Assembly (NCBI GenBank): GCA_003635315.1 | Contig: PYJD01000031.1 | Span: 157,958-221,957 of the forward strand | DNA length: 64,000 nucleotides | Source of the DNA: Candidatus Poribacteria bacterium | GTDB lineage: Bacteria > Poribacteria > WGA-4E > WGA-3G | Reading direction: 5' to 3' | Part shown: piece by piece, positions 1 to 64,000 of the stretch | Layout of the letters: the number at the start of each line of letters is the position of its first letter | Position numbering within the stretch: position 1 is the stretch's first letter | Made by a program: the position numbers and the translations under genes | Notes under the pieces: model-generated | The model's database searches: none | Seen by the model: only the letters and a program-made list of their open reading frames with translations | What the model was told of the DNA's origin: nothing

Positions 1-96
1 CTTGGAGAATTAATTGAACATAAAGATACCCAAACTCTTTTTGAATCACCTGAACATGAGAGAACTGCAGATTATGTCCAAATGCGGTATGGTTAG
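1..96 (+). CDS. 3' end of a phosphate ABC transporter ATP-binding protein (PstB-like); 5' part lies outside the window
   Basis: Frame 1 translates to LGELIEHKDTQTLFESPEHERTADYVQMRYG*, matching the conserved PstB C-terminus (..TEDYITGRYG). Confidence 0.5.
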   Translation, partial: LGELIEHKDTQTLFESPEHERTADYVQMRYG

Positions 97-236
97 GTTT
101 AAAATAAGAATGCTACATTTTACAATTTACATAGATTTCCTATACACTGTTACTCAATGATCCTTCTTTTAGAGGAGATTATCAACCAAATTTCTGTTGC
201 TAATCTGGTATGATACCAACTTGACATCCAATTATC

Positions 237-971
237 ATGGACAAGACTAAACTGCTGTTTAATATAATTGCAGTTCCAATTCTGATTATAGTCCTAACTG
301 TATACTTGACTCTAACATTCACAGTTCCAACGGTTAATAGTGAAGTTAGTTTTGAGAGCATGAACATCAATCGAATCAACTTAGTGAAGGTTCGTTTGAT
401 GTGGATGATTCCTGTCTTGTGTGTGGCAATAATTGTGAGTGTTGTGATTGCGTTTGTTGTTGAAGAATGGCTATCCACAAATAACTTAATTCGTAGGATT
501 ATCGAACCTCAAATTATCATTCTGTCATCCATACCTTCAATTGTCTATGGAATATTAGCTATTTATTATCTTGTATTTAATCCGATTTCTTCCTCGTATG
601 TAAGTCTTGCTTTTATTGTCATTCTGTTGGTAGTCCCAATTACAACCCTATCTGCTCAAAATGCTATTAGGAATATTGATATATCAATACGACATGCAGC
701 GTATGCCGTAGGTGCTACGAAAACGAAGGTAATCCTTGACCATGTATTACCACTTTCGCTACTTGAAATATTGGGTGGTATCTGTCACACAATATCACGT
801 ACCCTGGCGGTTGCTGCACTTTGTATATTAGTATCAATTTTAGTGGAATCTCCAATTAGTGGACAAACAATAGTCAACATAGTGCACAATATTGGAATTT
901 TACTTTTACTGGTATTGTTATTCAGTATAGTTTCAAGTTTTCTCAGGAAAAACCCGAATGTCATGTATTGA
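237..971 (+). CDS. pstA: Phosphate ABC transporter permease, PstA-like (divergent, 244 aa)
   Basis: Multi-TM protein with EAA-loop signature RHAAYAVGATKTKVILDHVLPLSLLEILGG..RTLAVAA (PstA consensus reAAlALGATrW..VvLP). Lies between a pstB 3' end and pstB-phoU. In-frame stop at 222, so the start is not further upstream. Confidence 0.55.
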   Translation: MDKTKLLFNIIAVPILIIVLTVYLTLTFTVPTVNSEVSFESMNINRINLVKVRLMWMIPVLCVAIIVSVVIAFVVEEWLSTNNLIRRIIEPQIIILSSIPSIVYGILAIYYLVFNPISSSYVSLAFIVILLVVPITTLSAQNAIRNIDISIRHAAYAVGATKTKVILDHVLPLSLLEILGGICHTISRTLAVAALCILVSILVESPISGQTIVNIVHNIGILLLLVLLFSIVSSFLRKNPNVMY

Positions 972-1002
972 TCAACATACAATATGTTCATAGGTATCCA
1001 TA

Positions 1003-1758
1003 ATGACTCCCATAATACAGGTCAATGATCTGAATGTTTGGTTTGGAAAAAGACGAATTCTCAGAAATCTATCATTTGATATCCAACCAAGACAGGTAAC
1101 TGCCTTTATAGGTCCATCAAACTGTGGAAAAACTACAGTAATCCGCTGTCTAAATAGGTTGAATGATTTACAGGTAGATTATAGACATACCGGTGAAATA
1201 CTGATTAATGGTGAGGAGTTATATGCTCGAAAAAATAAAACAACAGAGATTGCCCGAAAAATTAGTATGGTGTTTGAGAAACCTATTCTCTTCAAAAAAT
1301 CAATATATGAAAATGTAGCCTATAGTGCGAGGATACGCGGTATTAAACATGTGACTCAAATCAGTAATATTGTTGATGAATGTTTGATGAAGGCTCATTT
1401 GTGGAATGAAGTTAAGGATCACCTTCACACAGATCCAAGTTTATTATCCATCGGTCAACAACAACAACTCTGTATTGCTCGAGCATTAGCATGTGAACCT
1501 GAAATCTTAATTTTTGACGAACCATGTTCACAATTAGATGCAACTGAGACCCCGAAAATTGAGACATTAATTCAAACACTTAAACAACAGTTTACTATTA
1601 TTTTTGTTACGAATAAAAGAAGGCAGGCAGCACGTGTTTCGGATGTCGCAGGTTTTCTGTACAATGGTGAACTAGTAGAAATTGGGAAGACAGAACAAAT
1701 TTTTACTACCCCAACAGATAATCGGACAGAAAACTACGTAACGGGTAGATTAGGTTAA
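1003..1758 (+). CDS. pstB: Phosphate import ATP-binding protein PstB
   Basis: Walker A GPSNCGKTT, ABC signature, and C-terminal TENYVTGRLG typical of PstB. Followed by phoU. Confidence 0.9.
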   Translation: MTPIIQVNDLNVWFGKRRILRNLSFDIQPRQVTAFIGPSNCGKTTVIRCLNRLNDLQVDYRHTGEILINGEELYARKNKTTEIARKISMVFEKPILFKKSIYENVAYSARIRGIKHVTQISNIVDECLMKAHLWNEVKDHLHTDPSLLSIGQQQQLCIARALACEPEILIFDEPCSQLDATETPKIETLIQTLKQQFTIIFVTNKRRQAARVSDVAGFLYNGELVEIGKTEQIFTTPTDNRTENYVTGRLG

Positions 1759-1782
1759 TGCTCATATTGTTTAGAGGTATAT

Positions 1783-2442
1783 ATGCAAAGTCATCTTGAA
1801 TCGGAATTAAAATCACTGCAGCATCAACTACTCAATATGGGTGGTATCGCTGAAAACATGTTACAGGAGGCTATTCTATCCGTTCTAAATAGAGATGAAA
1901 GTTTGGCTCAAAAAGTCATAACTTTAGACGATACCGTTGATAAACTTGAAAATGAGATCGAAGCTCAATGTATACATATAATAGCACGACACCAACCTGT
2001 CGCTTTTGAATTGCGATTCCTTACGATGACTTTAAAAGTAAACCAGAATATAGAGAGGTTAGCCGATAAATGTGTTTCCATTGCGAGAAGATCAATCGAA
2101 CTTTTACAATTTCCACCGATTCAACCCTTCGTTGATCTCCCATCCGTATGTGGAATTATACAAGAAATGGTTAAAGACTCCCTTGATTCATTGGTGCATC
2201 GAGATGCTAATCTTGCGGTGCAACTTCGTGAACGCGATAATAAGGTGAATGAGATCTATGAACAGACGCTAAGTGATTTATATGGAATACTACGTAGTAA
2301 TCCAGAAAATATACAACCTGGGATAAGCCTATTGTTATTATTTAGACATTTAGAAAGGATAGGAGATCTCGCTGTAAATATCGGGGAAGAAGTGTTTTAT
2401 TTGGTGAAAGGGGAAGTTATACGTCACCCAAATTCTGATTAG
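1783..2442 (+). CDS. phoU: Phosphate transport system regulator PhoU
   Basis: 219-aa two-repeat PhoU-like helical protein immediately downstream of pstB (conserved synteny). Confidence 0.8.
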   Translation: MQSHLESELKSLQHQLLNMGGIAENMLQEAILSVLNRDESLAQKVITLDDTVDKLENEIEAQCIHIIARHQPVAFELRFLTMTLKVNQNIERLADKCVSIARRSIELLQFPPIQPFVDLPSVCGIIQEMVKDSLDSLVHRDANLAVQLRERDNKVNEIYEQTLSDLYGILRSNPENIQPGISLLLLFRHLERIGDLAVNIGEEVFYLVKGEVIRHPNSD

Positions 2443-2469
2443 TTTTATCACAAATTGCTATACCCAAAA

Positions 2470-3687
2470 TCAATTTGATGAATTGTCTTGTTTTGGATAA
2501 AAATGAACATCTCTTTGTGGAAATGGGATTCTTATATTATATTTATTTAGCTTATCCCACACCATAAAATGTAAATCACTCGCTACATCAAACCGCATAA
2601 ATGAATCTGGTATCCATACAAATAATTCAAAGTCTAATGATGATTCACCAAAACTTGTAAACCTGACAAACGGTGCTGTTACATTCTCCATTTCATGAGT
2701 AGGTTCTTTTATTACCTCTTCATGTTCAGCTGCAGCTTCCAATAAAGCATTTTTTACGATTATTACATCTGAATCGTAAGACACTCCCACCGGAATTCGA
2801 ACTCGAAAACGATTATTATAATGGGTGAGATTATGTACGGGTTCAGTAATTAAATTGGAATTTGGCACAATAATTTCCTTCTCATCAAGCGCCATAATAA
2901 CAGTTGACCTTAAGTTAATACTACTGACTCTGCCAAAGATATTCACATCCATAATCTCTACCAAATCACCAATTTTGATTGGTCGTTCAAATATCAAAAT
3001 AAACCCTGATATTAAATTTGCAACTGTATTCTGTAGACCGAACCCAATACCGATACTCAACCCCCCAAAAATAATTGCAAAGCTTGTAAAATTCATACCG
3101 ATGGTTCTAAGACTTATTAGAACACCGATGGTTATCATCACAAAATGGATGAGTCGTAAGATTATAAACTGTGTATGTCGTTCAATTTGAAAGGCTTGCA
3201 ATACCTGGTTCTGGAGTAACCACTGTGTATATTTTGAAAGCACAAACATACCAAATATGATTGCAAAAGCGTAGAATATATTGGCTAAAGTTAAGGTGGG
3301 TTCTTCTAAGTCTGGTTTAGGAGTATCTGTAGGATCATCTACTGTAGGTTCGGTAGAGTCTGTAGTAGATTTGAAGAGTTTAACAAGGTCATATCGAAAA
3401 ACCTTATCAAATATATCTATGTTGATTTCTGAAAATTTGAATGCAAAACTAATTCCCAGAATTAACGTGATGAGGAACAGTATAGCAATTATACGATTTT
3501 TTAGATTATCAGCTATTTTCAGTTTGGAAAACACTCGTCGAAACCATCTACGGAATACTGCTATTCCAAACAACCAAACTGCTACAAATCCAACTAATCT
3601 CACAATTTGTTCTACCTTAACTTCCTCATCTAAGGTAAGAACAGTTTTACTCAGTATTTCGCTAATTTGGCTTAGTAGATTTTCCAT
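2470..3687 (-). CDS. Mechanosensitive ion channel, MscS family
   Basis: N-terminal TM helices plus conserved MscS pore/beta-domain motif LISGFILIFERPIKIGDLVEI; 405 aa. Confidence 0.8.
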   Translation of the reverse strand: MENLLSQISEILSKTVLTLDEEVKVEQIVRLVGFVAVWLFGIAVFRRWFRRVFSKLKIADNLKNRIIAILFLITLILGISFAFKFSEINIDIFDKVFRYDLVKLFKSTTDSTEPTVDDPTDTPKPDLEEPTLTLANIFYAFAIIFGMFVLSKYTQWLLQNQVLQAFQIERHTQFIILRLIHFVMITIGVLISLRTIGMNFTSFAIIFGGLSIGIGFGLQNTVANLISGFILIFERPIKIGDLVEIMDVNIFGRVSSINLRSTVIMALDEKEIIVPNSNLITEPVHNLTHYNNRFRVRIPVGVSYDSDVIIVKNALLEAAAEHEEVIKEPTHEMENVTAPFVRFTSFGESSLDFELFVWIPDSFMRFDVASDLHFMVWDKLNKYNIRIPFPQRDVHFYPKQDNSSN

Positions 3688-3783
3688 ATTGCAAAGTAGG
3701 ATGATTTCGTCAATGGATTATGATTTTTCTGATAACTTAAAAATTGCTACACTCTATTGGTTAACAGTATCTTATAGTGAACA

Positions 3784-3913
3784 TTGAAAATAATAACACA
3801 AAATCCCTGTAGGAGCGATTTCCGAATCGCGATTTAACTCACTGATAGTCGGGAATCGGAGTTCGCTCCTACATCTCAAAATGTTCCATTAATTCAAAAG
3901 CTTACTATAAAAG
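3784..3913. repeat. ~130-bp hairpin repeat (copy A). Acts as a rho-independent terminator on the minus strand for the transporter gene 3999..6275.
   Basis: Long imperfect hairpin GTAGGAGCGAttTCCGA...TCGGagTTCGCTCCTAC. On the minus strand it is followed by GGGAUUUUGUGUUAUUAUUUU. About 93% identical to copy B at 6358..6488. Confidence 0.7.
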
Positions 3914-3998
3914 ATGTAACACCATTATAAATCAATGGGACTACATTGAAGATATATCAATATCTCAAGGAAGTATAGGGGTATTGGATGGCGTCTAT

Positions 3999-6275
3999 TT
4001 AATCTATTGAAATCGTCTGTTTTGTGTGTACGAATAATACATCATTCACACCTGCATATCTTTGCAGGATAAGGTCCAATTCATCAGAATTGAGATCATC
4101 ACTTGTTAAACCAACAATTACTAAATCTGCTTGTGCTGATCTATGTGTAACTTCTTCCTCCATGGTCTCCTCATTTTCATAAGAAACAGAAGTTACATTT
4201 TGCATAGAAATGGGTAATCTACCTTCTTTGATTACAGTTGAAAGATGATCTGTATCCAGTTCAGTATCCCAAGAATCTGCACAAGCAAAAAGACGTATCT
4301 TCGCCTTCTTCCATTCAGGATGACCAACAAGTATATATGCCAGCAACAACATCATGGGAACATTCGAAATGTTGTCATTGGTAACCCATACATGGATAGA
4401 TGATCTGTAACCAAAACGATACTTTGTTGACCGAAGAATCAGAACATTGAAAAGGGAATCTACTGCCAGAAGTGCTCCTTGTTGAACTTCAGCAATCTCT
4501 TCTGGATGCTCTTTATCAAACTCAAGCAATATAGAGTTATTTGGTAAACCCGAAATACCGGGCATTTGCATTACTTGTGACAGAGCGAGTTGGAAATCAG
4601 GACAAATGAGCGAATCCACAAAAACACCCGCACCACTTGCCTCGGATTGTTGAATGAGTGCCTCAACATGCATACGTGCAGATATTTCATCAGTAAATGA
4701 ATAATCCCCTTGGAAATATTGTATAAAATGACCGAATCCATGCCTATGACAAATCCAACGTAATAAATCAAAGTGTCCAAGACGTCTTTCCCCAAATTGT
4801 GTGATTGCAACTATGGAAGGACGCCAACCACTTTCTGATATATTCGCCCGTTCTTTCTGCAATGTTGTTTGCAACCATCGTGTCAATTGAAACATAGCAC
4901 CTTGAAAAATTCCTGACAATCCACGTTGTTCATCACGACCCCTACGTAATCCTATATAGATCGCCATCATGATTGTTATAGAAATGATGGCGGAGAGAAA
5001 ACTGATTTGAAACATCATGATACCACACATGATTGTTCCCAGTAAGGATACATACCATCGAGAATGGAATGTTGGACGATAGGATGGATTTCCTGCGAAA
5101 TATTCAAGGAACGAGACAATACAAAGTGCACCATAGGTTACAAGGAAGAACATTGTCAATATCTTAGCAATGAAGTTTATTCCACCTATAGAAACAAAGA
5201 CCAATGCAATTATTCCTGAGACAAAAGTTGCTGGTACCGGATCCTGTTCTTTACCTACACCAAAACGCAACAATCTATTTATACTTGGGATTGGCATGAC
5301 ATTGTCTCTTGCAAGTGCTTGTAGTGTTCTGGGTGCAACCATAATTGATCCCAAAGCAGATGATAAGGATGCTGCACCTAACCCTATGTAAATAGCAGGT
5401 TCAAAGAGTGAGATCTTCCCCATAATAAACTGATCATTGGCAAGGTCGTTGGGTGTGGCATTCCAGCTTAACTTAACTGCCACCAGAATATATACTACCA
5501 TTCCAGCTAAGGTCGCACTAATTGTACCGAGTGGTATACTCCGCTGTGGATTATTTAGGTCACCAGATAGACCCAAACCTGCAATCATTCCAGTAAAGGC
5601 AGGAAAACATGTGGCGAAAACTATACCGAATCTTTCTGGTTCAGCGATAGTTGCGATGATATTCAAAGCCATTGGCGTATTGCCTTGCTCTGGACTTCCA
5701 AATAAGAATGATAAGAGCGCTGCACCCAGAATAATACAAATTGCCCACAGCATGGATACCCCTATATTCGCTCCCTTAGTCAGCATGATTATCACTAAAA
5801 GCACTGTTCCAGGAATACTTACCCAACGTAGATTAATATCACTTTCAAATTCATAACGTAATTGTATATAATCAAAGATCGGTTTAAATGCTTCTGCAAA
5901 TGCGACCATATAGAAGGCGATTGATATCGCTTGTGAAAGGAATAAAGCTAAACCGATGGTTCCACCAATACTTGTACCAAAGGATCGGCTTACAATATAG
6001 TAGGCACCACCCCCCGCAACTCTTCGGTTAGTTGCTACTTCTGAAACAGCAAGTACAGTAGGAATTGTCACCAAATGACCAAGTACTATAATGGCAAGTG
6101 TCTTCAATAAACCGACATTCCCTACCACATAACCAAAACGCAAAAACAAGATCGCACCAAGAATTGTACTTATTGACGCCAAGAAGACTGGAGCAGTTCC
6201 AAATCCATGACCAAACTGAGGAGTACTATTCCCATTGCCTGATGTACTGGTTTGTTGACCTAACTTTGAAATCAT
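3999..6275 (-). CDS. APC-superfamily transporter with large C-terminal cytoplasmic domain (cation-chloride cotransporter / amino-acid permease-like)
   Basis: 758 aa; ~12 TM N-terminal permease domain with APC-like glycine-rich helices, followed by a ~300-aa soluble C-terminal domain as in the SLC12/CCC family. Confidence 0.55.
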   Translation of the reverse strand: MISKLGQQTSTSGNGNSTPQFGHGFGTAPVFLASISTILGAILFLRFGYVVGNVGLLKTLAIIVLGHLVTIPTVLAVSEVATNRRVAGGGAYYIVSRSFGTSIGGTIGLALFLSQAISIAFYMVAFAEAFKPIFDYIQLRYEFESDINLRWVSIPGTVLLVIIMLTKGANIGVSMLWAICIILGAALLSFLFGSPEQGNTPMALNIIATIAEPERFGIVFATCFPAFTGMIAGLGLSGDLNNPQRSIPLGTISATLAGMVVYILVAVKLSWNATPNDLANDQFIMGKISLFEPAIYIGLGAASLSSALGSIMVAPRTLQALARDNVMPIPSINRLLRFGVGKEQDPVPATFVSGIIALVFVSIGGINFIAKILTMFFLVTYGALCIVSFLEYFAGNPSYRPTFHSRWYVSLLGTIMCGIMMFQISFLSAIISITIMMAIYIGLRRGRDEQRGLSGIFQGAMFQLTRWLQTTLQKERANISESGWRPSIVAITQFGERRLGHFDLLRWICHRHGFGHFIQYFQGDYSFTDEISARMHVEALIQQSEASGAGVFVDSLICPDFQLALSQVMQMPGISGLPNNSILLEFDKEHPEEIAEVQQGALLAVDSLFNVLILRSTKYRFGYRSSIHVWVTNDNISNVPMMLLLAYILVGHPEWKKAKIRLFACADSWDTELDTDHLSTVIKEGRLPISMQNVTSVSYENEETMEEEVTHRSAQADLVIVGLTSDDLNSDELDLILQRYAGVNDVLFVHTKQTISID

Positions 6276-6357
6276 GGTTGATATCCTTCAGCTAATGGTG
6301 TTTCTGACATGATTCTTCTATACATCCTATATTCAATTAACTTTATACTATAGTGTA

Positions 6358-6488
6358 CTTGAAAATAATAACACAAAATCCCTGTAGGAGCGATCTCCGA
6401 ATCGCGACTTAACTCAGTGATAGTCGGGAATCGGAGTTCCCTCCTACATCTAAAAATGTTCCATCAATTCAAGAGTTTACTATAAACA
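6358..6488. repeat. ~130-bp hairpin repeat (copy B). Acts as a terminator on the minus strand for gene 6532..7266.
   Basis: Near-identical to 3784..3913; sits 47 bp beyond the 3' end of the minus-strand gene 6532..7266. Confidence 0.7.
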
Positions 6489-6531
6489 CAACAAGAGATA
6501 GATGTATACGAATTAGCATAAATAGTAAGAG

Positions 6532-7266
6532 TTAGAGTTTAAATCGAAAGATAGTCAGATACTTATGATGTAATTTCTCTGTTAAAGGTTCGCTATTGTA
6601 ACTAATTGAGCCACTTAATCGCAACCCTAATCGAGTCGTTAAGTTAAACGTGAGTGCCGGTTCTGCTAAATACTGAAAGTTCTGAAAACCAACTTGTGGT
6701 GTGAATTTCATGGATATATTCAATTTTCTCCAACCAATTGATGAAAATGCTAACCACCTGAAGGATGTAGGATCAAATTTTCTGACAGTTAGGTCTTTAT
6801 AGGGTTGGATATTTTCAAGAAAATAACCTAATCCTCCAGATATACGCAACACCCCTTTTTCATAAATACCCGGACGAATATATCCACCAATCTGTACTGT
6901 CAGCGCAGTTCCTTGGGTTATATTGCGTTCTAAATCCGTGAATACTTCAACCCCGTATGTACGTATACGCATCCCACCTTGGATACGTCCTTTCGCAATT
7001 TCTGTAATTACACCTTCTTTACCTGAACCACGAGAACCAAATACACCCGCCCATCCATTGATTGTCTTAAAGGGTACTACTGCTGTTAGCGTGATGGTCT
7101 GTAAAGCATCATCACCTGCAATTCCTAAATCTAATGTCTTAGCATCATGTGGCAAATCTGCAAACTGGCTATACGCTGGAATTTCAATGATAATTAAGAA
7201 TATTGACAGAAGTATGATTCTAATTATAATCTTATTCATATCATATAAATGACATCCAACTATCAT
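6532..7266 (-). CDS. Secreted/outer-membrane protein, paralog 1 (possibly a MipA/OmpV-like beta-barrel)
   Basis: Signal peptide (IILLSIFLIIIEIPAYS/QF), alternating beta-strand pattern, 244 aa. About 45% identical to the neighbouring 7596..8348 product. Confidence 0.4.
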   Translation of the reverse strand: MIVGCHLYDMNKIIIRIILLSIFLIIIEIPAYSQFADLPHDAKTLDLGIAGDDALQTITLTAVVPFKTINGWAGVFGSRGSGKEGVITEIAKGRIQGGMRIRTYGVEVFTDLERNITQGTALTVQIGGYIRPGIYEKGVLRISGGLGYFLENIQPYKDLTVRKFDPTSFRWLAFSSIGWRKLNISMKFTPQVGFQNFQYLAEPALTFNLTTRLGLRLSGSISYNSEPLTEKLHHKYLTIFRFKL

Positions 7267-7472
7267 TATTCAATCTTGATTGAGTAAATAAAATACTTAG
7301 TTAAACGCACATATATTACCCATTATAATAGTAAATGTCAAGGAATTACACACAAAATATAACAATATACAATTATATTTTAACGTGTATTCGGTTTAAT
7401 ATTCATTTAATCTTATTTTTTTATACTATGATTTTACCCTTTCCCACCCCCGGTAGGTTCACAAGATTCGTC

Positions 7473-7525
7473 ATTAAATTAAAAAGGGTTTAGTATTTCA
7501 AAACTGTGAAATACCAAACCCTTTT
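7473..7525. terminator. Bidirectional rho-independent terminator
   Basis: AAAAAGGGTTTaGTATTTCA-aaactg-TGAAATACcAAACCCTTTTTAT, about 70 bp past the 3' end of minus-strand gene 7596..8348. Confidence 0.75.
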
Positions 7526-7595
7526 TATGACTCATTTCAAACTAACAATGAATACACATAATAAATTATAAAATATAATATCTATTCTGTATACA

Positions 7596-8348
7596 CTACA
7601 GGGTTATACGTAATATAGAAAGATATACATACTGTAAATTATCTGTTAAGGGTTCACTGTTATAGGTAACAGTTCCACTAACGCGAAAACCGAAACGATT
7701 TGAAAGATCAATGGTTACAGCTGGTTCCGCACAAATCCTGTAGTTTTTAAACCCTATTTCAGGAGTGAAGGTTAACTCAGTATTGATCTTATTCCAGTCA
7801 ACTGTAGAAGTAACTAACCATCTAAATGCCGTAGGGTCAAATTGTCTAACTTTTAACTCTTCAAATGGTCGTATAGTTTCTAAAAAATAACCGAAATTTG
7901 CTGAAATACTCAGTGAACCCTTTTTATACTCACCAGGTTGAATAGTTCCACCAACTTGAGCAGTTAAGGCACTTCCATCCAACATATTACGTTCAAAATA
8001 TGAAAAAGCCTCTACTTCAACTACTTTAACGTCGATGATACTTTCAACATGTAACTTTACTATTTCTGAAAGAACTCCTTCTTCACCTGAGGAACGAGAT
8101 CCGAAAAAACCTGCCCAACCATTGATGTTTGTAACAGGCACAACAGCGGTTAGGGTTACAGTCCTATGAGTTGAATTACCAGTAAGTCCAATATCAACTG
8201 TTTTTTGATCCTCAGGTAAATCAGTAAATTGACCATAAACTGGTAACGATATAAAAAACAAGGATAAAACAATAAGTGTAAGTAGACATTTTCTTAAAAC
8301 ACAATTAAATCGGGATAACCCCACCTGTGTTTCTGTTAAGTAATGCAT
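7596..8348 (-). CDS. Secreted/outer-membrane protein, paralog 2
   Basis: Signal peptide; shared motifs LTAVVP..INGWAG.FGSR.SG.EGV, FDPT.FRWL, SG...YNSEPLT with 6532..7266. Confidence 0.4.
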   Translation of the reverse strand: MHYLTETQVGLSRFNCVLRKCLLTLIVLSLFFISLPVYGQFTDLPEDQKTVDIGLTGNSTHRTVTLTAVVPVTNINGWAGFFGSRSSGEEGVLSEIVKLHVESIIDVKVVEVEAFSYFERNMLDGSALTAQVGGTIQPGEYKKGSLSISANFGYFLETIRPFEELKVRQFDPTAFRWLVTSTVDWNKINTELTFTPEIGFKNYRICAEPAVTIDLSNRFGFRVSGTVTYNSEPLTDNLQYVYLSILRITL

Positions 8349-8816
8349 ACAGGGGGTTTGGAAACTTACGGGTTAGTCCTGAACTATAAAATAATCGAAT
8401 ATGGATTCGATTAAAACACCTGCCAAACAGTGAGTAGCCATACCTCCAAGTATCACCAACAAAATCCAATTGTATATTTGTAATGTAGGATTTAGATTAT
8501 TCAGAAATATCTCAACATCTATGACGATATTCTGTTTATTTATTGTTGTATAACAACGTAATTCTGTATTTATGGTTTCTACATTATAAAATAATTCTTA
8601 TAGAATTTTTTATTCCCCATATTTTGTAAATCACATAAAAAATGATTGTGATATTGTACTCTCTAAATTCTAAAATTTCAAATTGAAATGAAGGTTTTTT
8701 TGCGTTTTTTTTTTTGAATATAATGTCTTTGTCTTGGAAATTCTATTCACTTGTCACAATCACAATTCCATGATAGACTGATGCTGTTTGAGAACTGAAT
8801 TTTGAGGTACAAATTC

Positions 8817-9746
8817 ATGGAATATAATGAACTCGCAACAAAGAAACCATTTATAGTAAACAAGAATCTTGGAAGTGCTTTAGAAGTAGAACCAGAAGAA
8901 TTAACAACTACTAATGCTGATGGATTACCTATAATCCTTCCAACTCAAAAACAAAAATACGATTTCGATCGTAAAGGATGGCTTCTTGTTCCAGATGTCT
9001 TATCCGAACAAGAAATATCTGAAATACAAACATTCTGTAAAGAAATTAAAAATAATGATCCAGATATCACTGAACCCCAAATTTGTGGTTTAGAAGGTCC
9101 AATGCAGAAATTGGCGGATCATCCCGTTGTTGTTGGATTATTAAATGAATTTCTGGCATATCCCCCAACCGCAAGTGAGGAATGCTACGGGTTTCGTCTT
9201 GAAAAATCCGATGTCCAATTGGGGTTTAAAAAGGTGGAGAAACACAAAGACAAAGAAAATAACGCTGGGAATGGTCTGTTTCGTTTGCCAGGTGATTCAC
9301 ATATTTATCGATGTGTTCCCGGAAGAGCATGGAGCGGTTTGACGAGGATTATTTGGGAATTATCTGAAGTCAATACAAAGTCAAACGATATACGATTCAT
9401 TACTGCAAGCCACAAGAGTGCCTATGTTGTTCCACAAACCATTCACAATAACAATACACAGATGTGGGAAACCTATGATTGTCCACCAGGATCATTAATT
9501 CTTCTAACTGAATCCATTACTCAGAAGTATGTTACGATATCCACTGATCAGAATGTAGATAGATTACGGATTACAAATTTATATAATACTATTGCAAGTC
9601 GTTGGTGCAATTGGTTACCATCCCCTAAACTTATCGATTCCATGCCACCGAAACGTCAATCCCTCTTTAGAGAGACTTTTGCTGGGGGTAATGTCGTCAA
9701 AGGACATTTTGGAGATCGTACTTCACCATATCCAATAAATATCTAA
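8817..9746 (+). CDS. PhyH-like / double-stranded beta-helix family protein, paralog 1 (function unknown)
   Basis: N-terminus resembles PhyH-family proteins (LPTQKQKYDFDRKGWLLVPDVLSEQEISEIQ). Track ORF uses a TTG at 8802, so the ATG at 8817 is chosen. The canonical HxD...H iron triad is not obvious. Confidence 0.35.
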   Translation: MEYNELATKKPFIVNKNLGSALEVEPEELTTTNADGLPIILPTQKQKYDFDRKGWLLVPDVLSEQEISEIQTFCKEIKNNDPDITEPQICGLEGPMQKLADHPVVVGLLNEFLAYPPTASEECYGFRLEKSDVQLGFKKVEKHKDKENNAGNGLFRLPGDSHIYRCVPGRAWSGLTRIIWELSEVNTKSNDIRFITASHKSAYVVPQTIHNNNTQMWETYDCPPGSLILLTESITQKYVTISTDQNVDRLRITNLYNTIASRWCNWLPSPKLIDSMPPKRQSLFRETFAGGNVVKGHFGDRTSPYPINI

Positions 9747-9758
9747 GTTAGGTTCAGT

Positions 9759-10637
9759 ATGAATACACAGAAAAACAACATTACCCATACCGGTAAAGAA
9801 GTTATCATCCCACCTGAAACGTTTGAATTACCTACACACAACTCTGATGGTGATCCTATTCCTGCATTGACACCAGAGCAGATCTATGAATTTGATACAC
9901 ATGGATGGATACTATATCCAGAAGTCATTACAGGCGTTGAACTCAAAGAAATGCAGGAGTTCTCATTTCGGTTACATCACGATGCAGATTCGATCCCTGA
10001 ACATGAAAGGAATACACTTGGTGGTCCTCTTCAGAAATTGATTGACCACCCACTTGTGGTATCTCTACTTAATGAATTCACCGCACACCCCTCTGTTACA
10101 AATTCACACTGTTACGGATATACAGTAGAAAGTACAAATCTGTTTTATAGAACAGAGGGTATGGGAAGATTCGGTCCACATAACGGGAACGGTATGCTTC
10201 GATTTCCTGGAGATGTCCACTACTATAACGCTTTTCCCGGTAAAGGATATAGTCCACATACCCGTATTGTATGGGAACTGAATGAAGTAAAGAAAGGACA
10301 AGGTGGTACGCTACTGGTTACAGGCAGCCATAAATCCGTATACACCGCTCCTGCAGAAATCCAAAACCCAAAATCAGACATCTGGAGTACTTACGGCTGT
10401 CCGCCAGGTTCACTCCTATTTTTTACTGAGGCATTAACGCATAGTGCAACACCTTGGACAAATACTGACAACGATAGAATGGCTATTTTCAACCTGTATA
10501 GTCCAGTTGATAGTGGCTATGCAAGAGTGTACCAACCCCATCCCAAACTTCTCGAATCTATGACAGAGATGAGACGCACTCTCTTTAGAAGTCGCTTTGT
10601 TGTTGACAATAGTGATAACACAAGACAAGATGATTGA
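9759..10637 (+). CDS. PhyH-like / double-stranded beta-helix family protein, paralog 2
   Basis: Paralog of 8817..9746 (LTPEQIYEFDTHGWILYPEVITGVELKEMQEF; GPLQKLIDHPLVVSLLNEF; CPPGSLLFFTE). Confidence 0.35.
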   Translation: MNTQKNNITHTGKEVIIPPETFELPTHNSDGDPIPALTPEQIYEFDTHGWILYPEVITGVELKEMQEFSFRLHHDADSIPEHERNTLGGPLQKLIDHPLVVSLLNEFTAHPSVTNSHCYGYTVESTNLFYRTEGMGRFGPHNGNGMLRFPGDVHYYNAFPGKGYSPHTRIVWELNEVKKGQGGTLLVTGSHKSVYTAPAEIQNPKSDIWSTYGCPPGSLLFFTEALTHSATPWTNTDNDRMAIFNLYSPVDSGYARVYQPHPKLLESMTEMRRTLFRSRFVVDNSDNTRQDD

Positions 10638-10654
10638 ATAGAAAGGAGCAACAT

Positions 10655-12028
10655 TTGCCAAATCAACCTAACATTTTATGGATATATGGAGAAGACTTAT
10701 CACCTGATTTAGGATGTTATAATACACCTGCTGTAAACACACCAAACATTGATAGGATTGCTGATGAAGGCACACGTTTCCCTAACGCCTTTGTAACATG
10801 CCCTGTTTGTTCCCCAAGTAGATCGGCATTAATTACTGGAACCTACCAAACCCATTTTGACGCACATAATCATCGGAGTAATCGAGATAAACCTTTGCGC
10901 GAAGATATGAAATTGATCACGGATTGTTTCCGTGAAGCAGGTTACTTCACATGCAATAGTCCGGGTCCACCATACAATCGTAAAGGAAAAACTGATTTCA
11001 ATTTCCATAGAGATGATCCATTCGACGGAATTGATTGGCGTGAACGTCCTGATGATCAACCCTTTTATGCTCAAATTAACATTCCTGATACACATAGAGT
11101 CTTTAAACCTGATCCTGATCGACCAATAAACCCAGAGGATGTAGAATTACCTCCATATTATCCTGATCATCCACTCATCCGTAAGGATTGGGCACTCTAT
11201 CTTGAAAGTATCCAGATCTTAGATAAGAAGATAGGACGAATCCTCAACCGTTTAGACGAAGAGGGCTTAACTGAAAATACAATACTCTTCTTTATGAGTG
11301 ACCATGGACGCGCCCACATACGTTGTAAGCAATTTCTCTATGATGGTGGTATCCATATTCCATTGATTGTAAGATTTCCCGGACAGGTTCAGGCTGGAGA
11401 AGTTAATGAAAATTTGGTGAGTGGTGTGGACTTCATGCCTACTTCACTTTCTATGGCTGGAATTGATATACCGGATTATGTGCAAGGAGAAGTATTCCTC
11501 GGTGAAAAGGCGACTGAACGTGAAGCAATCTTTGCGGCACGAGACAGATGCGATGGCACCGATGACAGGATAAGATGTGTTCGGACAGACAATTATAAAC
11601 TCATACGAAATTATCATCCTGAACTACCCTATATGCAGTTCAATGGATACAAGAAACTTCAATATCCACTTTGGACATTAATCAATATTCTGAATGAAAA
11701 GGGTGAACTTACACCAGCACAGCAACATTTCTGTCAAGATTCCCGTCCCTATGAAGAGTTATACGATCTACAATCTGATCCTTATGAAACAAAAAATCTA
11801 ATTGATGATGAAAAGTATGCAACAGTTAGAAAGGATCTGATAGGAAAATTGGATACTTGGATTGAATCTACTGGAGATATGGGAGTCACACCTGAATCTG
11901 ATGAAGTTAAAACTTATTGGGATAACCACATGTTGCAAGGTTATAATGACAGAATGGAGGATCGCGGTCTATCACCAGATATCAGTGATACGGACTATGT
12001 GAAATGGTGGGAAAACAAACTCCTGTAG
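10655..12028 (+). CDS. Cys-type sulfatase (arylsulfatase family), no signal peptide
   Basis: Sulfatase signature CPVCSPSRSALITG (C-x-P-x-R); metal-binding region FMSDHG. Start ambiguous: TTG at 10634 or, after an AAGGAG ribosome-binding site, TTG at 10655. Confidence 0.8.
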   Translation: MPNQPNILWIYGEDLSPDLGCYNTPAVNTPNIDRIADEGTRFPNAFVTCPVCSPSRSALITGTYQTHFDAHNHRSNRDKPLREDMKLITDCFREAGYFTCNSPGPPYNRKGKTDFNFHRDDPFDGIDWRERPDDQPFYAQINIPDTHRVFKPDPDRPINPEDVELPPYYPDHPLIRKDWALYLESIQILDKKIGRILNRLDEEGLTENTILFFMSDHGRAHIRCKQFLYDGGIHIPLIVRFPGQVQAGEVNENLVSGVDFMPTSLSMAGIDIPDYVQGEVFLGEKATEREAIFAARDRCDGTDDRIRCVRTDNYKLIRNYHPELPYMQFNGYKKLQYPLWTLINILNEKGELTPAQQHFCQDSRPYEELYDLQSDPYETKNLIDDEKYATVRKDLIGKLDTWIESTGDMGVTPESDEVKTYWDNHMLQGYNDRMEDRGLSPDISDTDYVKWWENKLL

Positions 12029-12034
12029 GATGAT

Positions 12035-12420
12035 ATACCACTACCCTCTTGTAGGTCGGGTTGAGGAACGAAACCCATAGGTGTCAACTTAAGAAAATCA
12101 TTCCATTTTATGAGTGTCTTCAGTCCCATAGGGACGATATGTTTATAGAAAAAATGTCAATACAACATTTTGAGTTCCGTAGGAACGGAATGTATATACC
12201 ACAACCCAATTATAAACATTTCGTTCCTACGGAACTCAAGAAAGTTCAGGATAACGGCTTGCTATAAACATATCGTCCCTACAGGACTAAAGAGGATGAC
12301 ATCAACGTCTGTCTATAAACACTCCGTCCTTACCAAATCAACACCAAATGCGCATTTGGCATTTATCGGGACTGAGGCGGCTTTCTGTATTAGAAAATCC
12401 TTAAGTTGACACCTATAGTG
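12035..12420. mobile_element. MITE-like element of family B. It has a leader-like segment, 19-bp perfect terminal inverted repeats (ATAGGTGTCAACTTAAG) and internal GTCCCnnnGGGAC-GGAATGTTTATAG hairpin units in both orientations.
   Basis: CATAGGTGTCAACTTAAG at 12067 and CTTAAGTTGACACCTATAG at 12402 are reverse complements. The interior carries five hairpin units, and the track ORFs inside are spurious. Confidence 0.65.
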
Positions 12421-12467
12421 AGACAGACAAGAATACCGTAAATATCATTCACTTAACCGTTCCTATG

Positions 12468-13478
12468 TCACCTGCCTGTATATGCCTTTTTGATTTCAGA
12501 CCAACGTACCGATTTCTTACCAATAGGTGAAACTGACAGTGCGTCTTCATGCCAATCCGCCCCACTCCCCTCAGTTAAATGTGTGTATAGGTTTGAGGTA
12601 AGGTCGTATTTATAAATCTGTGTTGGATGATGTGGGTTTCGATCTCTTTCATATTCAAATGCACTGAACAGCACGGATCGTCCCTCATCCATCCAAGCAA
12701 GAGACGTGCAATACCAATTATTCGGGATATCCAATCTCTGCATGCCACCTTCATCTACATCTTGAATGAGATAATTAAAATGTCCTATCCCCATACGATT
12801 GATAACTAAATCATTAATTTTTATCTCTACAGGCATCAATTCTAATTCACAATACAGTATCTTTTTACCATCCGGTGACCAGCGTGGATAGGAATGATAC
12901 CGTACATTTCTTTCAGGATTGGGTTTTGTCCAGGCATGTGGATTGTCTCCGTTCGCATCCATCATCCAAAGGTGTTTGTCAATAAATTGATGGTCATCAT
13001 TGACATATATAATCTGTTTGCCATCTGGTGACCAGTCAAGTTGATTTATATGTGATCTGGATATTTGTCTAACTTCCCCTGTTTCAAGGTCTACCACATA
13101 CTGTGCGGATAGTCTTCGGGTGAAAGCGATTTTCTTTCCATCAGAAGAAAACGCCAAGTCAATAATTCCAAAATCAGTGTCCGAGACCTGTTGAACACCA
13201 GTACCATCAGCATGCATCATATAGACATTCGTGTCCCTTCTTTGGTCTGGTAACGATGGGTTACGAATAAATGCAATCCGTTTCCCATTAGGTGACCAAT
13301 AAGGAATCTTGTCATAATATGGCGTATCGGTAATTTGTCTCATATTCTCACCGTCGTCGTCCATGACATAGATGTTGCTATTCTCGTTTTGGTAGAGACT
13401 AAAGACGATTTTCGCGTTTGAATTTTCTATAAAAAGAACTAATAGACCTACCACCAAGATTGTCCGTAGTGAAGACAT
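12468..13478 (-). CDS. Periplasmic PD40/WD40-like beta-propeller protein (TolB-like)
   Basis: Signal peptide MSSLRTILVVGLLVLF; repeated PD40 motifs (YWSPNGKRIAF, AFSSDGKKIAF, DWSPDGKQIIY, RWSPDGKKILY). The 5' extension to 13805 in the track is an open frame through a repeat, so the start is placed at ATG 13478. Confidence 0.7.
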   Translation of the reverse strand: MSSLRTILVVGLLVLFIENSNAKIVFSLYQNENSNIYVMDDDGENMRQITDTPYYDKIPYWSPNGKRIAFIRNPSLPDQRRDTNVYMMHADGTGVQQVSDTDFGIIDLAFSSDGKKIAFTRRLSAQYVVDLETGEVRQISRSHINQLDWSPDGKQIIYVNDDHQFIDKHLWMMDANGDNPHAWTKPNPERNVRYHSYPRWSPDGKKILYCELELMPVEIKINDLVINRMGIGHFNYLIQDVDEGGMQRLDIPNNWYCTSLAWMDEGRSVLFSAFEYERDRNPHHPTQIYKYDLTSNLYTHLTEGSGADWHEDALSVSPIGKKSVRWSEIKKAYTGR

Positions 13479-13624
13479 CAGATTACTCCTATGGTCTGTT
13501 ATTGGTAGAAATATAGCAATTCGTATGCCAAACCTAATGTGATGGATTGTTATGTTGTTGCACAATTTAGGGCAAATGTAGAGGTTAATGCACTTTATGG
13601 TGCAAGATAATTGTGCGATTTCTA

Positions 13625-13662
13625 TCCCTCTTGTAGGTCGGGTAGAGGAACGAAACCCACCG
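13625..13662. repeat. Solo copy of the family-B leader segment (CCTCTTGTAGGTCGGGTaGAGGAACGAAACCC)
   Basis: Matches 12035..12066 and, reverse-complemented, 58640..58680. A further fragment lies at ~18458..18488. Confidence 0.6.
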
Positions 13663-13983
13663 AATTCCATACGCGGATTCGACGTTGATTTGGTATAAGA
13701 ACTATGACTTTTTTCATAGTTACTATAAAATCTGTAATCAAGCAATTTCTCGAAAACACTTACTATGACAGGCTTTACAGATAAATTATAGACAACTTGT
13801 TTCATAGTTACTATGAAAATTCATAATAATCAAGTATGTTTTTACATATGGGTTAAACCAATACACTATACACGCAAAAAGTTAAAATCAAACTCTTACA
13901 AACCCGTATTAGATATATCCCTTGCATCATTATCCCATCCTATCTATAATAATAGTATCTCAAAGGGAATTCCCAAATAAGAA

Positions 13984-16900
13984 ATGCCTTACGTTAACAT
14001 CAAAACAACCCACAAACCTATTAAGACCTATTATGACGAACTGGATAATTACACCCAACTCGGTGCGAAAAACGAAGGCACTGTCCGTTCCGCATTCCAA
14101 AATCTCCTTCAACACTATTGTGGTAAATGCAATCTAACTCTTCTCTGCGAAAGAACAAAATATATCGCTGAAAATAGACGTATAACACCCGATGGTGAAG
14201 TCGTAGATTCATACGGAATACCACACGGATATTGGGAAGCAAAAGACACACAAGACGACCTACATACAGAAGCAACCAAAAAATTCGCTGCCGGATACCC
14301 ATCCAAAAACATTGTCTTACAATCCCCCACACATGCACTTCTATATCAACACGATGAGTTGGTGCATGATCTTAACCTCACAGATCCAAAAAACCTTGTA
14401 CAAGTCCTTGAATCCTTTTTCGCATATCAAGCAGAAAATATATCTGCATGGCATACAGCAGTCGCAGAATTTAAGGAGATGGTACCTGAATTAGGTAATA
14501 AATTAAAAGAATTAATAGAAAACGAACGTCAGAACAACTCACACTTTCATGATGCATTCTCTAAATTCCATCAACAATGCCAAGCATCGATTAATCCTAA
14601 CCTCTCTATCCCTGCTGTAGAAGAAATGCTCATTCAACACCTGTTAACGGAACGGCTTTTCAGAACTGTCTTCGACAATCCAGACTTCACAAGAAGAAAC
14701 ATAATCGCTCGGGAAATTGAGAATGTCATAGATGTGTTAACAGAACGTTCGCTCAATAGATCCGAATTCCTCCGACCTTTGGAACGTTTTTACACTACCA
14801 TCGAAAAAACTGCTAATACCATAACCGATTTCTCACAGAAACAGAGTTTTTTAAATACGGTTTATGAACAGTTTTTTCAAGGTTTCTCAGTCAAAGTCGC
14901 AGATACACATGGGATTGTCTACACACCACAACCGATAGTCGATTTTATGGTGAAAAGTGTAGAACATATCCTTCAGACAGAATTCGGTCGTTCCATAGCA
15001 GATGAAGGTGTCCATATTATTGACCCATTTGTTGGGACGGGCAATTTCATTGTTCGCATCATGCAGGAACTTGATCCCATTGCATTAGAACGTAAATATA
15101 CTGCAAATCCTCCCGAACTCCAGTGTAATGAGGTAATGCTGCTACCCTATTACATCGCAAATATGAATATAGAACAACAGTTTTACACCAAGACCAACAG
15201 ATATGCATCCTATGAAGGTCTCTGCCTTGTAGATACATTCGAGTTAGCAGAGGATAAACAGATTCCACTATTAGCACCAGCAAACACACAACGTGTAGAA
15301 AAACAGAAGCAGACACCTATGTTTGTTGTAATTGGTAATCCACCTTACAATGTTGGACAAGTCAATGAGAACGATAATAACAAGAATCGTAAGTATGAGA
15401 CTATGGATAAACGGGTCGCAGAAACTTATGTAAAAGATTCAAAAGCAACTCTTAGAAATAAATTATCTGATCCTTACGTAAAAGCAATTCGATGGGCATC
15501 AGATAGGATTGGGAAAGAAGGAATTGTTGCTTTTGTAACTAATAATGGATTTCTGGATGGTATAGCTTTTGATGGTATGCGTAAACATCTCGCTCAAGAT
15601 TTTAATATAATATACCATATTGATTTTAAGGGTAATGCTCGAACCTCTGGAGAACGACGGAGACAAGAAGGGGGTAATATCTTTGATGATCAAATCCGGG
15701 TTGGTATCGGGATTAGTTTTTTTATAAAGAAAGGCAATTCTACTTCTAAATCAACAAAGGTCTTTATTCATACAGTGGATGAATATTTAAAAGCAAATGA
15801 GAAACAGTCATTATTAACTCAATTCACAGATATTTCAGCTGTTTCATTCAATAAGATCAAGATTGATGAAAAGTATACTTGGCTCACGGAGGGATTGCAT
15901 TCAGAGTTTTATGACTACATTCCTATCGGTATCAAATCTTCAAAAAACAATAAAGAACCTAAAAGTACAATTTTTAATATTTATTCCTTAGGAGTAGCTA
16001 CAAATAGGGATTACCTTGCCTATTCTTATAATTTATCCCTATTAGAGGATAAGGTAAAAACATTTATAGAAATCTATAATACATCATTAGATAGAAGAAA
16101 AAGGCAAGATAAAAAACACTCTATAGATGATTCAATAGATACTAATGATCCACGCATTAAATGGACGCGACAAGTTAAGAGATCATTAAATAAAATGGAA
16201 TCAAACAATTTTGAAGTGACCCACATACGTAGAGCATTATATCGTCCGTTTAATAGACAATATCTCTATTTTGATAATTTTTGGAATGAGGAACGATATC
16301 AACAATATAGAATTTATCCTACCAAAGATACAGAATTAGAAAACATGGCAATCTGTGTTAGCGGAATAGGAGGGAAAAAACCGTTCCAAACATTGGCAGT
16401 TGGTATGATACCAGATCTTCATTTCACAGGTGATTCACAATGCTTTCCTTTTTATACATACGACGAGGATGGCTCAAACAGACGAGAAAACATTACGGAT
16501 TGGGCATTAAATGCATTTCAAACTCAATACAAAGACAACAGTATTACCAAATGGGACATCTTCCACTATAATTACGGTCTATTACATCATCCCGAATATC
16601 GTGAGAAATACCAAGCCAACCTAAAACGGGACCTACCACACATCCCTTTCGTTAAAGATTTCTGGGGATTTACAAAGGCAGGGGCACGATTAGCTGAAAT
16701 ACATGTCAACTACGAATCACAACCAGAATACGAATATGTTATACTCATTCAAAACCCCGATGTTCCTCTCAATTGGCGGGTAGAAAAAATGAAACTCTCC
16801 AAAGACAAAACTTCCCTTGTCTATAACAACTTCCTAACAATTGACGGTATACCACTAAAAGCCCTCGACTATCGACTCGGTACACGTTCAGCATTGGAAT

Positions 16901-17079
16901 GGATAATCAACCAATATTGTGTCAAAACAGACAAACGGAGCGGTATCGTCAACGACCCCAACCGTGAAGATGATCCACAATACATCGTCAGGTTAATCCG
17001 TCAAGTCATCACAATCAGTTTAGAGACTGTAGACATTGTAGAAGAATTACCTAAATTAGACATTCTCAATATTGAATAA
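13984..17079 (+). CDS. Type IIL (MmeI-like) single-chain restriction-modification enzyme with endonuclease, N6-adenine methyltransferase and target-recognition domains
   Basis: N-terminal PD-ExK motif D-x9-EAK (DSYGIPHGYWEAKD) as in MmeI. Methyltransferase motif I IIDPFVGTGNF and motif IV VIGNPPYNVGQ. 1031 aa with a large C-terminal target-recognition domain. No separate methyltransferase gene adjacent. Confidence 0.8.
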   Translation: MPYVNIKTTHKPIKTYYDELDNYTQLGAKNEGTVRSAFQNLLQHYCGKCNLTLLCERTKYIAENRRITPDGEVVDSYGIPHGYWEAKDTQDDLHTEATKKFAAGYPSKNIVLQSPTHALLYQHDELVHDLNLTDPKNLVQVLESFFAYQAENISAWHTAVAEFKEMVPELGNKLKELIENERQNNSHFHDAFSKFHQQCQASINPNLSIPAVEEMLIQHLLTERLFRTVFDNPDFTRRNIIAREIENVIDVLTERSLNRSEFLRPLERFYTTIEKTANTITDFSQKQSFLNTVYEQFFQGFSVKVADTHGIVYTPQPIVDFMVKSVEHILQTEFGRSIADEGVHIIDPFVGTGNFIVRIMQELDPIALERKYTANPPELQCNEVMLLPYYIANMNIEQQFYTKTNRYASYEGLCLVDTFELAEDKQIPLLAPANTQRVEKQKQTPMFVVIGNPPYNVGQVNENDNNKNRKYETMDKRVAETYVKDSKATLRNKLSDPYVKAIRWASDRIGKEGIVAFVTNNGFLDGIAFDGMRKHLAQDFNIIYHIDFKGNARTSGERRRQEGGNIFDDQIRVGIGISFFIKKGNSTSKSTKVFIHTVDEYLKANEKQSLLTQFTDISAVSFNKIKIDEKYTWLTEGLHSEFYDYIPIGIKSSKNNKEPKSTIFNIYSLGVATNRDYLAYSYNLSLLEDKVKTFIEIYNTSLDRRKRQDKKHSIDDSIDTNDPRIKWTRQVKRSLNKMESNNFEVTHIRRALYRPFNRQYLYFDNFWNEERYQQYRIYPTKDTELENMAICVSGIGGKKPFQTLAVGMIPDLHFTGDSQCFPFYTYDEDGSNRRENITDWALNAFQTQYKDNSITKWDIFHYNYGLLHHPEYREKYQANLKRDLPHIPFVKDFWGFTKAGARLAEIHVNYESQPEYEYVILIQNPDVPLNWRVEKMKLSKDKTSLVYNNFLTIDGIPLKALDYRLGTRSALEWIINQYCVKTDKRSGIVNDPNREDDPQYIVRLIRQVITISLETVDIVEELPKLDILNIE

Positions 17080-17211
17080 TTAGATGATTCTATATCAATT
17101 CACACTAAAAACAATTACTTACCAAAAACTAATTCTGATTAACTTGACAACATACAACCCAACAATATATAATCAATAGAAGACATTCTTGGATAGGTTA
17201 TAGCACTTTAC

Positions 17212-18105
17212 ATGGCACAATACGATGAAATCGTAAAACATCTGATGGATAGGTTCGCAGGTGATTTCGCAAGCTTATCTTTTGATACACCCGATGTTGA
17301 AGTTATAGAGACACTTGACACAGAACAACAAACAGTAAAAGTACATCGTAACGACATGACATTTAAAGTGTTATGGAATAATGAAACAGTTATACTACAT
17401 ATAGAAGTACAAACCCAAGATAGTAAAGATAAACCGATGCCGCTACGTGTACTCTCGTATGCTGCTGAACTCTTACTACGTTATGAACTTCCAGTCTATT
17501 CAGTCGTACTATATCTAAGTTCAAATGCCGGACAAACCGATCCAGGTGGCTATAGTTACGGAAATGATCAGTTTGGATTACAACATAGATATCAGGTGAT
17601 TCGGTTGGTAGATTTAGAGGGTGAATCATATTTAGAATCAGCATCTGTAGGATTATTGCCATTCACACCATTAATGAGACCACCTTTAAACTTGAACACG
17701 GAAGCATGGTTGCAGAAATGTGTTGAAACAACAGAATCCGCACCTGTTGACCCACAAACGCGGAGCACACTGCTGTATGCGTTAACCACCTTGGGTAGTC
17801 TAAACTATGATCCTAATCTTTTTCAGAAACTAATATCGGAGGAAATGATGCAAGAATCTCCTTTTTACGAAATCATCATGCAGCGCGGCATTGAACGGGG
17901 CATTGTACAAGGTTCACTTCAAGTCTGCATAAAGAACATACTATCTGTTCTTACAGAACGTTTTCCGTCGAGTGATACGACACCCGTAGCAGAAATCCTT
18001 GAATCCATTCAAGACCTTGATCGTTTATCAGAGCTGCTTCGTTTAGCAGTCCAAACATCCAGCGTGGATACATTTCTACAAGAAATAGATACATCGGAAG
18101 AATAA
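17212..18105 (+). CDS. Rpn/YhgA-like PD-(D/E)xK nuclease (recombination-promoting nuclease / transposase_31 family) with DUF4351-like C-terminus
   Basis: Motifs FKVLWNN...ILHIEVQTQDSKD (hiEfQ signature) and a C-terminal helical LLRLAVQTSSVDTFLQEI region; 297 aa. Confidence 0.7.
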   Translation: MAQYDEIVKHLMDRFAGDFASLSFDTPDVEVIETLDTEQQTVKVHRNDMTFKVLWNNETVILHIEVQTQDSKDKPMPLRVLSYAAELLLRYELPVYSVVLYLSSNAGQTDPGGYSYGNDQFGLQHRYQVIRLVDLEGESYLESASVGLLPFTPLMRPPLNLNTEAWLQKCVETTESAPVDPQTRSTLLYALTTLGSLNYDPNLFQKLISEEMMQESPFYEIIMQRGIERGIVQGSLQVCIKNILSVLTERFPSSDTTPVAEILESIQDLDRLSELLRLAVQTSSVDTFLQEIDTSEE

Positions 18106-18187
18106 AAAAACACCAGATTTCCAATGGTGAGATGTTTTTCAATCACGACGAATCCGTCCCAATCCCTCTTCTCCGCGGAATCCGCGT

Positions 18188-18291
18188 AATACCATTTCCA
18201 ATTAAAAAACTCTCTTTTTGTAGCACAAACTTTCAGTTTTTGTCTTCCCTGTTTCATTCCTAACAGTCGGTAATGAGATAATCATAAATAG
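18188..18291 (+). mobile_element. MITE-A copy (terminal inverted repeat ATACCATTTCTAATT / TAGAAATGGTAT; core hairpin CACAAACT-ttc-AGTTTGTG)
   Basis: Nested inverted repeats; partial copies follow at 18296..18350 and 18430..18460. The track ORF 18009..18257 (peptide GRQKLKVCATK) is an artefact of this repeat. Confidence 0.65.
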
Positions 18292-18549
18292 AAATAGGTA
18301 TTCCTAATACCATTTCTACATGAATATGTCACTTCTTGTAGCATAAACTACCAGACCAAATGCTGATTACATATTTTTTTAATAAAATTGAAAATTAAAT
18401 GAAGAAAATAACTATATCTAACAACTAACATTACCAAAAGCTACTTTTTTAGCATAAACTTCGAGAAGGTAGGGAAGGAACGAACCCACCATCCACAGTT
18501 CCACCTTTCCAATCTTCCAATTCCGTACTTTTATGGGAAGTATATAATT

Positions 18550-18968
18550 AGAGAATAAATGATGAAAATCTATAAAAACGATCCTAAATACCAATACCCT
18601 CTTTATGTCAAAAAAACAGCTTTAATATGCAGTTTGAAAAACACAAAATCAGCAAGGAAAGAAAAACACAAAATCACACTTTTTGGAAATTCTTATAAAG
18701 TCAATTCAAAATGGAGTGAACTCAGTCTATGACAGAGGTTAGAGGGGTAATTTACACTAATTTCAATCCTACAAAATGTAGGAAAAAGTGTAACTTTTTT
18801 CACTTTTTACACACTTTTTCACCACAGGGAAAAATCAACATTTTCACGATTTATTATATGGGAATTTAGGATTAAAGGTCTGTTTTTGACCCCTATTCGT
18901 TCGTCTGGATATTAGGATTAAATGTTCAATTTACGAATATGAGTTTTAATACAATTTCTAAATGAAAA
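18550..18968 (+). repeat. ~420-bp non-coding element, copy 1. About 80-85% identical to the reverse complement of 59455..59883.
   Basis: Colinear match across the whole length (AGAGAATAAATGATGAaAAtCTATAAAAACGATCCTAAATACCA ... GGGAATTTAGGATTAAAGGTCTGTTTTTG ... TATTAGGATTAAA). Contains hairpin + AAAAGTGTAACTTTTTTCAC motif. Confidence 0.7.
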
Positions 18969-19015
18969 TGTCTCTCTTTGTAGCATAAACTGATAGTTTG
19001 TGCCACATTACGCTT
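18935..19015 (+). mobile_element. MITE-A variant copy (core CATAAACT-gat-AGTTTGTG)
   Basis: Same architecture as other MITE-A copies, with compensatory substitutions in the stem. Confidence 0.5.
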
Positions 19016-19252
19016 CAGTTCTACTGTAACTATTGTAAAAATTAAGGCAGGATATCTAAAACTGAATAGTCCTGCAAATATATTAAAAGTACTTGTCAAA
19101 ATAGAGGAATTATACAATACTATATTGTAGAATCTTTAAGAATCTCAAATGAATAATTTAAAATACAAAAATAATACATACAAAAGAACATCACATTACT
19201 TACCGAAATCGTTTAGAAAAAATATCAATCAAGCTAAACGAAGGAGAATAAA

Positions 19253-22210
19253 TTGAAAGTCTTAAAACTTATTCTATTTTTCTCATTTATCTTTTCTGTT
19301 CCAGTTTCAATAGCCTATGAATACCAGTGGATAAATAATGAAGAAATCGAAGGGGCAGACAGCGTTACAGAGGTTAAGCCTCTCCAAGTCATTTTTCTTG
19401 ATGAACCCATTGAGGTGGTAACACACAGTGCCTCTTTGCGTTTGATGCAAAAGTATTCTGTATACCTTGGCACAGAATGGAGTCCGGGGAACGCATATCG
19501 ACTGCTTAAAACTTTCGAATCCATACCCCAACTGACAAACAATCCTTATCATGTTGAACCCACAGTACCTTATTCCTTATGGAAACTGACCCGAAAACAC
19601 ATTCAGGGTGACATCGAAATAGATGTTAGAAATAGACAGACTATTGTTACTGTTTCAGAGGGTGCGTTTACCTATACTGAACCGAGATTGGCAGAGATTG
19701 AAGGTGTGGAAGGACGCTACTTTTCGAAACGACTACATCACGCAGTTGTTCGGTTCGTAACAGATGACGGTAGAGACAGACAAGCAATTGAGTACATATT
19801 GAACAAACGTTATGGGATCAGTTTAAATGTACCCGACTACACAGAATTGACGCGACACACAACAGGTGAGCACGCTGCGCGTTTCACAACCTTTAAAGAC
19901 GAAGAGGTGTTGGATCTCGTCAATATGATTGAGGAATTCCCAACTGGCATGCATAAAATTACGGGACTGAATTACATCATTCGACGTTTAGATGGAACAC
20001 CCCACCCACTTTATCCCACTGCTCCCGCAGTCGCATGGACACAGAGCGGTTACATTGAGTTCATGGAATCCGCATTTCTGGAACAAGGAGCAGACTATAT
20101 CCACCGTTTAATCCTTCATGAAAAGGCACACTTTTTGTGGGAATACCTATTTGATGATCAACTCAAACAGGATTGGATTGAGCTTGGAGGTTGGTATGAA
20201 AATCCAGACGATGTGGATGGGTGGTCTACGACAAAACAGCTTGAGTTTGTTTCCGCGTATGCACACGGCAAGAATCCTAATGAGGATATGGCAGAGAGTA
20301 TCAGTCATTACATCGTTCGACCTGACATACTCCGGTCACGCGCACCAGACAAATATCAATTCATCCAAGATCGGATTATGCACGGCACACGTTATATATC
20401 ACGCATACGCGAAGATCTAACCTTCCAGGTCTACAACCTTTATCCTGATGTCGTGTATCCAGGACGAATTATACGGGTGAATATAGATGTTAGTGGTGAA
20501 CCGGAAGCAGATAAACGTATAGTGATTGAAATAGAACTACACCAGACAGGAGATTTAGACACAGCACAAGCATCAAGTGTCAGAATATTTAGTGACAAAG
20601 GCACATACTTTGACATCTGGCTGTATCCAATAAAAAACGGTATATATACGGATACAGGACATATTCTGCGAGGTGAGGTAGTTTTATCGCGCTATGCTGC
20701 ACACGGATATTGGGGTCCAGATGCGATTACTCTCAAAGATGCTCAAGGAAATGAACGACACCAATCACAAACCGATTTTGGATGGAAACTCTATATCAAC
20801 AGTCCGTTAGCTGACACGGAGGCACCGATTTATGTAAAAAACTCTATGCGTCTTTCCTTGTCAGATGATATGGAAAATGGAAGGCCACTGCAAATATTGA
20901 CGGCTCAGTGGAAGATCATTGAGCAAAATGATATTGAATCCATTTCAGCACGAGCAAACGACGAAAGTGATGAGACTTATTCACGACATTCGTTTAACTT
21001 TGGAACATACGATAAACAGACCGGTTTAGCGACTGTTAAGCTTATTATCCCTGATTACTTCCAAACCGGGATATATTCACTGAACCATATAAGTATGAAA
21101 GATATCGCATTAAACACACGCGGCGTCTACTTTACTAAACCGCATTCCAGCATAAGGGACGAAGAAGAAATCCTTGATGAGAAACCTGCCACCATCCATA
21201 TTAAAACAACAAACCCTGATAGCAATCCCCCTATTCTTGATTTGAACTGGATTACTGTAACAGCAGAACCGACAAATCCTGATGAACCAAACGGGGAAAC
21301 ACGAGTTGATATTACCTTCAGAATTAAGGATGACATCAGTGGATATAGTAAGACATATATTGATTTACGTGATCCACATGGCGTGGTTCACACCTTTTCA
21401 CATCTTCATAGCGATTATTACAAAACCTATTTCACAGAGGATCCATTTGACTTTAAAATCTACAACAAAACGATTATTCTTCCTGTTGGTAGCGTCCCGG
21501 GTACATGGGGTATTTCTCAGATGACAGTTCAAGATAAGGCACAAAACATCCTACGCGCCGACTTCACAGAAATTGTCCGTTTTGTTGTGAATGATATGTC
21601 TGTCATATCTCAATACGACGTCAATGGTGATGGAAAGATAGACATACTGGATTTAATAATGGTAGCAAATGCATTTGGAACGACTGAGAATGATAGTGCG
21701 GATGTCAACGGTGATGGTGCTGTCAATATACAAGATTTAGTAGGAGTTGCCAGTCATATCGGTGAAGGATCTTTAGAGGCACCGACTACACACAATCTAA
21801 CTGCCAACCAAATACAAAGTTGGATCACACAAGCAACACAAGTCGATGACGGTAGTCCTGCTTTCCAGTCAGGTATTCGTGTGTTACAAGACCTCTTACT
21901 CGAACTGCAACCAGAAAAGACTGAACTGTTGCCAAATTATCCTAACCCGTTTAACCCGGAGACATGGATTCCCTATAAATTGGCAAATCCAAGTGATATA
22001 ATAATAAATATCTATGATTCGAGTGGCAGCCTTGTGCGTCAACTTGACTTGGGTCATCAGTCAACCGGTATATACCAGATTCGTAGTCGTGCTGCATATT
22101 GGGATGGTCGGAATAAGCTTGGGGAACGGGTGGCGAATGGAATCTATTTTTATCAACTGCAGACGGATAGTGTTTCACCACCACTTAGGAAAATGGTTAT
22201 TCTGAAATAA
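19253..22210 (+). CDS. Secreted multidomain zinc metalloprotease (HExxH) with dockerin-type repeats and a T9SS (Por) C-terminal sorting domain
   Basis: Signal peptide; HEKAHFLWEY (HExxH); dockerin repeats DVNGDGKIDILDLIMV and DVNGDGAVNIQDLVGV; C-terminus LLPNYPNPFNPETWIPYKL...NGIYFYQL...KMVILK typical of a T9SS sorting domain. Confidence 0.75.
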   Translation: MKVLKLILFFSFIFSVPVSIAYEYQWINNEEIEGADSVTEVKPLQVIFLDEPIEVVTHSASLRLMQKYSVYLGTEWSPGNAYRLLKTFESIPQLTNNPYHVEPTVPYSLWKLTRKHIQGDIEIDVRNRQTIVTVSEGAFTYTEPRLAEIEGVEGRYFSKRLHHAVVRFVTDDGRDRQAIEYILNKRYGISLNVPDYTELTRHTTGEHAARFTTFKDEEVLDLVNMIEEFPTGMHKITGLNYIIRRLDGTPHPLYPTAPAVAWTQSGYIEFMESAFLEQGADYIHRLILHEKAHFLWEYLFDDQLKQDWIELGGWYENPDDVDGWSTTKQLEFVSAYAHGKNPNEDMAESISHYIVRPDILRSRAPDKYQFIQDRIMHGTRYISRIREDLTFQVYNLYPDVVYPGRIIRVNIDVSGEPEADKRIVIEIELHQTGDLDTAQASSVRIFSDKGTYFDIWLYPIKNGIYTDTGHILRGEVVLSRYAAHGYWGPDAITLKDAQGNERHQSQTDFGWKLYINSPLADTEAPIYVKNSMRLSLSDDMENGRPLQILTAQWKIIEQNDIESISARANDESDETYSRHSFNFGTYDKQTGLATVKLIIPDYFQTGIYSLNHISMKDIALNTRGVYFTKPHSSIRDEEEILDEKPATIHIKTTNPDSNPPILDLNWITVTAEPTNPDEPNGETRVDITFRIKDDISGYSKTYIDLRDPHGVVHTFSHLHSDYYKTYFTEDPFDFKIYNKTIILPVGSVPGTWGISQMTVQDKAQNILRADFTEIVRFVVNDMSVISQYDVNGDGKIDILDLIMVANAFGTTENDSADVNGDGAVNIQDLVGVASHIGEGSLEAPTTHNLTANQIQSWITQATQVDDGSPAFQSGIRVLQDLLLELQPEKTELLPNYPNPFNPETWIPYKLANPSDIIINIYDSSGSLVRQLDLGHQSTGIYQIRSRAAYWDGRNKLGERVANGIYFYQLQTDSVSPPLRKMVILK

Positions 22211-22260
22211 ACTACCCAAGTAATTACACGCTTTACACCTAACCATTCAACCAACCCGGT

Positions 22261-22287
22261 AGGAGCGGTTTGGAACCGCTCCGAATA
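22261..22287 (+). terminator. Hairpin GGAGCGGTTTGGAACCGCTCC downstream of the protease gene (putative terminator; weak U-tract)
   Basis: Perfect 7-bp GC-rich stem 50 bp past the stop. Confidence 0.4.
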
Positions 22288-22331
22288 TAATATAACATGC
22301 GTATTTATGACAACTATTCATTTAGAAATGG

Positions 22332-22772
22332 TTGATATGGAGAAATCTAATGTATAAATTATTTCTACCCATTATGTTGTTGAGTATACTTATCATGGGT
22401 TGTATACCAGATTCACCATTAGATCCTGATGAAACCTCCAATCCGACTTACATTACAACACAATTTATCATGCAAGGTGCTAAAGTAGTTTCAAACGATG
22501 GAACTGACACATTTCTTGGAGAAATCACAGGAAAATATAATAGCAACTCTATATTCAACAATTATGGTATATACGGGAGTAAATATAGTGTAACGTCTAT
22601 TTGGAATCCATATAGCATATATGGAAGTAAATATAGTATATATAGTGCCTTTAATGACTACACAATTACCCCTCCACAGATAATAAAAAACAATACAAGA
22701 ATCGGTTATCTCACAACCAACAAACATTTACATGGAGGAGTAAGCCCCAACCTTCTAAAGTCACTTTTCTAA
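22332..22772 (+). CDS. Small lipoprotein with Y/S-rich repeats (hypothetical)
   Basis: Lipobox LIMGC; repeats YGIYGSKYSVTSIWNPYSIYGSKYSIYS. Confidence 0.45.
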   Translation: MIWRNLMYKLFLPIMLLSILIMGCIPDSPLDPDETSNPTYITTQFIMQGAKVVSNDGTDTFLGEITGKYNSNSIFNNYGIYGSKYSVTSIWNPYSIYGSKYSIYSAFNDYTITPPQIIKNNTRIGYLTTNKHLHGGVSPNLLKSLF

Positions 22773-22841
22773 CCGGGAACATCTATCTTCATAATAAGCA
22801 CACGTAGGGTTCCAACCTATAAGAACCCCAAAATAAAACAA

Positions 22842-22955
22842 TACCATTTCTAATTTATAAACTCTCTTTTTTGTAGCACAAACTTTCAGTTTGTGTCTTC
22901 CTTGTTTCATTTCTAACAGCCAGTAATGAGAGAAATAATAAATTTGAAATGGTAT
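22842..22955 (+). mobile_element. MITE-A copy (reference copy)
   Basis: ATACCATTTCTAATT...CTCTCTTTTTTGTAGCACAAACTTTCAGTTTGTGTCTTCC...AATGAGAG...TTTGAAATGGTAT; a degenerate second copy lies at ~23040..23110 (core CATAATCTG-tca-GATTGTG). Confidence 0.7.
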
Positions 22956-23287
22956 AATCAACCTTTCAACATACCTTACGATCCCTAAAATTCACACATA
23001 AAGTGCAGTTTCCCGATCACACGGATTTTATATATAACCTTAGTTGCCACCTATGTAGCATAATCTGTCAGATTGTGCCTAAGGTAATGTGACAAAATCA
23101 ATAGAAATGGCATCATTATATGAGTACACTAATCCTGTCTAATTAAAATATCGTCACAGATCGTATAAACTGCTAAAATAGTTTATACTATTAGGCTATC
23201 ATCTTGTATAGATAGACATTATTTAAAATGACCTATGGTTTTATTATATATTTTATATGTGGCAACTTATAATAGAAGAGGTGGAGA

Positions 23288-24427
23288 ATGAACAATAAGA
23301 GGATTATCATCATCGGTGGTGGTGTGATTGGACTTGGCATAGGGTGGCAGTTAGCAAAAGCAGGTGCAGCTGTCACCATACATGAACGAGGACAAGCCGG
23401 ACGCGGGGCATCATGGGCAGCCGGTGGGATGCTCGGTCCTATCGCTGAGGCACACATTGACGAACTTGATCTGCTGAAACTCAGTAATCAAAGTTTAGAA
23501 CGCTATCCAGAATGGGTTGATGAGTTAGAATCTGAAACAGAAATGACTATCGGTTACAGAGCAGAAGGTACGCTCATAATTGGAATTAACCCTGATGATT
23601 CATATCAACTCAAACACGCATATAACTTATATAAAGATTTAGGATTAAATGTTGAGTGGTTGAGTGGACAAGAAGCACGAAAAATTGAAGGTGCACTCTC
23701 ACCATACGTAACGGCAGCGATTCGTTGTGAAACTGACCATCAAGTCGATAACCGTCTGATGGTCCAAGCACTGGAACATGCATATCTGGGGCGAGGTGGT
23801 GTGCTCCAGCAAAACAGCAATGTGGAGAAAATTGTCATTGAAAACGGTAACGTAACTGGTATTCAAACACAAGATGGTTTTCAAGATGCGGATGTATGTA
23901 TTCTCGCTGCTGGATGCTGGTCGGGACAGATCAACGGGTTACCGGATTCTATGATTCCTCCCGTGCGTCCCGTAAAAGGGCAGATGTTAGCATTACAAAT
24001 GCGTGAAGATAATATGATTAGTAATGTCGTTCGTACCGTCAAGGCAAGGTATCCGATGCCTGTATATTTAGTACCGAGAAAAGACGGAAGACTTGTCATC
24101 GGAGCAACAACCGAGGAGTTAGGGTTTGACACAGATCTGATCGTCGGTGGTATATATGAACTCCTTCACGGTGCGTTTGAAGCTGTACCGAGCTTTTACG
24201 ATCTACCGCTAATAGAGACCTGGACAGGTTTACGTCCCGGTAGCAGTGACAATGCACCCATCCTTGGCAAAACACCGGTTGGAAATTTAATCTATGCAAC
24301 AGGTCACTATCGAAACGGCATCTTACTCACCCCCATCACAGCATACGAAATATCTAAACTGATCCTGACGGGAGAGACACCAGAAACAATAGCACCCTTC
24401 CATCTGGATCGGTTTTCAGACGAGTAG
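23288..24427 (+). CDS. thiO: FAD-dependent glycine oxidase / D-amino-acid oxidase family (ThiO-like)
   Basis: N-terminal dinucleotide-binding fold IIIIGGGVIGLGIGWQLAKAG; C-terminal GHYRNGILLTP motif; 379 aa. Confidence 0.6.
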   Translation: MNNKRIIIIGGGVIGLGIGWQLAKAGAAVTIHERGQAGRGASWAAGGMLGPIAEAHIDELDLLKLSNQSLERYPEWVDELESETEMTIGYRAEGTLIIGINPDDSYQLKHAYNLYKDLGLNVEWLSGQEARKIEGALSPYVTAAIRCETDHQVDNRLMVQALEHAYLGRGGVLQQNSNVEKIVIENGNVTGIQTQDGFQDADVCILAAGCWSGQINGLPDSMIPPVRPVKGQMLALQMREDNMISNVVRTVKARYPMPVYLVPRKDGRLVIGATTEELGFDTDLIVGGIYELLHGAFEAVPSFYDLPLIETWTGLRPGSSDNAPILGKTPVGNLIYATGHYRNGILLTPITAYEISKLILTGETPETIAPFHLDRFSDE

Positions 24428-24629
24428 CATCTTTAGAATCTACATGTTTATCCTACCGTGTACCACATTTTCACTTGAATTATCAGACCAATATGGACAA
24501 TGGTAGAACATAATGATAATTTTACCATACCGATATCAATTATACCATAGGGTTATTTAGTTTTCTAAATTTCCACTACTTTTTATTTATTCCGTAATTG
24601 TATATATTGTTATCTTATATAGGTCTTTA

Positions 24630-24980
24630 GTCCCATCGGGACGGAATGTTTATAGCAAAAGTGTATACACCATAGGGAGTTCCATCAGGACGGAATGTTT
24701 ATAGAAAAAATGCGAACCCCTATCTTGAGTTCCGACATATGCTATATGCTTATTTGACGTTGATTAGGTAGGGACGGAATGTCTATAGAAGAACGTATTC
24801 ACACAGTCTTGAGTCCCATCGGGACGGAATGTTTATAGAAAAATGCGAACCCCTATCTTGAGTTCCGTAGGAACGGAATGTTTATAAAAGAACGTATTCA
24901 CACAGTCTTGAGTCCCATCGGGACGGAATGTCTATAGAAAAATGCGAACCCTATCTTGAGTTCTGTATGAACAGCATAAT
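24630..24980 (+). repeat. Family-B tandem array. It carries about 7 units of a ~26-bp hairpin repeat (GTCCCATCGGGACGGAATGTTTATAG) separated by ~23-bp segments that themselves recur in alternation. CRISPR-like but not CRISPR.
   Basis: Stem variants GTCCC/GGGAC and GTTCC/GGAAC (compensatory). 'Spacers' AAAAATGCGAACCCCTATCTTGA and AAGAACGTATTCACACAGTCTTGA each occur 3 times. Confidence 0.7.
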
Positions 24981-25529
24981 CAAAAAACATATCGTCACGG
25001 GTGGGTATAAACTTTGAGTAAATAACAATAACGGAAGCCCCTTAAAAATATGACATTTTCATCAACTATTCATGAAATCCTACAAATCGTTGTAGGTTCT
25101 TCCTATTGAGGATCTAACAAATCATCATATAAGTCAATAAAGTATCGTAAAATATTGTTCTTGACAAATACAACCAAATATGTTTTAATTTTGATTGATG
25201 AGTTACGATGTGCCACAGTTTAGAGGGTTTTTGCATCATTATTACGTTAATTCCCTCCTAATGCTTAACAAAATTTACCACTTTTCTAAGGAAAAATAAA
25301 AACGGGGAGATTTCATAAATAGATATAGGAACGAGTGGATCACATGGCGTAGAAATAACAATTATGATTGTAATGAGGTTGCCATGGGAGCACATGTTGA
25401 CGATGTTTTGAGATCGTTAGTTAGTTCAAACAAACTTAAAAGATTAGGTAATGGATGGGATAGAGTTGTTAGTACTGAAGCAATAAACATAGAAGTACCA
25501 TCGATATTTTAGAACATGATTTCGTAAAG

Positions 25530-25651
25530 TTAAGACAAGTATTCTTTCTCAAATTCAATTGGTGTTAAATAGCCTAATGCTGAGTGAGATCGTTTATGGT
25601 TATACACTTTTTCACTAAACTGTCCAATGCGTATATGGTATCGTGATATCA
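25530..25651 (-). pseudogene. C-terminal fragment of an IS3-family transposase (integrase-core end)
   Basis: Minus-strand translation MTMMISRYHIRIGQFSEKVYNHKRSHSALGYLTPIEFEKEYLS* matches the conserved rve-domain C-terminus (YNxxRxHSALGYxTPxEF). An in-frame stop lies immediately upstream, so only a ~43-aa remnant remains. Confidence 0.6.
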
Positions 25652-25689
25652 TCATAGTCATTCAGATGGATTTCACCCCTCCTTGACAG

Positions 25690-26334
25690 AAGGTTGAAAA
25701 TGCAGAGATAACTGAAGCACCCCAACTCAAAGGTGATGTAAACGGCGATGGTATCGTCAACATACAAGATTTGGTGTTAGTCACTTCTAATCTTGGGAAA
25801 TAGGGACAAATGCTGCGGATGTGAACGGTGATGGCATCGTTAATATTCAGGATCTCGTCCTTGTTGCTGGTGCATTAGGTACAAGTGCAGCCTCACCATC
25901 TATACTTTCCCAATCATTAGAGACACTACAACTGCAGATGTCAAATTGTGGTTATCTCAAGCACAACAACTAAATCTCACGGATACTACCTCCCAGCGCA
26001 GTAGCCTGTTCTTAGAACAACTCCCTGAGACGTTAACACCGAAAGAGACAGCACTGCTACCAAACTATCCAAATCCGTTCAACCCAGAGACGTGGATACC
26101 GTATCAGTTAGCGAAGGATGCGAATGTTGCACTGCATATCTATGCTGTAAACGGCACATTGGTGAGAACATTAGCACTCGGATATCAGGCTGCGGTCGGT
26201 ATCAGAACCGTAGTCGTGCCGCGTATTGGGATGGTAAGAATGAATTCGGTGAACGCGTGGCGAGTGCAGTGTATTTCTATACACATACAGCAGGTAATTT
26301 CACTGCTACGCGTAAGATGTTGATACGGAAGTAA
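25690..26334 (+). pseudogene. Frameshifted remnant of a dockerin + T9SS C-terminal domain, copied from the 3' end of the 19253..22210 gene
   Basis: Frames contain GDVNGDGIVNIQDLVLV, ADVNGDGIVNIQDLVLVAG, then LLPNYPNPFNPETWIPYQL...HIYAVNGTLVRTLALGYQ, and in another frame RSRAAYWDGKNEFGERVASAVYFY...RKMLIRK. Confidence 0.7.
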
Positions 26335-26443
26335 ACCTTATCAACGAAACACGGAAGAGTGTAAGCTAACACCCTTCTATTAACAACCTGACTGCACAAC
26401 TACACATTGCATTCATAAATCAATAAAGGAGTTTATGTTGAAA

Positions 26444-27076
26444 ACTTTAGTTGTAAATGTAAATAATTTTGTATCAAGACCACTAATTTTGAGTTTTATT
26501 ATAGTCGTTTTAGTTATGTTCTCTAAAGCTTCTGTTTCGGTAGCTGAATTTGAGGTAGGAACACAATTCGGATTTACCCGACTTGTTCCCACAGATGAAA
26601 CTTAATCTTCAGTATCGGTTCTACAGGTACCCTCAGGAGAAATATCTGGTGTTGGTGCCTCGCCTTACCTAACTTTCTTTCCTCATAAGCAGCTTGCTGT
26701 TAGTCCTGCATTCGATTTTACACGGCTAACGACAACAACGTCTTTTACACTTTGGGGAGAAAGTGAAAAAGTAACCGTGAGTGCAAGCCAACTCTACTTA
26801 GGAAGTAAATTTCATTATTTTTTTATCGGTCATCAAGTGTCTAATCCTTATTTATTTGGAAAAGTGTCCATAACCGCTCCATTTAGTGAAAACAGTGACA
26901 GTGAAGTATTATTTCATACTGGGATTGGTCTTGGTTACCAATTGCCCATTGTCCCTGCTTATTTTCTTCGGTTGGAAGGACAGTACAACCGTTTGATAAA
27001 TGAAGACGAAAACGCTAACGGTTTTTCAGTAATGATGGGTATTGGTGTGCGGTTTGGAAACAACGAAGAAAGATAG
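26444..27076 (+). pseudogene. Probable disrupted outer-membrane beta-barrel gene (signal peptide in one frame, rest of protein in another)
   Basis: MLKTLVVNV...VLVMFSKASVSVAEFEVGTQFGFTRLVPTDET* stops at 26604. Beta-barrel-like sequence continues in a different frame to 27076 (…GIGLGYQLPIVPAYFLRLEGQYNR…GIGVRFGNNEER). Confidence 0.4.
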
Positions 27077-27344
27077 CACACTGAGAGAACACGTGGTAAC
27101 GATTTTACCACTACAGCAAAATGTTGATATAATGTAGTAGGTTGGGTCGGTTCTCCTTAACGCTCAATCCAACCTACGAAATCCACTATACCTCACCTAC
27201 AACGGAAATACGCAAAATGAATCAATACGCAAAATCTAATATAATAGCGTTATTTACAATACCTTTGTAAAATTAGGTAGCAACATAGGTTAGTATAAAT
27301 CAATATAAGGCACTATATCGGTAAGGTTCTATAATCTGTAAACC

Positions 27345-27385
27345 CAAAAACAGGTAGGTAATATATCAATTACCTACCTGTTTTT
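27345..27385. terminator. Bidirectional rho-independent terminator
   Basis: AAAAACAGGTAGGTAAT-atatca-ATTACCTACCTGTTTTT (perfect 15-bp stem flanked by A/T runs). Confidence 0.8.
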
Positions 27386-27639
27386 ATATAAAAGTTATTC
27401 AAACACATTAACAAGCCGTGTCCGGACAATCAAGTTTTCATATTTTTGCCAATATTGATAACACCAATCCGTCCATCTTAAGGTAATCCTTACAGAGAAA
27501 CATAAACATACACCCAGATAGCCAGAAACGATCTTATACATTTTTTTATCATTGTTATGTCATTGAAGATTAACTATTGGTTGGGTATAGTATGTATTTT
27601 GATTTACGCATCAATTAATACCATTACAGATATAAAATA

Positions 27640-27720
27640 TCTCTCCCTTGTAACCTAAACTGCCAGTTTGTGGCACAATCCGCTTTCTCTCTAACAACAG
27701 GTAATCGAAAAAATATAATA
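27640..27720 (+). mobile_element. MITE-A variant copy (core CCTAAACT-gcc-AGTTTGTG)
   Basis: Same spacing and flanks as other copies, with stem covariation. Confidence 0.5.
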
Positions 27721-27766
27721 AAAATTGAAGAAATATTAAAGAACAAACATCACATTTATAAATTAG

Positions 27767-27797
27767 TTGACAGAATAGTAAACATACGTTACAATAC
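27767..27797 (+). promoter_or_regulatory. Sigma-70-like promoter (TTGACA-17-TACAAT)
   Basis: TTGACAgaatagtaaacatacgtTACAAT; the nearest downstream ORF is 27910..28200. Confidence 0.45.
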
Positions 27798-27909
27798 CAG
27801 ATAGTGAATTATTTTAATACTCAAACTAATGCCAAACCAGTATGAATTAAGTATACATATACACTGTTTTACAAATATGACTTCTATCACACAAATTAAT
27901 GGACATTAA

Positions 27910-28200
27910 ATGTTAAAGAATCCATCAAGAACACTTTTTTATTTTTTTACACAAATTCGTAAATTGGCTATAAACATAGGTGGCTACTTACCTAACAGCG
28001 AATATACAAAAATTGAGGTGACAGAAAAAAGTTACGATTTCGTAACTTTTTCAAACAATAGTAATAAAGAAATTACAAACTTTCCGAAGCGGTCAAAATC
28101 ATCTAAAAATAAGAACAGCAAAACTGGTAAAAGTGTATATTGGATCTTCATCGGAAATGTAAGGAAGATACAAAATCCCACAATTTCCGAATTATTATAA
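27910..28200 (+). CDS. Hypothetical small basic protein (96 aa)
   Basis: ORF downstream of a consensus promoter; no recognisable domain and no ribosome-binding site. Confidence 0.25.
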   Translation: MLKNPSRTLFYFFTQIRKLAINIGGYLPNSEYTKIEVTEKSYDFVTFSNNSNKEITNFPKRSKSSKNKNSKTGKSVYWIFIGNVRKIQNPTISELL

Positions 28201-28477
28201 TTCTAATAAAAACACCGATGAACACAGACTGTGACAGGGCGGACAGCGGTTTTTATAATGACACACAATGTGTCAAAAAGTGTAACATTTTAAACATACT
28301 AATATATAATATATTACTATTGTTAATTAGAAAAATGGTGTAAATTACGGAGAATTACTTGGTTAAATATATAGGTATAGTGAAAAATAAAGATACCTTA
28401 AAAATAAGATTTAGGTGATATATTCCAAACTGATAATATAGGTTTTTGAGATATGTGATAGATAACAAATTACATCT

Positions 28478-28587
28478 AATACCATTTCTAATTGATGAAC
28501 TCTATTTTTTGTAGCACAAACTTTTAGTTTGTGTCTTCCCAGTTTCATTCCTAACTGCCGGTAATGGGACAATAATAAATAGAAATG
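28478..28587 (+). mobile_element. MITE-A copy
   Basis: ATACCATTTCTAATT...TGTAGCACAAACTTTTAGTTTGTGTC...AAATAGAAATGGTAT; track ORF 28411..28617 is spurious. Confidence 0.7.
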
Positions 28588-28876
28588 GTATAACAACAGA
28601 CAATAACTATAATCCAATAATATACTATTAGATAAACCAGAATCCTACTATTTTCACGCTTTCTAAACTTGCAATTATGGATAAAATAAGGTATAATAAT
28701 ACTGAAATTGTACAATAAATTAATAATATTCGAAGATATTTTTGGTTAAAATTCTACTGCTTACTCCTTACCTCAAGAGCAACTACTTCTCAACTTATAC
28801 TTATAGGATTTTAGCTTACTTGAATGATAGAAAGATATTATTAAACGCTCTCTCAGGTAAATGTATTGAGGAATAA

Positions 28877-29890
<1,014 letters not shown>

Positions 29891-29895
29891 TAGGT

Positions 29896-30657
29896 ATGAA
29901 TATGCGAACCCCAATCATAGCAGGTAATTGGAAACTTAATAAGACCGTTTCAGAGGCTGTTTCACTTACAATCGATTTAATTAAATTAGTTGATAAGATT
30001 TCAGATGTTGAAATAGTAATCGCACCCGTTTTTACGGCTTTATCCGATGTACATGATGCAATTAATGGCAGTAACATTCAATTGGCTGCACAAGATGTCT
30101 ACTGGGAGGACAGCGGGGCTTTTACAGGAGAAGTTTCTGCACCGATGCTAAAGGATGTCGGTTGTGATTACGTTATAATAGGACATTCTGAAAGACGCCA
30201 ATACTTTGCTGAAACAAATGAGTCTGTGAATCAGAAAGTTAAAGCTGCATTATCTCATGATTTAAAGCCTATTATCTGTGTCGGTGAACTTCTTGAAGAA
30301 CGAGAAGCAGGAAAAACAGAATCTGTAATAGAAGATCATGTTAAAGGAGCAATTGTTGATCTAAGTGTTTCTGAAATGGAATCTTGTGTCATTGCTTATG
30401 AACCTGTCTGGGCAATTGGGACAGGTAAAACTGCCACTCCTGATCAAGCACAAGAAGTTCACAATTTTATCAGAAATATCCTGGAAGATTGCTATTCTGA
30501 TAAACTCGCATCACAAATCAGGATTCAGTATGGCGGAAGTGTAAAACCTGAAAATGCAGAAGAACTAATGTCTCAACCAGATGTAGACGGGGCACTTGTA
30601 GGGGGTGCAAGTCTTGACGCTGAATCTTTTGCCGAAATTGTCAAACAATCAAGATAG
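29896..30657 (+). CDS. tpiA: Triosephosphate isomerase
   Basis: IAGNWKLN, GHSERR, AYEPVWAIGTGKTAT motifs. Start placed at ATG 29896 (MNMRTPIIAGNWK) rather than the overlapping 29842. Confidence 0.9.
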   Translation: MNMRTPIIAGNWKLNKTVSEAVSLTIDLIKLVDKISDVEIVIAPVFTALSDVHDAINGSNIQLAAQDVYWEDSGAFTGEVSAPMLKDVGCDYVIIGHSERRQYFAETNESVNQKVKAALSHDLKPIICVGELLEEREAGKTESVIEDHVKGAIVDLSVSEMESCVIAYEPVWAIGTGKTATPDQAQEVHNFIRNILEDCYSDKLASQIRIQYGGSVKPENAEELMSQPDVDGALVGGASLDAESFAEIVKQSR

Positions 30658-30814
30658 TTTATATAAAATATATGAAAATAATGTGAGTTCTAACTAAGTG
30701 TCATAAAATACTAATGACTTGAATACTGTTTTACATCCAGGGTATATGTGTTTCTAACTGTCCTGATGCAAAATAGTGGTAATACCGAACTCATAAAGAA
30801 TTAAAGAGGGAAAA

Positions 30815-31255
30815 ATGGGAGCAATAGTAACATTAGTCATAATCGTTTTTGTACCTGTATGTGTTGTCCTAACACTTATTATACTTTTACAAGACAGTAA
30901 GGGTGAGGGACTCTCTTCAAGTGCATTCGGCGGATCAGGAATGGAATCCGTTTTAGGTGGTCATGGTGCAGCTTCTTTTTTAAGTAAACTGACAACTTGG
31001 GTTGCAATAGGTTTCATGGTTATTTCACTGTTTCTAATGCGGTTTTATGGTGAATCAGTTGATGGAACACTGACTCCTTACGAAGAGGAAAATACTGAAC
31101 AGACCCAACAAGCAACAGTTGAAGATCAGGAAAATGCAGAAGATTCTAAGGGCGCAATAACAGACATTTCTGAAGAATCAACCGATGATGGTACAACTAC
31201 AGAAGAAACAACTGATACAACCGATGAAGATACTAAAGGTACCATCTCTCCATAG
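30815..31255 (+). CDS. secG: Preprotein translocase subunit SecG with a ~70-aa acidic C-terminal extension
   Basis: Two TM helices with LLQDSKGEGL...FGGSG SecG motif. Conserved gap-tpiA-secG synteny. D/E/T-rich tail. Confidence 0.75.
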   Translation: MGAIVTLVIIVFVPVCVVLTLIILLQDSKGEGLSSSAFGGSGMESVLGGHGAASFLSKLTTWVAIGFMVISLFLMRFYGESVDGTLTPYEEENTEQTQQATVEDQENAEDSKGAITDISEESTDDGTTTEETTDTTDEDTKGTISP

Positions 31256-31273
31256 GAAGTTACTGAATATTAC

Positions 31274-31768
31274 GTGTCTGAAAAACAACAGAACAAAGTT
31301 AGTCAAGATTCATCTGATACAATTGGGAATCAACAATCAACTCCTGAACTCTCTTGGAGAGTCCACCCCATTGTAGAAAATAGGATAAAAACAGTTCTGT
31401 TACTGTTGTTTCTATCCACTATACTTAGTATCATCTACTTCAGTTTTCAATCCGTTGTCGTCCTATTTCTATCTGCGTGTCTACTCATTGGACCACTGTA
31501 CAAGTATTTCCTTCCATACAACTACCATTGTAGGATAGACACGCTTACTGTCTCAACTTGTTGCTCCAACACAGATCGTATGTGGGATTCTTTTAGAAGT
31601 TCCTACGTCGACAAAAATGGTATTCTGCTCAGTCCATTTGCTAAACCTACACGTCTCGAAAACTTCCGTGGCATCTATGTCCGTTTCGGAAAACACCCTC
31701 CAGAAGAAATCGTTAATTATATCCAAACCAAAATTAGTACGGAGTTAAAAGATGACTCTCCAAAATAA
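31274..31768 (+). CDS. Hypothetical membrane protein
   Basis: Two predicted TM helices; no recognisable motif. Confidence 0.35.
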   Translation: MSEKQQNKVSQDSSDTIGNQQSTPELSWRVHPIVENRIKTVLLLLFLSTILSIIYFSFQSVVVLFLSACLLIGPLYKYFLPYNYHCRIDTLTVSTCCSNTDRMWDSFRSSYVDKNGILLSPFAKPTRLENFRGIYVRFGKHPPEEIVNYIQTKISTELKDDSPK

Positions 31769-33032
31769 CAATTCAGATGGAATAATCAGATCTGATGAAA
31801 AGTTAAAGATTGCTATTGAGAATATCGTAGAAAATCAAGAAATCATTGACATACATACACACCTTTTCAGTCCCCCTTTTGGGGATCTCTTGTTATGGGG
31901 TATTGACGAACTTCTCACTTACCATTACCTAATAGCAGAAGTATTTCGTAAATCAGATGTTACCTACGATGAATTTTGGGCAATGGATAAGACACAACAA
32001 GCAGATCTGATATGGCAGAAACTTTTTATTGAGAATTCACCAATTAGTGAAGCCTGTCGTGGGGTTGTTACCACATTAGATAAATTAGGATTGGATGTTA
32101 GTTCAAGGAATCTTCAAGACTACCGCGATTATTTCAGTAGTACATCGGTTGAAGCATTTATTGATACAGTTTTTAAACAGTCGAATGTCAATAAAGTTGT
32201 CATGACAAACGATCCCTTTGATCCTGAAGAAGGACCTGTATGGGAAACAGGAGATACCGGTGATACACGTTTTGAAGCAGCACTTCGTATGGATGTTCTA
32301 ATTAATAACTATGAAGAAACGGCGTATGAACACTTACGCGGTCTCGGGTATGATGTTGACCCGACCCTTTCAACCGAAAAAGGATATAAAGAGGTGAGAC
32401 GTTTTTTAGAATCCTGGATCCAACGTATGAATCCAAGATATATGGCAGTTTCACTCCCACCTGATTTCCAATATCCTGATGATGGCGTACTTGGAAGGTT
32501 GTTCGACAACTGTATATTGCCGATTTCACGGGAGTACAATGTACCATTTGCACTTATGATAGGCGTTAAACGTGCAGTAAATCCCAATCTTAGAATGGCT
32601 GGGGATGGAACAGGTAAAGCTGATTTAGATAGTCTTGAAACGCTACTCCGTGAGAATCAAGACAACAAGTTTCTCGTCACACTCCTATCTCGTGAAAACC
32701 AGCATGAACTCTGTGTTATTGGTAGAAAATTCAAGAATCTAATGATATTTGGATGTTGGTGGTTTATGAACAATCCCAGTGTAATTGAGGAAATCACACG
32801 TGAAAGGATGGAGCTGCTCGGATTAAGCATTATCCCCCAACATTCGGATGCAAGAATCTTAGATCAACTCATTTATAAATGGAGTCATTCACGGCAAATC
32901 ATTTCTGATGTGCTTTACGAGAAATACAAGACACTTCTAAATGTAGGTTGGTCACTAACCCCCTCAGAAATCGAACGAGATGTTAACAACTTATTTGGTG
33001 GTAACTTTGAACATTTCCTGAGTAAAAATTAG
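31752..33032 (+). CDS. Glucuronate isomerase (UxaC)-like TIM-barrel amidohydrolase-superfamily protein
   Basis: IIDIHTHLFSP resembles UxaC IFDYHCHLPP; FGCWWFMNN resembles UxaC GSGWWFND; 426 aa. Confidence 0.45.
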   Translation: MTLQNNNSDGIIRSDEKLKIAIENIVENQEIIDIHTHLFSPPFGDLLLWGIDELLTYHYLIAEVFRKSDVTYDEFWAMDKTQQADLIWQKLFIENSPISEACRGVVTTLDKLGLDVSSRNLQDYRDYFSSTSVEAFIDTVFKQSNVNKVVMTNDPFDPEEGPVWETGDTGDTRFEAALRMDVLINNYEETAYEHLRGLGYDVDPTLSTEKGYKEVRRFLESWIQRMNPRYMAVSLPPDFQYPDDGVLGRLFDNCILPISREYNVPFALMIGVKRAVNPNLRMAGDGTGKADLDSLETLLRENQDNKFLVTLLSRENQHELCVIGRKFKNLMIFGCWWFMNNPSVIEEITRERMELLGLSIIPQHSDARILDQLIYKWSHSRQIISDVLYEKYKTLLNVGWSLTPSEIERDVNNLFGGNFEHFLSKN

Positions 33033-33039
33033 TTATTTC

Positions 33040-33076
33040 TAATTTGAGTTAATTCATGAAAATGTCTATATTTATG
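33040..33076. terminator. Hairpin between convergent genes (GTTAATTCAT-16 nt-ATGAATTAAC)
   Basis: Perfect 10-bp stem. Confidence 0.5.
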
Positions 33077-33078
33077 AA

Positions 33079-33390
33079 TTAACAACCACACGGAGTTGAG
33101 CTGCATTTAGGACATCCATCCGTATAAATCTCTGCTGCATCTTCAAGAGAAATCCCCAGCAAACTCGCTAAAGTAGATAACCACGCAAATACATCTGCCA
33201 ATTCTTCACGCAATCGTTCCAAATCCCGCGGACACTTTCGTATCTCTTTAGCTAATTCTCCTACTTCCTCAACAAACCAAGTAAAAGTAAGAGGTACACC
33301 GCGTTCTGCATCCCGTTCATAATAGATAGCTTCTATCTGTTCTTGAAATTTTTGAATTGTCATACTACTCCTTTGTTTGTATAATAGCAT
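33079..33390 (-). CDS. MazG-like nucleotide pyrophosphohydrolase (short form) with Cys-rich C-terminus
   Basis: EEVGELAKEI...ELADVFAWL MazG EExxE/ELxD motifs; C-terminal CPKCSSTPCGC. Confidence 0.65.
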   Translation of the reverse strand: MLLYKQRSSMTIQKFQEQIEAIYYERDAERGVPLTFTWFVEEVGELAKEIRKCPRDLERLREELADVFAWLSTLASLLGISLEDAAEIYTDGCPKCSSTPCGC

Positions 33391-33514
33391 AGGTTTTTAG
33401 AGGTATCAAATCTAAAATCTTGCCGATTCAAACCTAAAATCCAACTAACCATATAATCTCATACATGTTATAAAAACACAGTAATCTGTATGTCTATACT
33501 TCAAGGAATAATCA

Positions 33515-34585
33515 ATGCAGACACACCTATATCTATCAATAGCCGGTGAAAATCGAATAGCTATATATACATTTGACATTAGTAATGGAAAGATTGAGTT
33601 TCAAGAAAATGTAGAGGTTACCGGTTCTCCCGGTCCATTAACATTATCACCATGCGGTAATTATCTATATGCAGGACTCCGATCAAGTAAAGAAATTGCA
33701 TCCTTCAAAATTGATGAAAAAACAAAGAAACTCACATTATTACAAACAACTGAACTTGATGCAGACACATGCTATATAGCCACCGATAACACGGGTAAAT
33801 TCTTATTATCGGCATATTACGGGGCAGGTAAGGTTACAATTCATAAAATAGGGGATGATAAGACAGTACAAAGTGATACACTTCAAACCATCGAAACCGC
33901 ACCACACGCTCATTACATTGAAACTGATGCGTCCAACCGTTATGTTTTTGTCCCACACACTGTACCTGAAAATGCTATCTACCAGTTCCTCTTTGATCAG
34001 GATACGGGGATGTTGACTGAAAACCCTTTTGGGCATTATCATCCTGATGAACCACTTGGTCCTCGACATTATAGCGAAAGTCCGAATAAACCAATAATCT
34101 ATTCATCTAATGAACAAGGATCAAGTGTTTCTGCTTACAGATATAAGACAGCAGAAGACAATTCAAAATCAGATGGGGGGAAGACACCAGATAAACCGAA
34201 CTACACTGCACATGATGCACCTGGACTTTTATGGGAATTTCAAACAATTTCAAACCTACCAGACGATTTTGATGGAGATAATAGCTGTGCACAAATCCAT
34301 ATTGATCCTCACGGTAAGTTTCTCTATGCTACAAACCGTGGACATAATAGTGTTGCTATGTATTCAATTGATGAAAACACTGGGGAATTAACTGCTTTAG
34401 GACATCAACCCACAGAACCAGTTCCTCGGGTTTTTAATATAGATGAAACAGGGAACTTTCTTTTTGTCGGTGGTCGTGACTCTGGTAAACTGGCAACCTA
34501 CAAGATCAACCGTCAGAATGGGATATTATCTGAATTAGAGGTTTATGAAGTTGGAGAGACACCCATGTGGGTATTATTTCTATAG
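33515..34585 (+). CDS. 6-phosphogluconolactonase-type lactonase (7-bladed beta-propeller, YbhE/Pgl family)
   Basis: N-terminus LYLSIAGENRIAIYTFD...GSPGPLTLSPCGNYLYAG and repeated propeller blades, characteristic of Lactonase/3-carboxymuconate cyclase-like proteins. Confidence 0.6.
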   Translation: MQTHLYLSIAGENRIAIYTFDISNGKIEFQENVEVTGSPGPLTLSPCGNYLYAGLRSSKEIASFKIDEKTKKLTLLQTTELDADTCYIATDNTGKFLLSAYYGAGKVTIHKIGDDKTVQSDTLQTIETAPHAHYIETDASNRYVFVPHTVPENAIYQFLFDQDTGMLTENPFGHYHPDEPLGPRHYSESPNKPIIYSSNEQGSSVSAYRYKTAEDNSKSDGGKTPDKPNYTAHDAPGLLWEFQTISNLPDDFDGDNSCAQIHIDPHGKFLYATNRGHNSVAMYSIDENTGELTALGHQPTEPVPRVFNIDETGNFLFVGGRDSGKLATYKINRQNGILSELEVYEVGETPMWVLFL

Positions 34586-34678
34586 TTGCGTAGGAATTTT
34601 CAGATAGGAAGTATTCTTTGATTACCTATCGTATAGGTGTTTAACAAAAGTTTCAAATTCTTTGTATTCATATAAAAA

Positions 34679-34709
34679 ATGGGTATGGTAAAAAACCATA
34701 CCCATGAAT
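34679..34709 (-). terminator. Rho-independent terminator for the selenoprotein gene (ATGGGTATGGT-loop-ACCATACCCAT, then UUUUUUAU on the minus strand)
   Basis: Perfect 11-bp stem 11 bp past the stop codon of 34720..34950. Confidence 0.75.
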
Positions 34710-34719
34710 ACATTAATTA

Positions 34720-34950
34720 CTATAGCTTATCAATTGAGGTTGTAATCTGTTCATCTGATGGGAATTTCCCAGTCTCTAACTTGGAATAGAGCAAGTCATC
34801 ATTCACAAATACCTCAAATGCCCCACCACTACTGGGAATTAAGTTAACTTTTTTTACTTGTCCACCATACTTTGATTCTAAGGCTTCTGCCAAACTGGCT
34901 GCCTTCGGTTTATAGTTTCAAGAAGTGCAATACTCAATTCTAATATCCAT
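34720..34950 (-). CDS. selW: SelW/Rdx-family selenoprotein (76 aa) with in-frame UGA = Sec at codon 11 (CxxU motif). Not in the ORF track.
   Basis: Minus-strand translation MDIRIEYCTS-U(TGA at 34918..34920)-NYKPKAASLAEALESKYGGQVKKVNLIPSSGGAFEVFVNDDLLYSKLETGKFPSDEQITTSIDKL*. Strong match to SelW (vYCGAUGYKPKY...GfFEVtVaGkLVhSK). AGGAGG ribosome-binding site 10 nt upstream; TTGCAC-17-TAAAAT promoter; hairpin starting 11 nt after the UGA. Confidence 0.8.
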
Positions 34951-34987
34951 TTTATATAATCCTCCTAACTGAATGTCAGATTAATTA

Positions 34988-35016
34988 ATTTTACCAAATA
35001 ACCCCAAGAAGTGCAA
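34988..35016 (-). promoter_or_regulatory. Sigma-70-like promoter for the selenoprotein gene (TTGCAC-17-TAAAAT on the minus strand)
   Basis: The -10 element ends ~38 nt upstream of the ATG. Confidence 0.5.
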
Positions 35017-35089
35017 GTTTTTCTACCGTCTTGCTCTTGACACACCTAACATTCAACAGGTATAATATTCTAAGAAATTAAGGTAAAAA

Positions 35090-37132
35090 ATGAAAGATTT
35101 AATGACAAATAATAACACTACTTATACTTCCATCCGACATATATCTATTATCGTATTCCTATCCGCATTCCTGATATTAAAAAATACTTATGCCATAGAT
35201 TATATCAAATATGAACGAGAATTCTCTGGTAAAGGATCTACACAAGGTTCATTTGGGAAGGATATCCATCTTACATTCAATAACGGCATTTACGTCTCTG
35301 ATACAGAAAACAGATTAATCCAGAAACTATCACCAACCGGTGAATTCCTATTCCAAATACCCGCCAATCCTGAATCAAACGAGAATTTGTTAGAAAAACC
35401 AGGACATCTGGTTGTTGATAGCTCTGGGAACATATATGTCACAGATATTACTGCTCATCATATTGCAGAAACTGCAGAACCCAAAATCTATATTTTCACA
35501 CCATGTGTATTTAAGTTCAATTCCTCAGGTGAACTATTACATACATACTTTGTTGATCCTGTAGACGAACAACCAGGTGTTGTTCTACCTGCGAAATTAA
35601 TTATTGATGAAAATGGCAAAACAGCATTTGGTATACAACCCACTGGTCATGACAGATCATTACGTGTTGCAATTAACCCACAAAACCATCTGTTTGTATT
35701 GGATGCTAAACGCGGACGAATACATAAATTTGATGTTGATGGAACTAAGTTGAAAACCTTTGGTAGATATGGGGCAGGGGAAGGGGAATTCGATAAGGAT
35801 TCTGCTGATATTGCAATTGATCTCAGAGGAAATGTCTTTGTAGCTGATACCGGTAATAACCGTATTGTGAAATTTGATTCCAATGGGAATTTTGTGCGTG
35901 CATTTGGTACAAAAGGTAGAGATAACAGTGAATTTATTAGACCTAATAGTCTGATTGCATTACCAACTGGTGAGATTTTAGTAAAGGATTCCAGTAAATT
36001 CCGTAGAAAAGTTGGGGGCTTACCAGAAGTTATCGCACTATCTCCCACCTTAACCCAGCTTGGGGATAGTACACCCAGACAAATAGAACTGGCTAATACC
36101 ATCTCAAATGCAACCCGTCCACAATATGGTCCATTTGCACATAATGACCTTACTCTCGGTGATACAGCAACAATGAACCGTCGGCTAAGATTACTTGAAG
36201 AGGCTGAGTATCGACGATATTATGAAGATTATGAAACAGATGACGAAAATGATGAAGAATTTGCCGATGAATTAAAACGGGTTGACATCCGTTTAACAAT
36301 GTTACATAATGTCGTCTCACGAATCCAGAAATTCGATAACAATGGGAATTACATAGATCGAATTATATATGAAATTGACCAGTTGAGTGAAGAAAAACAT
36401 GATCTGACTTTCCTCGATATTGATCCATCTGGGTTTTTGTATTTACGGGATACCAGCGACTTTACAATTACGCAATATTCTGTTACAGGTTTCACTGTGA
36501 AACCTTCCCATATGAATGGGTTTTATAGCACACGTGCTATCAATTTCAACAATAACTATCTTGAAGATTATGAGGATATAGACTTCTCTATAGATGTAGA
36601 TGATAAATTAAATCAGTTAGAACTTAAGAACTTATTTGGATGGACATATAGTCTTTCTGAAAAATGGTATCTAACCTTACTTGATGAGTTTACCTATGGA
36701 GAACAGGATGAACGTTATGTAACACCACCGAAGATAGAAGATAGTTTTGATTTTGAGACACAAGCTTTGGAGAATGCCTTTGCTGCAAATCTGAAATACA
36801 TTACAAATCCCAATCCTTATAGATATAAGGAATTTAACCTATCTGTGGGTAGAATCAATGGAACTTCAGACTTAACACAGGATGCTCTGTTCCCAGAAGT
36901 AAATAGACAACATAGGATTGATAGTGGAGATGCAAATTCTACTGTTCTTGAGGTGAATTGGGATGTTTGGTCACGAACGAATATATGGTTTAGATATGCG
37001 GATCTAAATCCTGCTGAGACAAGTAGGAATTTTATACGACGATTCTACGATGTGTCTGGGGATCTATATGAAGTATTTGGTAGTCGTAATGAAGCCAGAC
37101 AGTTCCTTGGTGAATTTACTATAAAGTTCTAA
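35090..37132 (+). CDS. Secreted NHL-repeat protein with an additional C-terminal domain ending in a beta-barrel-like ...TIKF
   Basis: Signal peptide; NHL repeats (RLIQKLSPTGEFLF, GHLVVDSSGNIYVTDI, GNNRIVKFDSNGNFV); acidic linker; C-terminal aromatic residue. Confidence 0.6.
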   Translation: MKDLMTNNNTTYTSIRHISIIVFLSAFLILKNTYAIDYIKYEREFSGKGSTQGSFGKDIHLTFNNGIYVSDTENRLIQKLSPTGEFLFQIPANPESNENLLEKPGHLVVDSSGNIYVTDITAHHIAETAEPKIYIFTPCVFKFNSSGELLHTYFVDPVDEQPGVVLPAKLIIDENGKTAFGIQPTGHDRSLRVAINPQNHLFVLDAKRGRIHKFDVDGTKLKTFGRYGAGEGEFDKDSADIAIDLRGNVFVADTGNNRIVKFDSNGNFVRAFGTKGRDNSEFIRPNSLIALPTGEILVKDSSKFRRKVGGLPEVIALSPTLTQLGDSTPRQIELANTISNATRPQYGPFAHNDLTLGDTATMNRRLRLLEEAEYRRYYEDYETDDENDEEFADELKRVDIRLTMLHNVVSRIQKFDNNGNYIDRIIYEIDQLSEEKHDLTFLDIDPSGFLYLRDTSDFTITQYSVTGFTVKPSHMNGFYSTRAINFNNNYLEDYEDIDFSIDVDDKLNQLELKNLFGWTYSLSEKWYLTLLDEFTYGEQDERYVTPPKIEDSFDFETQALENAFAANLKYITNPNPYRYKEFNLSVGRINGTSDLTQDALFPEVNRQHRIDSGDANSTVLEVNWDVWSRTNIWFRYADLNPAETSRNFIRRFYDVSGDLYEVFGSRNEARQFLGEFTIKF

Positions 37133-38122
37133 TTGAGATTGGATATGGAATATAGAGCACTTAATCCTTATGAATTTGAAGCATGGCTTGATCATGTAAC
37201 ACATGTATTTTCTGCTGGTCGTCAATATTTCTCAAATCATTGGTACAACGATCCTTGGAAGGACTTTGAGGGAATTCGCGTTGCTGTTGACAATGGACAA
37301 ATTGTTAGTACTGTTCGTGTTTTTATTCGAAAAATGTATTTTCATGGTGAACAAATAACTGTTGGTGGTATAGGAGAAGTCAGTACAAGAACTGAATATA
37401 GGAAAAAAGGTATTGCTACGCAGTTATTATTGGACTCCATTGAATTTATGAAATCCAGAAACATTGCCATCTCAATGTTACACGGAAGTCAACGAATCTA
37501 CTCAATTGAGGGATGGGAAAAAGTTGACAGATATATAGCTAAAAATACTATAATTGGAAAAGAGCAGCAAGAGTGGAATATTCGTCCAATAAACTTTGAG
37601 GACACCAACGAAGTAAAACAGATTGCAGATCTACACCATCATTATTCACGAAGATTCAACGGTATCTTTGTAAGGGATGAAATGGATTATTGGACTAACT
37701 GGGTAAAAACAGAATCCTCAAATATGTGGATTGCAGAACGAAACGGTAATATTGATGGATATGTTTCTGCAAATAGACATAATGGACATCTCAACATTAA
37801 GGAGTTTGCTGCATCAGATTCAGTATTTCAGGATGGGACTGAGAATTTATTCTTTGAAACTATGATTTCTGATATAATTACCAAATTGGATGAAGAAAAA
37901 CTTGACATAGACTATCCTGCTCCTATTGGTGCCGGATTTAATGCACCAGTAGTCGAAAAATATGGTAGTACGATGTATCGAGTAATACAACCCACAGCGT
38001 TCAAAGATAAAATGCAGCAAGAATTATCCGATGAGCTGCCGAATCTTCTGCATAGCCAATCTGCATCAAATGCAAAGGATATCAAATCACATCATATCTT
38101 CTGGACTACTGATGGGTTTTAG
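37133..38122 (+). CDS. GNAT-family N-acetyltransferase (extended, Eis-like architecture)
   Basis: Acetyl-CoA binding motif RTEYRKKGIATQLL (R/Q-x-x-G-x-G/A); 329 aa. Confidence 0.5.
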   Translation: MRLDMEYRALNPYEFEAWLDHVTHVFSAGRQYFSNHWYNDPWKDFEGIRVAVDNGQIVSTVRVFIRKMYFHGEQITVGGIGEVSTRTEYRKKGIATQLLLDSIEFMKSRNIAISMLHGSQRIYSIEGWEKVDRYIAKNTIIGKEQQEWNIRPINFEDTNEVKQIADLHHHYSRRFNGIFVRDEMDYWTNWVKTESSNMWIAERNGNIDGYVSANRHNGHLNIKEFAASDSVFQDGTENLFFETMISDIITKLDEEKLDIDYPAPIGAGFNAPVVEKYGSTMYRVIQPTAFKDKMQQELSDELPNLLHSQSASNAKDIKSHHIFWTTDGF

Positions 38123-38133
38123 AGGAGTAAATT

Positions 38134-39123
38134 ATGGCAAAATTACGCGTAGGTGTAATAGGTTGTAGTGGTATTGGTACAACACACGCATCCGGATTAG
38201 TTGGATTAGATAACATAGAATTGGCTGCAGGTTGTGATTTTGTTCAAGACACATTGGATGCATTTAAAGCAAAATATCAAGATAACTGGGGTAATATCTC
38301 TCTATATACCAATCATCAGGAGATGTTAGCACAAGAGAAATTGGATGTGGTAACCGTTGCAACATCTGATCATCGGCATGCGGATCTTGTTGTAGATGCT
38401 GCAAATGCTGGTGTGAAAGGAATCTTTTGTGAAAAGCCGATGGCTACTTCAGTTGAAGATGCAAAAAGAATGTTAGATGCATCCGAAAAGAACGACACAT
38501 ATCTCTCAATTGACCATACTCGTAGATGGCAACCACTATGGCGACATACTAAGGATGAAATCGTGGATGGCGGCCAAATTGGTGATGTCCGTTATGTTAT
38601 TGGCACTCTAAGTGGTGGACGCGCAATGCTGTTCCGAAACGGTACGCATTGTATTGATGCTATCTGTTATTATGCTGATTCAGATCCTGAATGGGTTTCT
38701 GCCGAATTAGAAGATGGGTACGAAGATTATAACGAATATAAGGGAGATGGAGGACACGTCCCTGCAACAGAACCCTCTGCACATGGGTACATTCATTTTG
38801 CTAACGGGGTTAGAGGATATTATGCAGGTGGTCCAAAGAATACACCAGCCGGCTTTAGGGCAGAAATTGTGGGTACCAATGGTTATGTTCTCATAAATGA
38901 CCAAGGTGCTACAATTCATAAAGGAGATTCAGTTGAGAAAATAGAAGCACCTACATGGGAGGTGACAGGAATTCCAGCGGGTGTACAGGAAACAGTTAAA
39001 CTTGTTGCGGAAGGTGGAACACCTGTATCCCCTGCAACTGCTGGCTATAATGTAGTTCAAATAATAATTGGATTCCTAACATCACAACAACAGGATAATG
39101 GTAAAGTTAAGCTGCCATTATAA
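38134..39123 (+). CDS. Gfo/Idh/MocA-family NAD(P)-dependent oxidoreductase
   Basis: N-terminal Rossmann LRVGVIGCSGIG and the family's conserved GIFCEKPMA motif. Confidence 0.8.
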   Translation: MAKLRVGVIGCSGIGTTHASGLVGLDNIELAAGCDFVQDTLDAFKAKYQDNWGNISLYTNHQEMLAQEKLDVVTVATSDHRHADLVVDAANAGVKGIFCEKPMATSVEDAKRMLDASEKNDTYLSIDHTRRWQPLWRHTKDEIVDGGQIGDVRYVIGTLSGGRAMLFRNGTHCIDAICYYADSDPEWVSAELEDGYEDYNEYKGDGGHVPATEPSAHGYIHFANGVRGYYAGGPKNTPAGFRAEIVGTNGYVLINDQGATIHKGDSVEKIEAPTWEVTGIPAGVQETVKLVAEGGTPVSPATAGYNVVQIIIGFLTSQQQDNGKVKLPL

Positions 39124-39128
39124 AGAAG

Positions 39129-40274
39129 TTAATCGGAATCCTCTATTAATACGACACCATTTTCTGGTGTCCAAGTTAGGTATACAGAATCACCTATTTG
39201 GAATAGGTTTTTTCCTTCATTGATATTATATTCAGACTCACTATTGTTAGGCGAGGTAGTTATACCTCGCCTTTGTTTGTTAACAATCACCGGTTGATTA
39301 AACTCCGTCTTAACGGTGTATTGAAGTGTGGTGCCTAAATAACTCACATCTTGAATCACACCGTCTATAGAATTCTGAGCATCTATATCCTTTTCAGATG
39401 TGATATCTATTCGTTCTGGTCGAACAGCGATAGTGACTGATGCATTAAGTTCTATATCCCTCTGGAAACTACTCACAAAGGTAAAAGAAGGATCAGTTTC
39501 TGATTGAATTATTAAGTATTGGTCATCGAGTTTGGTAATTGTACCATCAAAAAAGTTTGTAGTACCAATGAAGTCTGCGACGAAACGATTCTCTGGATTA
39601 TCATAAATTTCAGATGGTGTTCCAACTTGTAGTATTTTACCTTCATTCATGACTGCAATTCGATCCGATAGAGCTAACGCCTCTCCCTGATCATGCGTAA
39701 CATATACGAAAGTAATTCCCACTTTACGCTGTAACTCCTTTAGTTCCAATTGCATCTGTTTTCGGAGTTTAAGATCGAGTGCTGAAAGGGGTTCGTCTAA
39801 CAGAAGGATAGAAGGTTCATTTATCAATGCCCTGGCAAGAGCCACTCGTTGTCTTTCACCACCAGAGAGTTCATTAGGTTTTCGTTTTCCATAATTTGGT
39901 AATTGAATTAAATCAAGAAAATGCTCTACTGCCTTAGCTATTCCTGTTTTTGCAACCTTCTTCATTTGTAAACCAAAAGCAATATTCTCTGCAACAGTTT
40001 TATGGGGAAATAGTGCGTAATTTTGGAAAACCGTATTTACTGGACGTCGATATGGCGGGATTTCATGCATCGGTTTTGAGTTGATAAATACTTCACCATC
40101 AGTAGGAATAACAAACCCACCGATAATCCGTAATGTTGTGGTTTTACCACATCCACTTGGACCGAGTAAAGAAAAGAACTCACCCCCCTCTATCTGTAAT
40201 GAGATATTATCTACAGCAACAGCATCACCATACTGTTGTGTTACAGATGAAAGGATAATTTGTCCATTTTGCAT
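39129..40274 (-). CDS. ABC transporter ATP-binding protein, PotA/MalK-like, with C-terminal TOBE-type domain. Orphan, with no adjacent permease.
   Basis: Walker A GPSGCGKTT, signature LSGGERQRVALARAL, Walker B ILLLDEP; 381 aa. Confidence 0.8.
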   Translation of the reverse strand: MQNGQIILSSVTQQYGDAVAVDNISLQIEGGEFFSLLGPSGCGKTTTLRIIGGFVIPTDGEVFINSKPMHEIPPYRRPVNTVFQNYALFPHKTVAENIAFGLQMKKVAKTGIAKAVEHFLDLIQLPNYGKRKPNELSGGERQRVALARALINEPSILLLDEPLSALDLKLRKQMQLELKELQRKVGITFVYVTHDQGEALALSDRIAVMNEGKILQVGTPSEIYDNPENRFVADFIGTTNFFDGTITKLDDQYLIIQSETDPSFTFVSSFQRDIELNASVTIAVRPERIDITSEKDIDAQNSIDGVIQDVSYLGTTLQYTVKTEFNQPVIVNKQRRGITTSPNNSESEYNINEGKNLFQIGDSVYLTWTPENGVVLIEDSD

Positions 40275-40350
40275 GTTTGAATTTATTATAGATATAGTTG
40301 GAGGGAAAATAGAAAGGTATTATCTGAAAATAGATGGCTGACAGCCTTTT

Positions 40351-41796
40351 TTAATCTTGCGATAATACCTGAGTAAGAATCTGATTTACTGCTTGTGGAT
40401 TTGCTTTTCCTTGTGTTGCGCGCATCACTTGTCCTACAAGAAATCCAATTGCTTTTTTTGTTCCATCCCTGACATCTTGTGCTGGTCCTGGATTGTCTTC
40501 AATTACTTTCTGCACAATAACTTCAAGCTCGGATGTATCAGAAATCTGCGACAATCCTTTCTCCTCAATAATTTCTTTGGGTAGTTTTCCAGTTTCGAAT
40601 GCCTCATCTATAACTGATTTTGCGATCTTCCCACTAATTGTGTTATCTTCGATATATTCTATAAGTTCACTTAGATGTGTTGGGGATATCTTTGAATCTT
40701 GTATTTCTATTTCAGCATTATTTAGTAATCGACTTATATCACCCATTATCCAATTAGCACAGATAGACGGATTATCGCTTAGTTGAGTTGCTTCATCAAA
40801 GAAATCCGCAATTTGACGTGTAGACGTAAGGAATTCCACTTGTTCAGGGGTTAAATTGTAGTCTTTGGAGAACCGTTCTCTTCTGGTAGCAGGTAGTTCA
40901 GGAATAGAAGGTTGGATTTCATCAATCCATTCATCACCAATTTGAATATGTACAAGATCTGGTTCAGGAAAATAACGATAATCATCAGCTTCCTCTTTTC
41001 CACGCATTGCCACCGTCTTACCAGTTTCTGCATCGAATAACAAAGTTTCTTGCACTACCTTACCACCTGAATCAAGTATTCTGGCTTGGCGTTTAACCTC
41101 ATATTCCATAGCAACGATCAACTCTTGAAATGAGTTTTTATTTTTTATTTCTGTACGTGTACCCAATTCTTGACTACCACGGGGACGTAATGAGATATTA
41201 GGTTCACATCGAAGACTACCTTCCTCCATATTGCAATCACTAACTTCGATATATTCTAAGATCTCTTTAACAGCACGACAATAGGCAATTGCTTCTTCAG
41301 GTGAATGTATTTCTGGTTCACTCACAATTTCCATAAGTGGGACACCAGCACGATTGAAGTCCATAAAACTACGGGTAGGGTCACCCGTTACTTCAGCATG
41401 GATAGATTTACCAGCATCTTCCTCAAGGTGAATTCTACGTAAAGCAACTGTTTTTGTTTCTCCATTGAGTTCAAACTGTACCTCTCCATTCCTGCATAAT
41501 GGAAGATCATATTGTGAAATCTGATAGTTTTTGGGTAAATCTGGATAGAAATAGTTTTTACGGTCAAACTTACTATATGATGTAATCTCACAATTCATTG
41601 CCAAACCTGTCCGTATAGCAAATTCTAATGCCCGTTGATTGATAACAGGTAGAGTACCTGGTAATCCTAAACATATAGGACAGGTGCAGTCATTTGCAGA
41701 CGAACCAAATGTGTATGCGCAATTACAGAATAACTTACTTTCTGTACAAAGCTCAGCATGTATTTCTAAACCGATAACTATTTCATACTTATCCAT
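40351..41796 (-). CDS. gatB: Asp-tRNA(Asn)/Glu-tRNA(Gln) amidotransferase subunit B
   Basis: N-terminus MDKYEIVIGLEIHAEL...SKLFCNC and C-terminal YqeY-like domain. Start moved to ATG 41796 (track ORF begins 17 codons upstream). Confidence 0.85.
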   Translation of the reverse strand: MDKYEIVIGLEIHAELCTESKLFCNCAYTFGSSANDCTCPICLGLPGTLPVINQRALEFAIRTGLAMNCEITSYSKFDRKNYFYPDLPKNYQISQYDLPLCRNGEVQFELNGETKTVALRRIHLEEDAGKSIHAEVTGDPTRSFMDFNRAGVPLMEIVSEPEIHSPEEAIAYCRAVKEILEYIEVSDCNMEEGSLRCEPNISLRPRGSQELGTRTEIKNKNSFQELIVAMEYEVKRQARILDSGGKVVQETLLFDAETGKTVAMRGKEEADDYRYFPEPDLVHIQIGDEWIDEIQPSIPELPATRRERFSKDYNLTPEQVEFLTSTRQIADFFDEATQLSDNPSICANWIMGDISRLLNNAEIEIQDSKISPTHLSELIEYIEDNTISGKIAKSVIDEAFETGKLPKEIIEEKGLSQISDTSELEVIVQKVIEDNPGPAQDVRDGTKKAIGFLVGQVMRATQGKANPQAVNQILTQVLSQD

Positions 41797-41904
41797 GTGA
41801 AAACTCTCAAATAATAAAGTATAACGAAAAACTGCGCGAGTATCCACTCACACAATACTGTGAGAAAAACTCGCGCTCAATTACAAACAAATTGTGTTTT
41901 ATTT

Positions 41905-42672
41905 CTATATTTCCGATAATTCGTTTACAACAGCAACATTTGCATCAACTTCCGCTTGTGATGTCATACCAATAGTCATTGCATGGACACAAGGTAGACC
42001 CATCACAAATTCAATTGCTTCCCGTTGGCTTTCTGTATCTTTGGCTAATTTACCCATACCCAACACTTTCATTCCATAAATACCTTTGCCAACGTTTGCC
42101 ATATGTTCCATTGTTCTTATGACATCAGCTGGAGAAGCATCCATTTGTACACCGGAATGATTGATTCGTGCCAACACAACTTCTACCCAATCGGTCATAG
42201 CAGATGTTTGAAATGCACCAAAATCGTGACATGACACCCCATGAGCACGAATTAGTCCTTGTTCTTTACACCTTAATAGAGCCTCCATCGCATCCGGATA
42301 GCGTCTTGGCCAATCAACCTGTGTTAAGCAGTGCAAAAGTACTATATCAACATAATCCGTGTCTATCTCTTTGAGAAACCGTTTAATATCTTCCTCAACA
42401 GTTTCACGTGTCCTTGATACTGTTTTCGATGTGATAGTTACACTTTCTCGAGGAACTTCTTTTAAGGCTTCTTTTATATGCTGATGACTACCATACTGGT
42501 CAGCAGAATCCCAAAAAGTCACACCTTTTTCGTGTGAATAAAGGAGTAAATCCCGAAAAGCTTCTAATCCTAAGTCAGTTTGATTTGATCTTCCGTTCCA
42601 ACCGTTTGAACCAGTACCAATAGAAAGTCGTGATACATCTATACCTGTATTACCCAGAGCAACAATTTCCAT
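41905..42672 (-). CDS. Aldo/keto reductase family oxidoreductase
   Basis: IGTGSNGW, DSADQYG, IVLLH-like aldo/keto reductase motifs; 255 aa. Confidence 0.7.
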   Translation of the reverse strand: MEIVALGNTGIDVSRLSIGTGSNGWNGRSNQTDLGLEAFRDLLLYSHEKGVTFWDSADQYGSHQHIKEALKEVPRESVTITSKTVSRTRETVEEDIKRFLKEIDTDYVDIVLLHCLTQVDWPRRYPDAMEALLRCKEQGLIRAHGVSCHDFGAFQTSAMTDWVEVVLARINHSGVQMDASPADVIRTMEHMANVGKGIYGMKVLGMGKLAKDTESQREAIEFVMGLPCVHAMTIGMTSQAEVDANVAVVNELSEI

Positions 42673-43016
42673 AGTCGTATCCTCCGTGTCACCTTATTGA
42701 TTGTAAAGTATACCATATTATTATAAAACTGACAACTATTGCACAAGAATCCTCGTTATATTTGAAAGCACTATAGAGAATAGAAAGTGTGAATCCACTG
42801 ATAATTTGAGATCCATACAATGATTCTATATTATTTTAGCAAGAAACAGAAAACCATGAACCTTTAAAATCACAGTAATATCAACTAATTCTGTTGTCTT
42901 ACGTCAAAAAATATCGTTACAATAGGATGTTAGAATAATTTACTCAACTTATACTTTATAGAATAAAACTATAGGATTGTATCATTTTACTTTTTATCGG
43001 GAGAAAAGAAAGCAAA

Positions 43017-45263
43017 ATGCATTATTATGCTAAAGCATATACATTGAGAAAACACAATAGAGGAATAGGATTATATATATTTCTATCTACCATACTATTC
43101 ATCTGTTCTATCTCATTTGCACAAGAAGGACGTAGTAAACAATGGATGGATGCCTTTGCATCTATCGACAAAGGAAATCTAAGAGAAGCCGTATCACAAT
43201 TAGAGACATTAAAGAATTCAAACATTAGTAAGGAAGAGAAGTTTGAAATTCATCATACTCTTGGCTACTTATATGAGAAGCTAAATAATAGACCTAAAGC
43301 TGTAGGTAATTATGTACGTGTAATTACACAAAAGTACCCTCTTGCAGACAGTGCTGCTTTCCGTCTTGCTAAACTATACGAAAGAATGAATAATAAGGAT
43401 AAAGCAATTAGTTGGTACTCAGAATTGATAAGGGATTACCCCGATAGTTACTACTTAATAGATGCAAAATGGAATCTCACCAAACTATTTCTTGATAAGA
43501 AACAGTATAGTGATGCTAAGTCAACTGTCTTAGGTATATTAAATGAACCCAATTATAATAGAAGAGCCACATACGCATTGGCAAGATGTGAAGAAGGCTT
43601 GAAACAGTATTCAACAGCCTTTAAGATACACCAGAAACTTATCTCAGAAAACCAGACTGATTCAATTGCAGATGATGCTATGGGTAAATTAATTATGCTT
43701 GCTAATGGTCATAAATCCTTAGTCCGAACTGCAATTGATAGATTAAACTGTGGATTAGTTCTCTATAATCAAGGAAGTTGGAAATCAGCGATAAATGAAC
43801 TTATGCCGGTTACTACAAATTCAGATGTAAAATTGAAGGGTCGAGCTTTATACTATATTGGGAAGAGTAACCAAGGGAGAAAGTGGTATAATACCGCATT
43901 AAAGCAATATAATTCGGTTGTTAGTCTTGGAGATAAGACTGAGTATTTAACACGTTCATATTATCAGATTGCACAATGTTATCGAGCAAAGGGTAGTCTT
44001 ACAACTGCAACCAAGCACCTTGAGAGTTTCGTAAAAACCTATTCTTGGAGTGAATTAGCAGATAATGCGTTATACGATATAGCTCAAATTTATGAAAAAC
44101 GTGAGAAAACTGAATTAGCATTAAATGCTTATTCACGATTAATTGATATTGATCCAGGTGGAGAATATGCTGACTTAGCTGCTTGGCGTATTGGTTGGTA
44201 TCGTTTTGATCAGAAGAAGTATGAGGAAAGTTATCAAGCTTTTAAAGGACTCAAAGAGAATTTCCCCAATAATCGGTATGCTATGGGGGCACACTTTTGG
44301 ATGGCAAAAATACGTGAACGGCAGAATCAACCAGAAGTTGCACATCAAATTTATACCGAAGTTGCCAAGGCACGGTATTGGTATTATAGTGCTCGAGCAA
44401 AAGCTATATTAAAACTTACAAATTCAGAATTAGTACCAAAAGCAGTTCCTGATTCCAAGTTGACTGCCCAAGATGATTGTCCTGAACAAGTCTTACCACT
44501 CATGGGATTAAGATTGTATGAAGATGCAATATACCATTTAAACAAACATATTTCATTGACACCGAATCCTGAACCACTCTGCTTTTTTGCATTAATTATG
44601 TCATACGAAAGCTTAGCAATGTATGACAAAGCCAGAGAGGTAGCTGATATGGTACTTGTTAGTCCATCTTTTGAGAAACACTTGGGCTCAGATTTAGAAA
44701 AACTTCGACGTTGGCTTTATCCTTTACATTATGAGAAATTTGTCACAAAATACTCCAAACAATATAATGTAGATAAAGCATTAATATTTGCCATGATATT
44801 AGAAGAAAGTAGATACCGTAGGGATGCAATTAGTTGGGCAGGTGCTATTGGCTTGATGCAGATAATGCCTTCCACTGGAAGAGAACTTGCACGACAGTTA
44901 AAAATTCGTAGATTTAGATCTTCCATGTTAAAAGATCCTGAAATAAATATACGTATGGGAACAAAGTATCTTGGATATCTAAATTCAATATTCGATAACG
45001 ATCCTATGCTGGTTTCAGGCGCATATAATGGTGGACCGGGACGGATGAAACGATGGTTGGCGTCAAAACAGATTAAAGATATTGATGAGTTCGTTGAGAA
45101 GATTACTATCAGAGAGACACGATTACATATTAAAAAGGTAATCAACAGTTATGATAACTATATTGAGATTTATGGTCATACAGAAGCACCGGCTGTAAAT
45201 TCTGCATTTGATAAATCTATTCAACAAAGTAGGAATCCTATCTTAGTCAACCTTACAAAGTAG
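43017..45263 (+). CDS. Soluble lytic murein transglycosylase (TPR/superhelical N-domain + SLT catalytic domain)
   Basis: Signal peptide; TPR-like repeats; catalytic SLT motif ILEESRYRRDAISWAGAIGLMQIMPSTG ... AYNGGPG. Confidence 0.8.
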   Translation: MHYYAKAYTLRKHNRGIGLYIFLSTILFICSISFAQEGRSKQWMDAFASIDKGNLREAVSQLETLKNSNISKEEKFEIHHTLGYLYEKLNNRPKAVGNYVRVITQKYPLADSAAFRLAKLYERMNNKDKAISWYSELIRDYPDSYYLIDAKWNLTKLFLDKKQYSDAKSTVLGILNEPNYNRRATYALARCEEGLKQYSTAFKIHQKLISENQTDSIADDAMGKLIMLANGHKSLVRTAIDRLNCGLVLYNQGSWKSAINELMPVTTNSDVKLKGRALYYIGKSNQGRKWYNTALKQYNSVVSLGDKTEYLTRSYYQIAQCYRAKGSLTTATKHLESFVKTYSWSELADNALYDIAQIYEKREKTELALNAYSRLIDIDPGGEYADLAAWRIGWYRFDQKKYEESYQAFKGLKENFPNNRYAMGAHFWMAKIRERQNQPEVAHQIYTEVAKARYWYYSARAKAILKLTNSELVPKAVPDSKLTAQDDCPEQVLPLMGLRLYEDAIYHLNKHISLTPNPEPLCFFALIMSYESLAMYDKAREVADMVLVSPSFEKHLGSDLEKLRRWLYPLHYEKFVTKYSKQYNVDKALIFAMILEESRYRRDAISWAGAIGLMQIMPSTGRELARQLKIRRFRSSMLKDPEINIRMGTKYLGYLNSIFDNDPMLVSGAYNGGPGRMKRWLASKQIKDIDEFVEKITIRETRLHIKKVINSYDNYIEIYGHTEAPAVNSAFDKSIQQSRNPILVNLTK

Positions 45264-45376
45264 TTTTAGTACTCTTATATATTGTCAACAGGTGTATTCC
45301 TTATATCACCTGTTGATTTTTTTATAATGTGTGATTATCTGTCATAGTAATAGCATTAGCACCATCAAAATAGATA

Positions 45377-47050
45377 CTATAAGCATACTATATCTGGTTC
45401 AAAGTCCTTATTCAAGAGTACTCTATTTAACCAGTCATTATCATTTTGTTCTGGATAATCAGAACGGTAATGTCCTCCACGACTTTCGGTTCGAATGAGT
45501 GCCGACTTTGTTATCAACCATGCAGTAGCAAGCATGTTAATTGTTTCATAGTTTTCAATGTAGCTTGTGTTTGGAGTTACTGTCTTAGTTGCATGAGGTT
45601 TTATATTTGATCCTATTAATTCTAAGTCTTGCAATGTTACTTCCAAACCTTCTTCACTACGTTCGATACCTACGTTCTCCCACAATGTCTCTCGCATGGC
45701 ATCCTTCACAGATTGTATATCTAATTCAGATTCCGGGGAGAATTCTTGCGTAACATCAAAATGTTCCATATCCAATTCAGATAGTTTTGAAGAACCAATT
45801 GACGAAGCATGTTCAGCAGCATTAACTCCTGCCCGTACACCATATACCAGACATTCTAACAATGAATTACTTGCTAACCTATTTGCTCCATGTACACCAG
45901 TACAAGCAACTTCTCCACACGCATATAACCCCTTAATATTTGTCTCTGTTTCAATATTTGTTTGTACGCCACCCATCATAAAATGCGCGCCAGGTCTAAC
46001 TGGAATTACATCTTTGCTGATATCCAAACCATAGTTTTTCGTAGTTTCATAAATTGTTGGAAATCTCTCTATTATATAATCCTGTGTCATGTGTGTAATA
46101 TCCAAGTAAACACACGGAAATCCTGTGAGGTACATCTCATTTTGTATAGCACGACTCACTACATCACGAGGAGCAAGTTCACCTTTTTCATGGTACTTAT
46201 CCATAAATTGCTCTCCGATGATATTGACAAGTTTACCACCTTCTCCCCGTACTGCTTCAGAAATTAGAAAACTTGGTGCATTGTTAAGATATAAGGTAGT
46301 TGGATGAAATTGTACAAATTCCATATCAATCATATTACATCCGGCACGCCATGCAGCAGCAAACCCATCACCTGTAGCAACTTCAGGATTTGAAGTACAT
46401 GGGTAAATTTTTCCGAGTCCACCAGTAGCCAAAATAGTAGCCTTAGCAAGTATGGGTCTAATTTCACCATTTAGAATTGCGTAAACCCCATGACAAACTT
46501 TCTGTTCACTATTTGAAGTATTTTCGATAGATGTAATGAAATCTGTTGCGAATGTGTTTGAAATAACACGGATTCGATCATTGTTTAAAACCTTTTGAAT
46601 GAGAACGTCCGTCGTTTCTCTACCGGTTGCGTCTCCTTTATGTACAATTCGTTTACGACTATGCGCAGCCTCTTGTGTGAACCGAGGTAACGTTCCTTCC
46701 CAATCAAAGTTTGCTCCCCAGTCAACTAATTCTGAAACACGTGGGATACCTTCAGATACCATTATCTCTACAGCCGTCACATCACATAATCCACAACCTG
46801 CATTACAAGTATCTTCTACATGAAGATCTACAGTGTCATCGATGTTCATAGCAACAGCAATGCCACCTTGTGCGTATATTGAATTGCTTTCCTTGAGAGT
46901 AGTTTTTGTGATAAGGGTAACTTCTACATGCTCACTTGCAGCCAGTGCAGCACGCAATCCTGCAGCACCACTGCCAATAATTAGTACATCTGTATCCAAA
47001 TTTATGGGATCATTGGATTTCACTACAGAATCATCTGTTTCGATGTCCAT
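45377..47050 (-). CDS. nadB: L-aspartate oxidase
   Basis: FAD-binding VLIIGSGAAGLRAA; fumarate-reductase/succinate-dehydrogenase flavoprotein family motifs (HFMMGGV, RGGHYRSDYP); 557 aa without Fe-S/anchor partners nearby. Confidence 0.7.
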   Translation of the reverse strand: MDIETDDSVVKSNDPINLDTDVLIIGSGAAGLRAALAASEHVEVTLITKTTLKESNSIYAQGGIAVAMNIDDTVDLHVEDTCNAGCGLCDVTAVEIMVSEGIPRVSELVDWGANFDWEGTLPRFTQEAAHSRKRIVHKGDATGRETTDVLIQKVLNNDRIRVISNTFATDFITSIENTSNSEQKVCHGVYAILNGEIRPILAKATILATGGLGKIYPCTSNPEVATGDGFAAAWRAGCNMIDMEFVQFHPTTLYLNNAPSFLISEAVRGEGGKLVNIIGEQFMDKYHEKGELAPRDVVSRAIQNEMYLTGFPCVYLDITHMTQDYIIERFPTIYETTKNYGLDISKDVIPVRPGAHFMMGGVQTNIETETNIKGLYACGEVACTGVHGANRLASNSLLECLVYGVRAGVNAAEHASSIGSSKLSELDMEHFDVTQEFSPESELDIQSVKDAMRETLWENVGIERSEEGLEVTLQDLELIGSNIKPHATKTVTPNTSYIENYETINMLATAWLITKSALIRTESRGGHYRSDYPEQNDNDWLNRVLLNKDFEPDIVCL

Positions 47051-47075
47051 ATAAGCTAATTACCTTAGTGGCATT

Positions 47076-47516
47076 TTATAAAGTATTGTGGATTGGAGCG
47101 AAGCTATCACTTACAGGCATTACTTTACCGATTCCAGTAGCAATTACTGTGTTATCAGTAAGTTTTACAACTGCAGTTGCCTCTATTAGACGTCGAGACA
47201 TTTTAATTCTTTCAGCGGTAACAAGCAGTTTGACACCTGTTGGAGCAGGATTACGAAAACGAACTTCAAGCTGCGCGGTTACAGCAGGTCCTGAAAATGA
47301 CTCTATACCTATGTGGGTAATAACTTCATCTAATAGAGTACTAATTATTCCACCATGAAGAATCCCAGCCCAACCCTGCATATGATTAGGAGGAGTGCAT
47401 TCGATAAATACTTCTGCCCCACTATCTCTAACTTCGGGTTTGACCTTAAATCCATACGGATTATTTTCTCCGCATACAAAGCATTTATTGTTGTTTTCTA
47501 TCGCCATATCTTCCAA
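47076..47516 (-). CDS. Hotdog-fold thioesterase (PaaI/YbgC-like)
   Basis: HMQGWAGILHGGIISTLLDE motif typical of PaaI-family thioesterases. Confidence 0.65.
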   Translation of the reverse strand: MEDMAIENNNKCFVCGENNPYGFKVKPEVRDSGAEVFIECTPPNHMQGWAGILHGGIISTLLDEVITHIGIESFSGPAVTAQLEVRFRNPAPTGVKLLVTAERIKMSRRLIEATAVVKLTDNTVIATGIGKVMPVSDSFAPIHNTL

Positions 47517-47596
47517 ACCTTATTTTGATGATAACTCCAGGAGGTGTCCAATACATACTACAAATCTAAAATAATTCACGAATACATTAGATTATA

Positions 47597-50254
47597 TTAT
47601 GAATTATCTAACATAGCAAGACTACGTTCTAATTTGTCATGTTCTATTGACAGTCTGTCAAGTAAATCCTTCTTCTGTTGAACCACGATTTCAGGTGCAC
47701 GTTCAACAAACTGTGGATTCTCTAAGGTTTTCTGAGCAGCTTTGATATCTTTTACAATCTGTTGATAACGTTTAGATAATCGCGTCTTTTCTTCATCTAG
47801 ATCAATCACACCTTCAAGCGGAATATAGATTACAAGGTTGCCAATAACAGCTTCTGCGGATGCTTTAGGTTTTGGTAGAGACTCAGAAATAACAACATCA
47901 TTAACCCGAGTGAATGCTGGTAAATACTGTTCAAGATATGAATCAAGATGATTTCTAACCATTGGATCAGGAGATTGTATATGTATATCTATTGTTGCTC
48001 CATTTGGAACATTTAATTCCCCACGAATACTTCTAATGTTTTCAATTACATTCATTAGAGTACTCATTGTTTTCTCTGCAATAGTATCTTCAACATCAGA
48101 TTGTGGCCATTCAGCAACTGTTACCGATGGTTCAATGTTCGTACCGATTACATCATAATCTTTAGGTAACTGCTGCCATATTTCCTCAGTTAGAAATGGC
48201 ATAATAGGATGTAATAATCTCATCGTTTGCTCTAATACATCTGCAGCTATCCATAAAGCATAAGGTTGATTGTTAGCAATCCGTTGCTTAACGAATTCCA
48301 AATACCAATCACAGAATTCATGCCATAAAAAAGCATAGAGAGTTTGTGCTAATTCATGAAACCTGAAGTTGTCTAATGCATCAGTTGCTGAGTTAATAGT
48401 TTGAGCAAGTCTACTCTTGATCCAATTAACTTCAAGGATATTTTCATGCATGGAATCCAGATTTTCTCTCCGAATTGGGTATTTATCCAAATTCATGAGT
48501 ATAAATCGAGCAGCATTCCATATCTTGTTTGTGAATCTCCTGCCAGATTCAATTTGTGCTTCAGGTAAGGGTACATAAGGAATTGGTGTACTTGCATTTA
48601 CGAGAGCAAACCGAAAAGCATCAGTTCCATATTTTTGAATAGTTTCCAAAGGATCAATTGCATTCCCTTTGGATTTACTCATTTTTTGTCCTTTGTCATC
48701 AGCCACAAGTCCATGAAGATATACAGTATTGAATGGCACTTCATCCGTACACGCCAATCCAAACATAATCATTCTTGCTACCCAGAAAAACAGAATGTCC
48801 CATCCAGTAACAAGAACAGAAGTCGGATAGAATGTCTGTAACTCATCGGTTTTCTGGGGCCACCCCATAGTAGAGAAGGGCCATAATCCTGAACTGAACC
48901 AAGTATCAAGAACATCTTCTTCTTGAAGTAAGTTAGTTCCGCCACATTCACATTTTACAGGAGTATCCATTGCTGCAGTAGATTTTTGACAAACCTCACA
49001 AACCCAGATTGGTAGTCGGTGTCCCCACCATCTCTGCCGTGAAATAGGCCACGGTTCAATATTCTCCATCCAATGTAAAAACCGTGTAGTCTCTCGCTCA
49101 GGAATAAATTTAACATCACCATTTTTTGTTGCTTCGATGGCTCTTTGTGCGAGTGGTTTAACATTCATGAACCATTGTGGAGAAATGGTTGGTTCAACGA
49201 TTGCACCGCATCTGTCATGGTGTCCTACCGCGTGTGGATGAGGAACAATCTTAACCAAGTAATCTAACTTCTGTAAATCCTCGACAACTTTTTCACGACA
49301 CTTTAGACGGGACAATCCAGAATATTCTTGACCAGCATTCTCATTCATATGTCCATCTGAAGTAAAAACAACACATTGTTCTAAATCATGTCTCAGACCT
49401 ATTTCATAATCGTTGACATCATGTGCAGGTGTAACCTTTAGTGCTCCAGTACCAAATTCCATGTCAACAAATGAATCCGAGATTATTGGTACTTCTCTAT
49501 TAGATAACGGAAGGCATACTGTCTTTCCAATGAGGCGTTGATATCGTTCATCCTCAGGATGAACGGCAACTGCTGTATCTCCTAACATAGTCTCTGGTCG
49601 TGTGGTTGCAATTTCAAGCACTATGTCAGAATCTACAACAGGATATCGTATATGATAGAAATTACCATCAATTTCGATCGGTTCAACCTCAAGGTTACTG
49701 ACAGCAGTATCACACTGAGGACACCAATTAACCATATATGTATCTTGGTATATAAGATCCTGCTCATATAATTTTACAAAGGCTGTTCTAACTGCTTTGG
49801 ACAATCCATCATCCATTGTAAAACGTTCTCGTTCCCAGTCACATGAACATCCGAGTTGCTGTAATTGGGACACAATATTACCTGCAGATTCAGATTTCCA
49901 CAGCCACATACGTTTTATGAATTCTTCTCGTCCTATTTCTTTTCTGCTTGTCCCTTCTTCAGCAAGTTTTCGCTCCATAATTAGTTCGGTAACAATACCC
50001 GCATGATCTGTACCAGGGATCCAAAGAACGTTGAATCCATTCATACGATGCCAACGAATAAGACAATCTTGGAGTGTATTATCTAAAGCGTGTCCTATAT
50101 GTAGGATACCTGTTATATTGGGTGGTGGGATAACTATTGTATAGGAAGGTTTATCTGATATAACTTCGGCGTGAAAATATCTTTTCTCTTCCCAAAATTT
50201 ATACCATTTACCCTCTATTTCTTGAGGGTCGTAGATCTTTGGAAGATTTGTCAT
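47597..50254 (-). CDS. valS: Valyl-tRNA synthetase
   Basis: HIGH motif PPPNITGILHIGHAL, KMSKSKGN, editing domain, C-terminal coiled coil; 885 aa. Confidence 0.9.
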   Translation of the reverse strand: MTNLPKIYDPQEIEGKWYKFWEEKRYFHAEVISDKPSYTIVIPPPNITGILHIGHALDNTLQDCLIRWHRMNGFNVLWIPGTDHAGIVTELIMERKLAEEGTSRKEIGREEFIKRMWLWKSESAGNIVSQLQQLGCSCDWERERFTMDDGLSKAVRTAFVKLYEQDLIYQDTYMVNWCPQCDTAVSNLEVEPIEIDGNFYHIRYPVVDSDIVLEIATTRPETMLGDTAVAVHPEDERYQRLIGKTVCLPLSNREVPIISDSFVDMEFGTGALKVTPAHDVNDYEIGLRHDLEQCVVFTSDGHMNENAGQEYSGLSRLKCREKVVEDLQKLDYLVKIVPHPHAVGHHDRCGAIVEPTISPQWFMNVKPLAQRAIEATKNGDVKFIPERETTRFLHWMENIEPWPISRQRWWGHRLPIWVCEVCQKSTAAMDTPVKCECGGTNLLQEEDVLDTWFSSGLWPFSTMGWPQKTDELQTFYPTSVLVTGWDILFFWVARMIMFGLACTDEVPFNTVYLHGLVADDKGQKMSKSKGNAIDPLETIQKYGTDAFRFALVNASTPIPYVPLPEAQIESGRRFTNKIWNAARFILMNLDKYPIRRENLDSMHENILEVNWIKSRLAQTINSATDALDNFRFHELAQTLYAFLWHEFCDWYLEFVKQRIANNQPYALWIAADVLEQTMRLLHPIMPFLTEEIWQQLPKDYDVIGTNIEPSVTVAEWPQSDVEDTIAEKTMSTLMNVIENIRSIRGELNVPNGATIDIHIQSPDPMVRNHLDSYLEQYLPAFTRVNDVVISESLPKPKASAEAVIGNLVIYIPLEGVIDLDEEKTRLSKRYQQIVKDIKAAQKTLENPQFVERAPEIVVQQKKDLLDRLSIEHDKLERSLAMLDNS

Positions 50255-50463
50255 ATTAATTCCTGAAAATCACCAATACTTTAAAAGAATGTTGTGGATA
50301 ATGAGAGTTAAGTTTATCCTACGAATAGAAGGACTCTTAACGTATCTAAAGACAGAACCATATATTACCTGAATAACTTTATAGTAGATTTTAGAATTTA
50401 TTATTCATACAACATTGTAGTATGGAAGATTCAGTGAATCCGCGTGTGGAATTCACTGTGGAT

Positions 50464-51021
50464 TTAGGTAAAAGATGGTTCAACCCAACCATAGGCTCCA
50501 TCATCAGATTGATAAAGTAGGTTCACCTGACGGGTCTCAGAGTTAAGGAACATAAGCAATGAATCTCCAGACGTATGTAATTCGGCTACCGCTTCATTAA
50601 CAGTAAGGGGTTTAGCAGCGAACTTTTCAGATGTGGGAACCACAGTTGGTTCATCTCCTGTGTCTATATCAGAGTGGGTTTCATCTGATTCAGGATTCAA
50701 TTGTGCTACGACCTCACGATGTGGTGCATTATGTCGTCTGTCTTTTACCCTTTCCTTGTTTTTCCTAATTTGACTGATAACCTTTTCAACAGCTCCATCA
50801 ATTGCGGTTCTCAGGTCATGTGTAGTATTCTTTGCATAGAACGATACACGTGGAGCAGTTACAATTGTTTCAGCCTCAAAACGATGCTTTTCAGATTTGA
50901 GAATAACATTAAACTCCTCCATTTCACTGAAACGTGATTCTATTTTTTCTGCTCGATTAATAATGTAATTGTGTATATCGTCAGTGATCTTCAGTTGATG
51001 TCCTGTATATGTAATTTTCAT
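50464..51021 (-). CDS. hpf: Ribosome hibernation promoting factor (long HPF / sigma-54 modulation protein)
   Basis: N-terminal MKITYTGHQLKITDDIHNYI... RaiA/HPF fold plus C-terminal dimerisation domain; located downstream of rpoN. Confidence 0.8.
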   Translation of the reverse strand: MKITYTGHQLKITDDIHNYIINRAEKIESRFSEMEEFNVILKSEKHRFEAETIVTAPRVSFYAKNTTHDLRTAIDGAVEKVISQIRKNKERVKDRRHNAPHREVVAQLNPESDETHSDIDTGDEPTVVPTSEKFAAKPLTVNEAVAELHTSGDSLLMFLNSETRQVNLLYQSDDGAYGWVEPSFT

Positions 51022-51216
51022 CTGTGTCTCCTAATATATTTGTTATTTGAGTATAGTTTACACTGTAACTCAAGCAGCTGTGTATAAACACTGACTATAT
51101 AAAACTTAATGATATACCATATTCTATATCCTATGTATCACACTTCAGAATTGGATGAATGAATTACCATTTACAAAATATCTCTTACATTAAGTTTAAG
51201 TCATTTCATATAGTCA

Positions 51217-53010
51217 TTAAGTCTCTTTTCTTTGACGCGAGGAGAGAATTCCCAATTCTTCTCGATATTTTTGAACTGTTCGTCTTGCGACAACAATTCC
51301 TTTTTCTTTTAAGGCTGCACTTACACTTTGATCACTAAGTGGTTTTGCTGGATTCTCCTTGCGTATCATCTCTCTAATTTCAGCCTTCACTTGTTTAGCA
51401 GAAACGGATTTTCCTTGTGTTGTTGGTAATTGATTACTAAAAAAGAACTTCAGAGGAAAAGTGCCGATGGGGGTCTGAACATATTTATTACTTGTCACCC
51501 TACTTACAGTTGATTCGTGAACATCAGCCATTTCTGCGATCGTTTTAAGTGTTAATGGTTTAATGCTTTCTGGACCATTCGTTAAAAATTCAGACTGAAC
51601 TTTAAAGATTGCCTCTGTAACTCTTTCAAGGGTTCGTCCACGTTGTGTAATGCTACTTAGCAAATCAGTTGCATCATTGTATTTTTTCAGTATCCAGTTC
51701 TTTGTTTCATCATCTACAGTATTATCTTCATCACGCATAAGGTTTATGTAGTGTGGATTTATCCGCAATCGAGGAAAATAATTATCCATTGTAAGTATAT
51801 AATTATGATCATCAAATTCTACGATTCTTACATCAGGCGTAATTCCCTGAATTGTTTCTGGCGAACGAATTAAATCTTTAACATTAGGATCGGTAAAATA
51901 CCTACCTGGATACGGAGATAAAGTGCCGATGAATTCCGTTACCTTCTGTATGTCTGATCTATCTAACTCCAATTCCTGTGCAATGTTTAATATTCGTCCA
52001 TTAAGCAATTCATCCAAATGATCTTCAACGATTATCTTGGCTAAATGAAATGGCAATTTAGTTTCAAGCGGCATACCACCATTGAATTTATGATGTTGTA
52101 CCTCTAAGTGCGTGATTTGTATCATCAATGTTTCTTTTAAATCTCTGTATGCAATACCGACAGGTTCAAATGTCTCTTGAATTTTAGTTAATACTGATTC
52201 AACATCCGATAGGGTGGAATTAGCACTACTGGCAATATCTTCTAAAGTGAGTTGATATAAGTTTAATTCTGTTCCTTCATCCTTTATAGTATATTTCAGT
52301 TTATTTGTTACATCCTTGATCATCCATGTATTTGGTTCTATATTATCTGTAGAATTTGACCTGTTCTTGACTGTTTCGATTTGGTATTCTATTTTATTAG
52401 TTTCTATTTCTGTATTTCTGTAATTAATTGAAGTTGTAGATAGGTTTTTATTTATTAGATTCTTAAGTTCATCAGATATGTTTTCCTGAAGCAAACAATT
52501 CTTAAATTCATAAGGAAGTGTGAACAGTTTCAGTTGTAGTTCACCATCATCATTTAGATTTCCTATTATCAGTTCTCCAATTGCCCTTTCATTATCATTT
52601 AATGGAGCGAGGTCCAGTTGTTGATATAGGAATTCATGTAATGTAATTGATTCAGCAATATCCGGTTCGGGAGAATCTAAGTCACTCTGTTCATATACGT
52701 TTTGTTGATTAATTACAGGAGTATCATCATACAGAGAGTTCCAATCTATATCTACCTCTGGATCAACTCTATTAAGGTCTACTTCTGGATTGTTCCATTC
52801 AGTTGCAGGATCATATTCTTGCTGAGATAGGAATGTTTCTTCATCCTCTTCGATATCCAGTAGAGGATTCAGTTCCAGTTCTTGCTCAATGAATTGTTGT
52901 AATTCAAGCTGTGGCATCATAAGCACCTTTATTGCTTGTTGCAACTTTGGTGTCATGACGATTTTATTTGTAAGCTGAGGAGTTTGCGTTAGTTTCGGCT
53001 GAATTTTCAT
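51217..53010 (-). CDS. rpoN: RNA polymerase sigma-54 factor (597 aa, with ~120-aa lineage-specific insertion)
   Basis: RpoN box ARRTVQKYRE, HTH region, N-terminal Q/L-rich activator-interacting region. Confidence 0.9.
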   Translation of the reverse strand: MKIQPKLTQTPQLTNKIVMTPKLQQAIKVLMMPQLELQQFIEQELELNPLLDIEEDEETFLSQQEYDPATEWNNPEVDLNRVDPEVDIDWNSLYDDTPVINQQNVYEQSDLDSPEPDIAESITLHEFLYQQLDLAPLNDNERAIGELIIGNLNDDGELQLKLFTLPYEFKNCLLQENISDELKNLINKNLSTTSINYRNTEIETNKIEYQIETVKNRSNSTDNIEPNTWMIKDVTNKLKYTIKDEGTELNLYQLTLEDIASSANSTLSDVESVLTKIQETFEPVGIAYRDLKETLMIQITHLEVQHHKFNGGMPLETKLPFHLAKIIVEDHLDELLNGRILNIAQELELDRSDIQKVTEFIGTLSPYPGRYFTDPNVKDLIRSPETIQGITPDVRIVEFDDHNYILTMDNYFPRLRINPHYINLMRDEDNTVDDETKNWILKKYNDATDLLSSITQRGRTLERVTEAIFKVQSEFLTNGPESIKPLTLKTIAEMADVHESTVSRVTSNKYVQTPIGTFPLKFFFSNQLPTTQGKSVSAKQVKAEIREMIRKENPAKPLSDQSVSAALKEKGIVVARRTVQKYREELGILSSRQRKET

Positions 53011-53237
53011 TATGAGTCACTCCGTATAGATCCACCAGTGCAAAGAGTATGAGTGATGCTAACGCCATTATAGCAATTCTTAAGCGACTATTGAGGCTAA
53101 ATTGGAGTTAATTTATAGTGAACTTTGGAATTAATAAAACACTACACAACGTGCGAGGAAGCCTCGCCCCTACGCTGGGTAGTCTTCGTCAACGTAGAAT
53201 GTCTCATTAATTATTAACTTTACTATAGTTCTCCTCT

Positions 53238-53972
53238 TTAGCATAATGAAAAGTTTTGACCGAAATAGAGTTCTCTGGCAACTTCGCTATTTAGAAGCTC
53301 CTCTGGCGTACCTGATAATGTAATCTTCCCATCAGCAATTAGATAAGCGCGATCAACAATATTGAGAGTTTCAACAGCATTATGATCGGTAATAAGTATC
53401 CCCAAATTTCTGTTTCTTAAATGTAGGATGAGTTGTTTGATGTCAGCAACTGCAATTGGATCAATCCCGGAAAGTGGTTCGTCAAGAAGAATAAAATCCG
53501 GTTGTGCTGCGAGGGCACGTGCAATTTCGGCTCTTCGACATTCACCACCAGATAGTGTATATGCTTTACGATCCAATAGGTTGGAAATACCTAATTCCTC
53601 AGTAAATTCGTATATCCTTTCTTCACGATCATTTTTCGGCATACCTCTTGCTTCCAAAATCGCTTCTATGTTCTGTCGGACAGTCAATTTCCTAAAGATA
53701 GATGTCTCTTGGGAGAGGTATCCGATCCCTAACCGTGCTCTTTTATACATTGGTAGAAATGTAATATCTCTATCACCGTATGTAATATTACCAGAATTCG
53801 GTTTAATTAATCCAACGACCATATAGAATGTCGTTGATTTTCCAGCACCATTTGGACCTAATAAACCGACAATTTCTCCTTGTTGAACTGAAAGACTCAC
53901 TTCATTTACAACGATTGGGCCACGTCGTGTATATTTTTTAATAAGATTATGTGTCTGTATTTCTGTACCCAC
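53238..53972 (-). CDS. lptB: LPS export ABC transporter ATP-binding protein LptB
   Basis: Walker A GPNGAGKST, LSGGECRR signature, 244 aa; immediately upstream of rpoN (conserved lptB-rpoN-hpf synteny). Confidence 0.85.
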   Translation of the reverse strand: MGTEIQTHNLIKKYTRRGPIVVNEVSLSVQQGEIVGLLGPNGAGKSTTFYMVVGLIKPNSGNITYGDRDITFLPMYKRARLGIGYLSQETSIFRKLTVRQNIEAILEARGMPKNDREERIYEFTEELGISNLLDRKAYTLSGGECRRAEIARALAAQPDFILLDEPLSGIDPIAVADIKQLILHLRNRNLGILITDHNAVETLNIVDRAYLIADGKITLSGTPEELLNSEVARELYFGQNFSLC

Positions 53973-54039
53973 GTTTAACTATATTACTCCATTTACCTGA
54001 TATTTATATATTGTATAAATCTAAGTTATACATTTTCTA

Positions 54040-54139
54040 TTAATTTGTATCTCATTACCGGTTGTTAGGAATGAAAAGGGAAGGCACAAACTAACAGATT
54101 ATGCTTCTACAATGAGATATTTTCAATTAGAAATGGTAT
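54040..54139 (-). mobile_element. MITE-A copy (reverse orientation) between lptA and lptB
   Basis: Reverse complement gives ATACCATTTCTAATT...TGTAGAAGCATAATCTGTTAGTTTGTGCC...GGTAATGAGAT. Confidence 0.6.
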
Positions 54140-54269
54140 TAGATAAACACATCTGGTTATCAACCTACTTAGAAAACCTTTATCATCTAATACAACTATT
54201 TCTCAATACATATAATTTGTTGTTAAGTAATCCTATATTGGATTAAAAACATTTCGATTTATTAACAGT

Positions 54270-55133
54270 TTAACCCTCTGAGGATTCATCACTAATTGAC
54301 TCATCATCCGTTTCATCTTCTTCCTCAGATTCTTCATTTTCATTATCACTTGTATCTGAATCGGAATTATCTTCGGTAGATGTATCCTGTTTCTCAGTTT
54401 CCTTAGAATTGTCTTTAGAACTCTCTTGAGTAGCATCAGATTTTTCAGACTCCGAATCATTGGAAGTAGATTCATCATCGGGTTTGTCTTTTTTATCTTC
54501 TGAGTTTTCCTCTTGAATTGGATTTGCCTGTGTGATAGAGACTTTAAATTTTACATCCCCTTCACCAGTTTGCTTCCCGGTGGTACGATTATATGTGAAT
54601 AATTTTGTTTCAAGTTTGTCTTTATTCTGTGTAACGATCACCTTATCTTTTAAGACAATAATATTTGTAAGATTATTCATAATAGCATGTTCACATGTAG
54701 CAAACATATCCTGATCTCGTATCTCCACATTTCCTTCAGCAATGATTTCAACAGTTTCCCCAGTTTCAGTATCACTTTTGAGTGTAATTTTATCAGCATT
54801 TAGAAATCCTATCTCAACGTCCTCTTCATTCTTACGAACAGTTCTTGCATTACCGATGAGGATTGTGATCCCATTTTTTTGATCCCTTTCCATTCTATCA
54901 GATGTACCAGTAATTACTTCTTTAGTAGGTTCAGACTGATTATCATTGTCATCAGATGTAGGTTTGACAGTTTCTTCCTGATTCTTATCAGGAATAGGTG
55001 TTTCCTCAGCCTCAACAGGAATAGACAATATACAGATCGAAGCCAGAATAATTGCAATCTTTATATATACGAGACTTATTGCATTTGAAATTGTTTCTAT
55101 ATTTAATAATGGTTTAGACTTACTGCTTTTCAT
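54270..55133 (-). CDS. lptA: LptA-like periplasmic LPS transport protein (OstA-like fold) with ~100-aa acidic (D/E/S-rich) C-terminal tail
   Basis: Signal/anchor segment; beta-jellyroll-like region; positioned between lptC and lptB. Confidence 0.5.
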   Translation of the reverse strand: MKSSKSKPLLNIETISNAISLVYIKIAIILASICILSIPVEAEETPIPDKNQEETVKPTSDDNDNQSEPTKEVITGTSDRMERDQKNGITILIGNARTVRKNEEDVEIGFLNADKITLKSDTETGETVEIIAEGNVEIRDQDMFATCEHAIMNNLTNIIVLKDKVIVTQNKDKLETKLFTYNRTTGKQTGEGDVKFKVSITQANPIQEENSEDKKDKPDDESTSNDSESEKSDATQESSKDNSKETEKQDTSTEDNSDSDTSDNENEESEEEDETDDESISDESSEG

Positions 55134-55716
55134 TTATGTCCTCATCTTTTGGAAAGAGTTTGAATCTGTTATTAGACATTTTGATAGTTTCGAGATTTGG
55201 ATTTCCTTCCATTTTTTCTCCATACCATGTTGAATCTCCTCGTACTATCTTTACTTCAGTTGGTGAATATAGTGTACCGTCCTTATTTCTCCATTGTAAT
55301 TTTTCGGTATATAACTTACCATTCTCGTTTACACCAACTACATCCCCCTCAAGGTACAAATTATCTTTATTTTTCCCTTGAGTATAGTAATGTCCAATTT
55401 TGCTGGTTAAAGTAATAGATATCTTCCCATCTTCATAAATATCAACTTCAGGAGACACTACTGTAACTAAAGTCCCATGGAATTCAGAAGACTTTCCAAC
55501 CAAGTCCCATTTTAAAACACCAGCTTCTTTATGTTGAGTAGTAAAAGTCTCAAGTTGTTGAATTGGTATTTTTTCGTCAGTTGGAGTTTCTTCCTCTTCA
55601 CGATTACATCCAATAACTGAAATAGAACTTAGAAGAATTAATACCAATATTTTAATCAAGAACGTATCTTGGTAAGGTGTGTTTACACTCCTATGATTGT
55701 GTTTTCCACCGTTCAT
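55120..55716 (-). CDS. lptC: LptC-like membrane-anchored LPS transport protein
   Basis: Single N-terminal TM anchor then beta-rich periplasmic domain; located between lpxL and lptA. Start taken at internal ATG 55716 to limit overlap with lpxL. Confidence 0.45.
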   Translation of the reverse strand: MNGGKHNHRSVNTPYQDTFLIKILVLILLSSISVIGCNREEEETPTDEKIPIQQLETFTTQHKEAGVLKWDLVGKSSEFHGTLVTVVSPEVDIYEDGKISITLTSKIGHYYTQGKNKDNLYLEGDVVGVNENGKLYTEKLQWRNKDGTLYSPTEVKIVRGDSTWYGEKMEGNPNLETIKMSNNRFKLFPKDEDINEKQ

Positions 55717-56563
55717 GCATCCAGATCCATTGTTCAGGATATTTTCGTATATAGGTTTCAATAATCTTCGTGAATTTCTGAGTATTCTCAATTATATCTT
55801 TTTCTTTATCATCTGTTTGTTTTAATTCCATCGGTGGTTCAATAATTGCCTGATGTGATCCATCAGGTTGTCGAATAATAAATGATGGTAATATGACTGC
55901 TCCCGTCTTTAATGCAAATGCGATTGGACTATAAGGTGTATATGCGGGTCTACCAAAAAAGTCAACGAAAACACCATTTACTGTTGTATCAACATCTGCT
56001 ACGATTCCGAGAAGATTGTTAGTTCTAAGACATCTTAGTGCATCTCTAACACCAGTATTCCTGTCAATTGTGGAGTAACCGGCTTTCTTTCGATATTTAG
56101 TTACTAATTCGTTTAGCCTTGGTGAACGTAATTCTCGGACAATTGGTTTTAAGGGTGCTATTTTCGTACTGATTGATGCAGCCAACAATTCCCAATTACC
56201 GAAATGACCTGTTAGAATAATTGCACCATTTCCCAGAGATAATGCGTTTTCTATATGGTGTATACCTTCAAATTCAACAAATTCTTGAATCAATTTTTGA
56301 CTTGTCTTAGGAAACCGCATGAACTCTACAACAGTTTTACCTAAATTTTGATAACACCTTTTAGTATATAACTTTACCAGTTTTTCATCATCAAGGTTTA
56401 GACTGTGTCTGATATTATCATAGGCTATTTTTCTCTGATGAGAAGAGAATTTGAAAACTATACTCCCAAAAAGACAGCCAATTCTTAATAGAATCTTCCG
56501 AGGAAGTAGAGCTACACAATGACCAGTAAGTTTGGCTATAAATAAATAACACCAATCTTTCAT
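55691..56563 (-). CDS. lpxL: Lipid A biosynthesis (Kdo)2-lipid IVA acyltransferase, LpxL/LpxM (HtrB) family
   Basis: HFGNWE catalytic motif; ~290 aa; upstream of lptC-lptA-lptB. Confidence 0.7.
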   Translation of the reverse strand: MKDWCYLFIAKLTGHCVALLPRKILLRIGCLFGSIVFKFSSHQRKIAYDNIRHSLNLDDEKLVKLYTKRCYQNLGKTVVEFMRFPKTSQKLIQEFVEFEGIHHIENALSLGNGAIILTGHFGNWELLAASISTKIAPLKPIVRELRSPRLNELVTKYRKKAGYSTIDRNTGVRDALRCLRTNNLLGIVADVDTTVNGVFVDFFGRPAYTPYSPIAFALKTGAVILPSFIIRQPDGSHQAIIEPPMELKQTDDKEKDIIENTQKFTKIIETYIRKYPEQWIWMHERWKTQS

Positions 56564-56952
56564 TAGGATAATAGTATACTAAATTCTCTGTGAAATTACA
56601 AAGAAAATATAAGTACTAAATGGTATGTTCATGGTATGAAATTTCTGGTCGTAACTCTCTCAATATAATGTCAGTAATGATTATTCTATTGAATCATTAT
56701 AGACCTTAATATATTTTTGACTACAATCAATTCAATATGAACTTCGATAGTTAGATACACATTGATCGAAACTTCTTCATTATTTTTTATATATAATCTG
56801 CAAATAATCAAAAATCCTGATGCAGGATCATTGATAGGTGCAACATTTTGTAAGAGAAAAGTTATATAGAAATCTGATGTATACCTAAAAAATATAAACT
56901 TATATAAAGGTAAGTTGACATTTATTGTAGTTGGATTCTATAGCAGGTAATT

Positions 56953-58257
56953 ATGAGTGAATCACATGAGCTAAACAGACAAATATTTCGTCTTGCAATC
57001 CCTAATATAATTAGTAATTTCTCAGTTCCACTTTTAGGTGCAGTGGATACAGCGTTAATGGGGCGTTTAGAAACAGAACATTACTTAGGTGCAGTGGGTA
57101 TTGGTGGTGCAATCTTCAGTTTTATCTATTGGGGATTTGGCTTTCTACGAATGGCAACCACAGGAATGGTCGCACAATCCTATGGAGAAGAGGATCATTT
57201 AGAATGCGGTTTTCTGTTAATTCGGGGACTATCATTAAGTTTTTTAATTGGTCTATTTCTATTATGTATCCAGTGGTTGATTATAGACATTAGTTTTTAT
57301 CTGATGACTACAAGTGCTGAAGTAGAACAATTGGGTCGAGTATATTTCCATATACGGATCTATGCTGCACCGGCAGTTCTATGTTTACATGTATTTCATG
57401 GGGTCTTTTTAGGACTTCAGAATGCACACTACCCCATGTTATTAACAATTACTGTCAATGCAATAAACATAATTCTGAATATTCTTTTTGTCAAAGTCTA
57501 TGGGATGAAAGTAGAAGGAGTTGCTTTGGCTACAGTCATTGCTCAGTATATTGGACTCTTGTTTGCAATCATCCTTTTCATAGGTAAATATCCTGATCTA
57601 CTGAAAACCTGGGAAGTTAAAGAGATTTTTGCTTTTCCGAAACTAAATCGTTTTTTGAGTATCAGCAACGATATATTCATACGGACGCTATGTCTTGTAT
57701 TTAGTAATGCGTATTTCACTGCAAAATCAGCAGCTTTGAGTGATACATTCTTGGCAATAAATACAATATTGCTACAATATATCAATCTAATGTCCTATGC
57801 AATTGATGGTTTTGCTTTTGCTGCAGAGAGTATGATTGGTAAGTATAAGGGTGCCGGCGATTTACGTCGTATAAAGGATTCGATTAGGCACATCTTTTTA
57901 TTTGGTTTTATCTTTAGTGGGTTATTCTCATTGATATTCCTTCTATATGATGATAAATTGTTATACCTATTCACTGATAAGCAGGAACTGATTTCCCAAA
58001 CGAAACCGTATCTTATTTGGATAATTATTGCACCAGTGATTAATATTACGGCATATATTTGGGATGGTATTTATCTTGGGGCAACTGCTTCAAAATCCTT
58101 GCGTAATTCTATGTTCGTTGCAATGGTACTGTTTCTATGTAGTATATATGTGTTGTCCCCATACGGAAATCATGGACTTTGGGCTGCGTTAACAATTCTG
58201 CTTATTGTTAGGGGAGTAATATTAAGTGTAATGGCCCCTAAGAGTATATTTAAGTAA
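56953..58257 (+). CDS. MATE-family multidrug/toxin efflux transporter
   Basis: 12 TM helices; 434 aa; MATE-like duplicated 6-TM halves. Confidence 0.75.
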   Translation: MSESHELNRQIFRLAIPNIISNFSVPLLGAVDTALMGRLETEHYLGAVGIGGAIFSFIYWGFGFLRMATTGMVAQSYGEEDHLECGFLLIRGLSLSFLIGLFLLCIQWLIIDISFYLMTTSAEVEQLGRVYFHIRIYAAPAVLCLHVFHGVFLGLQNAHYPMLLTITVNAINIILNILFVKVYGMKVEGVALATVIAQYIGLLFAIILFIGKYPDLLKTWEVKEIFAFPKLNRFLSISNDIFIRTLCLVFSNAYFTAKSAALSDTFLAINTILLQYINLMSYAIDGFAFAAESMIGKYKGAGDLRRIKDSIRHIFLFGFIFSGLFSLIFLLYDDKLLYLFTDKQELISQTKPYLIWIIIAPVINITAYIWDGIYLGATASKSLRNSMFVAMVLFLCSIYVLSPYGNHGLWAALTILLIVRGVILSVMAPKSIFK

Positions 58258-58322
58258 TTTAAATGAGGATGTTTCATAATTGTAGAGCCATAGGCGTAAA
58301 TTAGCTCCTTTCCCAAACCTGG

Positions 58323-58680
58323 TAGAGTTGGTTTGGAACCGAATGGAACTCCTTATGGTGTATACACCTTTGCTATAAACATTCCGTCCCTACGAGACTC
58401 CTTATGGTGTTTACACCTTTGCTATAAACATTCCGTCCCTATGGAACTCACTATGGTGTTTACACCTTTGCTATAAACATTCCGTCCCTACGGGACTCAC
58501 TATGGTGTTTACACCTTTGCTATAAACATTCCGTCCCTACGGGACTCCTTATGGTGTATACACTTTTGCTATAAACATATCGTCCCAATGGGACTAAAGA
58601 CATCAATATCAGACAACTATAAACCACTAAGTTGACACTTATGGGGTTTCGTTCCTCAACCCAACCTACAAGAGGTGCTG
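58323..58680 (-). repeat. Family-B tandem array: 6 units of 49 bp (27-bp hairpin repeat + 22-bp palindromic GGTGTATACACC-containing segment) ending in the family-B leader/terminal-inverted-repeat segment
   Basis: Plus strand reads (CTATAAACATTCCGTCCCTACGGGACT + CCTTATGGTGTATACACCTTTG) x~5, then ...CTAAGTTGACACTTATGGGGTTTCGTTCCTCAACCCAACCTACAAGAGG. The 22-bp segments are near-identical, so they are not CRISPR spacers. Confidence 0.7.
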
Positions 58681-59454
58681 CCATATACCTTTCGTCTCTC
58701 CGTGGATTTGACTCATCCAACTTGAGAGATGCAGTATTAATTACTATAACGTTAATTTATATTGGATATCAATCTCCTTTCAGAAGTTTCGATTCATCAA
58801 TTTAGAATTTGTCTAAAAACGGGAAAATGTTACACTTTTTCCTACATTCTGTAGGATTTTTTTTCGGTGAAATTATGGCTTTTAGACCAGTGCTGTACTG
58901 GGTTCAGCACCATCAATTTAGAGGAAAGCACAATTATGTATTTTTTCATTTTTGTGTTATTTTTCTGATTTCTGTTTTTTGTGTAAAATTATCACATATG
59001 TTAATATTTCGTTGATAATTATGAGTTGTTAGTTTATAGTTATCAATTAGCGATTGTTGGTTGTCAGATAAAGGAATATCTGCCCAAGGAATTACTGTAT
59101 ATCTCATGGTCTTTTTTTGAGATATTTCTATATATTTTCTGATCCAGAATGAGCTGAATTTAATTGAGAAAGTTACGATACTGTAACTTTTTTCATGTAT
59201 ATCTTTCATTTTGAAATAGTATAATCCTTGATTTTAGTTTTTCAAGTTTTTCAAGTCGGTTTTTAAAATCTCCCAATTTGGAGTGTCTTTCAGTAATTCT
59301 GGCACTATGCTCTTAAAGGAAATCATTTACAGTGCGAATGAATTGACTTTATATGGTTCGTTATTGTTTATAGATGTTGTACCGATTCTAAGAATGATGT
59401 TGCATAACAAGCTAATTTGGATATCATCTCATACTGTCTAACCTAAAGGTTATG

Positions 59455-59883
59455 CTAAAATAAAGAAACATATTCATTTAGAAATAGTATTAGAACTCAT
59501 AGTCGAAAATTACACTTTTAATCCTAATATACAGACAACGTAATAAGGTGCAAAAACAGACCTTTAATCCTAAATTCCCCATTGAAAAATTGTGAAAATG
59601 TTGAATTTTTCAATTCGCTGAAAAAGTGAAAAAAGTTACACCTTTTGACACATTCTGTGTCATTGAAATTGGTGTAAATAACCCCTCTAAGCTCTTTCAT
59701 AGACTGACTTTACTCCACTTTGAATTAACTTTTTAAGAATTTGTAAAAAGTGTGATTTTGTGTTTTTGTTGTCCATGCTAATTTTGACAATTTCAACATG
59801 GGTATTATAGTTGATTTTTCGACATAAATATAGTTGTGGTATTTAGGATCGTTTTTATAGGTTGTCATCATTTATTCTCTTAT
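59455..59883 (-). repeat. ~420-bp non-coding element, copy 2 (inverted relative to 18550..18968)
   Basis: See copy 1. The adjacent 59400..59455 carries a MITE-A-like core (TAGCATAACCtttaGGTTAGAC). Confidence 0.7.
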
Positions 59884-60204
59884 TATTTCTTTCTTATTAA
59901 GGTTATGATTTTAAGTTTTACATATCTCATAAATCAGATATTTGGTGATGTTTTTATCTTGCTCTTTGCTTTATATGGAAACAACGGGCGGGTTTTTTAT
60001 ATATAATTTGGCCGCCCCAACGAATTTGATCAACTAAAAATAAACAATCGTTAATAAGTATTATACAAATATATTTTGATTTTGACAAGTTAATTTGCTG
60101 AATTTATTTGTCTTATGTCTTTTAGTGGGTTGTGGTTTGGATTTTATTCAATTTTTTTTAATTAGGTATCAGACTTTTAGTTTATTTTCTTAATTGCGGA
60201 TTTT

Positions 60205-60470
60205 ACGGAGAAGAGGGTTGGTGGCAAGTGGGTGGTTTTGTTAAGTGATGGTTTCTTGTCATGTCTGAATCGCGGAATACGCGGATGACATGGAATACAC
60301 GGATAAGAGGGTTGGGATAAGGTGAGTGGTCTTGATAAGTTCTGGTTTCTTGGGATGTCTGAATCTTGGATTTCACGGATTTCTCGGAACTGGGTTTGTC
60401 TGAATCGCAGATTACGCGGATGACACGGTTAAGAGGTTTTTGTTGGCGGAACGATCGAATCAAGGAATCA
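60205..60470. repeat. Non-coding tandem repeat, ~92 bp x ~2.7 (…TGTCTGAATCGCGGAATACGCGGATGACATGG…)
   Basis: Three recurrences of TTTCTTGnnATGTCTGAATC...ACGCGGATGACA(T/C)GG with GGTTGG-rich spacers. Confidence 0.6.
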
Positions 60471-60538
60471 ACAGTATGAATGCCATTTAGACATTCCCTG
60501 CTTTAACGTAAACACCTGTAGTTTCAACCGAAAATAAC

Positions 60539-60942
60539 CTAAAATTGTTCTATTGTATTTGTCCAAGTTAATTCTTGTTGTATACGTTGTTGTCCTGCTC
60601 TGCCAAACTGTTTTCGTTTCTCTGGGTTTTCTAATAGCGTTATAATAGCGGTTGCTAAAGCATCCACGTTTTTCTCACCTACCAAGAGACCTGTTTCGCC
60701 ATCTTTTACGACAATAGGTATACCTGAAATATTTGAGGAAACCACAGGTTTCCACACGCCATCGCTTCTAAAATTACAATTGGACATCCATCCACATTGC
60801 CTTTGGGATCAAAGACTGCGGGGAGCACAAAGAGATCACAAAAATGAAAGTAGGTGGGAACGTTTTCGCGGTTTATCGTGCCGGGGAATCGAAAGATATT
60901 TGCGACGTTATGTTCATCTGCAAGCGTTTTCAGACGCGGCAA
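60539..60942 (-). pseudogene. Truncated, frameshifted GT4 (group 1) glycosyltransferase remnant (C-terminal domain only)
   Basis: Two overlapping frames give ...CDLFVLPAVFDPKGNVDGCPIVILEAMACG / ...VVSSNISGIPIVVKDGETGLLVGEKNVDALATAI... (EAMAxG and GG..E..DG.TG GT4 motifs). The N-terminal domain is absent. Confidence 0.6.
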
Positions 60943-61229
60943 GTCAGTCCCATCTCCACCAATAATGACTGTTACATTCCGAACCTTTTTTGAACATGAG
61001 GCAGTGCATGAATCAGAACGTCATATCCTTTTTTTACACAATCCGTCCTAAAGCGAAAACAACGAGATCATTAAGTTTTCGCTCCGCTGCAGCCACCGTG
61101 CCTCATCACTATTCCAATGTGCGTCTAACGATAATAACCTTGGAATACTAATTATCAATAGGTGCAGCATACAAACACTGGGATAAATTTTCTCATATTG
61201 CGTTTTCAATGTGTAAGGCTTTTTTTAGT

Positions 61230-62222
61230 TTAATCTGGGAAACGCAGGTCTTTTTCATCAATTGGGATGTTAAAGACGGCTTTATGTACCTGCATTGTTG
61301 TTTTTCTGAATCCTTGTTGTGTAACAGGATCGTAACCTAATGATAAGGTTGCAGTTTTCGGAAACCAGAGATCCTGATTAAACTGTTCAATGTGGAATGC
61401 GGTATTAATTCGACTGATGACAATCCTAGGTGGTCGGCGTATACGGGTTCCATCTGAACGTTTTATACTACTTTGTGCTATCTGTTTTGTAGTTCTTAGA
61501 GTGCGTGTCGGACGATAACCTTTCATCGGATCTACCCATAGCTGTTCGGTCATGGAACTCTTCTCGCTATGAACTCGATGTAAAGTAAGTAAATAGAGTG
61601 GAACACCATCGACTTCAACTTGTTCAACCTTAATTGGAGGCGCGAACTTGATTAGGAATGCAAAACTGAACACACCAGGATTCCATCCCCAACTGCGGGG
61701 GGTAAACTCTGATCTAAAGATGAGTTTATCTATTGGTTGTGGATGCTGAACCCAGCCGGTATCCTTTAGTTCTCTAATCAACATTTTTTCATTATGAATC
61801 TGAAATTGGTAGTGTTTCTCTGTCCAGTTTCGAAGAGGCTCTCCGTTGAATTCCATCTTTTTACGTATTCTAACGTCGTAAAATCGTCGCGATCCCTCAA
61901 AATTATAAACGATGTGCCAAGTGCCTACGTTTTCAAACTCTACTTTTTTTACCTTCTGTTTCTGATTCTGTAAAAGTTTACCCAGCGTGACGGTAAACTC
62001 GACTTTACCGCTTTTGAGTTTTTTGTTATAATCCTCAACACCTTTTTTAATTTGTTCTAACAATTGTGCGCTTTCTTTAGATAACTCTACTTCATTCTCA
62101 GGGAAGAGACTGCCTCCAGATTCAGCTTTCTCAGATGCGAAGATGTCATAATGAAACAGGAAAGATAGCGTCAAACTTAATAACAGAAATGGAATCTTGT
62201 TTGATTTGTTGTTTAATAACAT
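61230..62222 (-). CDS. Secreted hypothetical protein (paralog of 62222..63403); possible LolA/LppX-like lipoprotein-carrier fold
   Basis: Signal peptide. Shared motifs with the upstream gene: GTW...F.G, PR.WGWN, GYRP.R, DLWFP. Confidence 0.3.
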   Translation of the reverse strand: MLLNNKSNKIPFLLLSLTLSFLFHYDIFASEKAESGGSLFPENEVELSKESAQLLEQIKKGVEDYNKKLKSGKVEFTVTLGKLLQNQKQKVKKVEFENVGTWHIVYNFEGSRRFYDVRIRKKMEFNGEPLRNWTEKHYQFQIHNEKMLIRELKDTGWVQHPQPIDKLIFRSEFTPRSWGWNPGVFSFAFLIKFAPPIKVEQVEVDGVPLYLLTLHRVHSEKSSMTEQLWVDPMKGYRPTRTLRTTKQIAQSSIKRSDGTRIRRPPRIVISRINTAFHIEQFNQDLWFPKTATLSLGYDPVTQQGFRKTTMQVHKAVFNIPIDEKDLRFPD

Positions 62223-63403
62223 TAGTCGTTTTCTCCTACTGTGTATGTTTCTCGGCTATGCATATCAACAACTGTTGTTCCGGATGGCGGATCTATTGAG
62301 AAACGAGATGAAGGGATGTGTTCGTTAACCCTAACGTCTGTAAGGGTCATCGTGGCAGATTCAATATTTGTTGCTTCACCTGTTTCAGTATTGATTATAG
62401 TTGTAACTGATTGAGCGGATGCAGGGAACCAAAGATCAGGCGCAACTTCTTGAAAATTGAAGTCTTTCGTCACCCGTACCTGAGACGTTCCTTCACTATG
62501 TAAAGAATACACAAATCGTTCTGGTCTATAACTTTTTTCTGGATTCAACCATAGATAAACATCAGCTCCTGCCTCTGAAGAGCTGCCTTTAATATGATAA
62601 ACCTGACTTCCATTCCATTCCACTGGTTGGATGTCTTTAATGTCCAATCTATCAATCAGATTAACAAGAGGTTCTTCCCCACTGAGATTCCAACCCCAGA
62701 AACGAGGATCGTGAGAAGGATTATGCATTATTTTGTTGCGGCGTGTTAACTTTTTACCGTTGGGTGTATCACGGAGCAGCTCAAAAGTTTCCCCATTGTT
62801 TGCAAATTCGTGTGTACCCGAACGTTGAGTTTCCTCAAATTTACCACCATATTGTGTAGCATTTTCTGTCACGGTACCTCTAACTTGACTCCCTGAAAAT
62901 TCAAAAGTCCCTTCCCAAGTTCCCGATGGAATTCTTGGTATACCAGGGTAGTCATTACTCGTCATTACCAGTGAAAACTTCACACTTGCACTTTCAAGGA
63001 AACTGTCGTAGTAAGAAATACCTTCACGTACGAGTTCAATCATCTCATCTTGACTGGTGGTAACATTTGATGCTATTCCATTCGGTATGGTATCAGTTCT
63101 TTCATCCTGGGTTTCTTGTTGTATTTCATCTAAAAAATCAAGTGCTTCTTTTATTTCATTATCATCTGGTGCCTTTTCAGATGTCTGAGCATTTTCCTTT
63201 TCCGGATTCGTGGATAAAATTCCGGTAGCTTGTTTAGAATCCGAGACTTGAATCTCATCAGTACCACGTTGCTTTTTATTTACTTTTTCAACTATAACGG
63301 CATTATTAGATGTCTTCCAATAGATGAAAAATAATAGTGACATGAGTATAAACACAGCCATAGCACCTATTAATATTCTTCTTTGTGAAAGTTTTCTGAG
63401 CAT
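62222..63403 (-). CDS. Membrane-anchored hypothetical protein (N-terminal TM + acidic linker + domain paralogous to 61230..62222)
   Basis: TM helix ILIGAMAVFILMSLLFFIYW; same motif set as the downstream paralog. Confidence 0.3.
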   Translation of the reverse strand: MLRKLSQRRILIGAMAVFILMSLLFFIYWKTSNNAVIVEKVNKKQRGTDEIQVSDSKQATGILSTNPEKENAQTSEKAPDDNEIKEALDFLDEIQQETQDERTDTIPNGIASNVTTSQDEMIELVREGISYYDSFLESASVKFSLVMTSNDYPGIPRIPSGTWEGTFEFSGSQVRGTVTENATQYGGKFEETQRSGTHEFANNGETFELLRDTPNGKKLTRRNKIMHNPSHDPRFWGWNLSGEEPLVNLIDRLDIKDIQPVEWNGSQVYHIKGSSSEAGADVYLWLNPEKSYRPERFVYSLHSEGTSQVRVTKDFNFQEVAPDLWFPASAQSVTTIINTETGEATNIESATMTLTDVRVNEHIPSSRFSIDPPSGTTVVDMHSRETYTVGEND

Positions 63404-63727
63404 GTTTAGTTCTCCTTACTATAATTCGCGCAATTTATTGGTTTTCCAAGTAAATCTTCAATTGTAATAAATCCGAATATGTAGAACTTATATCATAATC
63501 ATATATTTGGAAGATTCTTTAATCTTACCAACTATATATTGAAACAACGAACGAGTCGTATTTATGAGATATACTGTAGAAAGTACAGATGATGGAGTTA
63601 AAAAAGCAATTAAAACTCCATCATCTGTTCTATTAAAAAGACAAGTTATGAACTGGTAACTGGGACTAAGTTGCCATTTTCATCAAGAACACAGGGTTTA
63701 TCTCGTGGTTCATTTGTAACGCCATTA

Positions 63728-64000
63728 TTTTTCCTCTGTTTCAGGACTTACAGTGCCTCCACCAAAAAGTGAGGGGAGGTTAAGATGTACTTCTTTTCCA
63801 TTTTTGTCAGTGTAACTGACTTTACGCACTTCAATGCAAGTCACCGTGCGTTCCAAGAAAGTATCCCCAACGTTAACAGTGAGCCTGCGGTGTTTTGGAT
63901 GATTGCTCAGTATAATAGCCTTATTTTTTGAAGGGTCAGCATACGTTATTGTACCGATGAGTTCTAACTTTAACGTCCACTGGTATTTCTTATATCCGAG
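63728..64000 (-). CDS. 3' end of an unidentified gene (partial; 5' part outside window)
   Basis: Open frame on minus strand to window edge: ...KVSYTDKNGKEVHLNLPSLFGGGTVSPETEEK*. Confidence 0.3.

Follow-up and report, generated by a model that had tools for sequence, protein, structure and literature searches.

Setting and content of the repeat locus

The repeat locus lies in a 440-nt gap between a sulfatase gene on the plus strand, which ends at 12028, and a converging minus-strand gene encoding a PD40 beta-propeller protein, within the 64-kb stretch of DNA that was analysed as a whole (the window), a chromosome segment of a sponge-symbiotic Candidatus Poribacteria bacterium. The sulfatase is 92-94% identical to proteins of Poribacteria, and an exact-protein look-up returned no record matching it. 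Genes of the window serve housekeeping and transport, and include those for GAPDH, TIM, SecG, GatB, ValRS, RpoN, Lpt proteins, ThiO, MatE and a Type ISP methylase. When about 50 open reading frames spread over the window were scanned against Pfam, neither a cas gene nor a transposase, whether HUH/Y1 or other, was detected; tRNA and tmRNA genes are absent from it, and comparison with the Rfam 15 covariance models at the gathering score gave zero matches. Folded computationally as single-stranded DNA, the locus forms nested palindromes (-77.7 kcal/mol, z = -11.4). It is one of three repeat loci (12.1, 24.6 and 58.3 kb) of the window, all of which sit just past gene ends.

The features of these loci are collected in Table 1. 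An earlier reading made from the letters alone (the sequence-only reading) had recognised the sequence features themselves, and its anatomy is revised below in the length of the inverted repeat, the placement of a supposed leader, the orientation of the hairpin units and the presence of a copy near 18458.

Table 1. Coordinates of repeat features in the window
Feature	Position	Strand	Remarks
GTAG-tagged REP unit, 32-mer CCTCTTGTAGGTCGGGTTGAGGAACGAAACCC	12045-12076	+	ends after AAACCC
Left arm of inverted repeat (TIR1), ATAGGTGTCAACTTAAG	12077-12093	+	directly abuts the REP unit
Four-hairpin element, 177 nt	12117-12293		outer pair 12117-12151 / 12259-12293; inner pair 12170-12198 / 12211-12239
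Unit 1, GTCCC-ATA-GGGAC + tail GATATGTTTATAG	12123-12148	+	hairpin 12123-12135
Unit 2, GTTCC-GTA-GGAAC (compensated stem variant) + tail GGAATGTATATAC	12174-12199	+	hairpin 12174-12186
Unit 3, tail + GTTCC-TAC-GGAAC (as read on the plus strand)	12210-12235	-	reverse; hairpin 12223-12235
Unit 4, CTATAAACATATC + GTCCC-TAC-AGGAC (as read on the plus strand)	12262-12287	-	reverse; hairpin 12275-12287
Unit 5, complete, loop split by a 33-nt insert	12313-12372	-	reverse; insert 12334-12366
Right arm of inverted repeat (TIR1)	12400-12416	-	with flanking AGTG, conserved in strain L120 at the orthologous site
Second REP unit + 34-nt micro-insert	13627-13692	+	REP 13627-13658; insert 13659-13692, 3' of AAACCC
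Tandem array, 7 units + one degenerate	24619-24990	+	units every 49-50 nt; higher-order period 99 nt
Probable opposite end of the 58-kb element, degenerate, TTGTAG-AGCC-ATAGGCGTAAATTAG	58280-58304	+	inferred by reading the sequence
Tandem array, 5 units	58345-58600	-	period 49 nt; copies 91% alike, including near-identical inter-unit segments
TIR1-like end + REP junction	58626-58675	-	end 58626-58642, 3 mismatches; REP 58644-58675; as at 12076|12077

A GTAG-tagged REP unit beside the inverted repeat

The 32-mer at the left of the locus had been described as a leader-like first part of a 386-bp element spanning 12035-12420. As the inverted repeat begins right after the 32-mer, the supposed leader falls outside the bounded piece, which extends over 12077-12416 and measures 340 bp. 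Judged by its sequence the 32-mer is a GTAG-tagged REP unit common to several phyla, reading TTGTAG followed by GTCGGGTT-GAGGAACGA-AACCC; it had no matches in 100 shuffles. Within the window it recurs with one mismatch at 13627-13658 on the plus strand and at 58644-58675 on the minus strand, the former being the copy placed by the sequence-only reading at 13625 and the latter belonging to the junction between leader and GTGTCAACTT that had been noticed near 58 kb and is indeed present there. The 'solo leader' at about 18458 proved to be a gapped, degenerate resemblance only, and no copy was found at that place at up to 4 substitutions.

An exact search with the 28-mer TTGTAGGTYGGGTWGAGGAACGAAACCC, using one genome per species, gave at least 137 matches in at least 116 genome loci; among the first 80 of these loci, 50 are cyanobacterial, 22 are from Poribacteria, 3 from Desulfobacterales/Deltaproteobacteria and 3 from Pseudomonas. 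Read in context, the unit consists of TTGTAG, GTYGGGTT, a 9-nt loop and AACCCRAC, which gives an 8-bp stem; this stem is complete, through the AAC/GAC continuation, in 125 of the 137 exact matches in other genomes, and an inverted partner lies no more than 90 nt away in 61 of 130 testable copies. The units of the window at 12076 and 58644 end after AAACCC and lack the usual 3' GAC(A). The unit thus shows GTAG beside a palindrome, extragenic position, many copies and inverted doublets, as do GTAG REPs and REPINs, and GTAG REP families with large loops are known from Cyanobacteria (Di Nocera et al. 2013, PMC3733652). A full-text search for the 32-mer as a literal string retrieved no relevant paper, and the REP unit is absent from viral contigs. 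The sole Y1 match near a REP copy (cyanobacterial locus L011) is an ordinary IS605-type TnpA/TnpB pair whose position there is probably coincidental.

The four-hairpin element and its distribution

A second kind of repeat is built from a hairpin unit, GTCCCnnnGGGAC followed by G(G/A)(A/T)ATGT(T/A)TATA. A profile search places 16 such units in the window, distributed over the loci at 12.1, 24.6 and 58.3 kb. Five of them lie at the 12.1-kb locus, the number given by the sequence-only reading, and they are arranged as two forward and three reverse units rather than three forward and two reverse. The first four fall within a 177-nt stretch whose outer arms are 89% and inner arms 93% complementary; it matches the half-element profile and is, on its sequence, exactly one canonical four-hairpin element.

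This element is widespread. Scanning metagenome contigs with TCCCNNNGGGACGRWATGTTTATA located it in at least 120 contigs of 26-60% G+C, mostly from soil to go by the contig names, and nearly all of these carry one element each, about 150-180 nt long; 95 of 127 matches are followed by the reverse tail CTATAAACAT at a distance of 104-151 nt. Alignment of 90 elements, equivalent to 180 half-elements, shows two inverted halves around a variable centre, each running from an outer hairpin into G(A/G)AATGTTTATAG, then through a variable spacer of about 22-26 nt to an inner hairpin (mostly GCTCC/GGAGC) and AAATGT. Stems are 5-6 bp long and loops 3 nt, most commonly GTA. The 13-nt tail GAAATGTTTATAG is near-invariant across contigs of this whole G+C range, and the stems vary with pairing conserved: among the 90 halves that the search pattern left free, the outer stems group into the classes GCTCC/GGAGC (42), GCCGC/GCGGC (24) and GTCCC/GGGAC (7), and their Watson-Crick pairing is 94.7%, a figure that falls to 73.3% with shuffled partners and reached at most 79.6% in 1000 shuffles. 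Element edges are sharp, conservation ending at most one base beyond the outer stems and flank composition being random past -1/+1. Neither flanking direct repeats (target duplications) in the metagenome copies nor an open reading frame between the two halves was seen, so that the hairpin units share with REPINs their inverted doublets, non-coding character and lack of a target duplication. They carry no conserved 5' GTAG tag, composition being random at -2 and beyond; the lack of this tag, which defines RAYT-linked REPs, speaks against the enzyme reading set out further below.

One element-bearing contig was typed through its NAD synthase as Acidobacteriota (Blastocatellia/Pyrinomonadaceae), and extra copies in the fetched flanks correspond, as a rough estimate, to one element per 65 kb. 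The gene context of metagenome copies is convergent in 11 cases, tandem in 19 and divergent in 3, and many begin 1-40 nt past a stop codon. Hairpin units also occur in elements with a different inverted repeat (L010, L012, L035). At the Rfam gathering score, 20 element-bearing loci yielded only a tRNA, and a permissive E-value search of 8 loci returned nothing relevant; a full-text search for the tail as a literal string brought up no relevant paper. Viral contigs lack the hairpin unit, and a plasmid collection gave two partial, non-significant matches only (E about 0.4 and 2). By these sequence comparisons the four-hairpin element is a dispersed family that matches no family in Rfam or in the papers searched. 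Its units had been regarded as mere cargo of a MITE; they form instead an independent element of about 170 nt that is common in metagenomes without the inverted repeats of the window. Clustering of open reading frames beside the metagenome elements, in search of a conserved neighbour gene, yielded only spurious frames that read through the repeat. Membership among CGTC-tagged REPs, which have 8-9 bp stems starting with AT, 4-5 nt loops, a CGTC tag and a CCA tail (PMC3733652), is excluded by the stem, the loop and the tail.

The inverted-repeat shell and the micro-insert

The 340-bp piece is bounded by the perfect inverted repeat ATAGGTGTCAACTTAAG / CTTAAGTTGACACCTAT, 17 nt long where 19 bp had been reported; by an arithmetic estimate, such a perfect pair is expected by chance about 1e-3 times per 64 kb. 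The piece contains no open reading frame of 80 or more codons' worth of amino acids. A search with the 17-mer at up to 3 mismatches over 1.56 Mb of fetched loci found 25 sites, among them six pairs spanning 122-358 bp: 340 bp in the window, 292 bp in L037 (Poribacteria), 235 and 358 bp in L178 (a metagenome contig), 122 bp in L023 (Tychonema) and 213 bp in L086 (a cyanobacterium). A probable degenerate second copy of this shell lies in the window at 58280-58645. The sequence-only reading would have abandoned a mobile element if no further copies with the same ends existed; the MITE idea survives this test, as such copies exist with differing flanks and interiors, and the piece has the terminal inverted repeats, non-coding content and occurrence of the same ends at unrelated sites that are typical of MITEs. 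Poribacteria-type copies (window, L037 and both in L178) enclose hairpin units and the cyanobacterial ones unrelated sequence, while the outer side of every arm, in all six pairs, adjoins a REP-like hairpin. The shell appears specific for REP hairpins and, from the sequences compared, is most readily taken as a small element of its own that inserts into them.

The flanks were the other place where a signature had been sought, and no clean target-site duplication emerged. In L037 and L178, perfect 21-nt direct repeats flank the shell and correspond to the exact target hairpin (GGGTAGAGCGAAGCGAAACCC and GGTGTTGGGTTTCGCTACACC), in a third case the 21-nt direct repeats have one mismatch, and the flanks of the cyanobacterial shells L023 and L086 are inverted. 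The window shell has no direct repeats, only AT beside each end, which is uninformative on duplication because AT is palindromic. Duplication of a 21-nt hairpin, as seen at two or three shells, is predicted by neither a Y1 nor the usual DDE mechanism. Searched for as a literal string in full texts, the inverted repeat matched only unrelated primers, and in viral contigs it had 11 single matches, about the estimated chance level.

The smallest component is a 33-nt micro-insert (hairpin CCAAATGC/GCATTTGG with tail GTTGATTTG) that splits the loop of unit 5. L035, L006 and L231 have it at the identical point of the loop, and the paralogue L012 lacks it. A degenerate version at 24735-24767 splits one unit of the 24.6-kb array, and the composite of REP unit and 34-nt insert at 13627-13692 also occurs in L065, L012, L037, L008, L051 and L100. 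The micro-insert always lies 3' of CCC.

Tandem arrays of the hairpin unit

At 24.6 kb the higher-order period reaches 93% identity and two types of inter-unit segment alternate; the 99-nt period indicates that two-unit blocks were duplicated. No inverted-repeat ends surround this array, and that at 58.3 kb has one clear end made of REP unit and inverted repeat. The earlier proposal that both arrays derive from one mobile repeat family is therefore borne out for the shared units, which the profile detects in both, and fails for shell ends at 24.6 kb. To judge from their sequence, the arrays are products of tandem amplification of the hairpin unit by recombination or slippage, not of spacer acquisition.

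Repeat turnover between strains

Variation between strains had been suggested as a check on mobility, and the orthologous site does differ in close relatives. Five strains with 92-94% identical sulfatases have five different contents in the sulfatase-PD40 interval: L117, L121 and L122 carry other GTAG REPs or REPINs, L118 a 270-nt element whose inverted repeats measure about 55 nt, and L120 a REPIN together with a single right-hand 17-mer bearing the same AGTG flank as in the window. The left flank CTACCCTCTTGTAGG is common to the strains, and the sequence past GTAGG diverges. Downstream of ThiO, in place of the 24.6-kb array of the window, the closest strain by that protein (L243, 94%) has just one four-hairpin element, whose stems differ (ACCCC/GGGGT), and three more distant strains have no element. 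A clean empty site was found among related strains neither for the four-hairpin element nor for the window shell, because the entire intergenic region is replaced in every one of them. The sulfatase-PD40 and post-ThiO sites are thus hot spots of repeat turnover.

Relation to known repeat systems

The locus is a new variant among known REP-, REPIN- and MITE-like repeats. Clusters of palindromic units in alternating orientation, with other short conserved motifs between them and a location past genes, constitute the BIMEs of E. coli. The present locus shares this arrangement of alternating palindromic units, short intervening motifs and position past genes; its sequences are unrelated to those of BIMEs, and it differs in its 17-nt inverted-repeat shell and in head-to-tail arrays of up to 7-8 units. 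The insertion sequences IS1397 and IS621 target REPs, and the same has been described for ISPpu9 of the IS110 family (PMC12288879). Site-specific insertion into REP palindromes would likewise account for the shell and the 33-nt micro-insert; those insertion sequences are autonomous and encode a transposase, whereas the pieces seen here are non-coding and sometimes accompanied by a 21-nt hairpin duplication.

GTAG-tagged REPs and REPINs are mobilised by RAYTs (Di Nocera et al. 2013, PMC3733652; Bertels and Rainey 2011, PMC3116915). The 32-mer resembles them in having GTAG followed by a short palindrome, in being extragenic and multicopy, and in often forming inverted doublets. The four-hairpin element is like REPINs in combining a hairpin with an unpaired tag in inverted, non-coding doublets without target duplication and with a bias to gene 3' ends. 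In contrast to GTAG REPs, its units lack GTAG, their 13-nt tail lies 3' of the hairpin and faces inward, and there are two hairpins per arm; no RAYT was found for either of the present elements; and both the REP unit and the tail are exactly conserved across phyla, unlike the lineage-specific, vertically inherited REPINs (PMC3733652, PMC3116915). Among bacterial MITEs, for which Correia/NEMIS, ERIC and Nezha are listed in PMC3733652 and a census is given in PMC11602168, the 340-bp piece finds parallels in its small size, non-coding content, terminal inverted repeats, several copies and long hairpin fold; it departs from them in that neither a short duplication nor a parent insertion sequence was found, in abutting a REP hairpin and in having another repeat family as its interior. 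The nesting of the 33-34-nt micro-insert in other repeats is a further trait of the locus. Elhai and colleagues, as cited in PMC3733652, reportedly described in 2008 very small dispersed repeats of cyanobacteria nested inside other repeats; as a likeness by description this is a lead.

Proposed mechanism and alternatives

With moderate confidence, we read the locus as a mosaic in which palindromic, non-coding repeats of REP, REPIN and MITE type are nested, an explanation that includes the following mechanism. The hairpin+tail units would be non-autonomous, and their folded single strands would be recognised by a trans-acting HUH/Y1 enzyme resembling RAYT or that of IS200, as expected by likeness to the REP/RAYT system. 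This reading is suggested by the conserved unpaired tag beside the hairpins, their arrangement as inverted doublets, absence of duplication and pairing kept while stems change; such handling would in turn explain why doublets are inverted, why duplications are lacking and why stems covary. The inverted-repeat shell would be a separate small element landing in REP hairpins, the arrays of Poribacteria may have grown by unequal recombination or slippage between units, and secondary roles as transcript 3'-end hairpins are plausible given the position just past gene ends. No Y1 gene was detected near elements in 550 kb of metagenome loci with an approximate IS200 TnpA query, and the census of copies in the source genome covered the 64-kb window. 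One repeat family, recurring ends and differences between strains are thus retained from the sequence-only reading; its CRISPR likeness, leader and single MITE with cargo are not.

One rival would make the whole piece a classical MITE: an insertion sequence of DDE type reduced by deletion, which would move by cut-and-paste by means of its 17-nt terminal inverted repeats and carry the hairpin units as cargo. Perfection of the inverted repeat over all 17 nt, six pairs with the same ends and MITE-typical sizes in two phyla, the presence of hairpin units in all four Poribacteria-type copies and the direct repeats around L037 and L178 would fit it, yet the 1.56 Mb of fetched loci contained no autonomous insertion sequence with shell ends (the one beside ThiO in L246 has different ends), and the flanking repeats, which span an entire hairpin of 21 nt, do not resemble known DDE duplications and are missing altogether at the window copy. 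Hairpin units moreover exist apart from these ends, in the 24.6-kb array, in L010, L012 and L035 and in the metagenome copies; since they occur independently of the shell, cargo and shell are separate entities, and we consider a classical MITE rather unlikely. A second rival is a function selected in the host, in which the hairpin+tail units, instead of being mobile DNA, would serve as bidirectional transcript 3'-end hairpins (terminators or mRNA stabilisers) or as arrays bound by a conserved DNA- or RNA-binding protein, multiplied by duplication. The three window loci just past gene ends, the scarcity of metagenome copies in divergent promoter regions (3 of 33) with many placed 1-40 nt past a stop codon, and the flagging of both outer hairpins (units 1 and 4) as terminator-like in a simple scan point in this direction, as do the near-invariance of the 13-nt tail over contigs of 26-60% G+C and a spacing of about 50 nt that would set units on one helix face. 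Such a gene-context bias does not discriminate, because it is also reported for mobile REPs (PMC3733652). Stems of only 5-6 bp, a tail that is no U-tract, sharp boundaries with unrelated flanks at many loci, absence or replacement of the element at orthologous sites of close strains and the lack of an Rfam match count against it. Host function on its own is improbable yet a live alternative, and it may also be an added role of the kind proposed for REPs. The near-identical tail in distant taxa, which could reflect host function, is at the same time a point against the enzyme reading.

A degenerate or orphan CRISPR, with the 32-mer as its leader, can be set aside almost entirely. The likeness that had been claimed is superficial and amounts to a palindromic repeat of about 29 nt at a period of about 49 nt, whereas the inter-repeat segments are only about 20 nt long and themselves repeated, the units at 12.1 kb occur in both orientations, no cas domain was detected in the roughly 50 open reading frames scanned in the 64-kb window, and the supposed leader is a REP unit found at no fewer than 116 loci of several phyla. 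Absence of cas genes would not by itself exclude an orphan array.

Wider significance

In some bacteria a large part of the intergenic space is taken up by small palindromic repeats, and few of their families have a known enzyme or role. The points that stand out here are a four-hairpin family in distant taxa, the duplications of a 21-nt hairpin and a 33-nt insert after CCC. A bolder extension, which we offer tentatively, is that the hairpin + GAAATGTTTATAG units may constitute an undescribed cross-phylum REPIN-like family, covering at least Poribacteria and Acidobacteriota and attended by a dedicated single-strand DNA enzyme or a conserved host partner, which in Poribacteria is nested with a 33-nt insert landing at CCC and with a REP-landing shell that duplicates a 21-nt hairpin. 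If this is true, the hairpin duplication would imply that insertion is directed by structure, through a mechanism that has not been described for elements of bacteria; the 33-nt insert after CCC and the 21-nt whole-hairpin duplication at some shells are hints of two unusual insertion behaviours.

The hairpin with its 13-nt tail, repeated to make an inverted doublet of four hairpins, provides a simple search signature for a family that sponge symbionts and soil bacteria have in common. Arrays of the unit can be mistaken for CRISPR, and the repeats probably break metagenome assemblies. The three repeat loci of the window differ between close strains and are possible strain markers.

Hairpin Duplication and the REP Core

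Elements ending in the 17-nt inverted repeat (17-mer) are bordered on both sides by 21-nt direct repeats in a Poribacteria locus (L037) and in a metagenome contig (L178), the latter carrying two such elements, and the flanking repeat corresponds to the entire target REP hairpin. Neither the length nor the kind of this whole-hairpin duplication is predicted by any usual transposition mechanism. An exact 28-nt REP core is common to Cyanobacteria, Poribacteria, Desulfobacterales, and Pseudomonas (at least 116 genome loci, L001-L116); sharing across phyla is unexpected, as REP populations are usually described as lineage-specific.

Coordinates of repeat features in the window and in fetched loci (L-numbers)
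Feature	Locus	Position	Strand
21-nt direct repeats	L037	984-1004 / 1297-1317
21-nt direct repeats	L178	2181-2201 / 2437-2457
21-nt direct repeats, second element	L178	~5517-5537 / 5896-5916
Micro-insert	Window	12334-12366	-
Micro-insert	Window	13659-13692	+
Micro-insert, degenerate	Window	24735-24767	+
Micro-insert	L035	~6843-6875
Micro-insert	L006	~6733-6790
Micro-insert	L231, L065, L012, L037, L008, L051, L100
Second shell	L010	~6845-7075
Second shell	L012	~1845-2075
Second shell	L035	~6705-6940
Second shell	L139, L158, L231
Second shell	L244/L245	~1720-1925
REPIN in 128-nt repeat	Window	3808-3874, 6383-6449
~115-nt element	Window	18187-18281, 22840-22956, 28478-28592
~115-nt element	Window	54025-54140	-
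Diverged 17-mer/hairpin	Window	23038-23077
Diverged 17-mer/hairpin	L115	2108-2140
~450-nt repeat	Window	18527-18975, 59464-59903
94-nt tandem duplication	Window	60198-60385

Micro-Insert and Second Shell

A micro-insert of 33-34 nt, consisting of an 8-bp hairpin (CCAAATGC/GCATTTGG) followed by the tail CGTTGATTTG, occupies two settings, the loop of the hairpin unit or a position within the REP following AAACCC, with CCC immediately 5' in every case. No duplication was found at the micro-insert sites, and paralogous elements occur with the insert (L035) and without it (L012).

In a second shell, inverted repeats ACGACTTGTGCTAAATAACT / AGTTAACTAACACAAGTCGT enclose two direct hairpin units; the L010 copy lies a short way upstream of a putative tRNA-like sequence recognized by eye.

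Other GTAG Hairpins and Repeat-Rich Regions

A further GTAG REPIN (GTAGGAGCGATTTCCGAATCGCGA ... TCGGGAATCGGAGTTCGCTCCTAC) resides within a 128-nt repeat whose copies are 94% alike, and matching sequence is present in Poribacteria loci L022, L018, L051, and L020. The ~115-nt element, with inverted-repeat ends AATACCATTTCTAATT, contains a third GTAG hairpin (TTGTAGCACAAACTTTCAGTTTGTG), and its ends are found 5' of doublets of the GTAG-tagged "leader" REP in other Poribacteria. The diverged 17-mer CCTTAGTTGCCACCTAT directly adjoins a GTAGCAYAA-type hairpin; the inverted repeat/REP junction is thus not confined to a single REP family.

The ~450-nt non-coding repeat is present as two inverted copies, 40 kb apart and 77-87% complementary, both within long stretches with few ORFs of at least 80 aa. 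The regions at 26330-28880 and 59210-61230 of the window are unusually long, repeat-rich, and poor in such ORFs. The 94-nt tandem duplication (73-79% alike) contains repeated CGCGGAATACGCGGATGACA motifs. A putative broken paralogue is suggested at ~25.7-26.3 kb by repeats of dockerin-like type together with a segment, like a C-terminal sorting domain, that resembles the 19253-22210 gene.

Follow-up and report, generated by a model that had tools for sequence, protein, structure and literature searches.

A DrdV-type restriction-modification gene and a predicted Rpn/YhgA-family nuclease gene side by side in a defense hotspot of a “Candidatus Poribacteria” genome

Our analysis suggests, with a probability of about 0.8, that two adjacent genes in the sponge-symbiont genome of a “Candidatus Poribacteria” bacterium are independent defense genes of known types and that their adjacency is incidental. 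The genes lie in a window of 64,000 nt, the whole stretch of DNA that was analyzed. An earlier note on this DNA had reported the first open reading frame (ORF1) and another one downstream (ORF2); both were confirmed, at 1031 and 297 amino acids (aa), on the same strand and separated by 132 nt. The features of the locus are listed in Table 1.

Table 1. Features of the locus, in window coordinates
Feature	Position	Strand	Evidence
Sulfatase gene, conserved left anchor of the locus	10634..12028	+	Orthologue identity
REP-like repeat cluster, palindrome-bearing units with a period of ~50 nt (family B of the earlier note; families D2-D5)	12112..12293	.	
PD40/Tricorn-type beta-propeller gene, syntenic neighbor of the RM gene	12468..13478	-	Pfam PD40
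ORF1, DrdV-type single-chain Type IIL (IIG) restriction-modification (RM) enzyme, 1031 aa	13984..17079	+	PDB, PADLOC, and Pfam matches
N-terminal PD-ExK nuclease domain, ~aa 1-160 (E31, D70, E85, K87, K100)	13984..14463	+	Alignment to DrdV
Helical connector/coupler, aa 169-282	14488..14829	+	Pfam ISP_coupler, E 1.1e-17
Gamma-class N6-adenine methyltransferase domain, ~aa 289-640	14848..15903	+	Pfam N6_Mtase and Eco57I
Hypervariable specificity segment, aa 541-820	15604..16443	+	Orthologue identity, blastn dropout
Type-ISP-type target recognition domain, aa 663-1003	15970..16992	+	Pfam Type_ISP_C, E 8.9e-98
Slot with variable cargo, just 3' of the RM gene	17090..22334	.	DNA homology limits in relatives
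Consensus sigma-70-type promoter of ORF2, TTGACA-18-TATAAT	17144..17173	+	12/12 match
ORF2, predicted divergent Rpn/YhgA-family PD-(D/E)xK nuclease, putative long toxin form, 297 aa	17212..18105	+	
Internal Shine-Dalgarno GGAGG, 5 nt 5' of the ATG of M213	17838..17842	+	
Putative gene-within-gene, 85-aa C-terminal RpnS/DUF4351-like antitoxin from M213	17848..18105	+	Conserved ATG, mini-genes, DUF4351 in relatives
MITE-like element, ~115 nt, 12-nt terminal inverted repeats ATACCATTTCTA / TAGAAATGGTAT	18187..18302	.	

In a PDB sequence search with a cutoff of E<=0.01, ORF1 matched DrdV, LlaGI, LlaBIII, and a Type I methyltransferase. DrdV of Deinococcus wulumuqiensis 479 (PDB 7lo5 and 7lvv), a Type IIL enzyme of 1029 aa, has the same domain order and aligns collinearly with ORF1 residues 15 to 1024 (E 2.6e-211). 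The PADLOC model REase_MTase_IIG (PDLC03621) covers the full length of ORF1 (1.2e-201), and Pfam finds ISP_coupler, N6_Mtase, Eco57I, and Type_ISP_C in it. In one polypeptide, ORF1 combines, in this order, a nuclease, a helical connector, an N6-adenine methyltransferase, and a recognition domain. The full-length DrdV match supports the view, already taken in the earlier note, that ORF1 is of the Type IIL kind, with nuclease, methyltransferase, and recognition functions in a single chain and no separate methyltransferase; modification of one strand, claimed there as well, is suggested by homology to DrdV.

According to the DrdV paper, the active site of that enzyme is formed by E25, D64, E79, K81, and K94, which align with E31, D70, E85, K87, and K100 of ORF1. 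All five residues are kept. By this alignment, the metal-binding Asp is D70 (in “TPDG”), the spacing is PD-x14-E-A-K with EAK at residues 85 to 87, and E31 and K100 complete the site. The D-x9-EAK string that had been read as the exact MmeI spacing is literally present (D75...E85-A-K87), but because the catalytic Asp is D70, the resemblance is coincidental. Methyltransferase motifs I (DPFVGTGNF, at 347) and IV (NPPY, at 452 to 455; N448/Y451 in DrdV) were found as previously described and are likewise kept relative to DrdV, and the large C-terminal recognition region noted before corresponds to Type_ISP_C. ORF1 differs from DrdV in its host phylum, Poribacteria, and in its diverged recognition cassette, for which reason its target is probably not CATGNAC.

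LlaGI and LlaBIII (PDB 5ffj and 4xqk), both Type ISP enzymes, have homologous coupler, methyltransferase, and recognition domains (E 1e-148 to 1e-158), in keeping with the ISP_coupler and Type_ISP_C matches. However, we found no helicase motor in ORF1: the two enzymes align with residues 189 to 1027 only, and the late start of the alignment indicates that the motor domain is missing. Since ORF1 lacks the RecA-like ATPase motor, a translocation-collision mechanism is not expected; its nuclease is attached straight to the coupler, as in DrdV.

By homology to DrdV, ORF1 would bind an asymmetric site and, where that site occurs in host DNA, slowly methylate a single adenine in one of the two strands. 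On foreign DNA with several unmethylated sites, it may form dimers and then trimers or tetramers, whose domain-swapped PD-ExK nucleases would cut a fixed short distance downstream. For the recognition site, the cut distance, and single-strand modification alike, we infer the properties of ORF1 from DrdV. Specificity probably resides in a cassette of aa ~541 to 820, exchanged or diverged between orthologues that are otherwise ~90% identical. Compared with P0275, P0278, and P0279, the syntenic orthologues, identity is 31 to 39% in this segment and 84 to 95% over the remainder of ORF1, and blastn homology is lost between window positions 15607 and 16438, inside the RM gene.

Two other readings of ORF1 were weighed. 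The earlier note had assigned it to the MmeI family, the Type IIL prototype, and ORF1 does share with MmeI, in addition to the literal D-x9-E-x-K string, the overall domain order within a single polypeptide: a PD-ExK nuclease at the N terminus, an N6-adenine methyltransferase, and a recognition domain at the C terminus. MmeI modifies a lone strand and does not require a separate methyltransferase (PMC2731913), a logic that ORF1 would share if it behaves like DrdV. However, the catalytic residues of MmeI are D70, E80, and K82 (PMC2731913), with a D-x9-ExK spacing that differs from the PD-x14-ExK of ORF1, and the ORF1 recognition domain, a Type_ISP_C domain, belongs to another fold family. The MmeI_Mtase match is weak (18.2 bits, under the cutoff of 27), the N-terminal, helical, TRD, and C-terminal MmeI domains of Pfam are all unmatched, and no MmeI structure appears in the PDB search at E<=0.01. 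Membership of the MmeI family in the strict sense is therefore scarcely credible, and that assignment is abandoned here. A reading of ORF1 as a relic, either decayed or with only its methyltransferase left and serving as an orphan methylase in regulation instead of restriction, is very unlikely, too. At least six related genomes have retained the RM gene at the same place, perhaps because of a housekeeping epigenetic role, but ORF1 is intact, its nuclease active site is fully conserved, its nuclease domain is 89 to 93% identical among orthologues, and diversification of the recognition cassette would be expected if a restriction enzyme is under phage-driven selection.

The order sulfatase-PD40-RM is syntenic in five close relatives, and homology stops at the RM stop codon. 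Sulfatase identity is 92 to 94% with close relatives and about 80% with distant ones. In L059, L061, L062, L090, and L094, PD40 orthologues of 336 to 388 aa are found at the same place; the true start of the PD40 gene is probably near 13478 rather than 13805. In the comparison with L094, the closest relative, DNA homology breaks off at 17079, exactly at the RM stop codon; with L061 it breaks off at 17089, and with L059, L061, and L062 it resumes at about 22335. Beyond the stop codon, L094 (RM gene 90% identical) carries other genes, and the cargo of the slot differs in every relative (SIR2 plus PDC-M54A STAND, or NACHT, or other genes). Thus, the position directly 3' of the RM gene appears to be a cargo slot for different, mostly defense, genes in each strain. 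In the window, the slot also holds a nondefense gene encoding a 985-aa dockerin/T9SS-tail protein, so that “defense hotspot” describes a tendency and not a rule.

The locus had been described before as a repeat-bounded segment of 12.0 to 19.2 kb, with family-B repeats on the left and MITE-A copies on the right. The repeats are real, at 12112-12293 and 18187-18302 with half copies (18305 and 18947), but the segment is not one unit. The 12.0- to 17.08-kb part (PD40 and RM) was present at the same position in five close relatives, and only the 3' part from 17090 onward varied, to 22334. In the more distant genomes, in which the sulfatase is ~80% identical, neither PD40 nor RM follows the sulfatase gene; over this longer evolutionary span, the left boundary near 12.0 kb therefore does have a meaning. 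Four full copies of the MITE-like element exist in the window (18187, 22843, 28480, and, as reverse complement, 54025-54144), and in L061 the REP-like family is likewise found in the orthologous intergenic region (8265-8412).

ORF2 is missed by all models of Pfam, NCBIfam, and PADLOC, with PF04754, TIGR01784, and DUF4351 among them. Its placement as a divergent Rpn/YhgA nuclease is supported by the predicted fold, conserved catalytic residues, and distant relatives. The structure model (pLDDT 84) shows a PD-(D/E)xK fold for the N-terminal domain. Among 60 relatives (23 to 53% identity), D5 and D48 never vary, conservation of E65, Q67, and R79 is 90% or higher, and hhalign of the ORF2 profile against a single RpnA sequence, a weak match (E 0.0012, probability 19%), pairs these residues with the catalytic D11, D63, E82, Q84, and R94 of RpnA. 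TIGR01784 (Rpn) is found in 32 of the 60 relatives, PF04754 in 5, and DUF4351 in 8. The earlier note had recognized the Rpn/YhgA type from sequence alone, a call that these data support even though curated models miss ORF2. Like Escherichia coli RpnA to RpnE (PF04754 plus DUF4351), ORF2 has the predicted PD-(D/E)xK fold, shared catalytic residues at five positions (D, D, E-x-Q, R), and a DUF4351-like helical C-terminal domain, and its family has multiple paralogues per genome sited among defense genes. It differs in being too diverged for those models and in that its family is a clade specific to Poribacteria and forms tandem arrays.

By analogy with E. coli Rpn, full-length ORF2 would be a toxic nonspecific DNA endonuclease. 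It is probably transcribed from its own consensus promoter, the only 12/12 match between 13500 and 18500; a perfect promoter precedes 35 of 44 paralogues, and that of ORF2 falls within the unit shared with them (17143-18108). As with E. coli RpnS, a short C-terminal protein may arise from an internal start, here GGAGG-N5-ATG at M213, and this 85-aa product would be the antitoxin of ORF2. The GGAGG is kept in 60/61 family copies and ATG 213 in all 79, and codon 209 ends in G whatever its amino acid. For codon 210, 73 copies use GAG and none uses GAA, against 67% GAA for family-wide Glu codons, in copies that are related and non-independent and in which some further Glu codons show a strong skew as well (e.g., position 296, GAA 54 and GAG 0). 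In many loci, C-terminal-only mini-genes follow full copies, as in E. coli; the stand-alone proteins P0168, P0185, and P0262 begin at the equivalent of position 212/213, and DUF4351 occurs at the C-terminal position in relatives. The same stand-alone arrangement is described for RpnS/DUF4351 (PMC10400941).

The two genes might instead form a functional module, e.g., with Rpn as back-up or effector nuclease of the Type IIL enzyme. The genes are adjacent and Rpn genes tend to cluster with defense genes (PMC10400941), but an ORF1 homologue was found within 10 kb on either side in 0/57 ORF2-family loci and an ORF2 homologue in 0/39 ORF1-homologue loci, including L094. Furthermore, the ORF2 promoter is conserved among unlinked paralogues, and the paralogue-shared unit starts at 17143, past the end of the RM gene. 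The module raised in the earlier note is already largely refuted by these data and is highly improbable; co-occurrence in related genomes, which it proposed to check, is not conserved, and mere colocalization in a hotspot, its fallback, is what the synteny data show. Somewhat less improbable, yet still unlikely, is that ORF2 is a mobile-element transposase (“transposase_31”) placed after the RM gene by transposon insertion rather than for defense. The family is multicopy (2 to 5 per locus in places, several per genome), MITE-like elements adjoin ORF2, and one source labels a homologue “predicted transposase YdaD.” However, the shared unit comprises the gene and a leader of ~70 nt only and stops at the stop codon, without terminal repeats or common flanks; a toxin-antitoxin arrangement agrees with the conserved internal start and with the C-terminal genes that stand alone; and the Rpn literature holds no evidence of autonomous transposition, an autonomous transposase of the Rpn fold not being known (PMC10400941).

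The reading of two independent genes is thus preferred. The long and short forms of ORF2 may constitute a one-gene toxin-antitoxin for defense of the abortive-infection type, and ORF2 neighbors ORF1 because the RM 3' site is a slot into which defense genes are swapped. No new system is formed; both genes are new representatives of known kinds, colocated in a defense hotspot.

The window is part of a metagenome-assembled Candidatus Poribacteria genome. The two open reading frames delineated in the earlier note, coordinates included, were confirmed: a restriction-modification (RM) gene (ORF1) and an Rpn-like gene (ORF2) (see the table). In a phmmer search of the PDB, residues 15 to 1024 of ORF1 matched chain residues 8 to 1026 of DrdV (7lo5_A) collinearly (E value of 2.6e-211). 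In the matched DrdV structures (7lo5/7lvv, 1029 aa), nuclease, connector, methyltransferase (MTase), and target recognition domain all lie in one chain of about 1,030 aa, and the PADLOC Type IIG model (1024 positions) covers ORF1 in full length (E value of 1.2e-201). Residues E31, D70, E85, K87, and K100 of ORF1 align with E25, D64, E79, K81, and K94, which make up the PD-ExK nuclease site of DrdV (10.1101/2021.01.06.425610). Because these residues, MTase motif I, and the NPPY motif are kept, the function proposed in the earlier note stands, and ORF1 is predicted from its homology to DrdV to be a single-chain Type IIL enzyme that modifies only one strand. DrdV recognizes CATGNAC and methylates one adenine on one strand; cleavage, 10 and 8 bases downstream, takes place only once dimer-to-tetramer assemblies have joined several unmethylated sites (10.1101/2021.01.06.425610). 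By analogy, one-strand methylation and fixed-distance, multisite cleavage would be expected of ORF1.

The family label did not hold. ORF1 had been called MmeI-like with the exact MmeI spacing, the catalytic residues of MmeI being D70-x9-E80-x-K82 (PMC2731913). The string D75-x9-E85-A-K87 is indeed present in ORF1, yet the Asp homologous to the DrdV metal ligand D64 is D70, inside “PDG,” so that the catalytic motif at the DrdV-aligned positions is PD-x14-EAK. MmeI_Mtase was the only MmeI model matched in Pfam, at 18.2 bits against a cutoff of 27, with MmeI_N, MmeI_hel, MmeI_TRD, and MmeI_C all missing from the Pfam matches of ORF1, and the PDB search returned no MmeI chain. Membership in the MmeI family is thus not supported. 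The MTase and recognition domains of DrdV share a common origin with those of Type ISP enzymes (10.1101/2021.01.06.425610). However, LlaGI and LlaBIII, two Type ISP enzymes of 1406 to 1578 aa (versus 1031 aa for ORF1), carry a RecA-like ATPase/translocase domain between nuclease and coupler, whereas ORF1 has no such domain. Both align with ORF1 from its residue 189 on only (from their chain residues 582 and 746 onward), which indicates that ORF1 lacks the ATPase motor, and no helicase domain was found among its Pfam matches. The identical protein at NCBI is named “DNA helicase,” a name that probably stems from the similarity to Type ISP enzymes; “DrdV-type Type IIL RM enzyme” would be the better annotation.

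Conservation along ORF1 is uneven. The nuclease, the connector, the MTase core, and the last 210 residues are 84 to 95% identical to those of the proteins P0275, P0278, and P0279, which are syntenic orthologues, and a 280-residue cassette (residues 541 to 820) is only 31 to 39% identical to theirs. In the closest relative (locus L094), 80 to 87% identity is kept across the cassette. As judged from these alignments, the pattern is that expected from exchange of the recognition module or from its fast diversification, and target sequences are predicted to differ among strains.

At NCBI, a protein identical to ORF2 carries the locus tag C6497_11710. ORF2 has no match in Pfam, NCBIfam, or PADLOC even at an E value of 10, PF04754 and TIGR01784 included, and PDB sequence searches with ORF2 alone or with a 32-sequence profile were unproductive. 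Nonetheless, four independent lines place ORF2 in the Rpn/YhgA family, in agreement with the earlier assignment. (i) In an AlphaFold2 model built with 32 homologues as input (mean pLDDT of 84), the N-terminal domain is predicted to adopt a PD-(D/E)xK fold, and the C-terminal part matches helical bundles. (ii) In a deep alignment of 60 full-length relatives (23 to 53% identity), D5 and D48 are the sole invariant residues, and conservation is 90% or higher at K9, E65, Q67, R79, and Y83. (iii) Alignment of this family with Escherichia coli RpnA by hhalign (E value of 0.0012; a shallower alignment was uninformative, with a probability of 0.4%) equates D5, D48, E65, Q67, and R79 with RpnA D11, D63, E82, Q84, and R94, residues whose mutation abolishes or alters the in vivo activities of RpnA (PMC5350276). 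(iv) The same 60 relatives (phmmer E values of 1e-88 to 1e-16) match the NCBIfam model “Rpn family recombination-promoting nuclease” (TIGR01784) in 32 cases, DUF4351 in 8, and PF04754 in 5; one of them, P0240, has both PF04754 (residues 44 to 142, 33 bits) at the N terminus and DUF4351 (residues 226 to 284, 43 bits) at the C terminus, each above the cutoff. An exhaustive HMMER search found 1620 representative clusters, and ORF2, like hundreds of Poribacteria relatives, is labeled “hypothetical.” The Rpn clade of Poribacteria is a previously unmodeled one that current models miss.

In Rpn systems, a long, toxic nuclease is paired with RpnS, a short C-terminal antitoxin translated either from an internal start or from a DUF4351 gene of its own (PMC10400941). 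The Poribacteria family bears the same signatures as the E. coli type, namely, an internal start and C-terminal-only genes. GGAGG-N5-ATG at M213 is found in 60 of 61 family copies, the ATG being invariant. Position 209 is encoded by TCG (Ser), ACG (Thr), or TTG (Leu), each with G as its third base. At position 210, GAG is used by 73 copies and GAA by none, while GAA accounts for 67% of the Glu codons of the family, and codon 211 mostly begins with G. These codons point to a constraint that acts at the nucleotide level, with the caveat that the copies are mutually related and other positions are strongly skewed too. Stand-alone proteins of 86 to 91 aa begin at the position equivalent to M212/M213, and at many loci a full-length copy is immediately followed by a gene covering only residues ~205 to 297. 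A short RpnS-like protein is accordingly a predicted product of ORF2, and ORF2 is best described, on sequence grounds, as a putative divergent Rpn nuclease with an intragenic antitoxin. Nonspecific DNA endonuclease action, toxicity, and phage defense are putative functions of ORF2.

A perfect promoter precedes 35 of 44 ORF2 paralogues. Homology among the paralogues is confined to positions 17143 to 18108, ends at the stop codon, and comes without terminal repeats, so a reading of ORF2 as a transposon was rejected. The window contains neither a C-terminal-only mini-gene nor further copies of ORF1 or ORF2. At other loci (L001, L005, L006, L008, L014, and L035, near positions 10 to 14 kb of each), tandem arrays of two to five full or partial Rpn-like copies are interleaved with C-terminal-only (~205 to 297) mini-genes; L005 has five matches in 4 kb. 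Several promoters end ~7 nt before the ATG, a distance that suggests leaderless mRNAs.

Features of the RM-Rpn locus and of the corresponding loci of relatives (positions are within the window unless a locus is named)
Feature	Location	Strand	Detail
RM gene (ORF1)	13984..17079	+	1031 aa
ISP_coupler	ORF1 residues 169-282		Pfam, E 1.1e-17
MTase motif I (gamma-class N6-adenine)	ORF1 residue 347		DPFVGTGNF
MTase motif IV	ORF1 residue 452		NPPY
Type_ISP_C	ORF1 residues 663-1003		Pfam, E 8.9e-98
N6_Mtase	ORF1		Pfam, 1e-9
Eco57I	ORF1		Pfam, 3.4e-7
Promoter	17144-17173	+	TTGACA-18-TATAAT, only perfect match in 5 kb
Rpn-like gene (ORF2)	17212..18105	+	297 aa
Internal Shine-Dalgarno	17838-17842	+	GGAGG
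Internal ATG (M213)	17848	+	GGAGG 5 nt before
Slot cargo, window	17090-22334		Rpn-like gene, MITE-like repeats, 985-aa dockerin/T9SS-tail protein
Slot cargo	L059		SIR2 protein and 1348-aa STAND NTPase (PADLOC candidate PDC-M54A)
Slot cargo	L062		NACHT protein
Slot cargo	L061		339-aa protein, unknown function
Slot cargo	L090 and L094		CoiA_N-like and small ORFs
SIR2_2 + STAND pair	L059:13158-18405; L092:14920-20086; L093:13338-18609		Three upstream contexts

Five loci of relatives (L059, L061, L062, L090, and L094) share with the window the order of a sulfatase gene, a PD40 propeller gene on the minus strand, and an RM gene that is 75 to 90% identical to ORF1. The DNA of the window is collinear with that of L094 from 971 to 17079, as far as the RM stop codon, where the homology is lost. 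With L059, L061, and L062 it is back at ~22335, where a 146-aa ORF and a gene for a DAO-family oxidoreductase follow; the slot in between holds different cargo genome by genome. In a comparison not anchored on the RM gene, two genomes with an ~80%-identical sulfatase keep the upstream synteny, and PD40 and RM genes are absent after the sulfatase. Thus, the PD40-RM pair is stable within a close clade and varies over larger evolutionary distances.

The repeat-bounded accessory segment proposed earlier is therefore better described as two nested units, a clade-level insertion of PD40 and RM genes and, from the RM stop codon onward, a strain-level cargo slot. As to whether the segment from 12.0 to 19.2 kb is absent from close relatives, its PD40-RM part is present there, and the cargo past the RM stop codon differs. 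The repeats themselves (family B at 12112 to 12293; MITE-A at 18187 to 18302 and elsewhere) are real, but the RM-Rpn pair is not a unit bounded by them. The idea that the left-hand repeats mark the edge of a mobile segment was rejected for the close clade, since this repeat family also occurs at the orthologous intergenic site of L061 and the PD40-RM synteny is kept. No tRNA genes or Rfam RNAs, sought as integration marks or as an explanation of the 1.1-kb gap after ORF2, were found in the window.

The 12112-12293 repeats, palindrome-bearing (REP-like) units of ~49 to 50 nt, also form larger clusters at 24585 to 24990 and 58296 to 58600, and their family is found in L061 and L062 as well. A 26- to 34-nt motif, GTAGGTCGGGTWGAGGAACGAAACCC, occurs three times in the window (12051 to 12076, 13633 to 13658, and 58644 to 58669 on the minus strand), against a chance expectation of none; the PD40 gene is flanked by two direct copies, and two of the three copies adjoin repeat clusters with a 50-nt period. 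We take this motif to resemble cyanobacterial short dispersed repeats. Downstream of ORF2, an ~450-nt sequence (18527 to 18975) recurs inverted 40 kb away (59464 to 59903; 77 to 87% identity) and has no Rfam match. The PD40 gene is much less conserved (60 to 73% identity) than the flanking sulfatase gene (92 to 94%) and is tandemly duplicated upstream of the RM gene in L094 (11525 to 13570).

For the adjacency of ORF1 and ORF2, the earlier note raised an RM-Rpn module, with colocalization in a hotspot as a fallback. Rpn genes tend to occur amid defense genes (PMC10400941). However, an ORF1 homologue was found in none of 57 ORF2-family loci from a genome-collection scan (all Poribacteria; mostly with full 10-kb flanks, a few shortened at contig ends), and an ORF2 homologue was found in none of 39 ORF1-homologue loci (27 from metagenomes and 12 around close relatives) even at an E value of 10. 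The pairing is therefore confined to this genome among all those sampled, which argues against a module. The differing slot cargo bears out the fallback, and the two genes are adjacent because the site is a hotspot for defense cargo. A more far-reaching proposal is that the RM 3' end is a clade-conserved recombination hotspot swapping defense cargo, that the recombination-promoting nuclease activity of the Rpn-like family may help to drive the turnover, and that the Rpn-like genes, each with a promoter and an internal antitoxin start, are a lineage-specific, massively expanded toxin-antitoxin defense family of sponge symbionts; taken as a whole, we consider it improbable. No new mechanism is involved, and the current understanding of how such systems work is unchanged.

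Other loci add to the picture of the neighborhood. A SIR2_2 protein (~375 to 405 aa) followed by an ~1,350-aa STAND/NACHT NTPase (PDC-M54A) lies just downstream of the DrdV-type RM gene in three Poribacteria genomes (see the table), and this pair and the RM gene may be a defense island that moves as one. In L091 (1 to 17270), a 73%-identical RM homologue is part of a dense defense island, together with a PLD-helicase, AAA_15 ATPases, GmrSD, a TIR-TPR protein, and an AAA_21 ATPase. The 985-aa slot protein (19253 to 22210; dockerin/FlgD-Ig/T9SS-tail) has a paralogous C-terminal tail at ~26193 to 26280, and its homologue in L061 sits across the DAO gene, a switch of sides that indicates local rearrangement.

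In this uncultivated sponge symbiont, the locus offers a clean example of a defense-cargo slot anchored by a conserved RM gene. The annotation of ORF2 and its Poribacteria kin can be changed to divergent Rpn nuclease with intragenic antitoxin, and the series of ORF1 orthologues, ~90% identical outside the cassette, is a natural data set on specificity change in recognition domains of the Type IIL/ISP type.

Follow-up and report, generated by a model that had tools for sequence, protein, structure and literature searches.

MITEs of the IS5 family (IS1031/ISL2-type) and of PIF/Harbinger ('Tourist'-like) are small and non-coding, carry terminal inverted repeats (TIRs) and a 3-bp TNA/TWA duplication, and are intergenic and polymorphic. 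Correia elements of Neisseria and enterobacterial ERIC-type MITEs are often co-transcribed and can give promoter-like hexamers and RNA hairpins; Correia elements have a TA duplication and an IHF site. IS200/IS605 elements have neither terminal inverted repeats nor a target duplication; palindromic elements derived from them carry a hairpin at each end and share their ends with a TnpA/TnpB element. The GTAG-REP super-family comprises extragenic, high copy number repeats with an unpaired GTAG beside a 6–13 bp stem and a short loop (PMC3733652). Among its sub-families, stem changes are complementary and G.T pairs are common, and in Anabaena variabilis every GTAG-15 repeat lies within a longer inverted repeat (PMC3733652). 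In Escherichia coli REP/BIME elements, GTAG-tagged palindromes are clustered and joined by regular linkers (PMC3333891, PMC2817692), and the REPs are known insertion sequence targets (PMC1525189).

MITE-A is a new family of MITE/REP type, a kind already known. It is probably a Candidatus Poribacteria MITE family with its own ends and a TNA duplication, a REP-type GTAG hairpin inside, and mobilisation in trans. We searched the 64-kb window (the whole stretch of DNA analysed) with an HMM trained on its four best copies and found nine copies, which bears out an earlier note on this DNA that had listed at least nine full or partial dispersed copies. For the four full copies that built the HMM, the E-values are circular and are marked as such below. 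The copies, and one half-element of a related family, are as follows.

18187..18303 (HMM span 18182-18302), + strand: full copy, HMM E 2e-35 (circular). TAA at 18187-18189, body TACC...GGTA at 18190-18300, GTAG hairpin at about 18219-18243; right end slightly degenerate (GAAATAGGTA), right flank TTC.
18305..18354 (HMM span 18303-18354), + strand: left end and 5' hairpin arm, HMM E 1e-5. TAA and TACCATTTCTAC..., then the 5' hairpin arm (GTAGCATAAACT), then foreign sequence.
18947..19022, + strand: left end and complete hairpin (GTAGCATAAACTGATAGTTTGTGCC), HMM E 4e-10. A decayed right part extends to about 19050.
22258..22335, + strand: half-element of a related family, with a GTAG-GAGCGGTT-TGG-AACCGCTC hairpin and then the terminal repeat (...CATTTAGAAATGGTT). 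It directly precedes the ORF at 22332-22772.
22840..22957 (HMM span 22837-22954), + strand: full copy, HMM E 6e-33 (circular). Body 22843-22954, hairpin GCACAAACT-TTC-AGTTTGTGT at 22876-22896, flanks CAA / TAA.
23053..23114, + strand: hairpin and right end (AATAGAAATGGCA), HMM E 1e-5. The stem is a compensated variant (GTAGCATAATCTGTCAGATTGTGCC), the left end is absent and the region from hairpin to right end is deleted. AGTTGCCAC stands directly before it, and the same motif lies upstream of solo hairpins elsewhere.
27616..27726 (HMM span 27613-27726), + strand: diverged full copy (TAATACCATTACAG...; hairpin CCTAAACTGCCAGTTTGTGG), HMM E 9e-10.
28477..28593 (HMM span 28473-28591), + strand: full copy with a perfect duplication, HMM E 5e-37 (circular). 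TAA 28477-28479, body 28480-28590, TAA 28591-28593; the glyceraldehyde-3-phosphate dehydrogenase gene (28886-29890) lies 295 nt downstream.
54026..54141 (HMM span 54146-54028), - strand: full copy, HMM E 2e-32 (circular). TTA...TTA duplication (+ strand coordinates), body 54029-54138.
59384..59491 (HMM span 59493-59440), - strand: complete diverged copy, HMM E 1e-4. Variant hairpin CATAACCT-TT-AGGTTA, right part of subfamily-D type; it adjoins the same ~0.45-kb repeat as found at 18466-18988.

The last copy had been listed near 59.4 kb and is here refined to a complete, diverged element. Three reverse-strand ORFs over copies (22761-22961, 28411-28617 and 18009-18257) contain the peptide GRHKLKVCATK or GRQKLKVCATK and are repeat artefacts, as the earlier note had supposed. 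Two of the partial copies belong to a composite of ~0.8 kb, with 18305-18354 as its left boundary and 18947-19022 as an inner copy at its right side. The composite has a homologue at another locus (L025:6821-7880), with the same ends and TAA duplications at its boundaries.

A genome scan found MITE-A at 109 or more loci, spread over 34 species-level genomes of Candidatus Poribacteria. Outside genomes, matches came from 17 metagenome contigs and 0 viral contigs. The pattern used to collect loci demanded a left end together with the hairpin's 5' arm, so counts of architecture and variation are biased. Four loci considered as orthologous in four species (L078, L083, L084 and L101) are paralogous copies within one genome and are therefore uninformative on long-term retention.

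The element is non-coding and about 103–125 bp long (~115 bp). It is bounded by TACCATTTCTAAWTGA... and ...TCAWTTAGAAATGGTA, and a subterminal repeat, TGTCTC / GAGACA, prolongs these ends imperfectly. Across 70 copies, the terminal inverted repeat TACCATTTCTAA / TTAGAAATGGTA has 12 pairs with 94.7% of cells paired. Three nested inverted repeats had been described earlier: the outer one and the central hairpin stand, but the middle pair is weak (75% of cells paired in the 70 copies) and is best taken as a subterminal, imperfect continuation of the terminal repeats.

Identical flanking 3-mers (TNA, mostly TAA or TTA) are present in 64 of 82 complete elements, compared with a mean of 32.4 identical flanks (sd 4.1, maximum 48) in 10,000 shuffles. 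Rarer duplicated flanks among the 64 are TCA/TCA (3), TGA/TGA (1) and GAA/GAA (1); a perfect duplication is missing in 18 of the 82. An empty site is seen between two loci, L003 with the element and L090 without it, where the whole TIR-bounded unit is missing. Likewise, the lptA-lptB spacer of the window holds the element and is 297 nt long; five relatives (LptB 83–91% identical) have spacers of 0–82 nt with no element match. The name 'MITE' given in the earlier note is thus borne out by the terminal inverted repeats, a duplication of fixed length (3-bp TNA), short non-coding dispersed copies, and presence/absence polymorphism with empty sites in relatives.

The central hairpin, GTAG-CAYAAACT-loop-AGTTTGTG-C, is a GTAG-tagged palindrome with a stem of 8–9 bp and a loop of 3–5 nt. 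In 70 copies the inner six pairs are paired in 99% of cells and the outer three in 91–96%, and GTAG is kept in >90% of hairpins. It looks like a GTAG-tagged REP, having the unpaired GTAG, a palindromic stem within 6–13 bp and a short loop of the GTAG-REP definition. The inverted-dimer or alternating-cluster (BIME) organisation of REPs is not that of the MITE-A hairpins, most of which stand singly within MITEs or form head-to-tail arrays; inverted pairs are few (for example L039:4100-4160). The arrays lie inside the element and consist of 2–17 units of 30–37 bp, nearly all in one genome, with linkers identical within a given array. Solo hairpins without transposon ends also exist. Sister MITEs with the same ends hold other GTAG hairpins instead of this one, and GTAG hairpins of different sequence lie about 31–45 nt from the same terminal repeat. 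IS630-family insertions were seen in hairpin loops.

Stem variants quoted in the earlier note are as described there, including a G.T wobble (CATAAACT/AGTTTGTG) and two compensated forms (CATAATCTG/CAGATTGTG in the copy at 23053 and CATAACCT/AGGTTA in the copy at 59440). The copy at 54105 has the same A-to-T stem change uncompensated (CATAATCT / AGTTTGTG). At least three kinds of compensated hairpin variant (A:T to T:A, C:G and G:C) occur in several genomes. G.T and A.C pairs number 47 to 2 in the hairpin and 43 to 42 in the outer repeats. The stems are kept through sequence conservation, and the data support maintained palindromy of the central hairpin.

A DDE transposase supplied in trans would cut at TNA with a 3-nt stagger and, if IS5 (IS1031/ISL2-type) and PIF/Harbinger are a guide, would bind double-stranded ends; such binding would account for outer stems that are conserved in sequence without wobble bias. 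The transposase family is read from the duplication alone, because no autonomous insertion sequence with MITE-A ends was found among TIR pairs 0.6–6 kb apart in ~0.9 Mb of loci. Long-range TIR pairs considered as parents proved to be neighbouring MITEs or composites. The ends of an IS630-family element in L045, and of relatives 62% identical to it, are of another sequence (TGAAGATTAA...), and no MITE-A end was seen at an IS982-like gene beside the copy in L075.

Other REP families maintain palindromy on the GTAG strand, and MITE-A may do likewise; the hairpin may be recognised by a protein or act in single-stranded DNA or read-through RNA. Arrays probably expanded by replication slippage: identical linkers within an array point to local slippage rather than repeated insertion. 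In one speculative and rather unlikely reading, the hairpin is no passenger but a module that a hybrid REP-MITE system requires. Several MITE families with the same ends each carry a different GTAG palindrome about 31–45 nt inside the end, and on this reading the transposase or a host factor would need the GTAG-strand hairpin. Poribacteria would then spread REP-type palindromes by DDE cut-and-paste, instead of or beside a REP-associated tyrosine transposase (RAYT), and hairpin loops would be preferred landing sites of an IS630-family element.

The hairpin itself could instead be the mobile unit, a true REP spread by a RAYT, with the TIR-bounded sequence only a palindrome in which it prefers to land, as has been suggested for the Anabaena GTAG-15 repeats. 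We consider this improbable. Tag, stem and loop fit the GTAG super-family definition (PMC3733652), and the solo hairpins, inverted pairs and arrays speak for it, as do the different hairpins at comparable distance from one terminal repeat; the hairpin G.T bias points to a single-stranded substrate. However, duplications flank the whole TIR-bounded unit and not the hairpin, that same unit is what the L003/L090 empty site lacks, and the linkers argue for slippage over repeated insertion. Searches of all ORFs in the window and in ~0.9 Mb (109 loci; <1% of genomes) with phmmer, using YafM and IS200 TnpA sequences as queries, found no RAYT-like gene, although this test is weak. They yielded a single Y1 transposase, a TnpA in L109, which is part of an IS605-like element whose hairpin (CCCACTGCTTTAGCTGTGGG) is unrelated.

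The earlier note had inferred selection on secondary structure and, with it, a possible sRNA. In its general form, this explanation takes the element, or at least its hairpin, to be a functional structured RNA (sRNA or cis-acting mRNA element), co-transcribed with its neighbours and selected for structure, the transposon-like ends being secondary. All nine window copies are co-oriented with neighbouring genes, and orientation in co-directional spacers is biased 40 to 19 (p = 0.009). The hairpin G.T excess and the compensated variants in several genomes fit a structured RNA, as do one sense copy inside an operon and single copies that fold below shuffles (z -4.7 to -6.2 in three copies tested). 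Against it, the covariation check proposed in the note, run on 70 full copies from many species, gave a score of 0.084, compared with 0.082 +/- 0.004 in shuffles, and 126 of 500 shuffles reached it. Pairs changed on both sides numbered 5 in the 70 copies and 4.4 in shuffles, and the RNAalifold covariation term was only -0.18 kcal/mol; for the 5' hairpin arm the covariation test is weak, as the collection pattern fixed most of that arm. Uncompensated stem variants persist, insertions are polymorphic between species and flanked by target duplications, and of three copies tested on the reverse strand, two fold about equally well and one somewhat more poorly. Both orientations occur, one third of copies being antisense to their neighbours, and MITE-A shows no preference for intergenic type (p = 0.37). 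Rfam gave no match in the 64-kb window at gathering score; at a permissive threshold, 18000-29000 gave one chance-level miRNA match (E 0.56). No tRNA genes were found. Neither the sRNA nor selection on RNA structure is supported by these results, and we regard a structured RNA as quite improbable. MITE-A behaves as an ordinary miniature transposon, and we see no good evidence for a structured RNA gene.

The operon copy, 54026..54141, lies in sense orientation in the spacer between an lptA-like gene (54270-55133) and lptB (53238-53972), within lptC-lptA-lptB-rpoN. A promoter-like TTGAAA-17-CATAAT in it faces lptB. As a general promoter, MITE-A was rejected: TTGAAA-17-CATAAA spans the left end and hairpin arm, but the consensus lacks the -10 T6, other subfamilies lack TTGAAA, and a promoter scan flags only the lpt copy, with match counts equal to the shuffle expectation. 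A terminator role was also rejected (one copy weakly flagged; AT-rich stem, no U-tract), as was an integron attC site, the ends having no GTTRRRY/RYYYAAC core. The promoter-like hexamers possibly have an incidental effect only. More generally, effects on neighbouring genes, such as a promoter-like site facing lptB or a hairpin in the operon mRNA, would be incidental to insertion.

Descent from IS200/IS605 as a palindrome-associated element moved as single-stranded DNA by TnpA, another idea of the earlier note, is hardly credible: a conserved subterminal hairpin with strand-specific wobble bias and the IS605-type TnpA/TnpB genes present in Poribacteria (L109) are in its favour, but MITE-A has terminal inverted repeats and target duplications, contrary to those elements, and its hairpin is GTAGCAYAAACT, not that of the L109 element.

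For MITE-A as a trans-mobilised miniature transposon, neutral transposition alone does not suffice: the orientation bias (both in the window and in co-directional spacers) and the hairpin G.T excess leave room for a strand-specific role. On five long contigs, data on orientation relative to chromosome position were too sparse to tell replication bias from transcription bias.

Uncultivated sponge symbionts, the Poribacteria, thereby gain a defined MITE/REP family that spans the phylum and whose ends, duplication and hairpin are known. Spurious ORFs such as those encoding GRHKLKVCATK peptides can be removed from annotations, insertion polymorphisms and variable hairpin arrays can serve as strain markers, and MITE-A explains assembly breaks. 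GTAG palindromes are recorded beyond the catalogued phyla and within a unit with a clear target duplication, which bears on how REPs spread. Neither a new RNA nor a new mechanism is revealed.

Among known systems, MITE-A is like IS5 and PIF/Harbinger MITEs in size, TIRs, TNA/TWA duplication, dispersal and insertion polymorphism. Its ends begin TACC, whereas IS5-family ends typically begin GG/GA, and the assignment goes by the duplication alone. Correia and ERIC-type MITEs share the 100–150 bp size and inverted ends, without sequence similarity; Correia elements have a TA duplication and an IHF site where MITE-A has TNA, an internal GTAG palindrome and tandem hairpin arrays.

The GTAG-REP super-family, and Anabaena GTAG-15 in particular, resembles MITE-A in tag, stem, loop, complementary stem changes, G.T pairs and an enclosing inverted repeat (Di Nocera et al. 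2013, PMC3733652). In MITE-A, however, that enclosing repeat is a transposon end with a 3-bp duplication, and the stem is AT-rich. Head-to-tail hairpin arrays are absent or rare in the GTAG-REP paper, and Poribacteria are not among its eight listed phyla (PMC3733652); RAYT was not found in the ~0.9 Mb studied here. Insertion sequence targeting of E. coli REPs (PMC1525189) matches the IS630-family insertions in MITE-A hairpin loops, although the insertion sequences in the E. coli work are IS3, IS110, IS4, IS256 and IS5. BIMEs alternate REP orientation and have no transposon ends or duplications, whereas MITE-A has both.

MITE-A, a dispersed non-coding repeat of about 115 bp with terminal inverted repeats and a central hairpin, is real. 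A common sequence is evident on reading the sites claimed in the earlier note, repeat detection groups the copies (families D4, D9, D10, D12 and D19), and a profile trained on the four best copies recovered nine in 64 kb:

18182-18302 (+), full copy
22837-22954 (+), full copy
28473-28591 (+), full copy
54146-54028 (-), full copy
27613-27726, diverged full copy
18303-18354, lower-scoring copy
18947-19022, lower-scoring copy
23053-23114, lower-scoring copy
59493-59440, lower-scoring copy

Reverse-strand ORFs with the peptide GRHKLKVCATK are, as had been proposed, artefacts of these copies. Pfam matches (Type ISP restriction enzyme, GAPDH, FAD oxidoreductase, LptA/LptB, MatE transporter and a dockerin/T9SS-tail protein) mark the window as ordinary chromosome. 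Seven of the nine copies fall within 18-29 kb, a stretch that also contains other repeats and gene remnants. About 4.5 kb of the window (24427-28886) has no convincing gene, holds repeat arrays and two MITE-A copies, and includes a dockerin-like fragment (25731-26323) that is a paralogue of the 985-aa dockerin/FlgD-Ig/T9SS-tail protein encoded at 19253-22210; it looks like a decaying region that collects repeats. A second repeat family forms tandem arrays of 49-50 nt period in both orientations, with palindromes GTCCC-ATC-GGGAC and GTTCC-GTA-GGAAC and core ...GGGACGGAATGTTTATAGAAAAA:

12105-12293, tandem array
24585-24991, tandem array
58296-58600, tandem array (TRF at 58348-58595: 5.1 copies, 91% identity)

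A 94-nt tandem repeat lies at 60186-60428 (1.9 copies, 79% identity), with inner motif TGTCTGAATCGCGGAATACGCGGATGACA present four times.

A scan of one genome per GTDB species used the pattern ATACCATTTC-N17-24-GTAGCAYAAWCT, which should match about 0.5 times by chance. It found at least 109 loci in at least 34 assemblies; among the matches listed, all are in Candidatus Poribacteria MAGs or further MAGs of one study. The pattern occurs in 17 contigs of JGI metagenomes and had no match in the viral contigs scanned. No recorded protein is more than 92% identical to the window's LptB, and its best matches are in Poribacteria.

In an alignment of 70 distinct full copies, the left end reads T-W-A, then TACCATTTCTAAWTGAAAATGTCTC; the hairpin is TT-GTAG-CAYAAACT-(3-5 nt)-AGTTTGTG-C; and a variable right part with at least four subfamilies leads to TAATGAGAC-N-ATAGAAATGGTA, then T-W-A. 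This makes the outer 'stem' a terminal inverted repeat. Three nested inverted repeats had been claimed; the outer pair stands as this terminal repeat and the central one as a REP-type palindrome, but the 'middle pair' GTCTC/GAGAC is an imperfect subterminal continuation of the terminal repeat, with only 75% of cells paired. The nested repeats are thus transposon ends enclosing a REP-type (repetitive extragenic) palindrome.

MITE-A is a transposon derivative. Comparing the 3 bases before TACC with the 3 after GGTA in 82 complete elements (loci collected from other genomes are numbered L below), we found identical 3-mers in 64: TAA/TAA 33, TTA/TTA 26, TCA/TCA 3, TGA/TGA 1 and GAA/GAA 1. In 10,000 shuffles of left against right flanks, 32.4 +/- 4.1 pairs were identical (maximum 48). 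Because the rare flank variants co-occur, neither a duplication of TA alone nor an invariant end sequence can be the explanation. In one cross-species pair, L003 carries MITE-A where L090 has TTTTAACTAAAT. The copy at 54026-54141 lies within the 297-nt lptA-lptB spacer; in five relatives that share the lptC-lptA-lptB-rpoN order (window 51217-55791 (-), where the 597-aa ORF 51217-53010 is putatively rpoN by position), this spacer is 0-82 nt and matches no MITE-A module. With terminal inverted repeats, a 3-bp duplication and a site empty in relatives, the label MITE was correct. At L075:7100-7125, the TTA at which MITE-A is inserted is immediately preceded by 12 nt of a second left end (TTATACCATTTCTAC-TTA-TACCATTTCTAATTG...), a pattern that points to a nested insertion with an older copy as target.

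Duplications of 3 bp at TNA/TWA are the product of IS5-family (IS1031/ISL2-type) and PIF/Harbinger transposases, and by analogy we infer that the MITE-A transposase was probably of one of these kinds. No autonomous element with MITE-A ends was found in the collected loci or the window. Neither was a RAYT (REP-associated tyrosine transposase) gene; the only Y1 transposase found there is from an IS605-like TnpA/TnpB element, whose hairpin differs. Upstream, this Poribacteria element (L109:1659-3324 (-); TnpA 137 aa, TnpB 429 aa) has the hairpin CCCACTGCTTTAGCTGTGGG, which is not related to MITE-A. Other elements and repeats are:

L045:1502-2739, IS630-family insertion sequence, ~1.24 kb, 384-aa DDE_3 transposase, ends TGAAGATTAAnnnAnTAATTCGGTAAT
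L078:4877-7348 and L110-L113, further IS630-family copies or short derivatives
window 18466-18988 (+) and 59431-59886 (-), L025:7259-7798 and L022:1865-2123, ~0.5-kb repeat

The ~0.5-kb repeat, 83-87% identical between places, always adjoins a MITE-A left end. It carries a short conserved ORF (57 aa in L025, MMTIYKNDPKY...) and no transposase, and in L025 it is part of a unit of 1,060 bp with MITE-A ends and TAA duplications on either side. The IS630-family element and its short derivatives are nearly always located in the loop of a GTAG hairpin or of the GTCCC/GGGAC palindrome. Their end pattern has 61 end-like matches, about 50 of them bona fide ends; by eye, and in loci chosen for containing MITE-A, at least 36 of these ~50 lie in such loops. 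The IS types described as REP-targeting are IS3, IS110, IS4, IS256 and IS5, not IS630 (PMC1525189).

The hairpin is a REP-like module: an unpaired GTAG, then a stem of 8-9 bp with a short loop. Unpaired GTAG, stem and short loop define the GTAG super-family of REPs (PMC3733652). The hairpin also occurs without transposon ends and as inverted pairs, and other short elements with the MITE-A terminal repeat and duplication have GTAG palindromes of other sequence about as far from the end:

L107:1393-1520, sister element, GTAG-CCGCGCAAT palindrome
L107:1548-1695 and L019:3326-3865, sister elements, GTAG-GTCGGGTAGAGG...ACCCGAC palindrome
window 22258-22335, half-element with MITE-A-type terminal repeat and a different GTAG palindrome

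Of ~95 complete elements, 20 carry a head-to-tail array of 2-17 hairpin units (30-37 bp period), and linkers are identical within an array. Nearly all arrays come from one long-read genome, CAXXLX01, and look like lineage-specific slippage; no window copy has an expanded hairpin. The motif AAGTTGC(C/T)AC stands 3-4 nt upstream of GTAG hairpins without the MITE-A left end (window 23040-23056; L031:4588, L039:4100, L106:1098, L079:3086, L112) and may mark where elements of a further family end.

Selection on RNA secondary structure, argued in the earlier note, did not hold up in the covariation test proposed with it. With three nested helices imposed on the 70-copy alignment, 92% of helix cells were paired vs 91.5% in shuffled controls, the covariation score was 0.084 vs 0.082 +/- 0.004 (reached by 126 of 500 shuffles), and 5 pairs had changed on both sides vs 4.4. 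RNAalifold kept the central hairpin alone, with a covariation term of -0.18 kcal/mol, and the strands folded about equally in two of three copies tested, the reverse strand being somewhat weaker in the third. Sequence conservation thus accounts for the pairing. Base-pair-preserving stem changes do occur in several genomes, namely CACAATCT/AGATTGTG (L065, L039, L106, window 23053), CATAACCT/AGGTTG (L041; window 59440 has AGGTTA) and CGCAAACT/AGTTTGCG (L037, L016), but uncompensated variants stand beside them (window 54105, L039:4159, one CACATACT subfamily). The hairpin has 47 G.T and 2 A.C, the outer repeats 43 and 42. Compensated variants and G.T excess, both described as typical of REP families (PMC3733652), fit constraint on the hairpin, read on the GTAG strand as DNA or RNA, within the limits set by founder effects and a collection pattern that fixes most of the 5' arm. 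A search of the window against Rfam gave no family matching MITE-A, and the evidence for an independent structured RNA is weak.

All nine window copies are co-oriented with surrounding genes. Across loci, on a simple longest-ORF gene map, MITE-A in co-directional spacers has the orientation of the genes in 40 cases and the opposite one in 19 (p = 0.009), so the window's 9/9 overstates a modest 2:1 bias. Of the remainder, 19 are flanked by convergent and 20 by divergent genes, and occupied and unoccupied spacers have the same mix of types (p = 0.37). The lpt copy bears TTGAAA-17-CATAAT facing lptB, possibly a side effect of one insertion; the consensus at the corresponding hexamer is CATAAA or CACAAA, and promoter-like matches in MITE-A are not more frequent than in shuffles.

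No published mention of such repeats in Poribacteria was found. As a family MITE-A is new but of a known kind; less common are its target-duplicated MITE shell around a GTAG palindrome and its head-to-tail hairpin arrays. The closest published parallel is the GTAG repeats of Anabaena, which always lie inside a longer palindrome (PMC3733652).

Follow-up and report, generated by a model that had tools for sequence, protein, structure and literature searches.

The window, the whole 64,000-nt stretch of Candidatus Poribacteria DNA analyzed here, has a G+C content of 36.9% and carries two copies of an intergenic repeat in inverted orientation. Between the copies lie gap, tpi, secG, valS, hpf, rpoN, and a gene for an lptB-type ABC ATPase. 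At least five interlocking repeat families crowd the intergenic regions of the window, and the features that concern the present repeat are the following:

18305..18470, + strand: companion modules upstream of copy 1, in which a MITE left arm (18305-18349) runs directly into module U (18350-18470)
18527..18992, + strand: copy 1, comprising modules A-B-C and the left arm of the adjoining MITE; included in an alignment with the 24 MAG copies
18540..18662, + strand: module A of copy 1, from the alignment; its frame is broken in other copies
18663..18807, + strand: module B (core) of copy 1, from covariance model R1 (156 bits) and the alignment of cores
18767..18783, + strand: hairpin B of copy 1 (TCCTACAaaaTGTAGGA), followed by AAAAGTGTAAC; marked by compensatory changes
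18808..18940, + strand: module C of copy 1, from the alignment and a promoter scan; 3′ end ..TTTACGAA
18947..18991, + strand: left arm of the MITE next to copy 1; contains a GTAG-tagged hairpin and repeats 18305-18349 in direct orientation
28165..28299, + strand: core W3, upstream of gap; covariance model 117 bits, ortholog at L046:9388-9521
58816..58960, − strand: core W4, flanked by copy 2 and the 3′ end of matE; covariance model 112 bits
59447..59903, − strand: copy 2, inverted relative to copy 1
59622..59766, − strand: module B (core) of copy 2, from the covariance model, with hairpin GACACAgaaTGTGTC at 59661-59647

A repeat search of the window resolves the pair into three colinear inverted arms of 140-150 nt with 77-87% identity (18527-18666/59764-59903, 18659-18808/59621-59770, and 18830-18975/59464-59609). 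The two copies are 79.7% identical by blastn across 467 columns (E 5.9e-115) and 82% identical over the ungapped columns of a MAFFT alignment. The colinear inverted pair that the preliminary description had placed at 18550-18968 and 59455-59883 is thereby upheld, with both copies extending slightly further. The identical runs quoted there are present in the MAFFT alignment, except that copy 2 has AAAAGGTGTAAC rather than AAAAAGTGTAAC. Further partial matches to the copies lie at 28150-28291 (+) and 58906-58800 (−), and the hairpin plus AAAAAGTGTAAC does occur without the rest of the unit, as had been noticed, at 28260-28285 (+) and 58855-58830 (−).

A 41-kb composite transposon, already doubted in the preliminary description, can be rejected because conserved, syntenic housekeeping genes separate the copies. 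The repeat is also not the tail of a gene family, since the genes upstream of copies 1 and 2 (297 aa and 330 aa) are not related and belong to no Pfam or NCBIfam family; exact-protein look-ups of the 297-aa neighbor and of P0001 returned no record. What had been described as a multi-copy structured regulatory or ncRNA locus is indeed multi-copy, with at least 27 units known across Poribacteria genomes, but, rather than a locus, it constitutes a family of dispersed repeats whose architecture is mosaic. The repeat securely represents a new, lineage-specific, non-coding, and non-autonomous interspersed family of Candidatus Poribacteria.

Anatomy of the unit

The unit spans ~410 nt and is composed of three modules, the order of which (A-B-C) is fixed in all copies of the multiple alignment. 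Module A of copy 1 harbors a TATAAT-like box, an SD-like AGAGAATAA that is followed by ATGATG (the start of a pseudo-ORF), and TTTATGTCAAAAA. Its box ACGATCCTAAATAC at 18578-18591 is the inverted complement of the 3′ TTAGGAT boxes. Across the family, module A is recognized by the TATAAT-like box, AGAGAATAAATGATGA, AAAACGATCCTAAATAC, and TTTATGTCAAAAAATC.

Module B, the core, reads in copy 1 as AAAACACAAAATCAC..AAATTCTTA..CAGTCTATGACAG..AGAGGGG..AATTTACAC..hairpin..AAAAAGTGTAACTTTTTTC. Across the family it measures 145 nt and consists of AAAACACAAAATCAC, AAATTCTTA, CAGTCTATGACAG, AGAGGGGTAATTTACACCAATTTCAAT, a hairpin with a 7-bp stem and a 3-nt loop (hairpin B), and AAAAAGTGTAACTTTTTTC. Hairpin B is a 7-3-7 palindrome with AAT before it and AAAAAG after it, and it carries no tag. 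It occurs once per unit, with ~245 nt separating it from the 5′ edge and ~150 nt on the 3′ side.

Module C contains one to four 11-nt T-tract units (CACTTTTTCGN) per copy, with T5 tracts in helical phase. In copy 1 it includes CAACATTTTCAC and direct TTAGGATTAAA boxes at 18866-18876 and 18912-18922, with a sigma-70-like TTGACC-16-GATATT located between the two boxes. Across the family, module C comprises the CACTTTTTCGN units, CAACATTTTCAC, GAATTTAGGATTAAAGGTCTGTTTTTG, a semi-variable stretch of ~20 nt, ATATTAGGATTAAA, and the end ..TTTACGAC. The blocks that are invariant across the family include ATATTAGGATTAAA, AAAAAGTGTAAC, and AAAACGATCCTAAAT.

Other assignments were tried and rejected: (i) a sigma-54 promoter, as the GG-N9-GC of module C is, by eye, one base short of the −24/−12 spacing, (ii) an ECF-type promoter (TGTAAC-N14-CGAC), the spacing of which is, by eye, wrong and which is missing from the stand-alone cores, and (iii) a CRISPR mini-array made of the two TTAGGATTAAA boxes, as the “spacer” is conserved between copies.

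No terminal inverted repeats are found in the unit alignment, the left tip (..TATATAATTAGAGAATAAATG) not being complementary to the right tip (..AATGTTCAATTTACGAC). The sole inverted repeat of the unit is sub-terminal, 9-10 nt long, and formed by ATCCTAAAT and ATTTAGGAT.

Family size, carriers, and age

The at least 27 units of the family have lengths of ~410-450 nt and identities of 75-93%; 24 reside in the MAG CAZZBB01, two in the window, and one in contig ctg159749. The census was performed with the exact 21-mer GAATTTAGGATTAAAGGTCTG from the 3′ part on one genome per GTDB species, a query that by itself forces conservation of that one block. It returned 24 matches, every one of them in the single MAG CAZZBB01. 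The window genome is a second carrier because the best MAG match to the window copies reaches only 92.6% identity over 312 nt. The third carrier, L045:2454-2828 on contig ctg159749, is 79% identical to copy 2 and was a chance find among gap loci. Taking the GTDB census and the fetched relatives together, the family is found only in Poribacteria genomes; a metagenome scan with TTAGGATTAAAGG-N-TTAGGATTAAA yielded nothing but tandem repeats unrelated to it. NCBI assigns homologs of the MatE and GAPDH of the window to Candidatus Poribacteria.

Pairwise identities among the 15 full copies from the window and the MAG range from 81 to 93% with a mean of 86.5% (~13.5% divergence), and near-identical pairs are absent. 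The two window copies, at 82%, are no closer to each other than to the MAG copies. These identities, together with the absence of near-identical pairs, indicate that the family is old and has not undergone a recent burst.

The preliminary description had named an IS or prophage end as the finding that would overturn it. Such an origin, in which the copies are end remnants of an IS, an integrative element, or a prophage, would agree with their number, their position beside other mobile-looking repeats, and their occurrence at synteny breaks. However, the unit has no match among 50,697 phage records, 72,556 plasmids, and the IMG/VR viral contigs, and housekeeping genes form its flanks. The copies are, moreover, complete units of equal length with no isolated left or right ends. 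On these grounds, an origin as IS or prophage ends appears extremely unlikely.

Coding potential

Short ORFs starting with MMKIYKNDPKY... in copy 1 and MMTTYKNDPKY... in copy 2 had been reported, and both exist, diverging after a 1-nt indel. Across the family, 1-nt deletions (four copies) and a 10- or 11-nt insertion (five copies) disrupt this putative ORF (MMxxYKNDPKY start), while indels of the 11-nt unit shift the later reading frames. Third codon positions show no excess variation in the family alignment. The repeat unit is non-coding, in agreement with the earlier proposal that it is not a protein that is conserved, and it shows neither the maintained ORF nor the codon-pattern conservation of a small protein gene or type I toxin locus.

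The units might alternatively be decayed members of a small-protein gene family, i.e., pseudogenes of a ~130-aa protein. The family consensus has only three stops in one sense frame as opposed to 8-11 in the other five, and the SD-like sequence and ATG of module A look like real gene starts. Nevertheless, the frame is intact in none of the copies, the longest sense ORFs extend over 45-102 aa in frames that differ among copies, and indels of 1, 10, and 11 nt are common. Variation is not focused on third codon positions, the compensatory changes of the hairpin would alter the peptide, and the local ORFs match no Pfam or NCBIfam family. A decayed protein gene is thus very improbable.

Hairpin B and RNA structure

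Hairpin B is the sole helix predicted across the diverged cores. In an alignment of 27 cores, 94.7% of cells are paired, and three of the seven pairs exhibit double changes (GC/CG; AU/UA/CG; CG/UA). None of 500 shuffles reaches the observed score, and slid controls collapse. The difference between CCTACAaaaTGTAGG in copy 1 and GACACAgaaTGTGTC in copy 2, which had been read as compensatory, is confirmed as genuine by the 27 cores, and the pairing of hairpin B is upheld by compensatory change. A palindrome kept in this manner points to a folded single strand (RNA or ssDNA) and argues against a double-stranded protein site.

A second hairpin of 5 bp lies ~35 nt upstream of hairpin B. In W4 and in the two L041 cores (L041a and L041b), its sequence changes while the fold, judged by eye, stays; column-based covariation counts cannot capture it.

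Beyond hairpin B, RNAalifold applied to the 15 full copies yields the long-range helices GAUCCUAA/UUAGGAUU and CAAAAUCACACUUU/AAAGGUCUGUUUUUG. All of these long-range pairs are invariant (covariation term of −0.63 kcal/mol), and the alifold pairs outside hairpin B are therefore uninformative. The MFE z-scores are modest and alike on both strands (−1.9 and −1.5 for sense, −2.0 for antisense). With covariation only in the 7-bp hairpin and z-scores of −1.5 to −2.0, the structured RNA of the preliminary description is not supported for the unit as a whole. Rfam 15 gives no match in the whole window at gathering thresholds and, at E ≤ 10, only chance-level snoRNA-type matches in the two copy regions (E 0.8-7.5). 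A scan of the window for tRNA and tmRNA detected none.

These data bear on the possibility that the units are independently transcribed, trans-acting ncRNA genes of ~350-400 nt, starting at the TATAAT-like box of module A and closed by 5′-3′ pairing of GAUCCUAAAU with AUUUAGGAUU. The box at the 5′ edge is conserved in most copies, hairpin B covaries, and the sense strand is A-rich, as coding strands are; in addition, an 8-10-bp long-range complement between modules A and C recurs in the alifold and MFE structures. Yet a −35 element at workable spacing is absent, no terminator was found in scans of both window regions, and a change in the module A box of L045 is not compensated. The long-range helices lack covariation, all pairs being invariant, and the z-scores are modest and the same on both strands. 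At least 26 copies of such a gene would also be unusual. Trans-acting RNA genes of this kind are, on balance, improbable.

Stand-alone cores and sister genomes

A covariance model of the core recovers 32 cores in 333 kb of Poribacteria sequence, none beyond those already known. Besides the cores that form part of full units, the set includes stand-alone ones, which are located at 28165-28299 and 58816-58960 of the window (W3 and W4), in L041 (two cores), in L043, and in L046. The ORFs that precede two of the stand-alone cores have only a 13-aa stretch in common, which is derived from a DNA palindrome. An intrinsic terminator was considered and rejected: scans of two window regions found only W4, on the opposite strand, where its hairpin followed by T8 on the + strand resembles such a signal.

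L046 is orthologous to the window over 1.25 kb upstream of gap. W3 and the L046 core are 93.3% identical (95.7% in the 3′ two-thirds), whereas the remaining intergenic alignment reaches 87.7% and the beginning of the gap CDS 90% (P ~0.025). Block-wise conservation in an old family, together with this excess of core conservation at a single orthologous pair, suggests selection on the family.

Relatives with a MatE 81-90% identical to that of the window keep the order valS-hpf-rpoN-lptB-lptA-lptC-lpxL-matE, and gap-tpi-secG is retained in relatives as well. Gap to matE is colinear in two relatives, and the outer flanks are not common to any relative fetched. Copy 2 beside matE is absent from all three relatives (L041, L042, and L043). 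In its place, the matE flank holds two stand-alone cores and a MITE in L041 and infC-rpmI-rplT in L042, while in L043 it reaches the contig end within a repeat-rich stretch. Lack of conservation in sister genomes had been stated as evidence that would count against the proposal. Full copies are indeed not kept in sister genomes, copy 2 being missing in three relatives; one stand-alone core, upstream of gap, is kept in one relative.

Upstream of both gap and GGT, and likewise downstream of matE, synteny ends at a repeat-filled stretch. At the GGT locus of a close relative, there is a different upstream gene and not a simple absence of the unit. The orthologous comparisons for full copies all met a synteny break, and none offers a clean empty site.

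Neighboring repeats

The adjacency to a MITE that had been pointed out for both copies is correct, in that the left arm of a palindromic MITE family terminates each of them. Family-wide, ~18 of 26 copies run straight into this MITE (~115-125 nt, with a GTAG-tagged hairpin at its center), and copies L010, L014, L006, L008, and L021 have no adjoining MITE. Module U is found upstream in ~10 copies. In W1, L005, and L020, a MITE left arm precedes module U with an identical junction of GTAGCATAAACT to ACCAGNCC. Because the arm also precedes module U, the 45-nt MITE arm flanks the composite as a direct repeat in these three cases. The 5′ edge of the unit is blurred by other modules, no target duplication is seen, and the left flanks of the copies have no fixed short motif in common.

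Genomic setting, orientation, and promoters

All copies are intergenic and 5′ intergenic regions are preferred. With gene adjacency scored from ORFs of at least 100 aa and not from curated gene calls, the downstream gene is co-oriented with the unit in 21 of 23 scorable copies (binomial P ~3e-5 by hand arithmetic). Only two copies lie in convergent regions, and none is antisense to both neighbors. Where a contig carries two copies, their orientation flips in four of five cases, which implies that orientation tracks the local gene direction, not the replichore. The downstream genes are functionally unrelated and include TPR, GGT, COX3, TruD, GT9, MR_MLE, AhpC, WD40, and T9SS cargo. Such unrelated targets and a single covarying helix set the unit apart from riboswitches and pathway-specific 5′ leaders.

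All three genes that were checked carry a promoter-like sequence of their own, placed after the element and ahead of the start codon. In the case of GGT, this is TTGACA-17-TAAAAT, which is conserved in a relative without the element, the homology starting exactly there. For gap, a promoter-like TTGCAA-17-TATAAT is positioned downstream of the element, and the gene at 19253 has a promoter-like sequence at 19093-19121. Promoter-like matches also recur inside the unit (TTGCAC-16-TATATT between the two boxes and TTCACG-18-TAGGAT). These in-unit matches are weak (7-10 bits), antisense ones are similar or stronger, and the promoter scans show no enrichment over shuffles.

Interpretation

The reading preferred here, held tentatively and at somewhat less than even chances, is that of a BIME/BOX-like mosaic repeat of Poribacteria that may act, if at all, in cis on transcription. 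The likeness to BIME, BOX, and RIME elements stems from the three-module unit being often nested among module U and the GTAG-tagged palindromic MITE. A role in cis on transcription is suggested by the sense-orientation rule, the 5′ preference, the age of a family whose blocks are nevertheless invariant, and the added conservation seen in the core.

Under the cis-acting reading, the unit would be tolerated or selected only in the sense orientation, either because it is transcribed or because it acts on transcription in cis. The hairpin and AAAAAGUGUAAC would be what is selected, as a signal in RNA or in a single strand. A putative protein-binding or operator-type region may be formed by module C (phased T-tracts, and a weak sigma-70-like site enclosed by the two TTAGGATTAAA boxes) together with the inverted ATCCTAAAT of module A; the boxes could equally be transposase-binding sites. 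Dispersal would have been ancient, by trans-mobilization or by recombination at REP-like half-sites, and not by current self-transposition.

The main rival to the cis-regulatory reading is a mobile DNA element. The unit would in that case be non-autonomous and either moved as ssDNA or recombined site-specifically by (i) an HUH/Y1 system (IS200/IS605 PATE or REP/RAYT-like) or (ii) an IS110-like, REP-targeting system (ssr9/ISPpu9 type), with hairpin B and AAAAAGTGTAAC as the recognition or cleavage site. Orientation bias and MITE adjacency would then reflect insertion mechanics, not function. The tips have no inverted repeats and no target duplication was seen, both of which are consistent with this possibility, and a structurally maintained hairpin beside a conserved single-strand motif is compatible with recognition sites of this kind. 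Roughly 18 of 26 copies meet the GTAG-tagged palindromic MITE at one and the same position, 45-nt direct repeats of the MITE arm flank three copies, and an IS110 transposase has been documented to spread a non-coding module in modular fashion into REPs (PMC12288879).

On the other hand, hairpin B is placed centrally, away from either end, with one per unit, and the flips of orientation in four of five two-copy contigs are not predicted by strand-of-replication insertion. Among the window ORFs that were scanned, none belonged to a transposase family. No such family appears among the Pfam families listed for 58 neighboring ORFs either, which is a weak check because single-member families are largely unlisted, and no RAYT (Y1) transposase gene was seen in ~330 kb of Poribacteria sequence. 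All 24 right-end matches having upstream sequence carry the matching part of the unit, none of them with cargo, and blocks have remained invariant despite the age of the family (identity ≤93%). A mobile element of this type is therefore considered unlikely, while the trans-acting structured RNA, the decayed protein gene, and the IS or prophage end discussed above are less likely.

A different extension of the regulatory idea would be a host-selected portable cis-regulatory cassette, or a new large ncRNA class, copied before dozens of unrelated genes and wiring them to one factor that reads hairpin-AAAAAGUGUAAC and/or the three TTAGGATTAAA/ATCCTAAAT boxes. This proposal is doubtful. If true, a dispersed repeat would have built a regulon in a phylum that has not been cultured.

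Poribacteria have yet to be cultured, and descriptions of their non-coding DNA are essentially lacking; no paper on the subject was found in the library searched. The repeat-packed intergenic regions of the window coincide with interspecies synteny breaks. An old repeat with invariant blocks, placed in sense before genes of unrelated function, makes a good candidate for exaptation as a regulatory module. Should it be merely parasitic, it would still be of use, marking genome plasticity and giving rise to assembly breaks in Poribacteria MAGs.

Comparison with known repeats and mobile elements

The Poribacteria unit shares with MITEs a short, non-coding, and multi-copy nature (at least 27 copies of 410-450 nt) but not their terminal inverted repeats. 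REPs are palindromes of 20-40 bp with an unpaired GTAG or CGTC tag, are mostly located downstream of genes, between unidirectional or convergent ORFs, and have been described in GTAG-tagged form along with RAYTs (PMC3733652). In contrast to REPs, the Poribacteria unit is ~10 times longer, its hairpin B is untagged, and it prefers sense 5′ regions, with 21 of 23 units upstream of and co-oriented with the next gene; the adjoining MITE arm does have a GTAG and a hairpin. The closer parallels are BIMEs of Enterobacteria and RIMEs of rhizobia, which are likewise intergenic, non-coding, multi-copy mosaics with palindromic hairpins near GTAG-tagged hairpins. They and the Poribacteria unit all mark variable intergenic regions.

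HEARO and the omega-RNA PATEs of the IS200/IS605 group are likewise multi-copy, non-coding, a few hundred nucleotides long, endowed with hairpins, and free of terminal inverted repeats. The Poribacteria unit differs in having no Rfam match above chance level (E ≤ 10) and no nearby TnpA, TnpB, or IscB gene, in its one central hairpin versus a sub-terminal pair, and in showing no fixed insertion tetra- or pentanucleotide.

The ssr9 module of ISPpu9, an IS110-family element of Pseudomonas putida, is non-coding, occurs with or without partner modules beside REPs, and has no inverted terminal repeats; the IS110 transposase is what spreads it into REPs (PMC12288879). The Poribacteria unit resembles ssr9 in being a non-coding module with a REP-like neighbor and no terminal inverted repeats. 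It differs in its far higher copy number and in that no IS110 transposase or bridge-RNA-like family was detected near any copy.

Pneumococcal BOX elements proliferated long ago, move slowly at present, are confined to a few related species, and are thought to act on co-transcribed genes through their structure (PMC3049150). Like BOX (boxA-boxB(n)-boxC), the Poribacteria unit has three modules and a variable short internal unit, here one to four CACTTTTTCGN, as well as an old proliferation and a narrow host range. Unlike BOX, which folds extensively and has terminal inverted-repeat-like ends, it has one short supported hairpin and no such ends, and the two share no sequence similarity. The orientation bias of the Poribacteria unit toward downstream genes is also much stronger. 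With its A-B-C order, one to four internal units, and restriction to Poribacteria, the repeat belongs among BOX-like modular repeats as a kind, not by homology.

Repeat-rich intergenic regions and ends of synteny

Intergenic regions of 1.5-3 kb that are full of repeats coincide with the ends of synteny to related genomes. They lie upstream of gap and downstream of matE in the window, and in front of GGT, the gene downstream of a repeat copy in the Poribacteria genome CAZZBB01 (MAG):
window ~26300-28890
window 58257-61230
L003:6725-7550 (MAG locus)

A Type ISP restriction-modification gene (13984-17079; Type_ISP_C, E 9e-98) is located 1.4 kb upstream of copy 1 of the non-coding repeat, and the stretch holding it is without a counterpart among the relatives compared.

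Palindromic MITE family

The MITE family comprises palindromic elements of ~115 nt with the ends TAATACCATTTCTA and TAGAAATGGTAT and a GTAG-tagged hairpin at the centre (GTAGCACAAACTttcAGTTTGTGTC). Its window copies are:
18187-18300
22840-22955
27615-27730
28477-28591
54025-54144 (reverse complement)

The copy at 28477-28591 is missing at the orthologous site (9701/9708) of L046, a relative's locus corresponding to the window upstream of gap, which therefore represents an empty site for the element.

Candidate transcription unit upstream of gap

Region 27725-28056 upstream of gap is a candidate small transcription unit, with two features in the following order:
27766-27794, promoter-like TTGACA-17-TACAAT
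28025-28055, perfect palindrome A6-GTTACGAttTCGTAAC-T5

L046 retains both features at 93-95%, while the following 100 nt are kept at only 78%. A second, similar GTTAC palindrome lies at 59195-59165 (minus strand).

Tandem, dispersed, and direct repeats

A 49-50-nt unit bearing the GTCCCnnnGGGAC hairpin forms tandem arrays of 5-9 units, ~90% alike, on both strands of the window:
58296-58629
24585-24990
12112-12293

The sole RNA-family matches of these arrays were sub-threshold ones to Acido-Lenti-1 (16.7 bits vs a gathering score of 37).

The 34-nt repeat CCCTCTTGTAGGTCGGGTTGAGGAACGAAACCCA is common to the window (12044-12077, 13626-13659, and 58646-58680, the last as reverse complement) and another Poribacteria genome (locus L045, ~2900-2960). 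Direct repeats of 128 nt with 94% identity (3784-3911 and 6359-6486) bracket an amino-acid permease gene (3999-6275), and the MAG also carries this repeat, at 92% (L003:1656-1797). An 88-nt direct repeat (76%) occurs at 22066-22153, within the C-terminal sorting-domain part of a 985-aa FlgD_ig/Por_Secre_tail protein, and at 26193-26280, inside a short ORF without a family (25946-26323) that looks like the remnant of a second secreted protein.

Near-identical segment in two assemblies

A 209-nt segment is shared at 98.6% identity between MAG locus L016 (1-209) and L046 (8738-8946; contig ctg366890), far exceeding the 75-93% of the repeat families. Either this segment is a very young repeat, or the MAG and ctg366890 assemblies are close relatives.
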